A stretch of 64,000 nt of DNA from NCBI GenBank assembly GCA_977020255.1, contig CDROCS010002708.1, forward strand, positions 248,001 to 312,000, written 5' to 3'. Numbering within the stretch: the stretch's first letter is position 1; each line of letters begins with the position of its first letter. Shown piece after piece: positions 1 through 64,000 of this stretch. A program made the translations under genes and the position numbers. The notes under the pieces are model-generated. The model worked only from the letters and a program-made list of their open reading frames with translations, did not search any database and was not told where the DNA came from. This stretch comes from Obrimoposthia wandeli. Its lineage: Eukaryota.

Positions 1-600
1 CTTTAGTGTATATTACTTTGCTATGTTTTTCACATTTGACATCAGGAAAACGCAAAACTCAAACGATCGAAAATCGCCGTACTGCTTTTCTCTGAAAATG
101 CTAATTACATGACTTAATTATAGGTATCATATTCAATTTATAACCTCTTCGTATTGCGTGTGAGGTTAGTCATTCTCTGACATATGAAATCGAATAACTG
201 TTAGACAATTTCGAGTAACGTTAATATGATGTATTTAACGTTTCGGCTAAATTTTAAAGGTTTTAGAGTGTATATTTTACTGCTTTGATTTATAAGTAAT
301 ATATTTATGATTAAATTACAAAATTAAGAAATATATTATAGAAAAAGTAAAATAAGATTATTTGAATAAATGCTTTTTTCTATAATGTTTTCTGCAAAGA
401 AACTTTAAAAAAATATTTATGAATAAATTAATAAACTTTAATTAACCTAATGTTAGACGTGAGATTTTATTGACAGTATCAAAGAAATTTTCATTACCAT
501 AAGGAAATGGAAATACATGTAACATTTCATAATTAACATCAGCATATAAAAATTTATAATTAAATATTTCATAATTAATAAATTTTCACTGATTGTCCAG

Positions 601-744
601 TCTGAATCGAGCTGCCCAACATGAGAATGAGCTCGACAGTCGCGACAAGTTCATTGGACAACAGATAGACGAAAATGCACATCAGATCAGAAATAGTTCC
701 GCCGGGATTAACTTTCACAATGGAGTGGAGACCATCGATAACTG
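601..744 (+). CDS. TEKT3: Tektin-3-like gene, internal exon (upstream exons lie outside the window)
   Basis: Acceptor ttgtccAG at 599-600, donor GTgagg at 745. Translates LNRAAQHENELDSRDKFIGQQIDENAHQIRNSSAGINFHNGVETIDN, matching tektin-3 (RAAQHELEKDLSDK...HHLRNTSDGVGYFRGVE). Phase-compatible with the next exon. Too short for the ORF track. Confidence 0.88.
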
Positions 745-1208
745 GTGAGGAAATTGAAAGATTCTTTCAATGAAATTTAATTATTTTTATAGTCAACTAG
801 CTTATTTAATTTATCAATATATCTTATTTTCAATTTCAAGTTTTTGATATCAGCTATTCGTCTTTTAGATCATTTTCATTTTACAGCAAATATATATGAA
901 TGATAACTTAATATATTTTTGTAAATATTGTATAACATTTTTTATTAAAAATAATCCGGATCCGGTTCTAGACAATTTAATGTCAGTGGAGACGGAACCA
1001 TATAAAAATCTCGGTTACAATGCTAGAAAGTAGACTGTAATTAACTGGTGATGACTGTAAATTAACTATCATTTTGCAAACATTGATTTACAGATTCTCT
1101 GAGACTGGAACTTGACTACAAAAAATGTATTGTAGTTTGAACTAGATGTTACAGAAACTCTTCATAATGCTTTTCTTGCAATATTTTATACATAAAGTCA
1201 ATTTGTTA

Positions 1209-1308
1209 TACAATTAAACCCCGATATAACGAAATTCATTAGACTGGACAAATCGTTGTAGCGGAGTTTAGTTATATTGAGGTTTATTTACAACAGGGTT
1301 TCACTGTA
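1209..1308. mobile_element. Possible short pogo/Tc1-type MITE remnant
   Basis: TAcaattaaaccccgatataac at the left and gggtttcactgTA at the right resemble degenerate TACAGT(G/A)AAACC terminal repeats. Confidence 0.3.
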
Positions 1309-2316
1309 TACATTTTCTTTGTAAACTTCAAATATTCTCTTATTCTTCTTTTTAGTCTTCCTGTTTTGGTTAAAGCTTTTAATGATAGTTAATGTGAGTT
1401 TTAGTTTTTTGGTCACTTAAGATGACTTTTTCTTCAATATTACTATATCCTTCAAATAACTTGCTTTATTTCTTTGATTATACATTTTAATTCAATTCAA
1501 AATATATTTAAAGTATTTTATAAAAACAGTTGCGGCAATTTTTTGAAAATGTTGTATTAAAATTATAACAATGTTATTTTTACTATAGTCAAAATTCATA
1601 AAACAATTTTATTAATTTGTCAGTAATATATTGATTAGAATAATTTTTTTTACCAGCATTTTTTATAAAAAGTATTGTTTAACAAACCTATGGAGCAGAT
1701 ATAAAATTCGAATAAATAAAGCAATAAATTTTATTATTTTCCTAAAAAAGGTAACTTTTTCCCTCTTCATTAAAAAATATGAAGCCAAAAACATTACTCG
1801 ACTTAAAATTATGGATCTTCTCGAAAAGATGGATCATTTGCATACTTTGAACTGCCACCTCTAGTTTCGCCTTTGACTGTCAACTAAAGGTTTTTTTTTA
1901 ATTTTCAATTTGCTATGCAACTTACAATTTAAAAATTAATAAATAAAATTTACCACAAGAAAAATATCTCGCAGCTGTAGGTGATTTAAATATGCAGATG
2001 TTAGTTAATGATCCAAAGAGTCGGTAGAAGGCACTTTTCAAAATAGTATTAATAATTTTGAAATTTTTCTTTCTATATCACTTGTCATTATTTTAGAATG
2101 ATATCATCAAACCATTAACATGTACGATGTTAATTTTTATACCACCTTAAAGCTATGGAGTATATATTTTTGAAATATTAATTTTGAATTTCAATATCAG
2201 TAATTGAATAAAGAATATAATATTTTATAATTTATGATAACAGTAACTGAATACAATTTGTAAAACCTACATGAAAATTGCAATCATAATCATTAAGACT
2301 GCGTTCTTTTCTACAG

Positions 2317-2539
2317 TATATCTACCCCAGAGACGTGGGCGAAGCACTCAGATGACAACGTGAAGCGGTCGCAGGCTGAACGTGAAAACAGTACAAAGGT
2401 CCGCGAAGAACTCGAGGCCACAATGGACCGCTGTGCTAACGACATGTGGAAGAAATGGAATCGCGTCAACACAGCCCTCACTGAACGCATTCAAGAGACC
2501 ATCGATGCCCGCAACAAGATCCAGGCTCATCTTGCCAAG
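2317..2539 (+). CDS. TEKT3: Tektin-3-like exon ending at a non-canonical GC donor
   Basis: Acceptor ttttctacAG at 2316. Translates (C)ISTPETWAKHSDDNVKRSQAERENSTKVREELEATMDRCANDMWKKWNRVNTALTERIQETIDARNKIQAHLAK, then AAG|GCAAGC at 2540. Confidence 0.9.
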
Positions 2540-3030
2540 GCAAGCTTTATGATTAGCGACTATATGTTGTATATTATGGCTTCCAACATATGTATTACCG
2601 AATCGCGAAAGTCAGCATTGCTGTAGAATATCCAATAGTGAAATATCTATTCCCTTTTTAAAAAAATAAGAGAACGATATTTCGGTTCTAAATTATATTG
2701 TTTTTTTCTTTAAAATTGCGACACCATTTTCGAATGAGATGGTACTTTTTAAAAGTATGAAAATAAAATTATACATTCAATTTTAAAACTATTTAGTTAC
2801 TTTTTATAAAACCCTATCCCGACAAGTGACGTGGCTTAATGTTGAAAATCGTTGGCAGTGGTATTAAATAATAATTATAAAAAGTTTTAAAATATAGTTT
2901 TATACCGTTTAAAAGATTTTTTAACAAATTCAGACAACATCACCAATGCTGCTTTCCAAAGATGACCCAGTAGACATTTATATAAAAATCGTATTAAATT
3001 TGTTTGAAGAAGATAATATGAGATTTTTCA

Positions 3031-3107
3031 AAAATCGCTTTAAGTTGTAATAATGCAAGTGGTTGTGGGTAGAAAAGAACTCTAGCCTGGCTTATGGACA
3101 CTTCTGA
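3031..3107 (+). pseudogene. Isolated C-terminal tail of a protein-primed DNA polymerase B (Polinton type)
   Basis: KIALSCNN / RKWLWVEKNSSLAYGHF-stop with a frameshift. Matches the KxALSxxDDKR...LAYGH pPolB end and the fragment at 62053-62133. Confidence 0.65.
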
Positions 3108-3370
3108 ATTTAAACGGTTTTCTTAATTTGATTTATATTGTTTAGTTTAATCAAAGTTTTAGATATATCTTACTCTAACTTTTTCTTATTTCGATTCTTT
3201 TTTAAGTTCAGCCTTATTTCTTATCATTGCTGACAGATCTCCTTATTTGTGATATTTTGGTGAATAAATGTATATTAAAAAAAGTATTTTATTATTATTC
3301 ATATTTGAGGGTTTTAAAAATAATTCAAAATAAAACATGTTATTTTTTAAAATATTTATTATAATACACA

Positions 3371-3580
3371 TTAACCGTTTGACAACAGTAACCATAAAAT
3401 ACATAAATGTCCACGGTTTCTCGTTGCTGAATCCTGGTATTGTATCTTGTTGAAAAATAATCTTCGTCCTTTTTGAACAGTCGAAACAAGCTTATGTGAA
3501 TAATACGTAGCAAGTGGTTCGAATACATGTATTATCCACTTTTTAACATAAATAGCTATCCAATGTTCTCATGGTAAATT
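3371..3580 (-). pseudogene. Adenain-like (C5) cysteine protease remnant, C-terminal half
   Basis: NLP*EHWIAIYV (catalytic His motif) and QYQDSATRNRGHLCILWLL (Q...CG motif, Cys changed to Arg). Parallels 61300-61628. Confidence 0.7.
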
Positions 3581-3589
3581 CAAATTAGA

Positions 3590-4310
3590 AATATTAATAA
3601 TGTAATCTCCACGTTGAAAAAATGGAATCATATCAATAGGATTTATAGGTTTCGCAATAATAGCTATTTCTTGAAAGTGTCACTGAACGCACATTTAAAT
3701 TATCAAATTGTGTTACATCTGTCGTTTAATTTCTTAGGAACTTTGTAGTTTTTTTAAATGAAGTTAAAACGAATTTGGATAATCTTACATCACGAAGTAT
3801 TTGATCCTTATTAAAAACTTGTGTACCCATACCCAAAGAGTATGTTATAAGTTTAGTTTCTCTAATAGGATAACAAGCATTGTTTATTTCTATTCCTATA
3901 CTATGTTCGATTAAAACAAATTGCTCAGTTTTAACTCTTTGGACATACAGTTTTGCATCGAAAATATCAAGAATAGGCTTTAGAACGTCTGCTTATCAAA
4001 GAAAATTTATATTTATTGTGTTTTAAACGAAGATGTACATTCCCACCGGGAATTTAATATTTATATTGTTTAAAGAAATTTAGTCTCATCGATCCACGCA
4101 TTTTGTGCGCTTTAGACTCTGCAATCTATTCATTGCGAGTTGCAACCGTTTAATCAAAACTAATTGTTGTCAAAATAGTATTTTAAGTATTAGTACTATA
4201 ATTCAATTTACTTTCAATCAAAGCTTCATGGGTATAGGAAGAATTCCCAACTTCAATTTTAATATTATTAAGAGTAACAATGGTATCATTAAATAAAGAA
4301 TTAAATAAGT
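3590..4310 (-). pseudogene. Polinton major capsid protein (hexon-like) remnant
   Basis: SLFNDTIVTLNNIKIEVGNSSYTHEALIESKLNYS...IPGGNVHLRLKHN...DIFDAKLYVQRVK...NACYPIRETKLITYSL, with stops and frameshifts. Matches Maverick MCP motifs (SLFSQIDVxLN...YxxxAYIETLLNY; AxYPIxR). Confidence 0.8.
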
Positions 4311-5389
4311 AATTTTAGATCCCCACATATCCTATATATGTTTTAACTATTTATTTTCTTTTTTTACATGTTTCTTTCATTTGCATATTTTTGTATGTAA
4401 TGAATTATAATCAGTTTTATTTTTTTAATTTCATAATTTTTTGTATTTTATTTTAATATATATATATATTTATAAACATTGTTTTTTAATCAGTGTCTTT
4501 ATTTTAGAATGGATCCTCTTATGTACAAACATGTTATTATCCGGAAAGTATTTCAAAAGGAAAACCACATAATATATTAAATGGGCTCAAAGTTTACGAG
4601 TATGAATATTGTGAAAATTTCCAAAGTCGAAAATAAATATTTTATTGAAATTTTAACAACATGTTGATCAATTACAAAATATTTGGGAATTTTACATATC
4701 TTATTATGTAAATAAAGTTAATTCTTTTGAAAGTGATCCTTGTTTGGCTTTTAGAGATGACCTTGATTTTTTAATTGCTCCACTTTTAGATGAGGAAATA
4801 TGGAATATTTCTCTACCGCTTAAGGGATATTATGCTGATGCCAATAAAAAATTAAACCTCTTTGGACTTTGAAGAAAACTAATATGGTGTTTTATATTTG
4901 ATATATTTTAATAAATGCATTGAAATTTATTTTGTGTATTATTTTATTTTCATAAATATATGTATACTTTCAGTGAAGCTAATATGATGTTTCATATTTT
5001 TAATAATATTAATGAAATTAAATTTTATTTCGTTTTTTTTTTCTCATAAAAAATATATAACTCTGACCTACTTATTTTGGTGTCATTATAACAGGTATTA
5101 AAATCTAGTCAATTTTTCATACAAAATTATTATCTAAAATAATCTACGTTAATTTGATGGGGTCAATATGAATTCCTGTGGTCTTTAATCACTTTTAAGC
5201 AGGAGGTCGGATGTGAAATTCAAACACACATGCATGAAATTTTTCTCCACACACCTGTACGATTTTAAAGGATAGTGGTATCCCTCCGGGAATGGGGATG
5301 GATTAGACCAGATACACATGTACGAAATTTCACTCCACATACATGCACGATTTTAAAGGACAGGGGTAAATGAAATTTTTTTTTACTGA

Positions 5390-5526
5390 TAGTTTTCTGT
5401 TAAAGCAACTTTATATTCTTGTATTTTTATAGAATTTTCCCAATCGATAATTAAGCTACTGGTCTCATTATCCGGCTGAGTCTTTGGACATCCGTTACTT
5501 GGTAAAACCATATGCAAAGATTTCAT
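5390..5526 (-). pseudogene. Penton (minor capsid protein) N-terminus
   Basis: MKSLHMVLPSNGCPKTQPDNETSSLIIDWENSIKIQEYKVALTE resembles the LPSN...PDNxxxxF...YEVAL penton start. Its ATG (5526-5524) overlaps the integrase stop (ATGA). Confidence 0.75.
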
Positions 5527-5879
5527 ATTAAATTAGATGCTGATATCCAAGTTGGATCTGAATAACCATGCCATTTAATAAAGTATTGTTTATGTTCACC
5601 AGTACCTTAGATCTAAATATTTTTTTAAATACGGAAAACGTTAGGTTTATTTGATATTACTTGTAGTTCATGCTCGTAAAATTTACCCTGAATGATATTA
5701 TTGTCAGCATCTTTAATAGTATACATTATTGGTTTACTCTTTTGATCAATTTTACTTATACAAAATATTTCATCGCTTCCATTCCAATTAAAATTATTAA
5801 TAAATGTAGTAGAGATAATTTTAAAAATTCGAAGATATTCGCCTATCTTATATTTTTTTGTGTATTCCTGCTTATTCAA
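5523..5879 (-). pseudogene. Polinton retroviral-like integrase, C-terminal region with chromodomain
   Basis: YKIGEYLRIFK...NWSDEIFCISKIDQKSKPIMYTIKDADNNIIQGKFYEHELQ, then after a frameshift TGEHKQYFIKWHGYSDPTWISASNL-stop (chromodomain). Confidence 0.85.
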
Positions 5880-6281
5880 ATTTCCTTAGAATTTAATCAA
5901 TTCAGAAACATTTTGGAATTTTATATACTTACATATGTTTATGAGGGACATTCTTTTAATTCTGAAATTCTGAAGCTGATCTTAGTCTTGTTTTAGACAT
6001 TAAATATTTCAAACAGTTTAATGTATACTATGTTTATGGCGATGAAAAATTTGGACTTTAAATAAAGATTTTATGTTGTTTTAATTAAAATTTTGATTTA
6101 ATAAATGTATTACAATTAAATTTTGTCTTGTGTTTTGTTATTTCTCTTTAAAAACATATATTAGTTGGACCTACATTGTTTTGTCATAAAAACGTTGGAA
6201 TTAAATTTTAGATTTTACATGTTCAAAAAATAGGCAAAAATTATTTTTATATCATACACGCAAATACACACTTCACTCCTG

Positions 6282-6305
6282 ACACACACACACACACACA
6301 CACAC
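6282..6305. repeat. (AC)n microsatellite, about 12 units
   Basis: Directly visible. Confidence 0.95.
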
Positions 6306-6949
6306 GAGGATAGAGGGGATGTGGATGGATCATACTAAACAGATCATACCACTCCCGTGAGATGACCTTGGTCAGGATAAATCTATATGTAATGTCCCTG
6401 TTTTTGGTATAAGTATTCTAAAAAAAACAAACATCACAATTTATTGAATGCAACGACTTCCAAAAAAGATTTAAAATATTGTTTTCCGAGAACCAGTTTC
6501 AGTGAAACAGTTTATTGATTTCGAAATGCAGTGGCATTAATCGCAGCTAACATACATAGTTTATGATTTTGTCTTGATTTTATGATTATGATTAAGTGAC
6601 GAAGGAGAAGCAAAAATTTAACCGGAACCCATCGAAAAACCTTCAGAAACTAGGAAATCTTTTGTTTAATTAAATCTCAACACAACACTAGACTAAAATA
6701 AATTCAAGCATTGACAGCATTTTTCTAATATTTTTCTCACGGTTCTGAATCTAAAGTGAAACATAAATAAAATTGATAACTCTTTCAAAAATTGAAACAT
6801 GCTAAGAATTGTATGTCAATATATGTGGGATGTAAAATATTATTTTGCTACCGGTTTTGATCAATAATAATATAAGTAGATTGTTGCTTTTTAATCTAAA
6901 TTGGACATATTACTCAATTCATTATGCGTCCATAAAAAGACTTTTTCTA

Positions 6950-7440
6950 TGACAAAAGATTTTTCCCTAATCCAAATTTCCATGACGAAAAGCCAAATGT
7001 AAACACGTGCGACCACTGCAAATACGAAACCTTCTGTATTTTGTAACAATACGTACCTCTCCAGTTGGAATATTTCAGCTCCGTTGTCAATGAGAAAATT
7101 AATAATTGATAAATGACCTTTAAATACAGCAAAATTAGAGATTTAGTATATTTGACTTGATTTATCGGGGATGTCATATACATGGGTTATCATTGATTTT
7201 ATAAGTATTTTCATTGATTTTACTGAATTTTCATTTAATTTCATAAGTGTTTTAAATTAGCTATGTATTGAGATATGAGATTATATAACCAGTTATGTAA
7301 TTATATATATGTATATATACTGATAGAAGTATATAGTATCATTCCTGCCTCAACAACACAACTTCTGGGGTACCTTGAGCTCATTGTGATATTGGGGTAT
7401 GAACAATATTATATGCATTATTCATGTCTATATTTGGTCA
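6950..7440 (-). pseudogene. Ankyrin-repeat-like gene remnant within the Maverick relic
   Basis: Minus-strand AVFKGHLSIINFLIDNGAEI (about 7070-7130) and NNAYNIVHTPISQ*AQGTPEVVLL (about 7345-7425) resemble ankyrin consensus. Confidence 0.5.
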
Positions 7441-7699
7441 AAAACACACAAATATCACTCAAAATGATTAAAAATCATCGTCTTAAAATCGTGGATCCTG
7501 CCCCAGTTGGACCCTCCCTCCCCGTGGAGAGGAGGGTGCGTTTTACTGCAAAACATCATTGGGACAGTATGCACAATTTCAAGACTTGTGAAATGACGCA
7601 TACTGCCCCAACTGGACCACCATGGAATACCTTTTACTGCAAAGCATCAAAGCATCAAGACGCTAATGGTTACCGATGCAATACGTGACTGGTTAACAC

Positions 7700-10010
7700 G
7701 GATAATTTCTTCATTTTCATAACAATTGAGGTAGTCTTGATGTCTTAAATTAGTTTGTTTTAAAGAAATACCCTTAACTTTTAGTTTATATTGAAGTGAG
7801 TAACATTTTGGTTTTAAGAAAACCCATTCAATATAATCAGTACCCTCACTTTCATCTTTAAATCTTTCAAGTACAGCTTAAAGATTTTCTGAATACAAAG
7901 GATCTGTTTTAGGATAATTACCCGAAACTAAATAATCATCCTTTATCATTTCTTTTAGTAATTTATCTTTAGTAATATTTACAAATTCAGGGTTAAAAGA
8001 ATCTGTATCCACATCTACAATTCGAATACTACAATTAATCGTTTGCCTAAATCGTTCAAGCTCAACATATTGTAATTGATACATTCGTAATTTAAATAGA
8101 TCACGTACAGCTTGACTGATATTGGAAAGCCATTCAAAACATATTTCATGTTTCTGCATGAAACTAAATTTAATTCATAATTTATTTAAGTATGACGATT
8201 AACCCAGGGACTCTATACTAATTTTACAAACCGTTTGTCGTTATTACATAATCTAATATCAAGCTGCCTCTTAAAATTCTCAACCGTTTTACCGTAGAAG
8301 GAATTATTTTTTAGCTTATAAAATTCATATTCAAATTAAGTATATATCATTAAGCATACCTTCCATCATATAGTCTTTAGTATTAGTGCAATATAGTTTT
8401 GTCTACATTGTGATACCTAAATAATATTTTTCATCTGTAAGACTATCTGGAAATTCACATTTTGGAGGAAATCTATCTTTATTCAGCTTAGATTCACAAG
8501 AAAAATATTCATAGGAAAAAACACCTTTACTAAATATTAAATCAGTACTAAAATATCTTAATGTATATGATGAACTTGAGAGATAACTACCCAATATTTC
8601 AAGACTAGTTGTAAAAAGATACGAATCTAAGAAATTTTATGAGCCAGATGATGATTCTATTTTGAGAGCCATGAATTTTTCACTAGATTTGAGTACGATT
8701 GAATAACTTTTATCTTTTAATTGTGCAAATTTTTAAACATAATGAATATCATATCCCATTAAGTTGCGAAAACGTTTTGGTAATATAGGTATCTTACCGA
8801 ATCTACGACATAAATTAAATTTAATACATGCTGCGCCCAAGAATGCACTTGAAATTATAACAAAGGTAACATATACGACTATCTCGAATAGCTAACCGAT
8901 TTTAATTTGTCATTATTAGTAGTGCTTTCAAATTATTTCTCCAAAACGTGGAATAATATTATTAAGAATTTCCGTTAATTTATCAATAAAGTCAGCAGCA
9001 CAATCTAAACCAAAATATGAAAAGTATTCTATTGTATCTGTAACATTATTTTTCAACAACATTCTAACAGCAATGTGAGTATGTATATGTTTAAATGTCA
9101 CATAAGTTTCTAACACTCAAAATCAGCTCAAACAACAAAGGAAGGTTGAACTGACTTTGACCAAACTGTGAATTTACAATATTTATAATCTGGCATAGTG
9201 AATAATGTTGTAGTGTCAGTATTAAAATTACGATATGTTCTATGTTTATAATAAGTAACTCCAGTTCAAAAACCAAAAATACATTTAGGACACCAATGAA
9301 GTCGCAAACCATAGCTATGACAATTAAATAATATATTTAAATTAAAAACACCTCAAAAATGATAAGTGCCACCATCTTCAATCAAAAGTAAATTAACAAT
9401 TTTGTTACATTCCCTTAATTTTGTTCGATAAATTATACTAACATCAAAAATTTTCACATATTTATTTTTAATTTAGGAATACTTAAAAACTGTAATTGCT
9501 ATTTGGTTATCACGTTCAAAATAAGGTATTGAGGCTAAGGGCATAGTACCTGGCTGACATTTTAACTCATTTAAATATTGATCGTAAGAAGTTAGTCGAT
9601 CTCTATTTCGAACTTCATTATACTTTAAAACACTAATGATAGCATAGAGAAAACACTTGTTATCACTGTTTTTCACATTGATTACTGGCTTTTTATTTTT
9701 TAATTTCAGGGGTTTTGGTATATATGAAGAACATTGGATAATTTAGTTAATTTAAAGGAAATTTGTAAGATTTTATGGATTGATCAACCACTTCTCAATT
9801 CCGAGTACTTTTCAATACAATCATTTAAATTTATGTTCTAATAACAGTAAAATCATCATCGAAAACAGCAACCTTGCAACTAATATGCCATCTTTTAAAT
9901 GGGTTTTCTATATTTACAAATTTAGCTTGAACACCAAATTGTGTTAAAAAAATTATTTTCAAACCTAAATTTCTTGAGTAAAGATTGTAATATTAGCCAT
10001 TTATTTAATT
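7700..10010 (-). pseudogene. Protein-primed DNA polymerase B (pPolB) remnant
   Basis: Ordered motifs: INVKNSDNKCFLYAI; FxxLMGYDIHY and FLDSYLF (exonuclease); KGVFSYEY; YKLKNNSFYGKTVEN (motif B); VDTDS (motif C); ERFKDE...LKPKCYS...KVKGI. Many stops and frameshifts. Confidence 0.92.
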
Positions 10011-10366
10011 TTTTAATTATTTATTTGTACATTTCTGAACCTTAACAAACAAAATAAAGAAAGAAATCCAGCTTGTCAGCTTCTTTGATATGGTGCAATT
10101 TGAAATTTGAGTTCTAAAGATTGAGATCCTTGTCAGTAGAGGAAAATATGTTAACTTTTATTTATGTTCGGTAATTTTTTGAAAATAAAAGTTTACTATG
10201 AATTTGGAATTTATATATTTAGGAAGTCAACAACCGTAAATTTAGTTCACATTAAGCTCTTTTCACCCCCGGCCATATATTAAGTTTTTAAGATTTGTTC
10301 ATGTCACATAAATTGTATTAAATGTTGAATTTATTTGCCACATTTGACGTTTATCTTGAAAAACAG

Positions 10367-10521
10367 GTTATACAAGAAATTTTTGACATGGAAAAGAACA
10401 TCGAGTACCTGAAGAAGTGCATCAAAGACAAAGAGGATTATATGAAGGTAGCACAGACGAGATTACATTTCCGTCTGCGACGTCCGGGTATGGAGCTGTG
10501 TCGAGATCAACCTCATCACAG
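10367..10521 (+). CDS. TEKT3: Tektin-3-like exon containing the tektin signature RPGMELCRD
   Basis: aaacAG acceptor at 10366, GTtagc donor at 10522. VIQEIFDMEKNIEYLKKCIKDKEDYMKVAQTRLHFRLRRPGMELCRDQPHHR matches the RPNxELCRD nonapeptide. Confidence 0.93.
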
Positions 10522-12422
10522 GTTAGCATATATCGCCCTAAGGTTATTCATCATGTCTGAAGCTTCAAATTTGAACAAACAATTATTAATTATACAAAAT
10601 TATGTTCTCCTTTGAAATTATATTAGTGGTAAATTGGAAATTGTACTTTCATTGCTAAACTTCTTTTTTTTCATAATTAGTTATTTTAGTTAAAATTTGA
10701 AAATTAACTAATCAAGAAGTGTTTTATGTAGAGATATGCAGAATAATGTTCTGGTAGAATATTACGAACTTCTAAATAGCTTAGAATCTGATTAGCAACA
10801 TGTCTAAATAACTGTTAAAGGAAAGTTACATTTACATATTCACTAGACAGTTTTTCTTCAATTAAAATTTAAACAATAGAAATTTATAGTATATAACTAT
10901 TAAATTTTGTGTTAATAATGCATACCATAAGTTGTAAAAATATGAACATGTTGCTTTATTGCAAAAAACAATTATGGCTAAATATCAACTCACAGTATTT
11001 ATAGGTATGTCATGTCTTTAAAAACACAGCAATAAAAAACGTTTTTCTAAGATACATACTTTTGTTATGTATTTGATTATGACGCAACAACAATTCCAGT
11101 GTAAATAATACTGCATTCGGTGAAACTGAATTCCATAACATATAATTAAATTAACGTTAAAGACATACTAACAAAACTTTCCATTCAACATAAATGAATT
11201 CTAAAAATAAAAATGAATTCATAAATATTTGGATGCATACATACACTAATTTCCATGGTTAGAAATTTTTTAATGTGTGTTTTTAATTTATTGGACAGAA
11301 AAACAAAATGAAGACCATAATGAAAAATGAATTTTAACATAGAAAATTATGAAACGTAATTATTTAGGTGATATTTGACGTTTCAGACAAATCTTTGGGT
11401 ATGGAAAGGTAATATATTTCCAAATTTGTATGCATAAATACAGCAAAAAAGTAAATCAGCAGGTAAGCTAGAAACTAAAAAACGTGAAAAAAGTGGAAAG
11501 TGATCTTGGTCGACAACTTTAATAGAAATGTACCAGTATATATACACGAAACCATCTACTGTACTAGAATACAACAAAACAAAATCATGAGTATATGTTG
11601 CTGGTAAGTGTCTTAGAGGTTAGAGAAGGTTTTGTCGATTGTATTTTTCTATTGTCTCAATTGGGTGACATTGCTTGAAATAAGGGATTTTCACAAAAGA
11701 AACCCAGAAATATGTCCCAGAAAAAAATAAAGATAAACGCTATACTAGTTTCGTAAATTATGGTAATCATATGATTGATTCTCTAGTACGCTGTCGAATT
11801 GTAAAGCCAGCACAACTTAGAGAAACTACAAAAAATGCAATTATTAACCTAGGATACGTGTTTTCAGTAGTTAACCATGAAGCTGCTACAGAGCAACAAA
11901 GGAAAAACAATAGATATTCATTGTGTTCCATGGAAAATACAGTTTTTTTGTGTCCAAATTGTAAATTTGAAATTATCACAGTTCCTTTTTATGTCGTGAG
12001 TGTAGCATATGATTATTGTAAAATATATTATTTTATGTTGAAGTTTATTAAATGGTAAACAAAATATGATTCTATATTAGCTGAATCGTAACATTTGGCA
12101 GTAAGTATATTATACCCATAACTTCTTCGAATTAATATTAAAAACGCGTATAATAACTGTAAGTAGTTTGTCAGATTTTCTACCAAATGTTTTTCAAAAC
12201 TACAGTTTCCTTTAGGAATGACGAAACTTTATAGCTGTGATACAGCTCACTAAACATGTAACAATGGAATTTGACAACAAGCAATAATATTTACGAAATA
12301 AAATGAGTAGAAAAAATGCACTCATTATCCTTGACTTCGACAGTACATGCATATTTATACATAACTTAAGCATATGTTTTGTTGTAATTTGTGTCGATGA
12401 AATTTTGCGTTTGCATACATAG

Positions 12423-12636
12423 ATTGATCGAGGAAGTGGATGAAATACGCGAGGCGGTGGCGATGTTGATGCGGGAGTTACGGGAGTCTGAGACTGCTCT
12501 GCAACATCTGCTCGACAACAAGGCAGTACTGGAGGTCGACCTCAATGTCAAGAACAATACCCTGTTTTTGGATCGTGAGAAGTGTCTCGGGCTACGGAAG
12601 ACCTTCCCTATTTTACCTCGGCTGGCTTTCGGATAA
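12423..12636 (+). CDS. TEKT3: Tektin-3-like terminal coding exon
   Basis: catAG acceptor at 12422. LIEEVDEIREAVAMLMRELRESETALQHLLDNKAVLEVDLNVKNNTLFLDREKCLGLRKTFPILPRLAFG-stop is the typical tektin C-terminus. Confidence 0.93.
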
Positions 12637-14189
12637 AATCGAGCTTCTTATTGTGATGGTGGAAGATTGAGTAAAGTCTTCCATCAATATTGTACTACCA
12701 ATAATACAGTATATATCGTATTAATTTTGTCATCCAACAAATCGGTTGATGTATAATACCATCTTACAACAAATGACGGTATCTGCATTATTTTCAACTA
12801 CACAAATTACCTTCTATTAATGTTGTGCGTGAATATATTTACGCACAGAAACTGATAATCTACATTTAAAATCATTCATTATAATACTTATATTTATATA
12901 AATTTCAGATTTTTTTTCGTTTTTAGTTGTGGGTATGTTCTAAACAAAATAACAATTTTCCAGATACAGTTCTTTGTCGTGACAGTATCATGTACGAACA
13001 TATCGTATAACTCGGATCAAAATATCCAAATGAATTTTTAAAGAAAACTAAAATTATTCCTTTATTGATGATTGTACTAGGGATCCCATGAAAAATAATA
13101 AATAAGACTTATTTATTAATACAAAAATAATTTAACAATATTTAAGCATTGAAAAGATTAACTTGATTTCAATATTAGATAACAAATCAGAAAATAATCT
13201 GTAATTATGATTAAATAATGAAGAATATTGTATATTCAGCGCAAAAGGCGTAAATAAACAAAAAACGTTATTTCGTTATTACGCAACCAAACGTCATGAT
13301 CACAAAAGATCTTCGCAGAAGCATGATTAAACGACTCTAGCTCGTCAGTCCTCATCCGTCCAGCAAGCATACTGGCCCTGCCTAACCGACATCATCGCCA
13401 ACTGATCATTGCTTCGCGGCATTATTTTGTGTGATCCTGGTCGTTCTTCTCATTCTGCATATCTTCTTTATCATTATCTTCAATCTGCTTCTCTTCCCTC
13501 TCCTTCTCTTATTTCAATGAGCTGCAACACCTTTTAATGAAGACAACAAGAAAGGGAACGTACAGGGATATACAGTGCCGCCCATTTACAAACACACTAT
13601 GTTGTAAAGGAACTAAATTTAGAATTCAAGTCTTCTAATGGATGAACAGGTTTTCAGAAGAACAAAATGTTGTCATTTCTACAGTTAGATTTCTTTGGAA
13701 CAAAATTTCATTTTAAGTGTGAATTGATCGAATTCATTAATTATTAGGAAAAACTTTGTAATTACAACAATTAATTCATTTAGCTTCAAGTCACAGAACT
13801 GTGAAGTGAGCGCTGACATCCAGTGTATTCACACATCTTCAACATCTTGGGCAACATGACAGACAAGGCAGAATTCACTGTTTTCTTCGTATTATACGAA
13901 AACAAATGACATGAGGCGTTGTTTGCTATCAGTGACGATATTAATACCAACATTGTAGCTCACGCAGACATCTTTACACTTATTATCAATTTTGACGTTT
14001 ACCAGAACTTTAGTAAACTTTCAATTTTGAACTACATTAGAAAGAAGTTAATGTTTCGATTTTTATTGCACATCTTAATGGTTAGGCATTACTATATTAT
14101 ATGTTTACTTATAAAGTTAAAAGGTGAATTTGAAAATAAAAATTTCAATTTCTTGATGATTTTATAAGATTTTAAGAGCCATATACAAA

Positions 14190-15060
14190 GAATAGAAATA
14201 CATTTATTGCGGATCATGCTGAATCACGAACTTCTTCTTTTGTTTCTTTTTGATGTTGTCCAGATTTTCCTCCATCGATTTAACTGCACTATAGCTTCGC
14301 TCTACTTTGGTCCTTTTGGCGAGCCAGGCCTACATGGTGATAAATTCGATAATATGCAGAGTAAAGCTAAAAATGCAAAGTAAAATAACAATGCCAGAAA
14401 AACAAAATCGACGAGCTCAAAAAATCTGTTTTTACAAAATGAAACCTTACAAATGTCTTATAGTTATTTTATTGAAAACATTAACAATTTTAAAGTCATT
14501 TGAGTAAATTTCATTCTCAATATCTTTATGAATATACCATTTAAGATTGAAAATGAAGATTGTATTCTTATTCAATGAAATTCAATATTGTGGAATGAAT
14601 GTTATGAATTTAAAATACAATATTAGTGTAATTGTTATCAACCGTATGAAAGAAATAAAAACATACATGTTGGTGAAAATATTACTCATTTCAAAAGTTT
14701 TAAAAAACAACATTATCCTCGATTGTATCCTCAATGAAAATCTTACAATGAATTGTCAAATTAATAAAGTGATAAGAACATGCCACAGCCATATCAGAAA
14801 ACCGTCAGAATTATATTCAAATTAAAGAAAAGTGCTAATACAAGTGATAATTTAATGAAGCTCCATTGGTTGTCGATCAATATCATAATTGAATTCAATA
14901 CCCTACTGATTATCAGAAAATATATTCTCTCACAACATCCACTTATTTATAAGAAATTCTCAAATTATCCAATAACAGAGTGATATAGCTAAGATACTAC
15001 CGACATTAATATTACCATATCACTTGATTATAATATGAATCCTATATGAGATTATTGGTC
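14190..15060 (+). mobile_element. LINE ORF2 remnant (C-terminal part of and downstream of the RT)
   Basis: ILDCILNENLTMNCQINKVIRTC and QKTVRIIFKLKKS...LMKLHWLSINIIIEF are typical post-RT LINE motifs. Related decayed copies at about 22.0-22.7, 46.6-47.3 and 48.9-49.3 kb. Confidence 0.6.
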
Positions 15061-15193
15061 CTTATGAGGCTAAAATCCTGTTTTTGTATTAAAATAAAAC
15101 CAAATAATTGTAATATGTTCTTAAATTTTATAACTAGAACAATAAACTACAACAAGAAATATTATTTTAAAATACGAGTAAATTAGTTGTTTA

Positions 15194-15527
15194 TTACGTT
15201 TTAAGCCAATGTTTTTGTATAGCAATTTCAAAACTCCAACACCTTTGACGGTCTTCTGTCCAATTAGAGATTGACCACCTCCTAAGAAACTCAACTGCTT
15301 CTAAACGCAGTCGAAATGAAGTTTTGAAAAACGGGATTGAGTCCCCTTCATCGGTGCTGACAGTAGCGGAAATGAAGAGAATGGTGATACTCCACCTGTT
15401 GGTATCTTGTCTATTGGCAAAAAAACCAAGATGATTCCATTTATAATTATAAATTCTCATCACATCACTCCAAAATTGATAGACATCATTTCCAGGTCGT
15501 AGTGATGGAGAGGCAACATGAAATGAA
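15194..15527 (-). CDS. Unidentified gene, terminal coding exon
   Basis: Acceptor tggtAG at 15528, 334 nt (1+111 codons) to the stop. SFHVASPSLRPGNDVYQFWSDVMRIYNYKW... is in phase with the preceding exon. Confidence 0.7.
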
Positions 15528-15713
15528 CTACCAATCAATCAATTAAAAGAAAAAAAACATTTTTGTATTTATATAAACTGTAATTCGTGAATGTCTAGGA
15601 ATTGAAGTTGTAACAGTTAATTTGAATCACACTGAATACATATGATTTAAAATCGCTTTAAAATTTTGTCACCACCAACTTAAATGATCACCGTGCAGTC
15701 AGCTCCAATTCAC

Positions 15714-15832
15714 TCTATAAACACAATCTGATGTAAAGAGGTGACTTTGCTCTGTTCAATAAGGGTGCAAGAAGAATGCTTTAGCAGCAGTAATTGGTCA
15801 TATTTGATCTCTGAGGTGATCGGCATCATTTG
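15714..15832 (-). CDS. Unidentified gene, internal exon
   Basis: gacAG acceptor and GTgaat donor, phase 0 to 2. QMMPITSEIKYDQLLLLKHSSCTLIEQSKVTSLHQIVFI exactly bridges the phases of its neighbours. Confidence 0.65.
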
Positions 15833-16098
15833 CTGTCCCCCATATACAAAGAACTCATGTTTTGGTTACCTCATTTGTTTACAAATCCAAGAATCAAGAA
15901 TATGCCAGTGATCAAAATTTTAGTTCAGAAACAAATTGTGGGTTACGGACTTATGTTGACAAAATTGAAAATATCGTATTAATTCAGTTATTTGTACATT
16001 TACCAACAGAAAAAAACCATACCCGCCACAATTGTGGCAGAATGATAAATCCCCATTTAGCCAAAATATGACACCAGTTCTGGAAAGTGCAGAGGTAC

Positions 16099-16377
16099 CT
16101 GGTACTGAATTTGGGGCAGCTGCTTGAAGTAGCTGATGAGCTCCTCCTCCTCAGTAAGCTTGAGCAATCGCTCCTTCGTCTTCTGCAGAGTAGCAGTGGC
16201 CTCCAGTAACTTATGAGTGCGGTTAAACTCAGCCTCGCGGTGGCTTCTGTACGACTGGAGTAGTTCCGTCACATCCGGAACTGCCGATTCACTCCACACC
16301 GGCTCGATCCTCTCCAGCCACTCCAAACAGCTCCGACTGGGGTCTCCATCTTCGTCTACATGATCAGCGACCAGTTC
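16099..16377 (-). CDS. Unidentified gene, internal exon
   Basis: Branch point CTGAC plus ctcgcAG acceptor, CAG|GTacct donor. 93 codons, ELVADHVDEDGDPSRSCLEWLER...QIQYQ. Confidence 0.8.
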
Positions 16378-16808
16378 CTGCGAGATTCAGTCAGGCTCTC
16401 CATAGACCACATATTCTTGCTAGAGTGTCATTCATTCCCTTCGTATCATCCTACTTTCCCAGAAATCTTGACTTCCCACTGATGTTGAAATGTCTTCTGA
16501 AGTTAGCCATTTTTTGTAGAAAGAGACATCTTGTTTCCCTTTAGAAATTTAACCGGGCATATGTCAGCACTATTATCAAATTATGGGTTAAATTATTATA
16601 AAATAAAGGGAAACAAATATGTGTTATCTTTATTACCACAAAACAGCGATAACATTCTAAAGTTTATTAGAATCAAACACAACTCTACAATAAAATACAA
16701 AGTTTAAGTTTTCCAATAGAACGAAGCTTCATTACATAAGAATTCTATAATTTCATCCCTTGCCATATTGGATGCTTAATTTATACTCACACATAAAAAA
16801 TATATTAC

Positions 16809-16934
16809 CTTAAACTTTTGGCTGCAGATCTGGATCTCTTCTTCTGTATGTGTCTTATAGATTAGTGTGATCTCGTCGTCCTTCTTCGTATCCGTTCTTT
16901 CCGCCGTCTCAATCAACTCCACGATGCTAGCAAC
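16809..16934 (-). CDS. Unidentified gene, internal exon
   Basis: ttctctcttcgccAG acceptor, AAG|GTaata donor. 42 codons, VASIVELIETAERTDTKKDD...QKFK. Confidence 0.8.
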
Positions 16935-17498
16935 CTGGCGAAGAGAGAAAAGATTCTAGTCAATTCTAAGTAGACCCTCCTAAATACGAAATGACTAAGA
17001 GAAAATGTAGATTGAGCAAAATCTGCTACTTTCCACCTTGAAATATATCCTCTAAATAAATGAGGACTCGATAAAGGCATAGAATTCAGATGTTTATAAT
17101 TTTAAACGTTGTTGTTGCAATCCACCATTCTAGCATTTTACAAATTAAGCAACGCAAATTAAGCACCGAAATTAAGCAACGCAAACTAACTATTGAACAC
17201 GGTATTCACTTTGAAAAGCGATATTGCAAATAACAAATGTTTGAGTGCTGCACAATTCTACTATAAAAATTAAATAAAGATTTTTTATTTATTAATTTTT
17301 TATATATTAAAAAGTTGCCAATGGTTTTTTCAATTTGGAATAATTAGCCATCACACGTATGCCATCATACTATAGAACCGCCAGCCACAACCTAAAATCG
17401 AGAAGATTTGCAATTGGTTTTTAGGTGTCAAAGATTATGAAATATTCCCCAGTGCTAAGCAGATTGCCGGACCATACCAAGTAGTAGGGGTCACATAC

Positions 17499-17766
17499 CA
17501 GCGAGGAACTGAATCTGAGTTGGGTGTCAGTCTGGATCCACTGACCCAGCTCAATGATCAGCTGATCCAGTCGCTCGTGCAGAGCCAGGCCTAACAGTCG
17601 AAGTTGTCGAAGATCACACGCGGCTTCTTCCGTCTTCTGTGAGCCCAGAAGAAAGTCGGTGCTCATGCGTAAGCACTTGCCGAGGACTCTTCTCCGCCAT
17701 GAATCATCATCCACCAGCAAGTCGAAGTGGTCATCGAAACAGCTCGTCTTCAAATACTTCATGAAC
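17499..17766 (-). CDS. Unidentified gene, internal exon
   Basis: gtgaAG acceptor, GTatgt donor. 268 nt, FMKYLKTSCFDDHFDLLVDDDSWRR...RFSSSL. Confidence 0.8.
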
Positions 17767-18284
17767 CTTCACAAATGATGGGACCGCATCATGATTTATT
17801 TTATAATTATTATATCTTTAGTAGAGTGACTTTCCTGCCAACAAGAGTACACGTTCACTAACCCTTGAGTTAACGAGTTCTCCTTAGGTCCATTGTTTCA
17901 AAATAATAAAGACACGCCTAACTTGCGCCTAATTTCAAAACAAAGCTTGAATATTTTAAAATATTTGCCATCCTGTTTGAAAACGCAATAAACAAAATTA
18001 AAGTTGTTTCCTGAGTCCAACGGATTGAAGACATTGCATCAACCTCAATGCAGCCCGCCTCTGACTTCAGAAAATTCTGACTTTGTGCTAAATTAAAAAA
18101 AGAAACTGTGCAACGAAGGAAGAAAAAGTGCAAATCATGCAAGATTATCTAGTGCATAAACCTATCTGAATTCTTCAAATGAGACCTATATCCACGCCGA
18201 ATATTTTTATTCCCCCCATGTTAGTACAATTAACTGGTCGATATTTCGTGCCAGTTGTGTGGGGGAGCTGACACGCACTTGTAC

Positions 18285-18593
18285 TCGATTTGTTGCTTCT
18301 TGCTGGCGCTGGTGCTGCTGTCAGGGTCGGGACGGTGCCACAGTCCACTGCGCCACCACTCCAGCAGGGCACGCAGACAAGCCGCAACAGCCAGACTGTG
18401 CACACTGTTGTGCGCTGCCGCGGCAGGCTCCAAATGCTGCTCCTGGAAGAGCCATTCTGCCGACACCAAGCCAGCACGGAGCCAGTCCTCGGAATCGGAG
18501 AGTTGCTCTAGCAGCATAGTCACTGTCACGGCGTCCAGGAAAACGCCCGTCTCACTCTGCAGTCCAACAAACAGCCTCACAGAATCGTCAAAG
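18285..18593 (-). CDS. Unidentified gene, internal exon
   Basis: ccttcAG acceptor, GTacaa donor. 309 nt, FDDSVRLFVGLQSETG...LAVAACLRALLEWWRSG...QQIE. Phases match both neighbours. Confidence 0.75.
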
Positions 18594-18830
18594 CTGAAGG
18601 TCGAGATTTGAACCCTTTCAAATCTACGAAACGGTCGACATTTTTTAACATATGATAAATATTCGATTTCGAACGTTCTCAAATTGTTGAAATGTTATGA
18701 GAAAAAGGACAAGATTGAAGAATAATATTCCCTAGGGGCTTTTCCGTGCATGTGAGTTTTATTTTGTGAGTTTAAAATACGAACACCAACACACACGTTC
18801 TTTGGCTTTCATTTAATGTATTTATATCAC

Positions 18831-19065
18831 ATGCCACCAGTTATTGCATTCATTTCTGTAAATAGCTGATGGAGACATGTCAGCTCGTGACAGAGTTGTT
18901 CAGTATCACTTGGCACATCAAAATTACGGTAAGCCAGCAACCGTCCTTCGCTGCTACATGAGCTGCAGTAAGTCTCGATTCGGGGAGGGGGAGCAGCTTG
19001 ATCTTGTAGAGGGGTTTTGGAATTAGAAAATGCATTTTCCAGGACACTGGTGTATTTTCTTGAAT
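18831..19065 (-). CDS. Unidentified gene, internal exon (5' boundary uncertain)
   Basis: Open frame SRKYTSVLEN...RLLAYRNFDVPSDTEQLCHELTCLHQLFTEMNAITGG, not the frame called in the ORF track. The GTgata donor at 18830 gives the right phase. Confidence 0.6.
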
Positions 19066-19916
19066 CTTAAAGATACCGGAACCGAGGTCGTATTTTGTGT
19101 AGACACGTATATACAATTAAAGACAAAGAGAAGGACACTTGTAAAGAGATCAGCACAAACAAAGTTTAAAAGACAAATGTAATAACAGCATGAAACACAC
19201 TTTCAAGAAAATACATTTCTTTTCTTTCCTAGTTCCAAATTCCTCCAACCAGGCCCCACCACACGAATTGGGAATTTCTAGAACCTATATAACACATAAA
19301 TATGCAGACGTGGCCACCAATCTCAACATTTCTAAATATGGTTGAAGGGCAATTTTAAAGAAACATTGCTACACTATATTTTATGTATATTTCAGAAGAA
19401 TTTGAGGAACTTTCATCTGATGGAATCAAGCATGTATACTAGTGACTTCCAACACGTATTTACGAGGCCCTGCGCATCTGAGGCCGAACACATAAGTTTG
19501 AATAGGGTTATGACCATTTGTTATGCCATTTTGCTAATCCCACAGATTGCATATCATTGTCTCCGTTCTGTCAGAAGAAACTGTTTATGTTCCTGGTTTC
19601 TGGCCGGGTTTGGAACTCCCTGAAGATAATATAAACTAACTTTCTCTATATCAATAAATGTTGTTTGTCCTAATTTTGATTTGTAAACGTCTTTAGTGTT
19701 CTGCACCAGACGAAACTATCGACAAAGTCCACTTAACATTGACATTAATGAAGAAGTTGACGTTTATGTCTGCATCTGTTTTGCTGGGCTTTCAAGGTTA
19801 TCCATGATTGCGGCACTTGGGTACATTAATGCAACAGGTTTATCACTTTGATAAAAATATAAATTAAGTATTCAAACAAAAATAGCTAAGTTGACATGGA
19901 AAAACAAATCACTTAC

Positions 19917-20031
19917 CCGAGTTCGAATTAATTCGTACAGAAAGTCTATTTCATCCTTCGCCAACAAATTTCTGCCGATAGAGTGGGAAGTGGAATCAAA
20001 AGCACTCAAAGACTCTTGAGTTCTACGGTAG
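19917..20031 (-). CDS. Probable upstream exon of the same unidentified gene
   Basis: ttttcAG acceptor, perfect GTAAGT donor, open frame YRRTQESLSAFDSTSHSIGRNLLAKDEIDFLYELIRTR. Linking exons between 19065 and 19917 could not be resolved. Confidence 0.5.
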
Positions 20032-20104
20032 CTGAAAATAGAAACAAGAATTGATGTCAGAATTTATTACAAGGTAATTAACTGCAAAAGTTGTGTTACT
20101 ATCA

Positions 20105-20485
20105 TAATTTAACCAATTTCACAATTTAACCAATTTCATAATTTAACCAATTTCACAATTTAACCAATTTCCTAATTTAACCAATTTCCTAATTTAACCA
20201 ATTTCATAATTTAACCAATTTCACAATTTAATCAATTTCATAATTTAACCAATTTTACAATTTAACCAATTTCATAATTTAACCAATTTCCTAATTTAAC
20301 CAATTTCACAATTTCCTAATTTAACCAATTTCCTAATTTAACCAATTTCACAATTTAACCAATTTCCTAATTTAACCAATTTCCTAATTTAACCAATTTC
20401 ACAATTTAATCAATTTCATAATTTAACCAATTTCACAATTTAATCAATTTCATAATTTAACCAATTTCATAATTTAACCAATTTC
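20105..20485. repeat. 18-bp minisatellite (AATTTAACCAATTTC + AC/AT/CT + A), about 21 units
   Basis: Directly visible tandem array with three main variants. Confidence 0.95.
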
Positions 20486-21288
20486 GATGAAGTTTGTCGA
20501 GAGAATCCGCAAGACGTAGCTTCTCAGATATCATTTCCTCGAATTCAAACATCATGCACAGAGCAAGGTCAGAAAAATATCCACCAGTTTCTTCCTCTTG
20601 TGAACAATTAAAGAACACCTTGGATAATAACCCTCTTTTTAACAAAAATTTTAAAGCTGAAATATGTTGTGACGGTGAAATTGTGGCGCTGCTATTTTAT
20701 TCTCAAACTTTTGTTGGTAAAATTCAGAGTTTTGAATCAATATGCTATGACGGAACATTTTAAATTGTTCCACAAATTTTTAGTCAGATATTTATTATTT
20801 TTGTAAAATTTGGACCAAGATTTCTACCAGTATTCTTCATTTTAATGAAATCAAAGCTCAGATCAAATTATATGTTGGTAATCAACCAAATCAAAGACAT
20901 GGTTTCAAGTTTTAATCCTTTATCATCCATCGGAGATTTTGAGAGCTCAAGTCTGAAGGCATCCAAGCAATGCTTTTCTCAACTGATTGCACAAGGGTGT
21001 TTTTCCCATTTTCGACAGGCTAACATCCGTAAACTTTGTGAAATGGGCCTCAGGAATTTTTATAAAATTAATAATAAAAAAGCCAACCAGTGGTTCCCAC
21101 TCATCATGGGTCTTCAATGTCTCCCAAGCAGCCAAAATATAGATTTTTATACTCAAATCACTCAGTTTAAGCCAGGAAACACAAGTCAAATTACAAAAAT
21201 TAATATGTATTTAGCTTATTATGAAAGGAATTGGCTGTCAAATACACCAATGACAGACCAAATACACCAAAATCGTGACTGCAGTTAA
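20486..21288 (+). pseudogene. MULE/Mutator DDE transposase remnant
   Basis: MHRARSEKYPP; DGTF*IVPQIFSQI; GDFESSSLKA...GCFSHFRQANIRK. These are MULE motifs (DGTFK, DFE, CxFHxxQ). In-frame stop at 20761-20763. Confidence 0.9.
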
Positions 21289-21979
21289 GGGCAGTTGTAG
21301 AACCTCCATTCACCGAAAGCTTTCGCGTTGAGCAAGAGGTTGAGTATGAGGGTGAAGCAAACGTCTACAGCTACTTCGAGCAAAGCTATGGCTTTTGGTT
21401 GGTTAGGAGACTAAGGAGGTCGTCCTACAACATAGGAAAAGCATAAAATGTTGCAGACTCATCAAAATTGAATTTATACAAAATTCCCATTATTCAAACG
21501 TCCTTCAAAACGATACAGTGAAAGACAATCAGTAAAACATGTACAGAATGACGGATTGTATGACAGAAATATAATAAAATTCAAATTAATTGATATTACC
21601 ATATATATTCCTAAATAAGATACATGTACCATATTTTAATTCGAATGCTTTTGAAGATTTTAAAATATTTTTGAGCGACGAAGCACGACTATTGACAATT
21701 TAAAATGTAATACCAGTTAGAGAAATTACAACTAGAATATTTCAGAATGAGTATTAATTTGACAATAGTTTTTGTATTTAAAGTTAGTCTTCAATTGATA
21801 TCTGAACAATGAAAGTTTTCTTTATAAAAACGAAAAATCTGGTATATCAACTTCTCAAGTCAATATATGAATTTCGTATCTGAATTTGGTTTTAATACAC
21901 CAAATCGAAATGAATATCACCGTTTTAAAGCTGATTGGTGACGGGGTTAGGCTCAGCAATGACACTAAATAATGGCACA

Positions 21980-22690
21980 ATCAACAGGAACTTTTAACTG
22001 AATTTAGATTTCTACTTATTAAAAAGACAGGAAAATGTGAGATATTTAATGCAAAGAACTATTTTGAAACATTTATTGTTAGATGCTAAAGTAATGAACC
22101 TTAAAAATCTTTCCTTTAATGAAGAAAATGAGAGTGCTTCAAAGTAGAGAATCTGACTCTATCAACTATGAAAATGGTATACACGTAAAATTTGCAATGT
22201 TTACTGTGATATTTTTTGTTAAATAGATAATGGAGAAAAATATAAACAATACGAAAGAAAAAGAATACATCGAGACTTGATTTCTAAAATTCTTTACTGA
22301 TTAATATTCCGGTTTATCAATTAAATCACTAAAAGAAAATTTTAACCAAAGCCATCAGAATTATATCGAAGTTAAAGAAAAGAGCTGGTACAAGTGAACA
22401 ATGAATTAAGCTCAATTGGTTGCCGATCAACAACAGAATTGAATACAAGAGTTTACATATTATTAACGTGAATTCTCTCCCAATTCCCGAATAACAGAGT
22501 GAAGGAATCTTAGAATTTTAAGCCTCGAATCTCTGCCGATAAATATAAGAAACAGTGATGTTAAAAAACTCCAAAAGCAGCTGATTACTTTGCTATTCAG
22601 AACATATTACGAAGAATAATGGAAAACAGGAATCCATTTTGAGCAACAAATTAGAAATTAATTAGAAATCAGTGCTATATATTTGTGTTT
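21980..22690 (+). mobile_element. LINE ORF2 3' remnant, paralogous to 14190-15060
   Basis: Nucleotide similarity such as cagaattatat..aa.ttaaagaaaag.gct..tacaagtga...aagctc.attggttg.cgatcaa to 14805-14880. Confidence 0.55.
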
Positions 22691-23529
22691 ATTTGTTAAA
22701 ATAAAATTGAAATCATATATTTTGTCCCTTATATTTACGAGGTCTGGTTCTGTTTTGTAAATCCACGATTTTAAGTGATAAAATTCCAAAAATTGTCTAC
22801 TTAACTTACAAAACACTAAAACTCACTTTTTAATAACTGACTTTGTATAGTCATTGAATGAATCATCTAAATCATCAATACGACACATTAACTACAATGT
22901 AATAAAAATTCTTAATCTAAAATATTTTACAATATCAAAATCAAGTGCCGATACCGGGACATTGTTCTCTAGATCGCTATATACCTTGAGCATCAAATTA
23001 CCTAAAAATAAATATAAAGATTATTTGTTTAAATAACTTACTTGTATCGATTCTAGCTTCAATACCAGATAACCTCTGATCCCATAAACCTTTACAAAAA
23101 AATGAATCCGATAAATAATTTCTTCTATGCCTATTTAATGTGCTTAGCCATTTAGACGGCTTAGAACTTCTAAAAAGTAAATTCATGAAGATATTAATTT
23201 GTAAAATATTTAGTAAACCCAAATAAACAATATAAATTAATTGAAAAATAGTCATAAGACTGGAACTTATTTTATGACAAAATTTCTGAATATTTCAAAT
23301 ATTATACTATTTTTCATTTTAAAATTAAAAAAGAAGTATACAGATTTATGTATTAAAAATTCAATATAACTATAAAATAACTATTAAATACACTATAGAT
23401 TATATTTATAATGTTAAATTTAAAGGATAATATGTCAGACCTTTCAGATAATTTTAATTAGTTTATCGCTTTACGATCGATATTTTAAAGTATGAGCTTC
23501 ATTTCAATATGTAAATTTCATTATCTTTT

Positions 23530-23990
23530 GTTTTGTATAGAAAGTGAGCAAAAGTAAATTAATTCCTAAAAAGTTTTTAAAGTACAATATATTTGAAGTG
23601 CAAAAAGAATCAGACTACTGCTTGTGATAAATTCAAGTTGCATATATCAACGGTGTCTACCATTATGAAGAGAGATTATGAAAAATTAAGATGTCCTGAA
23701 TAGTATATTTAGAGAGAAAAGTTGAATCGACCTTTCTACATGCACATTGCTAGATGATGTCCTTTTAAATTTGTACTCAGATGTTTGAATTCGAAATATA
23801 AGAAAAAAGGCAAGAACTGCTTAAAAAGGCTTATTTTTTGACTGGCAGTTTATGACGAAAACGTTAACCAGATTATTCAACTTCTCAAACAAATTAAGGT
23901 TTATTGATCGATTCAAAAGTTGATGGAATGTAAGTGAATGAAAATTTTGTAATGAGAGTAGTGACTTCATTATATCTACAGTGCAGTATT
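23530..23990 (+). pseudogene. pogo/Tigger (CENP-B-type HTH) transposase N-terminal remnant
   Basis: Frameshifted pieces KFKLHISTVSTIMK, ELLKKAYF and FIDRFKS..WNV...ESSDF resemble the psq-HTH and CENP-B HTH motifs. Confidence 0.55.
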
Positions 23991-24844
23991 GAAAAGACGG
24001 AATCTTGAACGACAAATATTGTTTATTTACTCATAATTCAATTAAGGTGATCAGAACAAATATTAAAGGCTAAAGATTTTATTTTATTTTCCAGCAGAAA
24101 TACAGCTCAGATAAGTATTACAGATTTCTTCAAATGAATATTTTAGTAGTTTGTTACTGATTTGGTCACATTAATAAATTATCTCCACTCACTTTAAACT
24201 TTTAAAGTAGTGAAACAAATAAGAAATCATTTAAAGCTATTGCAAGGATAAAGGTGATTGTTTTAATTAATGTTTTTATAATATTATTCATCTGAATTTA
24301 TAAATATTATTTTTTTATAAATATTATTTTTGTAGTCATGAAAAATTTCTTTGTTGTGGACGCAAATTCAAGAAAATTTTATTATTTATTTTTTGTTGAC
24401 ATTATAAATGAATTTATAATACAGATATATCAAACACCTAAAATTCTAAATAAACTTTTTATTCCCATTTAATTTTAATTAATTTAAAATATAAACGATA
24501 TGTCGAATAACAAAATTTATACAACATATTGGTAAATAATTTTTCTTGATATATGTACACTTTTACTTTATTTATTTACAATTAAATTATAAACAAATTT
24601 ACAAATTTTTTCTTTAAAATAATATTACAAAAAATGATTGTTAATAAAAATATATTTATTAAACATATTTATTTAAATGTCATCATTCATATTTTATTTA
24701 TTTATAGCAAATGAATAAATTTGATTTTAATTATTTTATTATCTTGACTTGACTTTTTTTTTTCCATTTATTACGAAATAACATTATTATATAAATTAAA
24801 ACTTATCATAATTTTGTTAATATTTATTATATCAAATTTTTAGT

Positions 24845-25476
24845 ATCAATTTTATAAAACAATATAATCTTTGTGATAAATGTGATAAAATGTTTTTTTA
24901 TAAAAAACATCAAAAAATATTGACATTAAAATATTTAACTTTTAATTTGTAAGGTTGTTTCAAATTAAAAGTTCCACAATTTTTAAAAGAAGTTGGGGCC
25001 AAATATTTATCACTAAAAACACTACAAAAGATACATTTCTATAAATACATATTATTTAAAGGTTCTATACTTTTCAATATCCATATGATCTTTTTAAATT
25101 AAATCATATTTTATAGGTTAGCATTTAACTATAATTAAAGTTATAAAACATGAAATATCAATTTTATAAAACAATATAATTTTTGTGATAAATGTGATAA
25201 AATATTTTAATTTTTTTTGTAAAAACATCAATAAATATTGACATAAAAATATTTAACTTTTAACTTGTAAGGTTGTTTTAAATTAAAAGTTCCACAATTT
25301 TTAAAAGAAGTTGGGGACAAATATTTAACACTAAAAACACTACAAAAGATACATTTCAATAAATACATATTATTTAAAGCTTCTATACTTTTCAATATCC
25401 ATATGATCTTTTTAAATTAAATGATAGTTTATAGGTTTGTATTTAACTATAATCAAAGTTATAAAACATGAAATAT
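24845..25476. repeat. Direct tandem duplication of about 312 bp of AT-rich DNA
   Basis: atcaatttttataaaacaatataat...aaaacatgaaata occurs at 24845 and 25157 with scattered substitutions. Confidence 0.9.
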
Positions 25477-25739
25477 TAGCAAAGGACTATATCTTAAATA
25501 CTGTATCTTTTTTAAGATTTTTATTATATTGAGTTATGTTTTCTATTGTAAACATAATTCAAAAGTTTCAAATTCCACAAACACAATATATATGCATACA
25601 TGGGGATTTACAAACAAATATTGTTGGTACAATATTAGTGACATGTATTTATAACCTTATGTAAGTTACGAAAAGTACAGTCCTAAATCTTATATCTATT
25701 GTGAAATAAAAACTGTTAAAAAAATGATATATTTTTAAA

Positions 25740-26589
25740 TTTGAACTAACAGTCAATTTTTCTATTTTGACACTGGTACGTGCTACATTTTTTTGGGCTT
25801 CTTCCAATCTCTGTCTCAAAGTTTTCGTGGCTAAGCAACAACCGACTGATCGAGTAAATTATCTCTTCTTGAATCCCAATCGGTATCTGCCACCACTGTT
25901 AGGATTCACAGGGTGCTTTTTACTATGTTCAACACCCTATTCACATTCTTGCAGAACGACAAGATTCTTTCAGACGATTTCTATAAATATTGGTTACTTA
26001 ATGGCTTTGAGTGTCACTTTATTGATCGGCACATAAGCTCAACTGATACTTTGCCCTGCCTTGAGGCAGCCAAGTCATTCGCAAATGTTATGGTCTTCAT
26101 CTATGTAAACCAACAATCAAGTAGGTTGTTGATTTAATTCAGCACAGTTAAAAGACAGTACATCTCTCTTGAGAAGCCAATATTGAAATAGTAGACTTTC
26201 GTCGTGTGCATCAGTATCCAAGGATTTCGATTAACCAACCATTTGTGTATCCATCTTATCGATTTAGAGCTAATGCTCATTTTTACTAGTTAAAGGATTA
26301 GCTCATATTTTAATACTTTATTAAACGATTTAACATAGTCAATCAGTGTGACTACAGTTTTGTTTCGACCCTGAAAGAAGTCCTTTACATTCTGCGACAG
26401 TCTGAGCAATTGATCATTCATTGACATCCTCGATCTGAAGCAAGTCTTTCTAGGACACAGGAGTCCCCCACTCTCTACGAAGTACATTAGCCGGTGGTTG
26501 AGTACTCTTTCCATTCACCAAGGTATGGTATTGTTAAGGGTAATCAGAATATATTATGCAGTGTACTTCGAATCTTTTCCCTTTTAGAG
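25740..26589 (-). pseudogene. LINE reverse transcriptase remnant, split by the 14-kb element
   Basis: MERVLNHRLMYFVESGGLL...FRSRMS..DQLLRL...TLIDYVKSFNKV and SIRWIHKWLVNR are RT domain 2-3 motifs. Confidence 0.85.
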
Positions 26590-26602
26590 GTAGGGAGTAG
26601 GT

Positions 26603-26860
26603 GGAAGGATGGAGTCTAAGCCAATTTACCCCCCCCCCCCCTAAAGGGTGTCACTCCATAAGGATGTCACATCATAAAATATGTCTTGCCACACCATAAG
26701 GGTATATGTTGCCTCACCTTCGGTGACCCAACATATACCCTTATGGTATGGCAAGACACCTTTTATGGTGTGACACCCTTATGGAGTGACACCCTTTAGG
26801 AGGGAGGCGGGAGGCGGGGAGGGGAGGAGAGGGGTAAATTGGCTTAGACTCCATCCTTCC
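26603..26860. other. Terminal imperfect palindrome (hairpin) of the left TIR
   Basis: GGAAGGATGGAGTCTAAGCCAATTTACCCC...TCACC-TTC-GGTGA...GGGGTAAATTGGCTTAGACTCCATCCTTCC, loop at 26719-26721. Confidence 0.95.
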
Positions 26861-26902
26861 TTGATATACTACTATGGTCGTCCATAGTTTAAAGGGTCAA
26901 TT

Positions 26903-27125
26903 GGCTTAGTCTCCACCCTTCTTTTTGAGATATACCACTATGAAAGGGTAAAGTGGCTTAGTCTCCACCCTTCTTTTTGAGATATACCACTATGAAAGGG
27001 TAAAGTGGCTTAGTCTCCACCCTTCTTTTTGAGATATACCACTATGAAAGGGTAAAGTGGCTTAGTCTCCACCCTTCTTTTTGAGATATATCACTATGAA
27101 AGGGTAAAGTGGCTTAGTCTCCATC
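26903..27125 (+). repeat. 52-bp subterminal tandem repeat, 4 full units plus a partial one
   Basis: GGCTTAGTCTCCACCCTTCTTTTTGAGATATACCACTATGAAAGGGTAAAGT starts at 26903, 26955, 27007, 27059 and 27111 (partial). The right TIR (about 40295-40465) has 3 full inverted units. Confidence 0.95.
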
Positions 27126-27689
27126 CATCTTTTAGTGATCTAGTCTCCACCCTTCTTTTTGTGATCTAGTCCATAATGAAAATTTATGATAAAGTTCACA
27201 CTTAACAATTAAGAATGTATGACGTAATCATACACACACTATTCTATGTGAAAATCAAGGCTAAAGTTCACTCTTATCAGTTAAGGAATGTGGTTTTTAA
27301 CACACACACTATTCTATGTGAAAGTTTAGATCAAATTATTTTCCTAGGTTTTTTCACATTTATAGAATTATGATAAAATTTCTTTAAATAACTTCAATTA
27401 TATATTAAAATAAAATAAAATAAGAAAGAAGTCAGAGAATAATACAAAATTAAACACATTTATTATGTAATTTCATAATATCATCTTCAAACTTAAGTGA
27501 ATAACATTTACAAAGTAAGAAAGTCCATTCTTTATACATTCTTTTCGTTTCAACGACTAAGTTACAACGGAATTAATAGAAAATTAGTAAAAATATTAAT
27601 TTATTTGAATATTTGAATGAGAGTTTGAATAAATGAGAGGTAGAATGAATGTAAATGAATAAAATTATGCATGCAAGTATGAATGTCAT

Positions 27690-30600
27690 TTACAAGTAAG
27701 AGGGTTTAGCAAGTGAATGTAATTTAAAAATAAGAGTGTCGATAGTTTGATTGAATGCAAGTGTAATTTAGACTATAAGTAAATTAAAATAGAGTTTTTG
27801 TTGAATAAATTATAGTTAGATTGAATGCAAGTATGACGAGCAAGTGATTGATAGTTTGAATTTTCAATACAAGTAAGTGGGTTTAGCAAGTGAATGTAAT
27901 TTTAAAAAATAAGAGTGTCGATAGTTTGATTGAATGCAAGTGTAATTTAGACTATAAGTAAATTAAAATAGAGTTTTTGTTGAATAAATTATAGTTAGAT
28001 TGAATGCAAGTATGACGAGCAAGTGTTTGATAGTTTGAATTTTCAATACAAGTAAGTGGGTTTAGCAAGTGAATGTAATTTTAAAAATAAGAGTGTCGAT
28101 AGTTTGATTGAATGCAAGTGTAATTTAGACTATAAGTAAATTAAAATAGAGTTTTTGTTGAATAAATTATAGTTAGATTGAATGCAAGTATGACGAGCAA
28201 GTGATTGATAGTTTGAATTTTCAATACAAGTAAGTGGGTTTAGCAAGTGAATGTAATTTTAAAAATAAGAGTGTCGATAGTTTGATTGAATGCAAGTGTA
28301 ATTTAGACTATAAGTAAATTAAAATAGAGTTTTTGTTGAATAAATTATAGTTAGATTGAATGCAAGTATGACGAGCAAGTGTTTGATAGTTTGAATTTTC
28401 AATACAAGTAAGTGGGTTTAGCAAGTGAATGTAATTTTAAAAAATAAGAGTGTCGATAGTTTGATTGAATGCAAGTGTAATTTAGACTATAAGTAAATTA
28501 AAATAGAGTTTTTGTTGAATAAATTATAGTTAGATTGAATGCAAGTATGACGAGCAAGTGATTTGATAGTTTGAATTTTCAATACAAGTAAGTGGGTTTA
28601 GCAAGTGAATGTAATTTTAAAAAATAAGAGTGTCGATAGTTTGATTGAATGCAAGTGTAATTTAGACTATAAGTAAATTAAAATAGAGTTTTTGTTGAAT
28701 AAATTATAGTTAGATTGAATGCAAGTATGACGAGCAAGTGATTGATAGTTTGAATTTTCAATACAAGTAAGTGGGTTTAGCAAGTGAATGTAATTTTAAA
28801 AAATAAGAGTGTCGATAGTTTGATTGAATGCAAGTGTAATTTAGACTATAAGTAAATTAAAATAGAGTTTTTGTTGAATAAATTATAGTTAGATTGAATG
28901 CAAGTATGACGAGCAAGTGTTTGATAGTTTGAATTTTCAATACAAGTAAGTGGGTTTAGCAAGTGAATGTAATTTTAAAAAATAAGAGTGTCGATAGTTT
29001 GATTGAATGCAAGTGTAATTTAGACTATAAGTAAATTAAAATAGAGTTTTTGTTGAATAAATTATAGTTAGATTGAATGCAAGTATGACGAGCAAGTGTT
29101 TGATAGTTTGAATTTTCAATACAAGTAAGTGGGTTTAGCAAGTGAATGTAATTTTAAAAAATAAGAGTGTCGATAGTTTGATTGAATGCAAGTGTAATTT
29201 AGACTATAAGTAAATTAAAATAGAGTTTTTGTTGAATAAATTATAGTTAGATTGAATGCAAGTATGACGAGCAAGTGTTTGATAGTTTGAATTTTCAATA
29301 CAAGTAAGTGGGTTTAGCAAGTGAATGTAATTTTAAAAAATAAGAGTGTCGATAGTTTGATTGAATGCAAGTGTAATTTAGACTATAAGTAAATTAAAAT
29401 AGAGTTTTTGTTGAATAAATTATAGTTAGATTGAATGCAAGTATGACGAGCAAGTGATTGATAGTTTGAATTTTCAATACAAGTAAGTGGGTTTAGCAAG
29501 TGAATATAATTTTAAAAAATAAGAGTGTCGATAGTTTGATTGAATGCAAGTGTAATTTAGACTATAAGTAAATTAAAATAGAGTTTTTGTTGAATAAATT
29601 ATAGTTAGATTGAATGCAAGTATGACGAGCAAGTGATTTGATAGTTTGAATTTTCAATACAAGTAAGTGGGTTTAGCAAGTGAATGTAATTTTAAAAAAT
29701 AAGAGTGTCGATAGTTTGATTGAATGCAAGTGTAATTTAGACTATAAGTAAATTAAAATAGAGTTTTGTTGAATAAATTATAGTTAGATTGAATGCAAGT
29801 ATGACGAGCAAGTGTTTGATAGTTTGAATTTTCAATACAAGTAAGTGGGTTTAGCAAGTGAATGTAATTTTAAAAAATAAGAGTGTCGATAGTTTGATTG
29901 AATGCAAGTGTAATTTAGACTATAAGTAAATTAAAATAGAGTTTTTGTTGAATAAATTATAGTTAGATTGAATGCAAGTATGACGAGCAAGTGATTGATA
30001 GTTTGAATTTTCAATACAAGTAAGTGGGTTTAGCAAGTGAATGTAATTTTAAAAAATAAGAGTGTCGATAGTTTGATTGAATGCAAGTGTAATTTAGACT
30101 ATAAGTAAATTAAAATAGAGTTTTTGTTGAATAAATTATAGTTAGATTGAATGCAAGTATGACGAGCAAGTGTTTGATAGTTTGAATTTTCAATACAAGT
30201 AAGTGGGTTTAGCAAGTGAATGTAATTTTAAAAAATAAGAGTGTCGATAGTTTGATTGAATGCAAGTGTAATTTAGACTATAAGTAAATTAAAATAGAGT
30301 TTTTGTTGAATAAATTATAGTTAGATTGAATGCAAGTATGACGAGCAAGTGTTGATAGTTTGAATTTTCAATACAAGTAAGTGGGTTTAGCAAGTGAATG
30401 TAATTTTAAAAAATAAGAGTGTCGATAGTTTGATTGAATGCAAGTGTAATTTAGACTATAAGTAAATTAAAATAGAGTTTTTGTTGAATAAATTATAGTT
30501 AGATTGAATGCAAGTATGACGAGCAAGTGTTTGATAGTTTGAATTTTCAATACAAGTAAGTGGGTTTAGCAAGTGAATGTAATTTTAAAAAATAAGAGTG

Positions 30601-33076
30601 TCGATAGTTTGATTGAATGCAAGTGTAATTTAGACTATAAGTAAATTAAAATAGAGTTTTTGTTGAATAAATTATAGTTAGATTGAATGCAAGTATGACG
30701 AGCAAGTGATTGATAGTTTGAATTTTCAATACAAGTAAGTGGGTTTAGCAAGTGAATGTAATTTTAAAAAATAAGAGTGTCGATAGTTTGATTGAATGCA
30801 AGTGTAATTTAGACTATAAGTAAATTAAAATAGAGTTTTTGTTGAATAAATTATAGTTAGATTGAATGCAAGTATGACGAGCAAGTGATTGATAGTTTGA
30901 ATTTTCAATACAAGTAAGTGGGTTTAGCAAGTGAATGTAATTTTAAAAAATAAGAGTGTCGATAGTTTGATTGAATGCAAGTGTAATTTAGACTATAAGT
31001 AAATTAAAATAGAGTTTTTGTTGAATAAATTATAGTTAGATTGAATGCAAGTATGACGAGCAAGTGTTTGATAGTTTGAATTTTCAATACAAGTAAGTGG
31101 GTTTAGCAAGTGAATGTAATTTTAAAAAATAAGAGTGTCGATAGTTTGATTGAATGCAAGTGTAATTTAGACTATAAGTAAATTAAAATAGAGTTTTTGT
31201 TGAATAAATTATAGTTAGATTGAATGCAAGTATGACGAGCAAGTGATTGATAGTTTGAATTTTCAATACAAGTAAGTGGGTTTAGCAAGTGAATGTAATT
31301 TTAAAAAATAAGAGTGTCGATAGTTTGATTGAATGCAAGTGTAATTTAGACTATAAGTAAATTAAAATAGAGTTTTTGTTGAATAAATTATAGTTAGATT
31401 GAATGCAAGTATGACGAGCAAGTGTTTGATAGTTTGAATTTTCAATACAAGTAAGTGGGTTTAGCAAGTGAATGTAATTTTAAAAAATAAGAGTGTCGAT
31501 AGTTTGATTGAATGCAAGTGTAATTTAGACTATAAGTAAATTAAAATAGAGTTTTTGTTGAATAAATTATAGTTAGATTGAATGCAAGTATGACGAGCAA
31601 GTGATTTGATAGTTTGAATTTTCAATACAAGTAAGTGGGTTTAGCAAGTGAATGTAATTTTAAAAAAATAAGAGTGTCGATAGTTTGATTGAATGCAAGT
31701 GTAATTTAGACTATAAGTAAATTAAAATAGAGTTTTTGTTGAATAAATTATAGTTAGATTGAATGCAAGTATGACGAGCAAGTGTTTGATAGTTTGAATT
31801 TTCAATACAAGTAAGTGGGTTTAGCAAGTGAATGTAATTTTAAAAAATAAGAGTGTCGATAGTTTGATTGAATGCAAGTGTAATTTAGACTATAAGTAAA
31901 TTAAAATAGAGTTTTTGTTGAATAAATTATAGTTAGATTGAATGCAAGTATGACGAGCAAGTGTTTGATAGTTTGAATTTTCAATACAAGTAAGTGGGTT
32001 TAGCAAGTGAATGTAATTTTAAAAAATAAGAGTGTCGATAGTTTGATTGAATGCAAGTGTAATTTAGACTATAAGTAAATTAAAATAGAGTTTTGTTGAA
32101 TAAATTATAGTTAGATTGAATGCAAGTATGACGAGCAAGTGATTGATAGTTTGAATTTTCAATACAAGTAAGTGGGTTTAGCAAGTGAATGTAATTTTAA
32201 AAATAAGAGTGTCGATAGTTTGATTGAATGCAAGTGTAATTTAGACTATAAGTAAATTAAAATAGAGTTTTTGTTGAATAAATTATAGTTAGATTGAATG
32301 CAAGTATGACGAGCAAGTGATTTGATAGTTTGAATTTTCAATACAAGTAAGTGGGTTTAGCAAGTGAATGTAATTTTAAAAATAAGAGTGTCGATAGTTT
32401 GATTGAATGCAAGTGTAATTTAGACTATAAGTAAATTAAAATAGAGTTTTTGTTGAATAAATTATAGTTAGATTGAATGCAAGTATGACGAGCAAGTGAT
32501 TGATAGTTTGAATTTTCAATACAAGTAAGTGGGTTTAGCAAGTGAATATAATTTTAAAAAATAAGAGTGTCGATAGTTTGATTGAATGCAAGTGTAATTT
32601 AGACTATAAGTAAATTAAAATAGAGTTTTTGTTGAATAAATTATAGTTAGATTGAATGCAAGTATGACGAGCAAGTGATTGATAGTTTGAATTTTCAATA
32701 CAAGCAGATAGTTTGATTGAATGCAAGTGTAATTTAGACTATAAGTAAATTAAAATAGAGTTTTTGTTGAATAAATTATAGTTAGATTGAATGCAAGTAT
32801 GACGAGCAAGTGTTTGATAGTTTGAATTTTCAATACAAGTAAGTGGGTTTAGCAAGTGAATGTAATTTTAAAAAATAAGAGTGTCGATAGTTTGATTGAA
32901 TGCAAGTGTAATTTAGACTATAAGTAAATTAAAATAGAGTTTTTGTTGAATAAATTATAGTTAGATTGAATGCAAGTATGACGAACAAGTGATTGATAGT
33001 TTGAATTTTCAATACAAGTAAGTGGGTTTAGCAAGTGAATGTAATTTTAAAAAAATAAGAGTGTCGATAGTTTGAT
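27690..33076 (+). repeat. Satellite 1: about 179-bp unit, about 30 highly homogeneous copies
   Basis: gtcgatagtttgattgaatgcaagtgtaatttagactataag... recurs at 27738, 27917, 28095 ... 33063. One internally deleted unit near 32700. Confidence 0.97.
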
Positions 33077-33369
33077 TTTTTTTTTTAAATTACTTGATAT
33101 TTTTGCCATTGTCCGTTTAATATAATATGAATATTCAATTTATTTCTTCAAAAATTCATTTTTTTTATATGTTAAATAATATTTCTTTACCACATTATTG
33201 TGGTTTTTATCAAGTGATTTTAACTTTAAACTATAAAAATATTTTAATTATAAAGTTAGTTGCTGTACCCCGCCCACTGTATATAACATAAATTTCAAAT
33301 ATAAAGTACTATTAAGTTTATTATTTCGAATAGTAAATGATTTTTTCGAGTTATTTAATTTTGTTTACT

Positions 33370-36300
33370 AGACATTCGAAAATTTACTTGTAAACTACAA
33401 TATTTATTTGTTGTTGTATATATTTAGTTTAAAATGTTGTAAGTTATTACTTTAATATAATTTTCAACAAAAACTTCAAGTAGTTTACTTATTAAACATA
33501 AGTTTAATGTTTTGTACAATAAATTGACTTGTAAACATAATTTATTTTGATATATTTTCAATTTAATATGTTGTAAGTTATTACTTTAATATAATTTACA
33601 ACAAAAACTTCAAGTAGTTTACTTATTAAACATAAGTTTAATGTTTTGTACAATAAATTGACTTGTAAACATAATTTATTTTGATATATTTTCAATTTAA
33701 TATGTTGTAAGTTATTACTTTAATATAATTTACAACAAAAACTTCTAGTAATTTACTTGTAAACTACAATATGTATTTGTTGTTGTATATATTTAGTTTA
33801 AAATGTTGTAAGTTATTACTTTAATATAATTTTCAACAAAAATTTCAAGTAGTTTACTTATTAAACATAAGTTTAATGTTTTGTACAATAAATTGACTTG
33901 TAAACATAATTTATTTTTGATATATTTTCAATTTAATATGTTGTAAGTTATTACTTTAATATAATTTACAACAAAAACTTCAAGTAGTTTACTTATTAAA
34001 CATAAGTTTAATGTTTTGTACAATAAATTGACTTGTAAACATAATTTATTTTGATATATTTTCAATTTACTATGTTGTAAGTTATTACTTTAATATAATT
34101 TACAACAAAAACTTCAAGTAATTTACTTGTAAACTACAATATTTATTTGTTGTTGTATATATTTAGTTTAAAATGTTGTAAGTTATTACTTTAATATAAT
34201 TTTCAACAAAAATTTCAAGTAGTTTACTTATTAAACATAAGTTTAATGTTTTGTACAATAAATTGACTTGTAAACATAATTTATTTTTGATATATTTTCA
34301 ATTTAATATGTTGTAAGTTATTACTTTAATATAATTTACAACAAAAACTTCAAGTAGTTTACTTATTAAACATAAGTTTAATGTTTTGTACAATAAATTG
34401 ACTTGTAAACATAATTTATTTTGATATATTTTCAATTTACTATGTTGTAAGTTATTACTTTAATATAATTTACAACAAAAACTTCAAGTAATTTACTTGT
34501 AAACTACAATATTTATTTGTTGTTGTATATATTTAGTTTAAAATGTTGTAAGTTATTACTTTAATATAATTTTCAACAAAAACTTCAAGTAGTTTACTTA
34601 TTAAACATAAGTTTAATGTTTTGTACAATAAATTGACTTGTAAACATAATTTATTTTGATATATTTTCAATTTAATATGTTGTAAGTTATTACTTTAATA
34701 TAATTTACAACAAAAACTTCAAGTTGTTTACTTATTAAACTTAAGTTTAATGTTTTGTACAATAAATTGACTTGTAAACATAATTTATTTTGATATATTT
34801 TCAATTTAATATGTTGTAAGTTATTACTTTAATATAATTTACAACAAAAACTTCAAGTTGTTTACTTATTAAACATAAGTTTAATGTTTTGTACAATAAA
34901 TTGACTTGTAAACATAATTTATTTTGATATATTTTCAATTTAATATGTTGTAAGTTATTACTTTAATATAATTTACAACAAAAACTTCAAGTAGTTTACT
35001 TATTAAACATAAGTTTAATGTTTTGTACAATAAATTGACTTGTAAACATAATTTATTTTGATATATTTTCAATTTAATATGTTGTAAGTTATTACTTTAA
35101 TATAATTTACAACAAAAACTTCTAGTAATTTACTTGTAAACTATAATATTTATTTGTTGTTGTATATATTTAGTTTAAAATGTTGTAAGTTATTACTTTA
35201 ATATAATTTTCAACAAAAATTTCAAGTAGTTTACTTATTAAACATAAGTTTAATGTTTTGTACAATAAATTGACTTGTAAACATAATTTATTTTTGATAT
35301 ATTTTCAATTTAATATGTTGTAAGTTATTACTTTAATATAATTTACAACAAAAACTTCTAGTAATTTACTTGTAAACTATAATATTTATTTGTTGTTGTA
35401 TATATTTAGTTTAAAATGTTGTAAGTTATTACTTTAATATAATTTACAACAAAAACTTCAAGTAGTTTACTTATTAAACATAAGTTTAATGTTTTGTACA
35501 ATAAATTGACTTGTAAACATAATTTATTTTTTGATATATTTTCAATTTAATATGTTGTAAGTTATTACTTTAATATAATTTTCAACAAAAACTTCAAGTA
35601 GTTTACTTATTAAACATAAGTTTAATGTTTTGTACAATAAATTGACTTGTAAACATAATTTATTTTGATATATTTTCAATTTAATATGTTGTAAGTTATT
35701 ACTTTAATATAATTTACAACAAAAAAAAAACTTCAAGTAGTTTACTTATTAAACATAAGTTTAATGTTTTGTACAATAAATTGACTTGTAAACATAATTT
35801 ATTTTGATATATTTTCAATTTAATATGTTGTAAGTTATTACTTTAATATAATTTACAACAAAAACTTCAAGTAGTTTACTTACTAAACATAAGTTTAATG
35901 TTTTGTACAATAAATTGACTTGTAAACATAATTTATTTTGATATATTTTCAATTTAATATGTTGTAAGTTATTACTTTAATATAATTTACAACAAAAACT
36001 TCTAGTAATTTACTTGTAAACTACAATATTTATTTGTTGTTGTATATATTTAGTTTAAAATGTTGTTAGTTATTACTTTAATATAATTTTCAACAAAAAC
36101 TTCGAGTAGTTTACTTATTAAACATAAGTTTAATGTTTTGTACAATAAATTGACTTGTTAACATAATATATTTATGCATATATTAACTTTAATATGTTGT
36201 AACTTATTACTTTAATATAATTTTCAACAAAAACGTCAAGTAGTTTACTTATTAATCATAAGTTTAATGTTTTGTACAATAATTTGACTTGTAAACATAA

Positions 36301-39300
36301 TTTATTTTGATATATTTTCAATTTAATATGTTGTAAGTTATTACTTTAATATAATTTACAACAAAAACTTCAAGTAATTTACTTGTAAACTACAATATTT
36401 ATTTGTTGTTGTATATATTTAGTTTAAAATGTTGTAAGTTATTACTTTAATATAATTTTCAACAAAAATTTCAAGTAATTTACTTAATAATCATAATATT
36501 TATGATTTGATCAATAAATTGACTTGTAAACATAATATAATTTGCATATTTTCAATTTAATATATTGTAAGTTATTACTATAATATTACATTACATAAAA
36601 AAAGTAATTGATAGTTTACTATCGTTTACAATAAATTTATGCATATATTCACTTTAATATGTTGTAAGTTATTACTTTATTATAATTTTCAACAAAAAAA
36701 AACTTCAAGTAGTTTACTTATTAAACATAAGTTTAATGTTTTGTACAATAAATTGATTTGTAAACATAATTTATTTTGGTATATTTTCAATTTATATGTT
36801 GTAAGTTATTACTTTAATATAATTTACAACCAAAACTTCAAGAAATTTACTTAATAATCATAATTTTAATGATTTGATCAATAAATTGACTTGTAAACAT
36901 AATATAATTTGCATATTTTCAATTTAACACGTTGTAAGTTAATACTGTAATATTTCATTACATAAAAAGTAATTCATAGTTTACTGTCGTTTACTATAAA
37001 TTTACTTGTAAACATAATATATTTATGCATTATTCACTTTAATACGTTTTAAGTTATTAGAATTTGTGTTCTTGTATTCAATGATTAACTTTTATTAAAC
37101 TATTATATAACATTGACACTCTTATTTTTAAAAAATTGACTTGTAAACATAATTTATTTTGATATATTTTCAATTTAATATGTTGTAAGTTATTACTTTA
37201 ATATAATTTACAACAAAAACTTCTAGTAATTTACTTGTAAACTACAATATTTATTTGTTGTTGCATATATTTAGTTTAAAATGTTGTAAGTTATTACTTT
37301 AATATAATTTTCAACAAAAATTTCAAGTAGTTTACTTATTAAACATAAGTTTAATGTTTTGTACAATAAATTGACTTGTAAACATAATTTATTTTTGATA
37401 TATTTTCAATTTAATATGTTGTAAGTTATTACTTTAATATAATTTACAACAAAAACTTCAAGTAGTTTACTTATTAAACATAAGTTTAATGTTTTGTACA
37501 ATAAATTGACTTGTAAACATAATTTATTTTGATATATTTTCAATTTACTATGTTGTAAGTTATTACTTTAATATAATTTACAACAAAAACTTCAAGTAAT
37601 TTACTTGTAAACTACAATATTTATTTGTTGTTGTATATATTTAGTTTAAAATGTTGTAAGTTATTACTTTAATATAATTTTCAACAAAAACTTCAAGTAG
37701 TTTACTTATTAAACATAAGTTTAATGTTTTGTACAATAAATTGACTTGTAAACATAATTTATTTTGATATATTTTCAATTTAATATGTTGTAAGTTATTA
37801 CTTTAATATAATTTACAACAAAAAACTTCAAGTAGTTTACTTATTAAACTTAAGTTTAATGTTTTGTACAATAAATTGACTTGTAAACATAATTTATTTT
37901 GATATATTTTCAATTTAATATGTTGTAAGTTATTACTTTAATATAATTTACAACAAAAAACTTCAAGTAGTTTACTTATTAAACTTAAGTTTAATGTTTT
38001 GTACAATAAATTGACTTGTAAACATAATTTATTTTGATATATTTTCAATTTAATATGTTGTAAGTTATTACTTTAATATAATTTACAACAAAAACTTCAA
38101 GTTGTTTACTTATTAAACATAAGTTTAATGTTTTGTACAATAAATTGACTTGTAAACATAATTTATTTTGATATATTTTCAATTTAATATGTTGTAAGTT
38201 ATTACTTTAATATAATTTACAACAAAAAACTTCAAGTAGTTTACTTATTAAACTTAAGTTTAATGTTTTGTACAATAAATTGACTTGTAAACATAATTTA
38301 TTTTGATATATTTTCAATTTAATATGTTGTAAGTTATTACTTTAATATAATTTACAACAAAAACTTCAAGTTGTTTACTTATTAAACATAAGTTTAATGT
38401 TTTGTACAATAAATTGACTTGTAAACATAATTTATTTTGATATATTTTCAATTTAATATGTTGTAAGTTATTACTTTAATATAATTTACAACAAAAACTT
38501 CAAGTAGTTTACTTATTAAACTTAAGTTTAATGTTTTGTACAATAAATTGACTTGTAAACATAATTTATTTTGATATATTTTCAATTTAATATGTTGTAA
38601 GTTATTACTTTAATATAATTTACAACAAAAACTTCAAGTAGTTTACTTATTAAACATAAGTTTAATGTTTTGTACAATAAATTGACTTGTAAACATAATT
38701 TATTTTGATATATTTTCAATTTAATATGTTGTAAGTTATTACTTTAATATAATTTACAACAAAAACTTCTAGTAATTTACTTGTAAACTACAATATTTAT
38801 TTGTTGTTGTATATATTTAGTTTAAAATGTTGTAAGTTATTACTTTAATATAATTTTCAACAAAAATTTCAAGTAGTTTACTTATTAAACATAAGTTTAA
38901 TGTTTTGTACAATAAATTGACTTGTAAACATAATTTATTTTGATATATTTTCAATTTAATATGTTGTAAGTTATTACTTTAATATAATTTACAACAAAAA
39001 CTTCAAGTAATTTACTTGTAAACTACAATATTTATTTTGTTGTTGTATATATTCAGTTTAAAATGTTGTAAGTTAATACTTTAATATAATTTACAACCAA
39101 ATCTTCAAGTAATTTACTTAATAATCATAATATTAATGATTTGATCAATAAATTGACTTGTAAACATAATATAATTTGCATATTTTCAATTTAATATATT
39201 GTAAGTTATTACTATAATATTACATTACATAAAAAAAAAGTAATTGATAGTTTACTATCGTTTACAATAAATTTATGCATATATTCACTTTAATATGTTG

Positions 39301-39400
39301 TAAGTTATTACTTTATTATAATTTTCAACAAAAACTTCAAGTAGTTTACTTATTAAACATAAGTTTAATGTTTTGTACAATAAATTGACTTGTAAACATA
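33370..39400. repeat. Satellite 2: very AT-rich array of about 134-bp (A) and about 101-bp (B) monomers
   Basis: A starts acttcaagtagtttacttattaaac and B starts acttc(a/t)agtaatttacttgtaaact. Order is often A-A-B, with diverged blocks at about 36470-37130 and 39090-39500. Confidence 0.95.
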
Positions 39401-39498
39401 ATATATTTATGCATTATTCACTTTAATACGTTTTAAGTTATTAGAATTTGTGTTCTTGTATTCAATGATTAACTTTTATTAAACTATTATATAACATT

Positions 39499-40747
39499 GA
39501 CACTCTTATTTTTAAAAATTACATTCACTTGCTAAACCCACTTACTTGTATTGAAAATTCAAACTATCAATCACTTGTTCGTCATACTTGCATTCAATCT
39601 AACTATAATTTATTCAACAAAAACTCTATTTTAATTTACTTATAGTCTAAATTACACTTGCATTCAATCAAACTATCGACACTCTTATTTTTAAATTACA
39701 TTCACTTGCTAAACCCTCTTACTTGTAAATGACATTCATACTTGCATGCATAATTTTATTCATTTACATTCATTCTACCTCTCATTTATTCAAACTCTCA
39801 TTCAAATATTCAAATAAATTAATATTTTTACTAATTTTCTATTAATTCCGTTGTAACTTAGTCGTTGAAACGAAAAGAATGTATAAAGAATGGACTTTCT
39901 TACTTTGTAAATGTTATTCACTTAAGTTTGAAGATGATATTATGAAATTACATAATAAATGTGTTTAATTTTGTATTATTCTCTGACTTCTTTCTTATTT
40001 TATTTTATTTTAATATATAATTGAAGTTATTTAAAGAAATTTTATCATAATTCTATAAATGTGAAAAAAAACCTAGGAAAATAATTTGATCTAAACTTTC
40101 ACATAGAATAGTGTGTGTGTTAAAAACCACATTCCTTAACTGATAAGAGTGAACTTTAGCCTTGATTTTCACATAGAATAGTGTGTGTATGATTACGTCA
40201 TACATTCTTAATTGTTAAGTGTGAACTTTATCATAAATTTTCATTATGGACTAGATCACAAAAAGAAGGGTGGAGACTAGATCACTAAAAGATGGATGGA
40301 GACTAAGCCACTTTACCCTTTCATAGTGGTATATCTCAAAAAGAAGGGTGGAGACTAAGCCACTTTACCCTTTCATAGTGGTATATCTCAAAAAGAAGGG
40401 TGGAGACTAAGCCACTTTACCCTTTCATAGTGGTATATCTCAAAAAGAAGGGTGGAGACTAAGCCAATTGACCCTTTAAACTATGGACGACCATAGTAGT
40501 ATATCAAGGAAGGATGGAGTCTAAGCCAATTTACCCCCCCCCCCCTAAAGGGTGTCACTCCATAAGGATGTCACATCATAAAAGGTGTCTTGCCATACCA
40601 TAAGGGTATATGTTGGGTCACCGAAGGTGAGGCAACATATACCCTTATGGTGTGGCAAGACATATTTTATGATGTGACATCCTTATGGAGTGACACCCTT
40701 TAGGGGGGGGGGGGTAAATTGGCTTAGACTCCATCCTTCCACCTACT
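39499..40747 (-). repeat. Right terminal inverted repeat (about 1.25 kb)
   Basis: Matches the left TIR and includes about 1.2 inverted units of the 179-bp satellite at its inner end. Confidence 0.95.
40508..40740. other. Terminal imperfect palindrome (hairpin) of the right TIR
   Basis: Same palindrome, with a TCACC-GAA-GGTGA loop at 40623-40625. Confidence 0.95.
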
Positions 40748-40753
40748 GTAGGG

Positions 40754-40960
40754 TATAAGCTTCGTCTCTCTAGTTCAACCTTAACCAGAATCGATGAGAG
40801 ACAATGAAACCTAAGACTTTCAGTGTTTAATCAATATTACTACAAGACTCATTAATTTAAAAGTTAATTAACAATGTGATCTTGATAATCCTAACCAATC
40901 TTAATTTAGATGAAAATGCCGTCCAAATCCCAGGTCCAATGCTGTTACAAAGATACACAT
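40754..40960 (-). pseudogene. Upstream part of the same LINE RT, on the far side of the insertion
   Basis: Removing 26596-40753 gives minus-strand TRETKLIPYL*KGKDSKY...MERVLNHRL in one frame, which is the conserved IPIxKxGKD...YRPISL region. Confidence 0.8.
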
Positions 40961-41038
40961 TTGATAAACATCAGATGCTGACAATTGTTCATAATATTCA
41001 TTCAGAAATTTTTTGTTGAGTTATTGGATGAGATTACT

Positions 41039-41110
41039 GGTCGTAATAGTTCAATGGTAGAATTCATGACTTGCAGGTAGTGAGACCTATGGTTCAATCC
41101 TCTAATTTAG
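41039..41110 (+). pseudogene. Degenerate tRNA (Gly-like) or tRNA-derived SINE head
   Basis: TAGTTCAATGGTAGAATTC (A box) and GGTTCAATCC (B box) at tRNA spacing, resembling tRNA-Gly TGGTTCAGTGGTAGAATTCTC...GGTTCGATTCC. Stems are poorly paired. Confidence 0.5.
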
Positions 41111-41861
41111 AGGTTCAACTAATTTCTCCGAACCTAACATTTGGTAATTTAAAGAGTTTCCAGAATACAGTTTGATGTCATAATTTGTTAGTTTTTCCCG
41201 CCGTATGTTTTTAACCTATTAAGAAGCCTATAATTATAATTAAAATTACAACATGAATGCTGTAATAACTATGTAATATTATGTTGCTATTTTGAGTTAA
41301 GTGACGTATAGGACATAATTAAACTCCCTTGTTTAAAACATATTTATCATGTACATATTAGGAAATGAGTATTAATATATAAAAAGATAAACAAATTCAT
41401 TTCATAAATTGATACTGGCATTAATAGATTAAACAAAATGCACAATCTATAATTGTTTATATTCATAAACTTAAATATAAAAATCTATTATTTAATAGAA
41501 AACATATATTTAATACATCGCAATTATCTCAATTATTATAAAGCTTATTATTCAGACGCTTGACAAATAAAATGTTCTAAAGAGGGATAAGTTGATGTGT
41601 CTACTGAATTCTTCAATATTATTACACTTTGTTACTGCAAATGGCCAACTATTGTAAAGATTGTATGCATAATTTGATTTCTGTACGTTTTCAAACAATC
41701 GTTCTAATCAAAGTAATTTTGATAATTAGGATTTTCAGAAACCTAGTAACTGCGAAGGCCAATAGGACCAATGATAAACAACAAACTCTAAGCAATATAT
41801 ATCGACTACAACATAATAACTTGTACAGTCCACTGACAAAGCAGCTTGTAATCGAACCCAT

Positions 41862-42008
41862 CTACGCGTATTCTTCGTAAGCTTTCAGAATCTGACAACT
41901 CGGAGTGAATATGAAGTTGTTGTAGTTGGCCTGGATTTTCGGCATCACGATGTCCATTAGTGACGAGTACTTCGGGCTATACCTGGTGTCAGACTGTACT
42001 CTCTCGTC
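41862..42008 (-). CDS. NDUFA10: NDUFA10 exon 7 (terminal)
   Basis: ttgcAG acceptor. DERVQSDTRYSPKYSSLMD...EEYA-stop, where RYSPKY parallels the KYSPGY C-terminal motif. Confidence 0.8.
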   Translation of the reverse strand, partial: DERVQSDTRYSPKYSSLMDIVMPKIQANYNNFIFTPSCQILKAYEEYA

Positions 42009-42028
42009 CTGCAATCACAGAGTATCAG

Positions 42029-42211
42029 TACAGTAATTATTCACCTATAAGGGGTCCCACCTATAAGGGTGTCCGGTCACCGAAAATTTCACGCTTCACC
42101 TATAATAGTACCTTTCCAAGCTTTTAAATAATGCATCTATAAGTGATTCGGTGTCGGTCTCTCTCAAAAACATGTTTTAATGAATACTCTTACAGGTGAA
42201 TAATTACTGTA
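42029..42211. mobile_element. Tc1/mariner-type MITE
   Basis: Perfect TIRs TACAGTAATTATTCACCT and AGGTGAATAATTACTGTA with TA ends. It lies 20 nt from the NDUFA10 exon 7 acceptor. Confidence 0.85.
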
Positions 42212-44693
42212 GTAACTATACACAGAGATTAACATATCAGGGTTGAAAAATAGAGTACTGGGAAGGCGATTCAAAAAAGGTACTATTGGATTAAAAGGTG
42301 ATTTAAAATTTGAATCTTTAAAAAGCTAAACTTTCATTGCAAAAGCAAATAATTTGAAGGTTAAACTTTTACTTAAGACACGTTTTCAAGCATTTCCAAA
42401 TGTTTGCCGTTTCTTTATGACAATTTCCTCCAAATTTTCTGCATGTTCATTAGACAATTTACTAAAGGTAGCCTCTTAGAAAAACCGATCTAAAATTTTA
42501 AACTATTTCCGGAGTTTGGGTTATAGATGGTCTACCATAATTTTTAGTTGACACTGTCCTTATTTATTAATTAAGTTTTGTAATGTTAAGGATGAATATG
42601 GTTATGACTTCATGTTTAATTTCCATTTACTTTGCATCAATAAGATATATTTAGTTACCAAATATATTCATTCTAAGGTTTTAATATTGGGCATTAGTAT
42701 AGCTTTACTCACAGAAGCAATTAAACAAATCACCATTTGCAAAAATTGACGAATACAGCTTATAAATTTTGATTCATAAAATAAAATTTTAAAACATAAT
42801 TATTAAATAAAATATATATAGAAATGTAATAATTAAAAATAATAATTATAAAACAATTACAATTTCAAAGTAGTTTTAAATATATAAATAAATAACATAA
42901 TTTTAATTCGAAGTTCTATCGACTGTTATCGATGTTTTGAGATTGTATAAATACATAACATAATAGTTAAATCAATTTAATAGTTAAAATATTTTAATAT
43001 TTGTAATAATAATTTATAATATTTAATTTTAATGTATAATACAATAATATATAATAATTTTATAATATTTTAATGTTTGTAACAATGGTATAAAATAATT
43101 TATAACATAATTAGTAATATTTTCATTTTAAAGTTTGTAATAGTATACTTACAAACAATCAGAAGTATAAAGTCTCAAATAAAATAATTTAGAAACGTAC
43201 AGGTCAGTAAATTAACCAAAATTACTATCTCAAATTATAAGCTTAATTATTCGTAAATTTAAATTTGTGGTATTTACCAAAACATTAGTATTTATATGTT
43301 TAAACAAATTTAAAAATATTTTAGTTTACCCAAAAAAAGTTATAACACTTTAGAATCCTATAAACATTTTGAATCACCATGTATAACCATTAGGAGGCTA
43401 GTTTAAGAACAAATCCGAGATAATAAAACGAATATACCAGAATAGGGACAACTATAAGAGTTCAATTGAAATATAAATGTAAAAAAATATATAATTAAAA
43501 AATAAATGACACTATTACCTTAATTCATCTTAACCTCGAGTATATATTGCAGGAAATAGGCTGTTTATATAGGAGTTTTGATAATATGATATGGTTTTCT
43601 AGTGAACTAGGGATATATAGGGCCCAATAAACGTGAGCTTACTGGCCATCCGCTATTTTGTTAAGGCCTCGAAACACTTAAGCACTAGGTAACACAATTC
43701 AACTTACTAAATTAATTATTTATCCTCACATGTGTGGAAATCAAAACGGAATTTTAAAATATACTGCTAAAATGTCAAAATTGGAAATTTTCTGAAGTTA
43801 AAATTTGATTTTCGTCGTTGTTCTGACGTGAAATTTATCATGTTTGACATCTCAGTCTTAGTTAATTTCTTGTAAAGTTCGGTAAAAAGAGAGCTTCAAT
43901 AGATGTTTTAACAGCTTGTCAAAGATAATGGCAAACATGTAATTTCCCATATGTCGACCTGATAATTGACGAACGCCGTCATTTTTAATCTTATCATTAC
44001 GCTTCACACTTTAATAGCATCGTATAATGTAAGAGATTTGTACTCCAATGTAGCATGATTACGAAACCAGTCTTCATTGACTTGATCATTTTAGAGCATC
44101 AATTTATTGTTTTTTTTATTTTTGTAGGATGGTTCTATTAAAAATTATTTAACAATGAAAGTTAATTAATTAGTGATTTAAATTAATAAATCACTATTTT
44201 TAAACAGCTTTCTTTATTGGAAGATAATGTGACAAACATATAGTACATTTATCATTATCTCTTTTTTCACACAAACAAGTCTTAGTTTCCTCAATTTACC
44301 TATAAGTCTTCACTACTTAACATGTTTTCGTACATTTATTTTGTATTATGTTTATATTTCTGATTTACATTTTTGATTAAAAAAATGTCCTTTTATAAAT
44401 TTAGGACTCAATAATTTATTAAAGCTGGTCTTCTAATAATATTTTTGTCAAACTCTATTAACATTGTTTTGATAATTATTTGTGAGGATATTTTGTAATT
44501 GTCCACTTTGATAACTTCTTTTATTATTGTCTGTGCCATGACTGCGAGAATGTTTTTTTGAATTGGACAGATTTTCGGATGAATCTGATTAATTGTCCCA
44601 CTTGATCTTTGTCGAAATAAATACAATTGTTTGATAAATAAAACTTTTGAACACACTATGTTTTACAAAAGGGCAATTAAATGATTCACTTAC

Positions 44694-44814
44694 ATACTTG
44701 AAGAGAGCAGTAAATCGCTCACGGTCAACTTGACTGTAGCAGCCTTCCGGTACAGCGAAAGGAATTCTTATTTCTCTGAAGCCTTTAGCAAAACATTTTC
44801 TTGCAAAAGACCAA
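44694..44814 (-). CDS. NDUFA10: NDUFA10 exon 6
   Basis: tttcAG acceptor and GTAAGT donor. WSFARKCFAKGFREIRIPFAVPEGCYSQVDRERFTALFKY (VPE motif). Confidence 0.82.
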
Positions 44815-45771
44815 CTGAAATTTAAAGGTTGTTTCAAATAAAAAGAGGAAATATCGGGTAATATCAAAAATAAAATAATAGTGATATACTTTACTTTTAT
44901 TTGCCTGAGCTATTTCTCTTCCTATTCAAGGTCATATACACTAGCACATAATTTAAACTAAACGAGATATTGATTTCTCAGGAGATTAACGCTTGTTTAC
45001 CAAATTTCAGATGACCTAATTGAAATGATTATTTTAAAAGCGTTGTAAATTTCCCATAAACACCAAAATTACTGTTTGAAAAGATGAAATGACGACTTTG
45101 TGAATCGTAATTTGTATATTTTCTACACACTTAAAATTGCACAAATTACCGCATATTCAGGACAGATGCATTTCACTGACCTCCTCACCCTCGGTACCCA
45201 AGTGTTTTCATTAGCACATTAATACCACAATCGTAAACAGTGGTTTCAAAAGGTAGTCAAGTCCTTTGTTTATTCACGAATGCAAAAGATTTGAGGAAAT
45301 ATATTTTTAAATCAATAACAATTCGTTTCTTATGGACGTAAAAATACAATATCGTAATACCACTGAATCTAGATAGAAAGAATAAATTGAAAAATAATGC
45401 AACGTTTAATCGTAATAACTCCAATACGAAATCGGCTGACTTTTATGGAATTCCCCCATACTTACTGATTTTAAAAATGTATTTTTTATGTTAAACCAAA
45501 ATCTTTAAAAGATGTGCTGCGACAAGAATATGTAAAAATCTCGGAAATGTTATCAGACTTCACCAATGTTTAAAAAACCGGGTTTCAAGATAAACAGTGT
45601 GGAATTGTACAATTATTTGCCATCGAGCATGGGAAATCCAGAAATGACAACACAGTCAAATAAGATTGAAGAATCTAACTATTCAAGTAGTTGTAAATTT
45701 GAAGAGTTCCCTCGGCACTGTGTTGATATGTTATGATGGAAGACCGTTTCATAGTCGATTATTGGACTCAC

Positions 45772-45893
45772 TGTTTTCGGTTTATGTGTAGCGTGATGGT
45801 GTTGTGGGTTTCATCGCGCCAATCTTTGAACATCATGTCGAAGTCGTCAAACTGTTTGTAGTCCCGGTTCATTTTGGCGATCGATTCAGCTAT
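45772..45893 (-). CDS. NDUFA10: NDUFA10 exon 5
   Basis: gtccAG acceptor and GTGAGT donor. IAESIAKMNRDYKQFDDFDMMFKDWRDE..., phase-consistent. Confidence 0.82.
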
Positions 45894-46639
45894 CTGGACA
45901 CCAACACAAGGACACAGAAAATTAAATAAAGGTACAATAAAAAAATCTCTTTGACAGCCCACAATGTAGACGACCATTACATAGCCAACAACTTTATCTG
46001 TAGCTAAAACACTTTGACAATGAGTCAATTATATTTAAACAAGATCAAGTGGGTACTACAACCATTACCATTTACAATCGTAAGGATTCAAATTATTGTC
46101 CTCGAATTCCAACAATAAATGTGTTACCATTTTACAAAAATGTAATTAAAATCCATTTCGCTCGAATTCCGAGATATCGACAAGGTCTGAAAACACATGT
46201 ATACACAAAATAACGAGTTGAAATTTATATTAAACAGTAAATTTAACTAACAATTAATTGTAAGGTACGATCTGTAACGAAAACATGAAATGCTTGTTTT
46301 GGTTTCTAATAGATTCCAGCGTTGCAAACGCGAGTCAAGTATTTCAACTTACTTATTAATAAAGGTTCTCTAACAATCGCCATTTCTTAATCTTTAATTC
46401 ACAACATAATTTTCAATAATAATCTCTGCAGTGATAATTTAACTACATAAGGTTAATATTTTTAATTTTTTAGAACGTGATGATGCATTAAAACTATTTG
46501 TGTCGTAATCATGGTGCAAAACTATCCCTGGCAACTAATTTTCATGTTGCACTGTGTAATTCAGTATTTTTCTTGAGTATTGAAAAGTATTTTAAAGTAT
46601 CTTTTTGATCTTCTGTTTATTGCTTTTATCATTATACAC

Positions 46640-47340
46640 AAATATTCTTATTAAAGGTTCACAAAGATATGAAGTAATATGACCAAGGAGAGAAATTTTG
46701 TTATACTAGTATTGTTCGATTTTATCATCAAAAAAGAAGAAATATTTAAATCATAATTGGAGAATTTGAGGAAAATTGAAATTATAAAAGAAATAGAAAC
46801 TTGGAGTATATTAGATATCTTAAATTAAAAAGACAGACAAAATCCATTCGTTTTGATTGCAAAATACTATAAATTATTAATGGAGTTAAGGTCGGTAACA
46901 AGGAAATAAATGCGAAATAGTCCAAAAGAAATCAGGGATTTATTCATGACAAGAAACTGAATATAGATTCTCAAGTTAACAGTATTGTTAGAAGCTGTAA
47001 AAATCAAATAAGAATCAGTAAATTTGAAAATATTCATCCATCATGTTCATAATTCTATTGTCACTTCTAGGCAACTTCCACAACTCATTATTGTACAATC
47101 CTCCCAAATTTTATTTAAGTCTGTCCCTGAAATTGAAATTTTAAATAGAAATGACGATAAAAGTATACTGGTAATTCAAAAATTTAAATCGACGAAATAA
47201 GATCGTGTTTTACGGGTGTATGCATACAAGCCTCATAATAGTTTGCAATTATCAGTGTAATATTTTTTAATAATTCAGAAGACACATCACGACGTCCTCG
47301 TTTAGAATAACTGCAGTTGACTATTTTGTAAAGCATTATT
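46640..47340 (+). mobile_element. LINE 3' ORF2 remnant in NDUFA10 intron 4
   Basis: Decayed pieces such as ELNIDSQVNSIVRSCKNQIR are similar to the copies at about 14.7 and 49.0 kb. Confidence 0.5.
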
Positions 47341-47394
47341 AAGAAATGTTCGCTATATTAAATATATGTAATGTTATTAAGGAGCAAAACTCAC

Positions 47395-47553
47395 ATATGT
47401 GAAGTCCTCTTCGTCATCAATATCTAGTTCACTGATATCGACAGTGAATACCTTTGATGATTTGCTAATATCCGACAGAAACACGTTCTGGAATATTTCG
47501 TCGTAAGTTTCTAGAAACTCATCTGTGATTCGCGATGCGGTTGCCTCCCACTT
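47395..47553 (-). CDS. NDUFA10: NDUFA10 exon 4
   Basis: ctaactcattcAG acceptor and GTGAG donor. KWEATASRITDEFLETYDEIFQNVFLSDISKSSKVFTVD.... Confidence 0.85.
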
Positions 47554-47597
47554 CTGAATGAGTTAGCAATTAAAAACCCAATTATATTGAGATAGTT

Positions 47598-48270
47598 AGC
47601 GGTTCCCAATCGCTTTAAGTGTATTCACCCCTTTAGCACAAAAATACAACGGAATTTAATTACATAACAGTTCCTATAGAGACCAACTAATGTGATCTTT
47701 GACCTTGCTGTTTTCTTCAAATCGAGGTATGGTGAATGGTAAAGCACGCCCGAGATCATCTTCACCCAGCAATTTATTTACATATTTAGTTTTCATAGCT
47801 AACAGGGTTGCAAATTCCCTTTCAAAAGATATATGGAAGAAAATGGTAAAAGCACCCGTATTGCAATGTCTGATTTATGGGAATACAAAATTCATTGAAC
47901 ACCAGAACTCATTAATGGTCTGATTCGAGTATATCTTTAGCCGTAGATTCGTTTATTAGTTCAATAAACTTCCCTTGAATTTGTTTACCCATTTCTGGAA
48001 TGCCACAGAAAAACGGGTTTCTGGTTAAGTGAAAACTTGGTCGATGCCAGTCAGGAAAATATATTTTGGGCCGATCTTCACGTTTGTATATAAAATCTGT
48101 AATATATGTTAAAACAATCCCGGCTAAACGGCCAACACCAAGGACTTGTGTCAAACATGGAAATATTATAAGATATATATGGTAAACAATTTGATTAGGT
48201 GTATACAAGTTCACGTCCGTCTTTTTAAAGAAAGTATATATATATAAAAAGATTGATTTGTTAAAACAAA
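47598..48270 (-). mobile_element. hAT (Buster/Charlie-like) transposon 3' remnant in NDUFA10 intron 3
   Basis: KIYFP..RNPF...INEFW...AIRVLLPFSSIYL / FATLLAMKTKYVNKLLGEDDLGRAL..IPRF is the hAT dimerisation domain. TIR-like AGCGGTTCCCAA at 47598. Confidence 0.8.
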
Positions 48271-48299
48271 TTTCGAACGAATTCATTTTTTCTACTCAC

Positions 48300-48418
48300 C
48301 GATTCTTTAGCTAGATTGGATTTGATTTTGTCCGGGGTACCCTTCAAATATACAATGAAGTTCGGTCGCAGAAGATTCGGTAGCGATTCTCCGCGAATCA
48401 ATTTGTAAAATTTGTAGG
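48300..48418 (-). CDS. NDUFA10: NDUFA10 exon 3
   Basis: tttAG acceptor and GTGAGT donor. AYKFYKLIRGESLPNLLRPNFIVYLKGTPDKIKSNLAKES corresponds to the PHLVIYxD motif region. Confidence 0.85.
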
Positions 48419-48498
48419 CTAAATACAAATAATATAAAAAGCTCAGTTTTTAGTTTTGATAATGTAAATTGTATACTTTATGAGAGGAACTACTCGGG

Positions 48499-48581
48499 TA
48501 CGTACTCGTGTATAAACTGAGTTCCCCCTAAATTAGAGCTGCTAAAGTAAAGGGTCAGCTTATACACGAGTAGGCACCGTA
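48499..48581. mobile_element. Mini pogo/Tigger-type MITE
   Basis: Inverted repeats ctcgtgtataaactga and tcagcttatacacgag. Confidence 0.6.
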
Positions 48582-49390
48582 ATCGTTTTAAACAGACTAT
48601 AAATTTATTTAGTGTCTCAAGTTACCATTTCATCTCTTCCCACTGACGTAGAATTTGATTTTAAATGTGTTTCAAACAATAACTTGATAAAAATAACAAC
48701 CCCGCAATGTTTTATTATTATTTTAATCAATTTTATCCTCCATAGATTGTATATAGGGAGTACCATATGGCTATATTCAAGGTAAAATATTGTTTCTTTG
48801 TTGTTTATACTAATTCGATAAAGAAAATGCTGCATGTAATTCAAGCTGATGTTTGGGGAATTTGAGGAAAAACGAAAATGAACCAAAAATAAAAGCCAGA
48901 CGTTTAAAATATGTCTTAAATTAAGGGTGAAACAGGATTCATTATTTTTGGCTCACAAAATACCATATAATTATCAATGGAACTAAGAGTTATCTTAAAG
49001 TCAAAAACAATGAGATTCAATCAGAAATTCGGGATTTATTCTTGATAAGAAACTAAAAAGGGATTTTCAAGTTAACACAATTGTGTGAAGCCATAGCTAG
49101 CAAATCGCCAGTTATGTTTACTAAGCATTCATATTATTTGTGTAAATTCAATATATGAAGACTGTAAAAGTTTGAAAAGAATTTGCGGACGTTAAATCCC
49201 CAGTAATTTATCCGGTTTTCCACATACAATTATGATCCATAATCAAAGTAGTAAATTTGTAAAGTGATTCTGAATAATAAATACAATTACATACCCATTG
49301 AGTCCTGTAAGCATAATATTTGACTTTCATGATTTTTCATTATTCGCATAAGGTTAATTTGATTATAACTGATTTTCGTCTATTTAATTA

Positions 49391-49914
49391 TATAGTGAAA
49401 CGCGGTTAATTCGCCAATATTTGGGACAGAAAAATAATGGCGAATTGTTCAAGGTGGCAAATACCCAATTTTGAGAAAAATATGTAACTGTAGTCGTGTT
49501 AATCACATATATACATTAGAACTTTTATCACAAAAGTTTAAATATCAGAAAAACAATTTAAAACTCCAACACAATTTATCGTATTCAATAAAAAAACTTA
49601 TTAGAAGTGTATTTGTTTCGCTTCATGGGATTTTATGTATTGCTGACTGTTATTTTCTTTGAAATCTAACATGAATTATTACAAGAAAAGTTAAGCATAC
49701 ATCAAAAACTAATATATTGAATTTTTAAGCAACAAAAAATAAACGTTTTTACACTTGGTGAATTAGCAGGGCTGGCTTACATTATATTTATACTTTAAAA
49801 ATATAACAAACTACGAATTAAGCGAGGGCGAATTATTCTTTTTGTATTTTAGCATCCTTTACAAAGCATTATTTGGTACAACAAAAAATGACAAATTAAC
49901 CAAGTTTCACTGTA
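49391..49914. mobile_element. pogo-type MITE
   Basis: TATAGTGAAACGCGGTTAATT and AATTAACCAAGTTTCACTGTA are imperfect TIRs with TA ends. Confidence 0.7.
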
Positions 49915-49999
49915 TTGTCATAATACATTAAATTGTCGCTATTAATTTAGTTTTAAATAAATAAAAATTCTATTTTATTTGATATAATCAACAAAATTC

Positions 50000-50800
50000 T
50001 TGATGAGGTTATCAAAAACGAATGTGAATTCTATCTTGGAAGTGTGTTTCATGTTTTAATATCATCTTCTATACTCAGTAGGACTTTTAACCTGAACAAA
50101 TGTTGTAGAAATAATGCTTAACTAAAGTATGGTTTTAAGATATGGATCATTTGTGACAAGTAGGGCTAACTTTTTACTTTGAACCATACTGCGTTACAAA
50201 AACTAATTACACGGGAAAATTCGAGAATGGTCTAAGCTAAGATGTTGTGATGACACAGCTTTAACAAACTAATGTTGATCCTAGTCCCATTATTTATATG
50301 GACAACTTTTCCACTAATATCCTCTTGTCAGAGACTATGCTGGATAATGTAATTGAGGGAGTTGGCACTCTGTGAAATCTACAACAACAAATCATAATCA
50401 AGTAATGGAGTTTTTGAATAAAAAACATAAATGTATGCATTGTACCTCTTTAGATCTTCAAGACAAAAAATGTCATTCTTAATCAATTTATAAGAGGAGT
50501 CGATAAGGGAAAGGAAACATACTAGGTCAATAAGACTGTAGTGGAATATTTTTCTCGTGCATAATCAAAACAGTTAAAATCAACGATAATAAGCTTCTTC
50601 TAGATTAAAAATCGGGAAAGAACATGTACAATGTACATCAATTCAAAATATTTCACAGATTGGTGGAAGAAATCACTGACATTGCTCATGGTAAATGTTC
50701 AGTGTGCAAGAAACACACTTGTGGTGGTTGTGAGAAATGTGATGTGGCTTTGTATATTGATTGTTATAAACAGTTTCAACCAAAAATGTATAAATTATAT
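50000..50800 (+). pseudogene. piggyBac transposase remnant in NDUFA10 intron 2
   Basis: KYGFKIWIICD...FEPY, IYMDNFST (catalytic DN motif), GVGTL, and the C-terminal Cys-rich CSVCKKHT..CEKCDVAL..DCYK. Confidence 0.85.
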
Positions 50801-51170
50801 TTATTATATACCGTAGGCACACATTTTGTTTTTATTATAATTATTTGTGTCTCATCAAAATAAAATACAAAATAAAATCAATTTTCATACCGAATTGATT
50901 AAGAATTTTGTGCCATATTAAATATATGTTATATTTTATTCTTTTTTGTCAATGCTGGGTCCAATGTCATAGTTCAGAGAGATACAAAAGAAAGTTTTAT
51001 CAATAAGTTTAAATGAAAATAGTAAAAATTAAAACTAGCTCAACCTTTTCATTCTGAAGCATTTTAAAAGCTTTACCAAATCTATATTTCTTAAATTAAT
51101 TGATTAATTAAAACAATCTTACATTTAAAAAAATTCCTAAAGTTTTACTATACCGAAAATAGTATTCAAC

Positions 51171-51257
51171 CTGAATCGCTCAACATTTTTTGTCTATTCA
51201 GCGTCAATGCCATCACGTGGTCCGACCAAACGGACCGTTTCTGCACGAATCCTTGCC
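51171..51257 (-). CDS. NDUFA10: NDUFA10 exon 2
   Basis: Follows a 42-nt in-frame intron (51258-51299, ctgactcAG acceptor). GQGFVQKRSVWSD corresponds to the conserved GQGVVLERSIFSD. Confidence 0.88.
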
Positions 51258-51299
51258 CTGAGTCAGGCAAATAACATACATTAACCAAAGTAATCCAAC

Positions 51300-51783
51300 C
51301 TGTATTATAGATGTTACACATTGCCTTGCACGTGTTAAAATATCGCCAAAGATAAATATGCTTTTGCAGTAAAAGCGGACGACCATTGTGAATTGGATCT
51401 TTGTCATTAAACAACATCTCCCTAGTATAAACTCGGGAATACGGTGGCAACATGTCATTATATTTGCGCAAATCAACAGGTGCTTTTCCTAGTGGAATCA
51501 CGTGCAAATCCTCTTCCGAAACATCATCCACATACAGCATTCCAAAATAGTCCGCTAACTTCTGAGCCAATTTTCCTTTTCCCGTTCCTACATTACCTTC
51601 CACTGCGATATGTCTGGAATTTTGATCCATCATACCTTGTATGGGATGCGTATGAATATGGGCAGGCCAGTTATAAAAATCAAACAGGTACTTAGGTTTA
51701 ACTTTGTTAGCTACTTCAGGAGTAAACTTATTTTTAAGTGTTCTTACTATAAGAACGCGAGATACATACACATTCCGAAACAT
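51300..51783 (-). CDS. NDUFA10: NADH dehydrogenase 1 alpha subcomplex subunit 10 (dNK fold), exon 1
   Basis: ATG at 51783, Arg-rich presequence, IAVEGNVGTGKGKLA P-loop, LQKHIYLWRY. Donor GTtgga at 51299. Confidence 0.9.
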
Positions 51784-54700
51784 TTTCTAAAATATTAGAA
51801 AAACATTAAATAAAATGTAAATAAATATGATATAAAAGTATTTTTATAAACCTATGTTTAGAGTCGTATTAATATACAGATACATATTCTTAAAAATAAA
51901 ATATATTCCAAACGATTTCCTATAAGAAGGGGAATCAAGAAAATTCCTTTAAATTTCATACTTTAAGTAGAATGTTTTTTATATAAGCAATCTATATATA
52001 TTAAAATTTAGTTGCTTAACGTTTAATTATATATTATCTTTTGGAAATGATATTAATAGTATTTGCATGTATAATGTCAAAATTTTCTAATTCATTATTT
52101 AATATTTTTAGGAATATCGAGATTTCTTTAGAAGTTTATTTGATTGAAATCTAGTTTCCATAGTATACTTATTGCATTATTTTAGTATTAATATTAATTT
52201 TCACATTTTTGTGGTGTGTTAGCTTATTTTTATGTTACTTTTAAAAATAAAAGTATTGACTTGTTAAGAAAAATGTTAAACATTCGTTCAGCCATATGAA
52301 AAACTTTTATTAACGATTAAACAATATATTTTGGAGTTTGATGATATATCATGGAATATTTACTTCGTAAATTTTCTCAAAATTCTTACATTACATCTAT
52401 CAAAAAAGTCCTAATTGTATAACTATTGTTGAAATAATTAGGTTATAATGTAAATAGAATATAGTATATGAAACTTATATACAGTTGAGACCTCTTGAGT
52501 TTTACAACAATAACTTATAAAATCGGTTTAAAATCAAGGCAATGGATTTTATAGTCAAAAATTGCATTACTAAAACAACTAGTAAGACTGGATTTTTAAA
52601 AAATTCAATAGAATAATTTAAAAATTAATATTATTATTAAAGCAACGAAAAAATAGTTCTAAAAAAATATAAGTTAATAATGATTAGGGCTATCTAACAA
52701 TTATGAAAGTTCGATTAAATTTGTACAACACACAACACAACAATAGTTTTAGGGAATATGACGTTATCCTATATACAACTCCTTAACAAATCACAAAAAT
52801 AACCTTCAGAGACTAGGATAGGTAGTAAGCTGTAAGCCCTATCGCTACAAAACTCACGTTGGGGGCCTCCGTACAAGGATTCTAAGTTTTTAAAAAAATA
52901 ATATTAAACTGGTGTCCAAAATGAGGATATCTCATTGGACATAGCAGATTCAGATATAATATATAGATAAGTTGTTGAATAAGTAAGAAGAATAAAAGAA
53001 AAGTGAATTGAGAAAAAAGAATTAATTGAGAATAAGTTACATTGAGAAAAAGGATAACTGAGAATAAGTATAATAAGAATACAAGATAAATTGAGAATAA
53101 ATAAGCGAATAAAGGATTTATAGAGATATAATAAGTGAATTGAATAAGAAAATTGAATAGAGAATAACGGATAATTAAGTGAAATAATAAGTGAATATGT
53201 AAATTGATATAAGAGTTTGATATAAACGAAGAAATGCAGTATAGCGATGAACCGTATTATCTAACATATTATCAAACTGAGAATCAATACTTCCGAAAAG
53301 GACGAGGAAAACATAGAAAAGATTTTAGAATTGAAATTGTATAATTATTAAAATAAAATTAACTATAAATAGAGGACATAAAACCTTGAAATAAGGTTAA
53401 ATAGGAATGAATAAATTAATTTTTTTTTAAGTTAATGTAAAATTGAAATTGGTAAGATCGGAATAAGTTATGGACTTTGAGAGGTCGTGTGTAAGTATAT
53501 AAAAGAATTTAAATTATTAAGAAGGGCCCAAAAAAGATATAATTTGAAGAAGTATTCGCAACTGGTAAAAATCAATTAAGGATAGCAAAAGTGATTTAAT
53601 TTCTTGAGAACGATACAGCAGCAACCGTCTAGAGAACTAAAATGTAAAATTAATAGAAAAATTCCATTTACTAATTACTTACCAGGACTGCGAGCGAAGT
53701 GATTTAACTTCTTGAGAACGGGACAGCAGGCAACCGTTTAGAAAACTGAAGGTAGAATTAATTTAAAAATTCCATTTACTAATTAATTACCAGAACGGCG
53801 AGCGAAATTGATTCATTCTTAGGAATTTTGCATCAATTGAAAAACAAGTTATAAAAGCATCTGCGAGCAAAATTGATTCATTCTCAGGAATTTTGCATCA
53901 ATCGAAAACAAGTTATAACAGCATACATAACAGGAGAGTATAAAAAGAGAAAACAAAAAGCTCAAGAAAAAGATCTTAAAATCGTTGGAGGAACTACCCA
54001 GGCCAAAATTAGAAGATTGATCAGTGTTTGAATTGACCGACGTAAGACACGAAAACGACGTTAGAGGATTCAAGATAATTACTGATTATCCAGGAAGATT
54101 GGTCAGACCGAACAAGCGGGGACCACCAGACACCAGATACCATACACACACACCAGATATCTAACTAAGCGGATCTTTTGAGGACGGAAGCTTGTGACGA
54201 AGGAAACAACCGGACTACGAGTATCAATAACCGCAGATAAATCTAGGTAAGTAAATTAGAAACATTGAAAAAGAAAGCTACATACTTTGTGAGTTTAAAG
54301 TAAAAGAATGTTACATGCTTTGTCAGTTTAAAGTAAAAGAAAGTTATATACTTTATCAGATTAAAGTAAAAGAAATAAACATATTTTATCAATTGGAACT
54401 AGCAAACATTGAAAAAAATGTAAATTTATCCTAAAATAATTGGGGGTTTGACGAGTCAAAGTTAAATAGGAAACTAACAACTAGACAAGCACGTAAAATC
54501 CGATCTCTAACTTACTAGACAGAAAATTAAAATCGATACGTAAAGGGCATCCTCATTTGTGTGAAATTGAATAAAGTGTCATAGGATTAGTTGTCTGTAA
54601 TTTTTAGAAATATAGTTTAGTGTGAAATAAAGAATATATTTTTCCTACAAACAAGTAACGTTACCTTGAATTAACCCACCATAAATCAGAACGATATCAA

Positions 54701-55025
54701 CCCCATTGTACACCACACTACAACAAGGAAACATTGTAATACCTTGTGCACACGACTTTGTACACAATCCACCATACACTAGCACAAAAAACCTCCAGAC
54801 TTGAGACTAAATTAAGTAGGATAAAACCTAAATAGGCCACATACATCTCAGGGCCCTATTGCTACAAAACTCACGTTGGGGGCCTCCATAAGAGGATCTA
54901 TCTGAATCAAAGTATTTCAAATAGAAACCCCAACATTATTGCACAACTACCTGCATTTCCTCACAGTGCGCTTTACTTAAAAGAGCACACAGAACGAGGA
55001 CATCAGATTTGGTGTTTAATACATT

Positions 55026-55682
55026 TTGAATTATTATACAGACTTAACATGGAGTCCACTTAACACGCAACAAGAATCAAGCAATCTGAGTATAGAAGAA
55101 CTCGTGAAGCTGATTCCACAACCAAAGGAATATACAGAATCAGAAGAAGTTGAAGAGTTCCTGCCGAAGATTAGGTCATATTTTGAAATGATATCACTGG
55201 ATATCAGCCAAAGAAATATTCTGATTACAGCATTTATGACCGGGAAATGTCATGAAAAATATGACAAAACAGATGGCAAGAAGAATTATGAAGATAGGCT
55301 TAAAGAAGCATTTGACAAAAAGCTGGATTTAGTAGCATACCTATTCAATGCTTTGAAATACAAGACAGGTTATGATTCCGTCGACACCTTTATTCTGCGT
55401 ATCGAAAAGAATGTGGAAAATGTAATGCAACACAAGATTACGGCCTCCAAATTAACAGAATTCTTGCTAAAATTCTGTATCGATGATGAGTCAATGTCAG
55501 AAGAAATGAACCGAATCGAACTCACTGGTGGCATTTTGAAGATGAAAGCAAAGCCAAGCAACGAAGAAATGGAGACAGAACAAAAAGGACCTACTCCAAC
55601 AAAATTTACCAAGGATATGATGAAGAAATTAGAAGAAAAAATAAGAAGTCAAAAATTGAAAAGCCGATATTTCTTTAAATAA
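55026..55682 (+). pseudogene. Gag-like ORF of the Gypsy remnant
   Basis: 218-codon open frame, charged and helical, directly upstream of protease and RT pieces. The call rests on position rather than on a recognised motif. Confidence 0.55.
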
Positions 55683-56399
55683 TCGAACTTATACTGGAAT
55701 TGTGGCAAATTGAAGACCTGTTTATCAAAATCCAATGAACATGAAGAAAATTCGAGGAACAGCTCAGATAAGGTTTGAAAAGACAAAGAGAAACGAAAAC
55801 TATAAGTGACGACAATGTTATTGCTGCAGTGAGGTTGGACATATAAGACGAGAATGTCCTCACAATCATTGTTCATTCTGCTGACGAAATGGACATGCCA
55901 TCAACCAATACTACCGGAAACTTGATCAAGGTAATAAAGGATACGCAAAAATATGGCTATCAGCGAGATCAGCCACTACCAAATGGAAGTTTAGGACAAG
56001 AGCGAAGATACCAGCGAGATTATGTTCCAGTCCATCAGCTAAAAAATCAGCAGAGATACCGAGGATCTGACCAGAACAAGAAGCCAGTTGCTGTCATGGA
56101 TGACGACTACATGACTGTGGATAAACAGAATCACAGCCAGGCAAAATACAAGTTGGCTCCATCAAACAAGGAAATTATCGGAGCTCTGAATCTAATGTAA
56201 GTAGTTATGTAAATAATTTGAAGACAATTAAGTATGACTGTAATAAAGAATTTATGGATTGTGAGTTTGATTTAAATAGTTTAAATATTAATGTTTTATG
56301 TGATACTGAGAATGGTGAAAATATTAAAATAAATAATGATGAGGTAGATTTTATTGAAAATGATTTAGTTAATGATGTTTTTTTAATTAACAAAAAATA

Positions 56400-56760
56400 T
56401 GATTTAAGTTTTTTAACTGTTGGTTATGATAATAGCGATGGTAGAACGTTCATTAACATTGAGTTGAATAATATAAAAATAAGTTGTTTATTAGATACTG
56501 GTGCTACAGTAAGTGTAATAAGTAAAGATGTTTTAGATATAACTAATTGTAATATGAATAAGATTATGAATTAAAATAACGTTTCATGTGCTAATGGAAG
56601 TAGATTAGAAATATTACGTACATTAAGTATAGCAATAAAACACAAAAATAAAAACATATTTGGATTTTTCTATGTTGCAAAAGAAATTAAATCGTGCATA
56701 ATTTTAGGAATCGATATTTTGGAAAAGTTGAATTTTAAATTAGCCGACTTTGATCGTTTG
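56400..56760 (+). pseudogene. Retroviral-type aspartic protease remnant
   Basis: TFINIELNNIKISCLLDTGATVSVISK (DTG active site) followed by ILGIDIL. Confidence 0.85.
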
Positions 56761-56879
56761 AGTTGATGAAAGATTATTAAATGAAGTAAATAATTTAGAA
56801 AATAAATTTTGTTTGTCAGTAAGTCAAGATGATCGTTGGAAAACATTTTTGAAAACGTGTACCGAAAATATGAAGGAAG

Positions 56880-57233
56880 TCGTACCAATTTGTAAAGAAT
56901 TTAGAAATATATTTATGAAAGATAAATGGGACATATGAAAACCGGATGTACTAAAACATAGAATATTGACTGAATGTACTCCAATAAATATCAAACCTCG
57001 TCGACAACCAATGCATTATGAAACGAAGATACTGAAAATCTTGAAGAAAATGGAATAATATCTAAATGTGAATCACCGTTTCAAAAATTAATGACAATTA
57101 TCTTAAAAGATATGATTTGGACTGAAGCTTTAGTATATTTAGATGATATTTTAATATTTTCTAATTCTATAGAAGAACATAAAATAAGATTGCGAAAATT
57201 ATTTGGACGGATAGCAGAGTCAAGACTTAAGAA
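56880..57233 (+). pseudogene. Reverse transcriptase remnant (internally deleted)
   Basis: HRILTECTPINIKPRRQP and EALVYLDDILIFSNSIEEHKIRLRKLFGRI (YLDD). Confidence 0.88.
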
Positions 57234-57673
57234 AGGGCGTACGTTCAACGGTTACTCGTGCGGGACTTGTTATTGTTTGACTCAATGGATTAATATTTTC
57301 TCTGATTGTTTCTATTATAATTCATATTAGCAAATAGATTACTAACAAAACCTATATGTGTAATAGCTCTATTTTATTATTTTTATTATTCATTTTCCAT
57401 AAAATCATTATCAAAATATTGTTTATACTGCTTTGTTCTCAGAGACAAAGACGTCACATGGGAACCATGTGGACACTTAAACACATGTATTAAATGTTCA
57501 GAACGTATTATTTCATTTCCATATTGCAAGACATTTATTATTAGAAGAGTAAGAAATATCAGATTTCACGAGATAAAAAATTAACCAAAGAGATCACATG
57601 CGATCTAAAAATAGATTTTCAAATAGTATAAATAGAACAAACCTGTTTATAATAATCAGAAATATTACTTCAC

Positions 57674-58099
57674 AATATCAAATTAGTGAATATTAATTAT
57701 AAGAGATTGGTTGTAAGTGCCATTCAACACTAACCATTTCGGACTTCGAAGCCTCATCAGTATCGACTCAAGTGTGAAGGTTACACAATTATAATTTCCA
57801 AATCTGGTAACTTATTTTACATTTAAATATTAATATAATTTAGGAACATGCAGAATAATGGGTTGTAAAATCGTGCTGGATGAAACTACTCTTCCTTTTG
57901 ATATTAAAATCGAAAGAATCCAATCAATCAGTATCAATACTAATGTAGAAAACCAGTAAATCTAAGCAAGCTGAGCAAAATTATGGGATCAGATGCGTTT
58001 TACGATCCAGAAATCTTCCCAGGAGTTCGATACGTCAAGTACAATCCACTATGTGTGAACATTTTTGCAAGCGGGAATACTTGGATACTTGGTGTATAA
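57674..58099 (+). pseudogene. Divergent TATA-binding-protein-like gene with a 37-nt intron
   Basis: Spliced translation ..YRLKCEGYTIIISKSG|TCRIMGCK...IQSISINTNVEKPVNLSKL..AFYDPEIFPGVRYVKYNPLCVNIFASGNTWILGV-stop. Repeat 2 aligns by eye to TBP IQNIVGSCDVKFPIRLEGL..YEPELFPGLIYR..P..LLIFVSGK. Intron 57807-57843, stop at 57731, frameshift near 57952. Confidence 0.8.
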
Positions 58100-58379
58100 A
58101 CTTTAAGTTATGAATATCTGATTTTATGTATTTTGTTTAATATACATATTCACACTTGTGTTATTTATTTCCTTAACAAAGACAAAAAGTTAGAAAAAAT
58201 TGCAAATAGTTGCAAAAAGTTGCAATTTTACTAAAAATAGATTTATTTGTGTTATTTCCTAAACAAAGACATCACATGACATTACTTGAAAATAGTTGCA
58301 AAAAGTTGCAAAACGTTGCAATGTTACTAAATAAGATTTATTTTTGTTTTCTGGGTTATGGACAATATTTTATCACAAA

Positions 58380-58629
58380 ATGGATGAAGTTATTGATTGT
58401 AAAGAGATGCAGGTTGCATTACAAGATCTTGTATCAGTTATTCTCGGGACTTTAATTCGGAAAAAATATAATGAGTAATATTTATTACTATTTTATTTAA
58501 ATTTTTAGGTTACGTCATCAACTACATTTAAATGAGATGTTAAGTACAAAGGAAAAGTTGAATAATACTTCAATCAAATCTTGTGGTTATGATGAAACTG
58601 ATGCTCCAATGAAATTAAACCTCGATTAG
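58380..58629 (+). CDS. Small two-exon ORF (71 aa) with a 34-nt intron, unknown function
   Basis: ATG at 58380, GTaata...tttttAG intron 58475-58508 joins MDEVIDCKEMQVALQDLVSVILGTLIRKKYNE to LRHQLHLNEMLSTKEKL...LNLD-stop without frame disruption. Confidence 0.5.
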
Positions 58630-58983
58630 TATATAAGAGTAAAACCGTCAACTCTGAATTGAAAAATGGAGAAAATCACATCACTGGCAGCAGCAATATC
58701 ATCAACAGCAGCAACATTACCAACAGCAGCAACATTACTACCAACAACAACAGCGATGAGAAGAGAAAAAACTATTGATGAAGTCAAAATAGAAGAAGTT
58801 ATTATAGAGAAGACAATTATTGAAGAAGATAATAAACGATTAGATTTTCTTTAAATGCTTTGGCTTTTATGGAACCCACAATAGCTCATGCTTCTAGTAG
58901 GGAGATGAACCACATGACCCATCTTTTTGATACATTGTTCAATGATAGATTTACTCAACTTAATGTAGAAAAATTCAACAAAA

Positions 58984-59399
58984 ATGAGTGAAATTTCAGT
59001 AAATCAATTATATATTGGTAATTATCGAGATGCTTTTGATGAAACTATACTTTTGAAATCCGAATTCACTCATGTAATCAAAACATCTATAGTGGATAAG
59101 ATATCTTATAAGAAATTAAAGTATACTTATGTTTTTGTAAACTCAAAATTAAGAGAAATAATAATTACATATTATAAACAGACTAATAATATATTTAAAG
59201 AAACTATCAAAACTGGTGGTAAGATTTTAGTGTGTGATCATTATGGTAGTTTACATGATGCTTGCATTGTTATTGCATTTTATCTCCTTCAATGGGTGTT
59301 AGAGCTGCTTTCAATATTTTTAAATCTAAACGGAGTATTGCTGCTCTTAATGAAGTTATGCTTAATCAAATACGTATTTTTAATCGTTATGATATATAA
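58984..59399 (+). pseudogene. Atypical dual-specificity phosphatase-fold gene, catalytic motif degenerate, one frameshift
   Basis: LYIGNYRDAFD...THVI, GGKILVCDHYGSLHDACIVIAFYL in place of VLVHCxxGxSRS, then shifted MGVRAAFNIFKSKRSIAALNEVMLNQI (DSP C-terminal helix). Confidence 0.75.
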
Positions 59400-59843
59400 A
59401 TTTTATTCGTCTTTATTAGTCAGTGTCTTTGTTAATCAGTAGCCAATCAGATTTTACTTGTATAGTATATAAGCAGATTACGTTTTACTCTTTCTTTATT
59501 ATTAGTATGTCTACTCCCAATTATTTCAAGCAAGATGCTGGCAAGGCAGTGAAGAGCTACATCTCAAAAAATGTTATAGAAGATGTCCTGAAACTCATTG
59601 ATGCATCAGATCTACCCTGGAGGAGCTTGTGAGAAGAATGGTTCACAACAAGGCATTCGATCGTCTCATTCTGGGGTACAATCAGAAGAAAGAAGATTAT
59701 GTACAGAAAGAAGAGTACGCGAAGAAAAAAAGCTTTTTCTGGGAGAAGAGTTTTTTACTGTTTGTTGTTGGATGTATTCTAATAAAATATTTTAAATAGC
59801 TTAGTCTTATAAACATTATCTCAACAATCTAATATTTTTCAAT

Positions 59844-60476
59844 ATGAACTTTAAAAATAATTCAGATTTTCAGATTGTAGGTCTTATTGGTAGTGGGAAA
59901 AAATGCTGCAAAATAATAAATACTTTATTTTTAAGTTTAATAAGATATATTTGCATCAGGGAGGAGATGGAGAAGCAGGTTTAACCAGTAAAGAGTTTAA
60001 GAAAATCAAAAATATAAAAGTCATTAATGGATTTGATGATAATTGGTCTGAGCGATTACAGCGACATGATGTCATTGTTATTGATGATTTGTATCAAGAA
60101 ACAAATAAAGAGAATGATTTTTAAAATTTATTCACTAAAATAGCACGAAATCGTGAAGTAACTGTTTTTTCATCACGCAAAATCTATTTAATCAGGGTGA
60201 GAATCATAGAACTCGTAATTTAAATGTTCATTACCTTGTTCTTTTCAAAAATACACGTTATCAGACGGTTGTTGATTTTGTTTCAAGACAAGCTTACCCA
60301 AATAATATAATTTTTTTAATTGATTCATTTCATGATGCAATTACTATTCTTCATGAATACAATTTTATTGATTTACTCAAGATTGTCCCGATGACTTAAG
60401 AGTTAGAACTGATATATTCAATCCATCAGGAATTACTATCTATAAACAATCAAAGAAACTAGTTTCTCGAAGTTGA
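59844..60476 (+). pseudogene. A32/FtsK-like genome-packaging ATPase
   Basis: Walker A GLIGSGK, Walker B VIVIDD, ARNR...FITQNLF..RNLNVHYLVLFKN, SRQAYP. Several frameshifts and stops. Confidence 0.9.
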
Positions 60477-60543
60477 ATTTTAAAAAGGAAACTATTAAAC
60501 CTGATGTTAAAAATTGATTAAATCGATTTTAAGTGCAAGGAAA

Positions 60544-60770
60544 ATGGTCGCTCAAAAATCAAATAAGAAAAGTCTTGTTAGTAAGAAATCTAGGAGTAAC
60601 GCCTATTTCAGTTCTCTTATGCGTGCTCCTGCTATTCGCCGCCCAACTATTCTTAAATCATTTCCTACTTTAGTAATAGATGATTTACGTAATATGGTAC
60701 AGAAAATAGTTTCTGGTAAAGTAACTGTTAAGGCTAAAATGAACCCTATCTTATTGAAAGGATCAGATTT
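60544..60770 (+). pseudogene. Small basic Maverick virion protein (pX/core-like), truncated
   Basis: Lys/Arg-rich N-terminus, then LMRAPAIRRPTILKS..LVIDDLRNMVQKIVSGKV, similar to the conserved ORF that follows the ATPase in Mavericks. Confidence 0.5.
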
Positions 60771-60789
60771 CTGGAGATATGCAACTTCC

Positions 60790-61228
60790 AAACTTTGTTT
60801 TAATTGCTTTCCATAACATTTCTACCAATAGAGGTGAATCTAAAATTAAGGTTTCTCAATTTAGACATATGAATGTGAGTTCAATCAAACTTTCACGAAA
60901 TATCGATTATCAAGAAACGTATTCAAATGACTTTGAAAATAATAATTATGTGTTTTCTTAGATGCAATTTTTAATTAGAAATCTTGGTCATTTGGATAAG
61001 AATGCTAATGTTAGTATTTCAATGACTGATTTTAAGGATAAGTATACACTGTTCACATTTGTTGTTACTCCGGATTTTGATATTAATCAAGCTTAAATTC
61101 CAAAACAGGGGAATTTGAAAGTAGAAATCAAGTTTACAAAAGCACTTGAACATTTTACTAATATCATTATCTATGGAGTATTTGATTCTGAGGTTCAAAT
61201 TACCAAGGGAGGAACAGTACTAGTATAA
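60790..61228 (+). pseudogene. Major capsid protein C-terminal part
   Basis: FRHMNVSSI...ISMTDFKDKYTLFTFVVTPD...GNLKVEIKFTKAL...IIYGVFDSEVQI-stop (YTLFAFDLTPD...GNLRLE motif). Confidence 0.88.
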
Positions 61229-61299
61229 ACAGAATGAAAACAACAAGAATATATAAATGAAGTAAGTCAGCTTGAATTAATCAATTAATATATAAATTA

Positions 61300-61628
61300 G
61301 TTCGATCGAGATAATAAAAAGCGGAAGAAAACTACTCAGTTCGCGTTTCAATGGAGTCTACTGTCTCAATCGTATCCCCTCATTGACTCGTCTAGGTGGA
61401 TATGTAATCAATACACATTCATCTAATTTGCGTAGTGAACATTGGATTGCAATTAATGTTTAAAAAAAGAAATATTTGTTTTTGACTCCTATGATATTAC
61501 CCTTCTAAATTAATTTCTACAGTACTTGGCTCTGGAAAGAAAGTACATTTTAGTAAGAAACATTATCAAAATGTTTTAACACAGTCATGTGGACAACTTT
61601 GTATATTATGGTTAAATCATAAACAATA
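61300..61628 (+). pseudogene. Adenain-like maturation protease
   Basis: FNGVY...YVINTHSSNLRSEHWIAI...YQNVLTQSCGQLCILWL. Confidence 0.88.
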
Positions 61629-61654
61629 GATATAAATCTATTTGTATAAAAAAG

Positions 61655-62054
61655 TATGTTTATTTTATTGATTTTGAAGCTATCATTGCATCAAATAATG
61701 AATTTATTATGAAGGAATTATGTATAATTAATGTGGATTACAATTTTTCCCAATCATTATGTTTTTAAAATGCAACCTATATGAAATATGATGATTAGAA
61801 AATCAAGAAAAATAAATAGATATCTTATTAAGCATTACCATCGACTAAAACTAGTTGATGGGAATAGTTATTTCAAGATAAAAGAAATAACTGAAGAAAT
61901 AAAACATTGTTGTGATGTATTCAAATCAATTTTCTTTGTTTTGGATGAATATAATGGAGCTAAAATAAAGACAATAAATACATTTTCCCCTGGATTTAGA
62001 GTTATAAATTACTCTAAAAAGTTTAAACAACTTTTTTACTGTAAGGTTAAGTAA
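61655..62054 (+). pseudogene. DEDD/DnaQ-like exonuclease-fold ORF often seen in Mavericks
   Basis: LFIDFEA....FIMKELCII and NRYLIKHYHRL...G resemble the IDxE..F..KEL / N.YL...YH.L.W..G pattern. Confidence 0.55.
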
Positions 62055-62133
62055 AATTGCCTTAAGCAGTAGCAATGATAAACGCAAGTGGATTGTTAAA
62101 AATCGATCAATTGCCTATGGACACCTTATTTAA
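62053..62133 (+). pseudogene. pPolB C-terminal tail
   Basis: KIALSSSNDKRKWIVKNRSIAYGHLI-stop. Confidence 0.75.
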
Positions 62134-63364
62134 TACCCGGACGATATTGTATGATATTTTTATATGTGTGTATATATTTTTACTAACCGTTTCTCTCTCT
62201 CCTTTGTGATTTTAATATGTTTAAAAAGTATTAGTATTTAATCTTAATTTAGAAATGATAAAACACTTGATTAGTAATAACATAAAGTTGCAAGTTTTTA
62301 CAATATAGAAGCAGTACGTGGCCGTCTTTGTTACACACACACGAACATTTAAATATATTTGTCAAATTTTATAATACTTATTTTTATGAATAGATAGTTT
62401 TATGAAATTTAATTAAATTTAGGAAATTTGATAATACTTATAAGTAGATATTTTAATTAAATTTAGTTTAATTTTATAAGTAGATAGTACGTTTAGCTAC
62501 TTTTAATAGTAAGTAGATAAATTTAAAAAATTAATTTTATATATGACATTTAAAATTAATTTTCTATATCCCATCCCTGTTTTATGTAGCCATAATGAGG
62601 ACTTTGGGTTCGTTCTCATGTGTGTGCGTGTGTTTGAGGACCTCATCGCCAGTTGTCATTTGGTATGATGAATGGCTTGCCATTTGATAACCAGCCAATG
62701 AAGCCCGGGATCTCTTCTACTTCTAGAGCCTCCCGGAGCATCAAGCCCTCAGCGAGATAGTACTTTTCAGCTAGTGTGCACTTGCTTTCCATTAATTCGT
62801 TTAGTAATATTTGGCGTGTCTCTTCTATTTTTCAAAATAATGAATTGAAACTAAAATATTTATCTTATATACTCCTGGATTAATTAATTGTATTGATGCA
62901 GTAAAACAAATTATCTATTAATTAACAATGGATAATATAAAATTTCGAATTAAATAAAATAAACATGATATATAATAACCTAGATATGACCTAATCATAT
63001 TTATATTATACTTCATTTATTTAAATGACTTTTCTTTAAATAATCTAATTATTAAATTGATGTCTTTGTGATGAATAGTTCCTTTGTTACACACATTTTG
63101 TTTAAATAATCTAATTATGAAATGGATGTATTTAAATGAAACGTATCTATGATGTCTTTATAATGAATAATTCCTTTGTTACACACATAGAAATAACCTA
63201 GATGTAGTATACACACGTATGCGAGTTGAGGGAGTACACACACATATAAGTTAAGCTTGAAGGAGAACATATACACACACGAGATACATTTTGGTGAAAA
63301 CCGCATGTTCATACAACCTTTAGATAAAAAGATATATGGTTTTAAAGTATGTTACTAAAAATAG

Positions 63365-63674
63365 AATATGAGTCATCGATTAGTCATAGAATGTGTCATC
63401 GATGAGTCATACCCCGTGCGAGAGTGAGTCATATCTTTGTCCTGAAAGATGCACATCCCATTATCTCATGTGACCTTGACATACTTTTTGACCTCATGAT
63501 GACCTTAACTTGTCCTCATACCCCCATCCGGTGAGGGTTTTGTTCCCTGAGGTTTCCCATACACCTACTTATAAGCTCTCACTTTTTTTCATTTCAATCT
63601 CTGATTTTTGAAATATTTAATATGGTAAGAAAATTATATTTTTTTATTCTTCATTAATTTTTAAAATTTTTCAG
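63365..63674 (+). promoter_or_regulatory. Promoter-like block: clustered TGAGTCA and TGACCT motifs, TATA-like box, then a 50-nt GT-AG intron
   Basis: TGAGTCA three times plus variants at 63369-63432, TGACCT three times at about 63470-63506, TATAAG at about 63570, GTAAGA donor at 63625 and tttttcAG acceptor at 63674. Confidence 0.35.
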
Positions 63675-64000
63675 AATATTTGCTTCTTGTTTCCTGCATG
63701 CTGAGCTATTTCGGTTCCACGTGGAGAAGAATCCTGTCATACGACAATACTGCTTACTATCAGGCAAAGTCTTATGGGCAGGTGTGTCTGCAGAACTATG
63801 GATGAAAAGGAGTATCCGGTCTTCTTTGCAGTACATTGGGCTCACTTGTCCTGCTTCATAGCCAACAACAGGAAGAAGTGCATCGTCCTATTGATGCGCA
63901 ATTAACTGATTGGTCTAGCTCTAATTTCAGCCGCAGCGGTTGTCTTGCAGCCTATTCATGATCTTGAAATTATTCCATCCCTCGTCTTTTGGAATTCTGC

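Follow-up and report, generated by a model that had tools for sequence, protein, structure and literature searches.

A satellite-filled, gene-less Polinton derivative in the Obrimoposthia wandeli genome and its relation to a resident coding family

The non-autonomous Polintons of Repbase and of Kapitonov and Jurka 2006 are reportedly gene-less derivatives that carry their helpers' terminal inverted repeats (TIRs). Among the literature listings that we searched, none showed an element filled with satellite up to the length of its helper and with arrays that compensate for each other. The closest described elements are the Endonuclease-VII-bearing pPolB group of Polintons (Mavericks), whose hallmarks, as given in excerpts of PMC8097293 and 10.1101/2023.08.22.554363, are shared by the element described here (6-bp target duplication, AG...CT termini, TIRs of 0.8–1.3 kb) and by a coding family in the same genome (pPolB, an rve integrase with chromodomain, an A32-like ATPase and a jelly-roll-like capsid); the element differs in having none of the genes. 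Intact vertebrate Mavericks vary in length by about 10% (PMC8097293, in part).

Helper-dependent ("gutless") adenovirus vectors are similar in that only the ends are retained, the filler is non-coding and protein-primed replication is supplied by a helper, and adenovirus genomes of <75% or >105% rearrange towards wild-type size (excerpts of PMC4189039). These vectors are engineered and non-integrating and their packaging is demonstrated, whereas for the gene-less Polintons packaging is a proposal. The begomovirus alpha-, beta- and non-coding satellites are natural non-coding parasites, and it has been suggested that their A-rich "stuffer" brings them to the size needed for encapsidation (PMC4756297, in part); they differ in being circular single-stranded DNAs of 0.7–1.4 kb that are not integrated, are largely unrelated to helper sequence and have a filler that is not tandem satellite. 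Tetris, a Drosophila foldback element, and Helitrons/Helentrons with central tandem repeats are also non-autonomous elements that carry tandem repeats and spread them (PMC4079207 and PMC8268682, in part), but they have other enzymes and ends and are much shorter. Their arrays are known as free blocks of satellite too; the listed satellite monomers of the gene-less Polinton mostly adjoin element ends.

Anatomy and insertion site of the window element

The window, a stretch of 64,000 nucleotides, contains an element of 14,152 bp (26596..40747), with the ends and size that a sequence-only reading had given it by inspection. Its features and those of its flanks are:

26200..26595, minus strand: interrupted host sequence, an old, stop-ridden dispersed repeat (15 other loci at 65–85% identity)
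26590..26595, no strand: left target-site duplication copy, 6 bp (same 6-mer at 40748–40753)
26596..27922, plus strand: left TIR, 1327 bp, running 1.3 units into the 179-bp satellite (aligned to the right end)
26603..26860, plus strand: sub-terminal long hairpin, an imperfect palindrome from 7 bases inside the end, common to the coding family (fold; self-inverted matches in coding copies)
26891..27133, plus strand: 52-bp sub-terminal tandem repeat, 4.7 units (repeat analysis)
27481..27543, plus strand: 63-bp piece matching the coding element 1107–1169 bases from its polymerase-side end, the last helper-derived sequence (98% match)
27544..27690, plus strand: TIR extension limited to the gene-less family (no match in the coding copy compared)
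27691..33077, plus strand: 179-bp satellite array, about 30 units (30 unit starts), GC skew +0.61 (99% matches)
33078..33380, plus strand: unique spacer separating the two arrays (genome matches of the spacer)
33381..39443, plus strand: 134-bp-family satellite (134/135/101-bp units, higher-order 235/370-bp) with one internal block duplication, 16–18% GC (repeat analysis)
39496..39695, minus strand: inverted 179-bp satellite remnant within the right TIR, one unit here and up to 26 in relatives (alignment; relatives' arrays)
39496..40747, minus strand: right TIR, 1252 bp, with 52-bp repeats at 40287–40477 and a hairpin at 40508–40740 (repeat search, alignment, fold)
40748..40753, no strand: right target-site duplication copy, 6 bp (same 6-mer at 26590–26595)

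Aligned to each other, the two TIRs show 7 mismatches, and a G-rich tract together with one 52-bp unit accounts for 79 gap columns; they are of the long AG...CT type, and the termini, AGTAG-, are close to but not exactly the (AGT)2 motif. The sub-terminal hairpin has a fold energy of -117 kcal/mol on the left and -134 kcal/mol on the right (z=-29.7). A motif within the 52-bp repeats recurs in both hairpin arms, and these repeats are candidate protein-binding sites. Parvovirus-like flip-flop (hairpin-transfer) replication was rejected, as all 73 ends that could be scored, of 81 examined, have the hairpin in a single orientation, and it begins 7 bases inside the end. The tandem arrays, inverted remnant included, total 11,650 bp or 82% of the element, the longest stop-free frame is 79 codons, no gene for pPolB, integrase, packaging ATPase or jelly-roll capsid is present in it, and an Rfam search of the element gave no match. 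The earlier description of the termini, an exact 6-bp duplication, near-identical TIRs of about 1.3 kb, two arrays and no genes thus stands.

The interrupted host repeat is presumably a non-LTR retroelement remnant, the "LINE RT" label given to it being based on a motif. Excision of the element had been said to restore a LINE RT reading frame; the quoted peptide is reproduced with the duplicated 6-mer in frame, but stops lie on both sides, the longest open piece of the rejoined flank frame has no Pfam match, and the other genomic copies are matched by the left flank only, not the right. It is the exact target duplication, not the restored frame, that indicates a single insertion event. An error-free contig of 1,084 bases, independently assembled from a public run that is possibly of the source sample, covers the left junction and extends 26 bases into the element. 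Contigs from four runs of one sample, which cannot show absence, gave no joint or fork of an empty-site allele at this junction. We note that read depth over the left flank is half that of the neighbouring stretch.

The coding family and its gene-less relatives

The same genome holds a coding Polinton family of about 12.1 kb with the ends of the window element, an autonomous-type helper family as had been anticipated. It is far more abundant (2,050 probe matches) than the vertebrate median of 8 and maximum of 287 in excerpts of PMC8097293. Ten TIR-paired copies were read, eight of them coding (11,849–12,238 bp) and two satellite-filled, and nine have the 6-bp duplication. Helper proteins include an rve integrase (Pfam, E 9e-10) with chromodomain and a Pox_A32 ATPase (E 3e-6), and other ORFs are double-jelly-roll-like capsid and pPolB look-alikes at 0.98. 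The family differs from known Polintons by a TBP-like ORF and a terminal hairpin with arms of ~115 bp, and no protease was recognised by Pfam among 9 of its ORFs. Its presumed minor capsid ORF has no Pfam match, and a PDB sequence search with the capsid-like ORF found nothing. It is also smaller than the 13–25 kb quoted in excerpts for Polintons, and the autonomous size of 15–20 kb assumed by the sequence-only reading does not apply to this resident helper. Because the helper is only 12.1–12.2 kb, the window copy, at 116% of its length, is the longer of the two and atypical; it has the longest left and the shortest right 179-bp array among 30 copies of its subfamily.

Coding and gene-less copies are 98–99% identical over their first 295 bases, and the window element shares stretch 1–887 plus the 63-bp piece with the coding copy. 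Of the helper it retains nothing but the polymerase-side end, a copy of which stands at each terminus, around an interior of two AT-rich satellites that are absent from the helper. It is almost certainly a non-autonomous Polinton derivative, the 6-bp duplications, long AG...CT TIRs and termini common to Polinton-gene elements bearing out the origin first proposed for it.

Relatives are numerous. A 23-mer of the TIR extension has 2,638 exact matches in the genome, from which about 1,300 gene-less copies are estimated; a spacer 24-mer has 532 matches (at most one mismatch), and the spacer is 98–100% identical in 40 of 40 scored matches. The same architecture is present at 30 other loci with duplications at both flanks. 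The 6-bp duplication is exact in all 27 completely read spacer-type copies and in 2 finished later (29/29, each at its own site), in 10/10 short copies and in 5/6 variant-end copies, so the expected multiple insertions with different duplications and satellite interiors were found, as was the carriage of satellite arrays to new loci. Recent activity, proposed from TIR identity, also holds: the TIRs are very young, and short copies, with 0.5% left-right TIR substitutions versus 0.29%, are nearly as young. Outside the arrays the young subfamily is almost star-like, with one variable site in the spacer and four in the unique TIR part, and very different arrays, so that array length changes much faster than point mutations accumulate.

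The 179-bp arrays point inward from both ends in every case, with strong strand skew, and both satellites are retained in every architecture read, hybrids included. Arrays differ 14- to 20-fold in size between copies, the right arm of 179-bp units measuring 0.2–4.7 kb and the 134-bp block 1.0–14.5 kb; the unit numbers are those of the assembly, and some copies have noisy ends. The four coding copies searched for a helper origin of the satellites gave only chance-level 25–30-mer matches. The 179-bp unit is 83% identical over 30 bases to the adjacent family-specific TIR extension, and a local origin from it is possible but unproven; the 179-bp and 134-bp units are similar to each other over 40 bases. 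No free block outside elements was seen in the first 100 monomers listed for each satellite, most adjoining element markers or contig ends. A few short monomer clusters, on C3, C17 and C30, have no clear element assignment. With satellite probe totals of 10,059 and 20,201 matches, the assembly cannot contain megabase arrays of these variants, though unassembled arrays may exist, and a rough order-of-magnitude estimate puts the family's satellite DNA at 1% of the assembly.

Copy lengths and competing readings

The 30 young copies, selected from 38 candidates with similar spacers, have a median length of 11.8 kb or 0.97 of the helper (IQR 11.3–13.0, range 7.6–23.4 kb). Of these, 22 lie within 75–108% of helper length, compared with 75–105% for gutless adenovirus (PMC4189039, in part), and 7, the window copy included, exceed 108%. 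Copies with more 179-bp satellite in sum tend to have a shorter 134-bp array (Spearman coefficient -0.50 at p=0.005, with p=0.004 from an IQR permutation), and among copies <13 kb the correlation is -0.77, where a truncated null gives -0.35 (p=0.007). Both tails are thin, with 1 copy <9.1 kb where 4.0 are expected (p=0.011) and 2 >14.5 kb where 6.0 are expected (p=0.002). One copy is 23,374 bp long with a perfect duplication; its inclusion lowers the array Pearson coefficient to -0.22 at p=0.24, and a permutation test on the variance then gives p=0.12. Pooling possible sister copies into 14 groups gives rho -0.27 (p=0.35), or -0.59 (p=0.035) with this giant left out, and simulated loss of 30–40% of the longest copies gives p=0.03–0.08.

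Position-unbiased samples are shorter. The first (n=25) has a median of 10.4 kb (4.8–14.8) with 10/25 copies below 75% of the helper, and the second (25 marker pairs) a median of ~9.2 kb with 11/25 below it, so 40–44% of unbiased gene-less copies fall under the gutless adenovirus window. Compensation in these sets is not significant (rho -0.23, n=14, two inverted-spacer rows left out; -0.15, n=9). The whole family spans 4.7–23.4 kb, and no copy in four length sets is below 35% of helper length. Several gene-less copies run into contig ends and contigs break inside arrays, so long copies are under-counted. The proposed clustering near helper size therefore holds for the young subfamily, where arrays compensate, but not for the family as a whole. 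Half-coding hybrids, in which 6.7 kb of helper genes are left, have short satellite arms, shortened by roughly the coding length retained, and 6/7 total 10.3–11.8 kb; a second type of hybrid, independent of the first, measures 10.9 kb.

The gene-less copies are presumably copied and integrated in trans by two enzymes of the helper, its protein-primed polymerase and its retrovirus-like integrase: their termini are identical to those of the helper, 6-bp duplications flank them at many sites, and there are mosaic hairpin variants as well as hybrids. An extrachromosomal phase may then loosely favour molecules near helper length, and under such selection growth of one array would be accompanied by shrinkage of the other, as is seen in the young subfamily. 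A loose size constraint on gene-less copies is on balance probable; the spread of 7.6–23.4 kb, the shorter unbiased medians, the non-significant compensation there and the contig-breaking long copies make it a loose rule and not a strict one. The likeliest filter would be encapsidation, the alternative being a replication or integration size optimum, and we put packaging forward only tentatively as the cause. The defective-interfering or satellite-virus-like element of the sequence-only reading is not borne out in that form, the analysis having turned up no sign of a virion, an episome, a transcript or interference with the helper. The fuller proposal, a natural endogenous "gutless vector" in which a gene-less Polinton parasite must fill the helper capsid, its stuffer tuning to capsid size and seeding satellites at >1,000 loci, is likewise possible at best.

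Lengths might instead be free of size selection, a founder length of by chance ~12 kb being inherited while arrays drift by slippage or unequal exchange, with apparent compensation produced by sister ancestry, by recombination that exchanges equal lengths between copies and by the dropping of long copies from the assembly. The 4.7–23.4 kb range, the contig breaks within arrays and the absence of significant compensation in the unbiased sets and, with the giant copy, in the grouped test all fit this, as do older subfamilies, 3–7% diverged, that are shorter yet young and with duplications, and the hybrids sharing one breakpoint, which descend from a single event. However, a ceiling alone would not give both a thin lower tail and a trend that survives truncation at 13 kb, the copies are almost star-like outside the arrays, and two hybrid types and three pure architectures all fall in one 8–14 kb band. 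Moreover, as had been claimed, the elements have not shrunk to short MITEs: forms <1 kb make up just 2/118 paired elements, unlike ordinary non-autonomous DNA transposons, which are mostly <2 kb (PMC3014272, in part). We consider drift without size selection rather unlikely.

On another reading the satellites are no inert filler but act in cis, for example as sites bound by proteins of the helper or the host, as DNA that melts easily or as anchors of chromatin, and selection is on total array amount and not on genome length. This would agree with the inward-facing, strand-skewed 179-bp arrays, the presence of both satellites even in hybrids and the 40-base similarity of the two units, and the same objection has been raised against a pure "stuffer" role in begomovirus satellites (PMC4756297, in part). 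The helper moves without either satellite, array size varies 14- to 20-fold and the arrays of hybrids are reduced by roughly as much as is retained of coding sequence, which makes this improbable. A single insertion with arrays grown in place, or an assembly artefact, could draw on the assembly-based unit numbers and noisy ends, but relatives at other loci refute single-copy status and the left junction is on an independently assembled contig, leaving it very little credence. Least credible of all is a cut-and-paste element of Foldback/Galileo or Tetris type unrelated to Polintons; its modular TIRs with internal tandem repeats running into satellite arrays do resemble Tetris (PMC4079207, in part), but that identity is refuted by terminal 295 bases common to Polinton-gene elements, and 6-bp duplications and gene-bearing hybrids also speak against it.

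Significance

In term look-ups, the reviews consulted on transposon-derived satellites had no mention of Polintons or Mavericks; through the gene-less Polinton family, a virus-like element spreads satellite DNA. Whether animal Polintons form particles is a long-standing open question, none having been observed (PMC8097293, in part). A gene-less passenger carries no genes that would require it to remain long, and therefore its length reads out any size filter directly; that young copies stay near helper length is a hint that Polintons may need full-size genomes for copying or packaging. With ~1,300 gene-less copies, hybrids and a very abundant young helper in one genome, the particle question becomes testable, and if the "gutless vector" reading is true, the length distribution would be genomic evidence of Polinton transposition through virions.

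Anatomy of the window element

The element at window positions 26596-40747 (14,152 bp, 23% GC) is a real, high-copy non-autonomous Polinton with satellite DNA as its interior. Its 6-bp target duplication is exact at both flanks, and its terminal inverted repeats (TIRs) of 1327 bp and 1252 bp differ by 7 mismatches in alignment. It contains the following parts.

Parts of the window element
179-bp satellite array, ~30 units
Spacer between the arrays, 300 bp
134-bp-family satellite, 6.1 kb
Single inverted 179-bp unit, part of the right TIR

The arrays total 11,650 bp (82% of the element), no ORF in it exceeds 79 codons and Rfam gave no match within it, so the sequence-only reading's description of a gene-less, TIR-bounded element with 6-bp duplications and an array-filled interior is correct. 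That reading also held that excision restores a LINE reverse transcriptase frame, which is correct only in part; joining the flanks does yield the quoted peptide, but in a stop-ridden frame in which Pfam finds nothing, and the left flank, with 15 relatives at 65-85% identity in a genome search, is an old repeat. Other features of the window are as follows.

Other features in the window
2297-2626 (+), presumably a tektin-like exon
20102-21288, 17-bp tandem repeat of 23 units, adjoining a MULE transposase fragment (Pfam E 5e-4, below cut-off)
25532-25567, very short repeat at very high depth, in the element's left flank
51166-51786 (-), exon of deoxynucleoside-kinase fold (Pfam dNK E 3e-4, below cut-off), possibly a complex I subunit
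55020-57330 (+), broken gag/protease/RT-like frames, judging by motifs presumably of an LTR retrotransposon
58969-59442 (+), dual-specificity-phosphatase-like frame (Pfam E 6e-5, below cut-off)

The coding helper and the shared ends

In the eukaryotic assembly (1.35 Gb, 6,912 contigs) ten TIR-paired copies were read, of which two are satellite-filled and eight (11,849-12,238 bp, 98.3-99.5% identical) are coding, and these are the autonomous-type helper with the same TIRs that had been predicted. Helper ORFs are similar to the rve integrase (Pfam E 9e-10, with a weak chromodomain) and the Pox_A32 ATPase (E 3e-6); the polymerase carries a Pfam Endonuclease VII domain, and adjoining its promoter region is an ORF whose product resembles TBP (Pfam E 6.5e-12; 4910-5416 of locus L035, a coding copy on contig C2738). 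ESM Atlas look-alikes at 0.98, which are leads without E-values, point to pPolB for the polymerase ORF and a double jelly roll for the major-capsid ORF; no protease was recognised among nine helper ORFs scanned with Pfam. Frame breaks are present in every coding copy read, and part of them may be assembly errors. A capsid-gene 22-mer has 2,050 and a terminal 21-mer 2,925 exact matches genome-wide; the coding family is exceptionally abundant, at up to ~1.8% of the assembly. We note that locus L161 and locus L118, the latter beyond an element on contig C47, hold pieces belonging to another, diverged Polinton family, at 67% to the helper capsid region, with putative polymerase-like peptides judged by motif.

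Helper and gene-less element have common ends. Apart from the TIR (1-887), the window element has in common with the helper no more than a 63-bp piece lying just past the polymerase-side end: its two sides are both copies of a single helper end. Just inside each end, in the helper as well, lies a hairpin with ~115-bp arms (z=-29.7), which is predicted to be a replication or integrase signal. A parvovirus-type end was rejected because none of the 73 scorable ends shows a flip-flop of the hairpin. Its loop variants are identical at both ends of each element where both are readable, which would follow from one end serving as template for its partner. Across all ends read, hairpin variants (window 26603-26860) form mosaics among otherwise identical gene-less copies, which suggests that ends were exchanged with several helper subfamilies.

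Gene-less copies and hybrids

A 23-mer specific to the gene-less TIR extension has 2,638 exact matches, equivalent to ~1,300 elements. From the best 38 further spacer matches 30 were fetched, and with the window and two other copies 33 regions were mapped. Each of the 27 complete copies is flanked by an exact duplication of its own target, and the same is true of two more completed copies (16,210 and 23,374 bp), so the family is dispersed with 6-bp duplications, as the claim of multiple insertions required; among the other four, one each has a length taken from end coordinates, a noisy end, a truncation and a different architecture. Left-right TIR substitutions of 0.29% in the window's subfamily, in keeping with the recent activity claimed from TIR identity, and of 0.5% in shorter subfamilies indicate that all these subfamilies are young.

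Three pure gene-less architectures occur (spacer/junction, two inverted spacers, and two junctions). The family also recombines with the helper: in hybrids (L111-L118; contigs C137, C138, C117 and C47) the ATPase-integrase-capsid arm is retained and satellites take the place of the polymerase arm. Three of the hybrids read have a common breakpoint, whose linker has 51 matches genome-wide, and the fourth breaks elsewhere; duplications are exact in three of the four, with a single mismatch in the other. On C3609 (L055/L056) a partial rearranged copy is nested in the 134-bp array of a gene-less copy. Two elements (L043/L044 on C518, L155/L156 on C92) have flanks that are mutual reverse complements and not a direct duplication, which mis-assembly or inverted rearrangement may explain.

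Length and the proposed size filter

Elements with coding markers are 11.7-12.6 kb in 17 of 18 cases. The clustering of gene-less copies near helper length that had been expected is seen in the window's young subfamily (n=30, spacer-selected, leaving out nested, truncated and other-architecture copies), with a median of 11.8 kb, an IQR of 11.3-13.0 kb and 22 copies measuring 75-108% of the helper, with 1 shorter and 7 longer. Its two satellites compensate for each other (Spearman -0.50, p=0.005), its IQR is narrower than in permutations (p=0.004), both length tails are thinner than expected, and compensation persists below 13 kb (rho -0.77 versus -0.35 in an equally truncated null, p=0.007). 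Outside the arrays the copies are related in a nearly star-like way, which dates the divergence of array lengths to after the start of the burst; arrays change fast. Seven linker-bearing hybrids (3 read, 4 assigned by probe) are 10.3-14.4 kb, median 11.1. A position-unbiased census covering contigs C1-C420 gave 118 paired elements, 2 of them MITE-sized, and 123 of its 359 ends were unpaired. Rare miniature end-to-end forms of 130-212 bp lie at C272:26351-26562, C316:37437-37585, C492:315183-315312 and C492:333026-333157.

Against a strict rule, unbiased samples are shorter (medians 10.4 and 9.2 kb, n=25 each), with 10/25 and 11/25 copies below 75% of helper length and no significant compensation between satellites. 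Gene-less copies of 4.7-8.6 kb carry duplications and near-identical TIRs, and may either have been mobile at this length or have contracted after insertion. The window copy, too, departs from helper length, at 116%, and including the largest copy of its subfamily (23.4 kb) brings Pearson to -0.22 and the variance test to p=0.12. The trend is weaker once possible sister copies are grouped. Contigs break in gene-less copies (on C49, for example, one runs for at least 17 kb up to where the contig starts), and when 30-40% of the longest copies are lost in simulation p moves to 0.03-0.08.

Non-autonomous Polintons are catalogued in Repbase, which may lower the novelty of the satellite-filled family. 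Among the papers listed in literature searches, titles and abstract openings mention no satellite-filled, helper-length gene-less Polinton, and the repeat tables that accompany genome papers as supplements may be relevant here; an exact-phrase search gave one paper, on Tlr1 (PMC5499653). Other literature drawn on comprises 10.1101/2023.08.22.554363, PMC4756297, PMC5753468, PMC3014272, PMC4079207, PMC12628747 and PMC9659126. Polintons replicate by protein priming from the TIRs and integrate by a retrovirus-like integrase (PMC8097293, PMC6431247). We slightly favour a loose size filter that would act on gene-less molecules in the extrachromosomal phase. Encapsidation would be its most plausible source, a tentative attribution by likeness to adenovirus, whose genomes below 75% or above 105% rearrange toward wild-type size (PMC4189039). 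Statistical support for the idea that satellites keep gene-less elements near helper length, because replication or capsid packaging needs size, is partial but real, and the idea is open to direct testing.

Follow-up and report, generated by a model that had tools for sequence, protein, structure and literature searches.

The window, by which we mean the whole 64,000-nucleotide stretch of Obrimoposthia wandeli DNA analysed here, contains a non-autonomous, gene-less derivative of a Polinton/Maverick. No ATG-initiated open reading frame (ORF) of at least 100 aa lies inside this copy, and pPolB is absent from it. The features of the copy, including its target-site duplications (TSDs) and TIRs, are:

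26590..26595 (+): left TSD, GTAGGG (6 bp)
26596..40747: non-coding Polinton/Maverick copy, 14,152 bp, with the ends AGTAGGT...ACCTACT, which are common to coding copies
26596..27922 (+): left TIR, approximately 1.3 kb
26596..26602 (+): 7-nt tip outside the hairpin, the complement of which stays unpaired as the 3' tail when the strand folds
26603..26860: left long hairpin, loop at 26719-26721
26603-26632 / 26831-26860: basal stem of the left hairpin (approximate)
26712-26713 / 26727-26728: CC/CC bubble of the left hairpin
26802..26834 (+): G-rich tract in the left inner arm, a G-quadruplex by pattern match only, bulging opposite the poly-C of the outer arm
26891..27133 (+): 52-bp tandem repeats, 4.7 copies, with a core that repeats the inner basal arm once more
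27691..33077 (+): 179-bp tandem array, approximately 30 copies, in place of genes
33381..39443 (+): 134/101-bp AT-rich tandem array, likewise occupying the gene region
39496..40747 (-): right TIR
40287..40477 (-): 52-bp tandem repeats in the right TIR, 3.7 copies
40508..40740: right long hairpin, loop at 40623-40625, inner arm converted toward the outer arm
40741..40747 (+): unpaired 7-nt 3' tail of the right end, ACCTACT
40748..40753 (+): right TSD, GTAGGG (6 bp)

Approximately the first 890 nt are shared between the window copy and a coding copy. The genes of the window copy have been replaced by about 11.7 kb of satellite, composed of the 179-bp and 134/101-bp arrays (27691-39443), and a comparable gene-less copy (L031/L032) measures 12.5 kb. 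The near-constant length of the element may point to a size constraint, and the element may act as a spreader of satellites. Outside the element, a short repeat at 42040-42085 of the window (CACCTATAAGGG..., with GGTCACCGAA) resembles the hairpin units, and similar sequence adjoins the tip in another copy (L056). A 17-bp minisatellite and a 318-bp tandem duplication lie upstream of the element (at 20012-20550 and 24844-25476), and host-side ORFs give weak Pfam matches to deoxynucleoside kinase (51166-51783, -), retroviral aspartyl protease (56254-56574, +), and dual-specificity phosphatase (58984-59442, +).

Querying the organism's 1.35-Gb genome with the left end of the window element returned many pairs of tips about 12 kb apart. 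Coding copies have the same ends, measure approximately 12.1 kb, and encode pPolB, an integrase, a packaging ATPase, and a capsid-like protein; seven of eight full copies have ORFs, and perfect 6-bp TSDs flank seven of the eight. Among paired ends generally, 22 of 23 show a 6-bp TSD. The TIR measures about 0.8 kb in a coding copy versus about 1.3 kb in the window copy. The tip pattern has 11,241 matches in the genome, corresponding to approximately 5,600 copies. PF03175 (pPolB) scores above the cut-off at 91 places and is linked to these tips in 57 of the 66 stretches aligned. Because the pPolB stretches from 66 copies are 95.9–100% identical to one reference copy, the family is young. No further Polinton family was found among the PF03175 matches retrieved, all of which are at least 95.9% identical and belong to this one family.

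In the coding copy, the integrase matches PF00665 (rve; E 9e-10) and the packaging ATPase, of the A32 type, matches PF04665 above the cut-off. An endonuclease VII-like domain (PF02945, above the cut-off) lies inside the pPolB ORF (L035:2996-3355, -); its motif, CxxC...DHDH...CxxCN, is one that we take to be a His-Me finger. Endonuclease VII-like domains occur in one pPolB group of Polintons, and this one could act on cruciforms or bubbles. In coding copies, a 154-aa ORF (L035:4905-5369, +) matches TATA-binding protein (PF00352, E 6e-12). The capsid-like ORF (406 aa) has 165 homologues and, in searches at the level of sequence only, no match in Pfam or among PDB sequences. As a tentative lead, a homologue 60% identical to it scores 0.98 against Atlas clusters in which 30% and 65% of members carry the DJR-like domain PF21738, the recognition value falling short of the tool's line. 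A search for an adenain-like protease returned no match in the family, and the control likewise remained without any match. Judged from pPolB, rve, the A32-type ATPase, the 6-bp TSD, and the long TIRs, the family is a Polinton/Maverick.

The TIRs of Polintons/Mavericks were reportedly described by Kapitonov and Jurka in 2006. The present family shares with these elements the 6-bp TSD, a tip of the AGT type, long TIRs, pPolB, the rve integrase, the ATPase, and a capsid-like ORF. It differs in its ORF resembling TATA-binding protein and in its tip, which is AGTAGG rather than (AGT)2 or (AG)3 (PMC8097293). No relatives in other organisms were found in the viral contigs scanned, and a metagenome scan yielded 70 loci related to the family. 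No recognisable terminus or TIR pair was seen in these loci, all of which were scanned for hairpins and seven for inverted repeats. One of them (L211) has an 86-nt palindrome-like stretch by the start of its contig with no visible tip and was left out of the counts. In another metagenome relative, what looks by eye like a protease-like ORF (L158:1850-2220) lies right behind the capsid-like gene; none was detected in the family described here.

The initial annotation of the window described a fold-back hairpin 7 nt inside each end, with one apex, one set of mismatches, and one isomer at both, and suggested folding both ends. Both palindromes are indeed found at 26603-26860 and 40508-40740, and the apex TCACC-TTC-GGTGA is present at both in the same isomer, together with the CC/CC, C/A, and TA/CC mismatches. 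Of the 115 positions of the right hairpin, 110 pair in a gapless alignment; the left pairs 109 of 116 and has 23 extra G-rich bases in its inner arm. Folded as DNA, both 3'-terminal strands form strong structures (-137 and -119.6 kcal/mol) far beyond those of 200 shuffles (z-scores -27 and -22), each leaving a 7-nt 3' tail unpaired. The TA/CC mismatch is private to the window copy (1 of the 30 closest ends, by eye) yet stands at both its ends, implying TIR-to-TIR copying before insertion. Conversion toward the outer arm has affected the inner arm at the right end (a plain poly-G plus two substitutions) and not the one at the left. Short-read contigs from four runs of one sample span the apex, so the apex is not a long-read artefact, with the proviso that this sample is possibly the assembly's own source and hence offers no independent support. 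In most subfamilies, a longer G-quadruplex-like tract in the inner arm persists opposite a short poly-C despite arm conversion.

Across the genome, a degenerate apex pattern occurs at 3,214 sites (compared with the 11,241 tips), and thousands of ends thus have the palindrome in common. The apex 25-mer of the window (TTC loop, CC/CC) occurs 1,010 times. The most numerous apex counted is a perfectly paired one with a TCT/AGA loop (1,264 sites), and the loops met across subfamilies are GAA, GGA, AGA, ATA, and GGT, which do not maintain a conserved GNA closure. Both the bubbles and the GNA loop, present at the two ends of the window copy, are therefore marks of subfamilies rather than constants of the family. 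When the first 100 tips in contig order were classified, 26 had an intact hairpin or apex, 28 had partial hairpins (remnants), 32 had only a basal stem of about 30 bp around direct 16–23-nt repeats (hereafter the loop class), 12 had no detectable stem, and two stayed unclassified. Inspected by eye, the 12 stem-less tips comprise about six that are truly stemless, five that are truncated, and one with a gapped stem. The contingency that other family members might lack the palindrome, named in the initial annotation as a refutation, is thus realised in part: 44 of these 100 tips belong to classes with no central palindrome, and one copy flanked by a TSD (described next) lacks a fold-back at both ends.

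Copies lacking the long hairpin have inserted. Loop-class copies show matching ends and a TSD in seven of eight pairs, and a 13.3-kb pPolB-bearing copy (L349/L405) flanked by the TSD GCCTAT has no fold-back at either end, its best basal mate being 12/27 at both. At the opposite ends of four more loop-class or stemless copies, three stretches had no tip and one had a different element. Because hairpin-less copies are flanked by TSDs, insertion needs no long hairpin and, in some copies, no stem; the long hairpin is dispensable for insertion and is not family-wide. We had considered that the hairpin is required for mobility, in which case deletions would never affect both ends of one copy, as held in six pairs. 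Two copies (L239/L240 and L295/L296) in which one hairpin deletion is common to both ends and the TSD is kept overturned this idea, as did the loop-class and stemless copies.

Breakpoints of hairpin deletions are scattered rather than gathered at one cut site, and where the palindrome is perfect, assembly error may account for some of them. The exact apex is retained in 51 of 60 bubble-type ends (the window subfamily) versus 13 of 44 poly-G-type ends. Interruptions near a palindrome's centre stabilise it, and the difference in retention fits this rule, with age and assembly error as confounders. Among individual loci, a 108-bp mini-element (L274, G000:C20:80374-80481) consists of two tips and one partial hairpin with a 6-bp duplication (GTTAGG), and at L311 (G000:C31:930144-930290) a family member is inserted in the hairpin of another, just beyond the apex.

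The two arms of the hairpin change together. We compared 244 distinct ends, which are kin, so that the counts below are non-independent and the p-values for covariation are overstated. In long-hairpin ends, the outer arm matches the first inner copy of the basal unit better than the second at nt 8 (118/131 vs 39/127), at nt 14 (96/131 vs 3/127), and at a 5-nt site before the C-run (102/131 vs 60/127), with no clear difference at a 5-nt site after TCT (92/131 vs 85/127). The AAGCC state is coupled between arms: the outer/inner tables are 69/0/3/59 in long-hairpin ends, 10/1/2/21 in the loop class, and 31/0/3/24 in deleted ends. The first paired position is nt 8 in 31 of 34 loop-class ends with a stem and in 118 of 131 ends with the long hairpin. 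Arm conversions are seen in both directions (the right end of the window copy; L079, L082, and L088). Template switching is reported to create stems, homogenise arms, and invert spacers (PMC8794818, PMC8604942). As it reportedly gives such patterns in the absence of selection, the covariation indicates that the arms pair in vivo and says nothing of whether the pairing is useful.

The arms themselves are made of units that belong to the element. The outer arm of the long hairpin is built from the units that loop-class ends carry as direct repeats, and the inner arm is their reverse complement. Five intermediate ends (L336, L377, and L409–L411), three of them from among the first 100 matches listed, turn back one unit further in and have loop-class sequence at the apex. 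Long-hairpin copies are younger than loop-class copies: among copies dated as the best Pfam scorers rather than at random, the median nearest-neighbour distance in pPolB is 1.27% in the loop class (n=11) versus 0.42% in long-hairpin copies (n=25, leaving out seven copies picked for their likeness to the window; p = 3e-5). The window subfamily is among the youngest, with a median of 0.21%, seven of its 12 copies having been picked for likeness to the window. Divergence between left and right TIRs is noisy and separates the classes poorly (medians 1.8% in 13 pairs vs 2.4% in eight pairs).

In the ingroup tree, five of 63 inner branches are well supported. With three distant outgroups the root falls, unsupported, among long-hairpin copies, and a single origin of the long hairpin is compatible with the test without being demonstrated by it (p-AU 0.32). 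In our own reading, root-to-tip lengths seem more even when the root is placed among loop-class copies. The youngest lineages all carry the hairpin, so a purely neutral account must invoke hitch-hiking. On balance, we lean toward the view that the hairpin is a recent addition at the level of subfamilies, the order of steps being inferred and unrooted.

Taking the end classes, intermediates, covariation, isomer bias (see below), and age difference together, we propose the following account. Replication of the element most likely follows the established model of ordinary protein priming, with the AGTAG tip as the start. The end would originally have had a tip followed by direct 16–23-nt repeats and no stem. 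The ~30 nt that follow the tip would then have been copied in inverted form further in, producing a basal stem from nt 8. Copying of the repeat array back on itself would have generated the full palindrome, and the apex would later have been shortened, with changes in loop and bubbles. The likely engine is switching of the polymerase between templates on displaced single strands, which would also keep the two arms matched, while copying between TIRs would keep the two ends alike. Rare inversions and frequent deletions would be side effects of a long palindrome, damped by the CC/CC bubble. We therefore favour, with somewhat more belief than doubt, a scenario in which template switching recently built, and maintains, an optional terminal palindrome in a protein-primed Polinton.

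The initial annotation instead hinted at a parvovirus-like variant, in which the hairpin would prime synthesis and be nicked and inverted in every round of replication, and suggested looking for flip and flop isomers. A long imperfect palindrome with bubbles is what such replication would use, flipped ends do occur, and the same idea has been put forward for protist virophages and PLVs (bioRxiv 10.64898/2026.07.28.741278). However, ends are strongly biased toward one isomer. For the window-type apex, 33 of 33 end pairs less than 20 kb apart (among the first 100 of 1,010 occurrences listed) are in one isomer, and the tip is on the same side in 30 of 30 loci inspected by eye; for the perfect apex with the TCT loop, the two ends agree in 20 of 21 pairs and a single isomer accounts for 29 of 30 loci. 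Across the whole genome, the G-rich tract of the inner arm lies in its normal place 545 times and in the outer place three times, and these three represent one full flip, one flip plus deletion, and one partial conversion, i.e. two flips. Among the ends retrieved, excluding loci fetched as suspected flips, four of 56 perfect-apex ends and none of 70 bubble-type ends are flipped (p = 0.037). In AAV, by comparison, the ITRs show flip and flop independently (PMC11575299). Neither a HUH Rep nickase nor an SF3 helicase was found in the 13 ORF translations (at least 100 aa) of two coding copies; pPolB is present, and hairpin-less copies have inserted. The unpaired 3' end, the missing Rep domain, and the isomer bias together make rolling-hairpin replication unlikely; we regard it as largely refuted and give it very little credence. 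The left end of autonomous parvoviruses follows a resolution scheme that preserves one isomer, and the isomer counts, taken alone, would be compatible with a scheme of this kind.

More serious is the possibility that the palindrome, whatever its origin by the steps above, has been selected for folding back. The fold-back might rebuild a local duplex origin on the displaced strand beside the free 7-nt 3' tail, a suggestion that we hold to be tenable and rather doubtful; pPolB with its terminal-protein domain might then re-initiate without a panhandle, giving hairpin lineages an edge in the recent expansion, which we likewise rate as less likely than not. Pairing that starts precisely at nt 8, with nt 8 itself covarying, would suit this reading, as would the youngest lineages carrying the hairpin and the window subfamily, among the youngest, having a GNA loop on the 3'-terminal strand and keeping its apex. 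In Streptomyces telomeres, hairpins closed by GCA loops occur together with protein priming at a free 3' end (PMC4513846), and panhandles are said to lack direct evidence (PMC11886824). Against it, hairpin-less and stemless copies have inserted with TSDs, the most numerous apex has a non-GNA loop, the boundary at nt 8 possibly stems from a single event, and the support comes from sequence. A role for the hairpin as a replication origin or protein-binding platform is putative. A further reading is that the repeats are duplex binding sites for integrase or pPolB, or that a cruciform is cut by the endonuclease VII-like domain, with strand folding incidental. One inverted copy at the tip faces several direct copies in the 52-bp array, the basal arm being the inverted 52-bp core, and the PF02945 domain in pPolB with its CxxC and DHDH residues would provide a nuclease. 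Yet at three of the four sites compared, the tip agrees more often with the first inner copy than with the second, which argues for pairing of arms; loop-class and stemless ends lack the 52-bp array and have inserted; and the scattered breakpoints do not mark a cut site. We judge this reading unlikely. In some ends (e.g. L051 and L056) the arms are noisy in the way that consensus errors make palindromes noisy, as would be expected if the hairpin were an assembly artefact; a different suspicion, voiced in the initial annotation, was that an unrelated MITE had nested in each end. Both suggestions are opposed by the thousands of ends that differ in their flanks and TSDs, by paired changes specific to subfamilies, by the short-read contigs spanning the apex, and by arms made from the element's own repeat units. 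As the source of the hairpin, either is refuted and is the least credible of the readings; artefact stays viable only for the rate of deletion.

Terminal palindromes are already in print for protist virophages and PLVs. In endogenous virophages and PLVs of Halocafeteria seosinensis, palindromes in the TIRs adjoin the TSD, and hairpin priming is proposed there, with accidental origin as an alternative and a call for tests (bioRxiv 10.64898/2026.07.28.741278). The likeness to the present family lies in TIR palindromes next to the TSD in integrase-bearing relatives. The differences are that the palindrome measures 52 nt in the subtype drawn there and occurs mostly in non-pPolB protist elements, whereas here it measures 230–260 nt in a pPolB element, and that isomer counts, hairpin-less relatives, and intermediates are available here and argue against hairpin priming. 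The main text of a survey of vertebrate Mavericks contains no match for ‘hairpin’ or ‘palindrom’ (PMC8097293). Our literature search on Polinton hairpins returned no account for animal Polintons and only the Halocafeteria preprint; an earlier mention is possible.

Other systems resemble the family in part. Streptomyces telomeres, patched by Tap and Tpg, also have 3'-strand hairpins with GNA-type loops beside an exposed protein-priming end, but theirs are several, short, conserved, and bound by Tap, whereas the hairpin here is single, long, recent, and dispensable (PMC4513846). The ITRs of parvoviruses and AAV are likewise terminal palindromes with asymmetric marks that can invert; unlike them, the ends described here have no paired 3' primer, no Rep found, a strong isomer bias, and no need of the hairpin (PMC11575299). 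Adenovirus and PRD1 share protein priming on displaced strands, with copying between TIRs restoring homology, but their panhandle anneals end to end, whereas each end here can also fold on itself (PMC11886824). Template switching at quasi-palindromes gives one-step stems, homogenised arms, and inverted loops, as here, although on short repeats in host genes rather than on terminal arms of ~115 bp in an element that replicates itself (PMC8794818, PMC8604942).

How displaced strands re-initiate in Polintons and other protein-primed genomes is unsettled, the panhandle being a model that is described as lacking direct evidence (PMC11886824). A family of approximately 5,600 copies permits a sequence-only test of the hairpin priming proposed for related elements: the isomer counts speak against rolling-hairpin replication, and the hairpin-less relatives make the structure optional. 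The family also documents, in a detail that is seldom available, how a long terminal palindrome arose within about 2% divergence, and in it a bubble near the apex accompanies greater stability. Its value lies in the size of this natural series, which runs, inside a single young family, from stemless ends to a bubbled palindrome. It is conceivable, though we would not expect it, that a self-folding end drove the latest expansion and that the stages from no stem through basal stem and full palindrome to a bubbled, GNA-capped one have been preserved; if so, these stages would show how virus-like hairpin ends arise.

Follow-up and report, generated by a model that had tools for sequence, protein, structure and literature searches.

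The beta- and gammaherpesviruses encode a TBP of their own (vTBP; KSHV ORF24, HCMV UL87), and ORF24, which has a polar DNA face, reads TATTWAA late boxes according to the available part of PMC12529657. ORF24 is large and built of several domains; it makes direct contact with Pol II, is without the TFIIB acids and depends on five other viral factors. A viral TBP fold is likewise found in the NCLDV TBPs and in poxvirus VITF-3, which serve a viral RNA polymerase. NCLDV TBPs are mostly paired with a viral TFIIB, and C.L3.2 is only about 40% conserved in the viral TBPs, most of which are accompanied by their own TFIIB (PMC7221094, available part). The same part of that paper ties L5.1 to DNA binding, C.L3.2 and C.L3.4 to TFIIB, and the basic patch of the N-lobe helix H2 to TFIIA, TAF1, Brf and Mot1.

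Mavericks, Polintons and adintoviruses carry pPolB, an rve integrase, an A32 ATPase, adenain, major and minor capsid proteins, TIRs and a 6-bp TSD. Vertebrate Mavericks are given eight intronless ORFs and no TBP in the accessible part of PMC8097293, and the word TATA does not occur in the accessible parts of PMC8097293, PMC10748475 and PMC11161782. Sporadic TBPs are reported in mirusvirus-related elements (PMC10675990, available part), and the legend of Fig. 5 of Starrett et al. (PMC8502044, available part) bears the label 'TBP' for viruses with an adintovirus-like PolB; this may or may not be the family described below or the second type found on contig L206. The searched portion of the Starrett supplementary data held no TBP or TATA match. 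Given the figure label in that part of the paper, a Maverick-borne TBP is not wholly new; no description of a shortened TBP family or of its ATAAAC box was found in the literature searched.

The gene described here, referred to as mini-TBP, belongs to the known kind 'viral TBP for late transcription', as a variant of it. With cellular TBP and TLF (PF00352) the protein shares a two-lobe saddle (Z 13–14, rmsd about 2.5 in the model), a YEPELFP stirrup and three of the four kinking Phe residues. Unlike them, it is about 30 residues shorter than the core, is modelled without helix H1 or a full H2 in lobe 1, has a polar DNA face and no N-terminal extension, is element-borne and forms a separate clade. 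A viral TBP with a polar DNA face and a TATA-variant late box recalls the herpesvirus vTBPs, and by analogy the two may work alike. In contrast to ORF24, mini-TBP measures about 145–170 residues, keeps the TFIIB acids and has no known partner; being the TBP core alone, it lacks the Pol II-binding N-terminal domain, extended CTD and vTA partners that mark the herpesvirus proteins. It resembles the NCLDV TBPs and VITF-3 in fold (BFVD matches at E 2e-8 and weaker). No RNA polymerase or TFIIB was found in mini-TBP elements, and mini-TBP, with no TFIIB match among 54 other ORFs, is not an NCLDV-type orthogonal TBP–TFIIB system. Compared with vertebrate Mavericks, the present elements are distinguished by the regular presence of a TBP gene, interrupted by an intron in some families, as well as of an SSB-fold gene and of a box common to several genes.

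The window, that is the whole 64,000-nt stretch of Obrimoposthia wandeli DNA analysed, contains one broken copy of the gene on the forward strand, assigned to family A. A canonical TATA box, TATAAATA, lies at 57627–57634, 35 nt upstream of the start position of the family, and may act as an early promoter; at this position a canonical TATA is present in 28/30 family-A copies and a YATAAACR box in 0/30. Exon 1 (57662–57806), encoding most of lobe 1, has lost its start codon and contains an in-frame stop at 57731–57733. The exon is 145 nt long in 29/30 family-A copies, and 25/30 have an ATG at the position equivalent to 57662. Exon 2 (57844–58190, end approximate; PF00352, tblastn) encodes the end of lobe 1 and the whole of lobe 2 with its YDPEIFP stirrup, and is damaged by a frameshift between 57944 and 57959 and by a premature stop at 58097–58099. 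Of the four pieces into which the window gene falls, only 57944–58096 matched PF00352, with 27.7 bits against a cut-off of 22.9; a tblastn match extends to 58162. With the lowest mean identity of the set (0.88 to the other 29 family-A copies), a lost start codon, a stop, a frameshift and a premature stop, the window copy is a dead fossil.

The exons are separated by a candidate 37-nt GT–AG intron in phase 1 (57807–57843, forward strand), recognized by sequence comparison, which splits the Gly codon of SKSG|TCRIMG (...TIIISKS / TCRIMG...), with the GT at 57807 and the AG ending at 57843. Among the 30 family-A copies the donor GT is kept in 28, the acceptor AG in 25 and both in 23, at intron lengths of 37–39 nt. 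In the intronless sister family B (L044) the same junction is crossed in one 144-aa frame, and the same intron position recurs in family C (L042 and L051, and L043 with a decayed acceptor) and on the metagenome contig L126. Judged from these alignments, the intron is genuine gene structure. Among the rows listed for contigs of four sequencing runs from one sample, none showed a joint at the intron, a result that carries no weight on expression. An earlier note on this DNA had placed the intron at exactly these boundaries and had called the copy pseudogenised, devoid of an N-terminal extension and co-oriented with a packaging ATPase 1.7 kb away; the boundaries recur in the family copies, the lesions account for the decay, the protein is the TBP core alone and an ATPase match (59835–60452) lies downstream on the same strand. 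Its span for the gene, 57674–58099, has to be replaced by a start near 57662 and an end beyond 58099. Both TBP repeats were said to be readable once the intron is removed; the TBP match in lobe 2 agrees with this, but the string given as repeat 2 is not one DNA frame, owing to the shift between 57944 and 57959.

Around the gene, the element is heavily reduced. Upstream lies an IAP gene remnant (57232–57581, forward strand) that keeps a C-terminal RING finger (zf-C3HC4_3, E 4e-7; the BIR is present in sister copy L016), most of the gene having been deleted at the 57460/57464 junction. Downstream, all on the forward strand, follow a decayed dual-specificity phosphatase-like gene (58836–59439; DSPc E 6e-5, below cut-off), a YATAAACR box TATAAACA at 59808–59815, 36 nt upstream of the ATPase ATG, and a broken A32-like packaging ATPase (59844–60452; tblastn E 1e-60; relative L089 matches Pox_A32). 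A second YATAAACR box (60441–60448) sits at the end of the ATPase gene, ahead of a small conserved basic gene (60445–60753), which position and recall suggest may have a virion role. This gene is cut by a deletion that also removes the integrase, the minor capsid gene and most of the major capsid gene, whose 3' part remains at 60758–61225. A further box (61224–61231) precedes a decayed adenain-like maturation protease (61323–61617; relative L139 matches Peptidase_C5). The box CATAAACA at 61618–61625 is 38 nt upstream of the ATG of a decayed conserved gene with a DxE motif (61656–62050), which we take to be exonuclease-like and whose relatives have no Pfam match. A C-terminal scrap of the protein-primed DNA polymerase B (pPolB; 62026–62127, E 6e-6), like the preceding parts on the forward strand, is followed by an interrupted right TIR (62266–63569), of which the pieces 62266–62486 and 63244–63410 match, in reverse, the left ends of four sister copies; it ends in an AGTAG-type terminus near 63569. 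The window contains no left TIR. The window element is thus left with neither an integrase nor a minor capsid gene, and with no more than the 3' part of the major capsid gene, a scrap of the polymerase and a remnant of the IAP gene.

Within a deep lineage of Mavericks/Polintons, mini-TBP belongs to the regular gene content. When the 1.35-Gb genome was searched at the DNA level, 3,340 candidates emerged, of which 40 were scored and 30 fetched as family-A copies; the 39 other scored family-A copies were 87–90% identical. The gene recurs in at least four Maverick families of this genome. Core Maverick genes lay beside it in 10/10 TBP-first loci read at 20 kb, and it was present in 6/6 loci fetched by pPolB or A32 ATPase searches blind to TBP. 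In the window-type order (A) the genes run SSB, IAP, TBP, phosphatase, ATPase, small gene, integrase, capsids, protease; in orders B and D pPolB stands head-to-head with TBP, followed by the ATPase onward, and order C is a fourth. On C1219, a deleted family-A element retains a TIR with an AGTAG end on either side, flanked by a 6-bp target duplication and enclosing SSB, IAP, TBP, phosphatase and ATPase, and TIRs with 6-bp duplications were found in 3/4 family-D elements. The hallmarks pPolB and rve integrase were detected by Pfam in sister elements; ATPase, major and minor capsid and protease are also present, the capsid names resting on similarity among these elements and gene order (the MCP has no Pfam match). 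Endonuclease_7, sought inside pPolB as the HNH/EndoVII domain of the pPolB2 Polintons of PMC10748475, scored E 4e-4 and 8e-4, below cut-off. Searches with pPolB, A32, outgroup ATPase and MCP found no TBP-less Maverick family in this genome that could serve as a control; wherever the point could be judged, the loci were of TBP-bearing types (6/6 in the pPolB and A32 set above; 5/6 where 1.5-kb flanks were read), six MCP loci being too short to tell.

Beyond this genome, 43 of 50 candidates were homologous to the unbroken 144-aa relative at E ≤ 1e-3, and 136 representatives, cellular TBPs among them, matched it at E ≤ 1e-10; an Atlas search with mini-TBP led to TBP clusters, whose taxa, based on one to a few records, were left aside. 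A metagenome scan confirmed 133 loci, of which the best 80 were analysed together with one from IMG/VR. Of these 81, a core Polinton gene accompanied the TBP in 40 and any element gene in 63; among the 18 of at least 5 kb the figures were 15/18 and 17/18, the odd one (L161) carrying a canonical-type TBP outside the mini-TBP family. Scans of viral contigs with TBP, MCP and ATPase queries returned nothing except L161. Linkage to the element, which the earlier note had drawn from position only and had proposed to follow up by a genome-wide search for ATPase, MCP and pPolB neighbours within TIRs, is now established by TIRs with 6-bp duplications, by the 10/10 and 6/6 loci and by the 17/18 public loci, where such neighbours were found consistently.

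Selection was estimated from 39 pairs at 70–97% identity among 63 ORFs; the median dN/dS was 0.195 and the maximum 0.49, and by these ratios mini-TBP is under purifying selection. In the TBP tree, whose bootstrap is not fully settled, a branch with 100/99 support has the mini-TBP family to itself on one side, while host TBP and the host TLF-like gene fall outside it, as do archaeal-type TBPs and the TBP of L206; the phylogenetic comparison that had been proposed thus separates the family from the host genes. In the ATPase tree a branch with 91/91 support sets apart the ATPases of elements with mini-TBP, in three deep subgroups, a pattern that fits a single old capture. One family member, P0121, has an apparently duplicated TBP lobe (three lobes, 219 aa).

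The fold was modelled on the unbroken 144-aa relative P0001 (AF2, 38 sequences), which matches PF00352 with 63.8 bits (cut-off 22.9), only lobe 2 scoring, as in the window piece. In the model (pLDDT 94) all 144/144 residues align to yeast TBP 66–238 (Z 13.6, rmsd 2.5); the top hits are all TBPs (Z 13.6–13.8), the next fold having Z 6.8. The predicted structure is a two-lobe pseudo-symmetric saddle with a complete lobe 2 and a lobe 1 in which the strands are present but helix H1 and a full H2 are not. The proposal of a TBP fold is accordingly borne out twice, by the PF00352 score of the window piece and by the whole saddle predicted for its unbroken relative.

Residues were counted over 84 members less than 90% identical to each other. 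The L5.1 Phe is kept in 84/84 and 82/84 in the two lobes and the stirrup Phe in 83/84. The C.L3.2 and C.L3.4 stirrup acids (each acidic in 83/84, with 79 E and 4 D at one position and E throughout at the other) are host-like, 99% being kept against about 40% in viral TBPs with their own TFIIB (the latter from the available part of PMC7221094). The position of the fourth kinking Phe aligns with Pro in 80/84, the lobe-1 alignment to cellular TBP being uncertain there, and at six other positions of the DNA face a new residue has become fixed, polar in all but one case (N in 71, R in 81, M in 82, S in 74, T in 77 and N in 82 of the 84 members). In yeast TBP numbering we take the replacements to be V71→N, F99→P, V122→R, T124→M, N159→S, V161→T and L205→N. 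The canonical hydrophobic DNA face with all four kinking Phe is therefore not what mini-TBP has. The linker across helix H2 is 19–20 residues long in 51/84 members compared with 32 in a cellular TBP; in a second subgroup it measures 27–31 residues and H2 is near full length. The N-lobe H2 with its basic patch, as in canonical TBP, is lacking according to the model and the linker of the window's subgroup. The short inter-repeat linker remarked on in the earlier note is real and corresponds to the loss of the lobe-1 helix H2; a second shortening of lobe 1 lies between its Phe and strand 1. Mini-TBP is a member of the TBP superfamily and not a canonical eukaryotic TBP.

Upstream regions of the metagenome loci were scanned over 90 nt ahead of each gene against 100 dinucleotide shuffles, after collapsing upstream regions more than 80% alike and proteins more than 90% alike; the first ATG of each frame was taken as the start codon, by which some windows are misplaced. 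A motif, [TC]ATAAAC[AG] (YATAAACR), recurs ahead of the genes. ATAAAC precedes the ATPase in 26/26 cases (shuffle mean 2.0, max 6), MCP in 10/11, the small gene in 16/19, the minor capsid gene in 9/13, the protease in 4/5 and the integrase in 10/16, in all 75/90 core virion and integrase genes, as well as 10/13 PLA2-like and 18/26 exonuclease-like genes. The counts are low for the pre-MCP ORF (1/6), SSB (3/20) and pPolB (1/6). Ahead of mini-TBP itself ATAAAC occurs in 7/65, within the shuffle range, and strict YATAAACR in 0/65; a canonical TATA is found there in 27/65 (shuffle mean 6.1, max 12), leaving 38/65 without. The distance from box to ATG has its mode at 30–39 nt, and the base before ATAAAC (n = 101) is T in 62, C in 32, A in 5 and G in 2.

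As a control, an ATPase-first scan of GTDB yielded seven Polinton-like contigs. On the two with mini-TBP the box stood ahead of 8/11 genes (11/11 at 150 nt), and on the five without it ahead of 0/22; these five are mostly partial, so that TBP absence is not proven in the partial ones, three lie on long branches, and the whole amounts to one phylogenetic contrast. The suggestion that the lineage encodes its own TBP to redirect host Pol II to viral promoters draws support from this distribution of the box.

We think it probable that mini-TBP is an early-made, late-promoter-specific TBP that uses host TFIIB and Pol II. Host TBP would first transcribe the mini-TBP gene from its ordinary TATA box, presumably early. 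The product is then predicted to bind YATAAACR about 30–45 nt ahead of the packaging, capsid, protease and integrase genes and to bend the DNA, and its conserved C-terminal stirrup to recruit host TFIIB and Pol II. Because the lobe-1 surface used by Mot1, TFIIA, TAF1 and Brf is reduced, the protein might escape eviction and TFIID control; since H2 is near full length in the second subgroup, escape from Mot1 by deletion would be limited to the window's subgroup. The outcome would be an early-to-late switch by one small protein. We take the second kinking Phe pair, at positions 7/8, to lie in lobe 1, and the residue-to-base mapping of TBP on TATA variants is likewise assumed; if this holds, the unusual C of the box falls where mini-TBP has lost the Phe and gained the Arg. 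That pair acts between positions 7 and 8 (PMC1935006, available part). Several observations weigh against the proposed switch. Host TBP has been crystallized on a variant with C at position 7 (PDB entry 1QN3, by its title) and so is able to bind such boxes; the steric clash of cellular TBP at C:G pairs is avoided by Hoogsteen pairing (PMC4402545, available part), so that ATAAAC would be usable by host TBP but non-ideal. Moreover, since the mini-TBP elements lie on one side of the ATPase branch (91/91), gene and box may be one inherited event rather than a repeated co-occurrence. The distribution of the box within 90 nt is also imperfect: it is wanting ahead of 5/6 pre-MCP ORFs and 6/16 integrase genes and stands ahead of 3/20 SSB and 1/6 pPolB genes, and 38/65 mini-TBP genes are without a canonical TATA.

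The same crystal structure, of wild-type TBP on the C(-25) variant (1QN3), would suit a decoy, in which host TBP reads ATAAAC as a weak TATA variant while mini-TBP titrates TFIIB or competes at host promoters and damps host transcription; the TFIIB-binding acids are the best kept surface, and one kinking Phe is lost. A decoy seems unlikely to us, however: the DNA face is fixed at new residues rather than degraded, a C precedes ATAAAC in 32/101, far from consensus, and the box is absent both from the five contigs without mini-TBP and from the promoter of mini-TBP itself. It is decidedly unlikely that the box serves the gene before it as a 3'-end or poly(A) signal, or merely reflects conserved peptides such as YKQ, with mini-TBP binding something else, for example the TIRs in replication. 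Many boxes do lie at, often inside, the 3' end of the preceding gene, the ATPase C-terminus is a conserved YKQ and mini-TBP often adjoins the SSB-fold gene, yet A precedes ATAAAC in only 5/101, so that the motif is not AATAAA; the boxes fall in several reading frames and also in non-coding DNA, preceding the ATPase (26/26) whatever lies upstream; and their spacing to the next ATG peaks at 30–39 nt.

Mini-TBP might instead read the box but require a partner, encoded by the element or by a helper virus, the two making up a closed TBP/TFIIB-like pair of the kind seen in giant viruses and poxviruses. Most viral TBPs have their own TFIIB (PMC7221094, available part), a different Polinton contig (L206) bears a TBP and TFIIB pair, and several element ORFs belong to no family. 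TFIIB matches were nevertheless 0/54 among the other ORFs from the long contigs and the window, with a library that detected the TFIIB of L206 although a very divergent TFIIB could be missed; the commonest neighbour of no family is predicted to have a T7 gp2.5-like SSB fold (Z 8.3); the stirrup acids are of the host type; and the intron in several families implies nuclear Pol II transcription. A required viral partner is thus very improbable. That the gene is a host TBP/TLF paralogue or retrocopy, recently captured or merely lying beside Maverick debris, has next to no probability left: the intron and the density of Maverick debris in this genome speak for it, but the 100/99 branch separates the family from host TBP and the TLF-like gene, it occupies a fixed place inside elements bounded by TIRs and TSDs, and it occurs in Polinton contigs of many metagenomes. 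The bounded placement and the separate clade refute that origin.

Returning to the late-promoter-specific TBP, we incline, if only slightly, to the wider view that a widespread animal-associated Polinton lineage runs a temporal cascade with a 145–170-aa TBP re-specified for YATAAACR and plugged into host TFIIB and Pol II, one subgroup having shed the surface for host regulators; mini-TBP would then be perhaps the smallest viral transcription switch yet seen. The Maverick sources, in the parts available, describe no promoter or transcription factor, and a factor-and-box pair makes the timing of virion genes testable with one protein and an 8-bp site. The pair argues for Mavericks behaving as viruses with early and late phases, and offers TBP biology a natural experiment on which surfaces are dispensable and how TATA specificity is rewritten. 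If the reading is true, mini-TBP is a TBP whose specificity has been altered in nature, and the late genes of viruses with an undescribed infection cycle would be recognizable by the box. Thousands of element copies may have spread TBP genes and ATAAAC boxes over the genome of this host.

The seven Polinton-like contigs (L201–L207) lie within bacterial MAGs of GTDB and are most likely mis-binned eukaryotic virus sequence. On one of them, L206, a different TBP of canonical length (4714–5828; PF00352, 66 bits) is directly followed by a TFIIB-like gene (PF00382 and a zinc ribbon), the pair sitting among MCP, protease, integrase and ATPase genes. The L206 TBP forms a long branch outside the mini-TBP family and no ATAAAC boxes precede the L206 genes; here a Polinton has probably acquired basal transcription factors a second time, independently. 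The host itself has a TBP gene in two inverted copies (C238), an intronless TLF/TRF2-like gene in two copies and several Brf/TFIIB-like genes (L034 and L035 on C60 and C1092; L031/L032 on C238; L208–L215); its TFIIB candidate is spread over separate exons. The presence of a TLF-like gene suggests that the host is an animal.

A conserved 110–130-aa gene stands beside mini-TBP (L089:1788–2135, L070:301–696, L061:7856–8242 and relatives) and is absent from the window copy by deletion. This neighbour (orfX/orfY) is predicted to fold as a T7 gp2.5/Enc34-type SSB (pLDDT 93; Z 8.3, tied top rows) and gave only Atlas matches under 0.9; it had been considered as a TFIIB-like partner and was rejected on its SSB fold. 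Accessory genes in mini-TBP elements (L132, L140, L147, L153, L106) encode C2H2 zinc-finger, KilA-N/DUF3627, PLA2-like and RING proteins and a ubiquitin-conjugating enzyme, and the C2H2 zinc-finger gene could be a further regulator.

The Maverick load of this genome is very heavy, with elements often nested within one another; first-look searches gave about 27,000 candidates each for ATPase and MCP, 24,442 for pPolB and 19,768 for TBP, which are unscored and are not copy numbers. In the window, a decayed Gypsy-type LTR retrotransposon fragment (52860–57230) abuts and replaces the left part of the Maverick, with a gag-like ORF (55020–55679), an aspartyl protease (56125–56571) and an RT-like scrap (57022–57327). 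A second decayed Maverick occupies 3377–9908 on the minus strand, with remnants of protease, MCP, integrase and pPolB. Between 26630 and 40714 lies a 14-kb element whose long inverted arms surround satellite arrays, one of 28 copies of a 179-bp unit and others of 134/370 bp. Its arms contain a repeat of 52 bp resembling the termini of family-D Mavericks, and the element may be a non-coding Maverick derivative. At 51169–51786 on the minus strand, a deoxynucleoside-kinase domain (dNK, E 3e-4) is encoded by host exon(s) that we presume to be NDUFA10-like.
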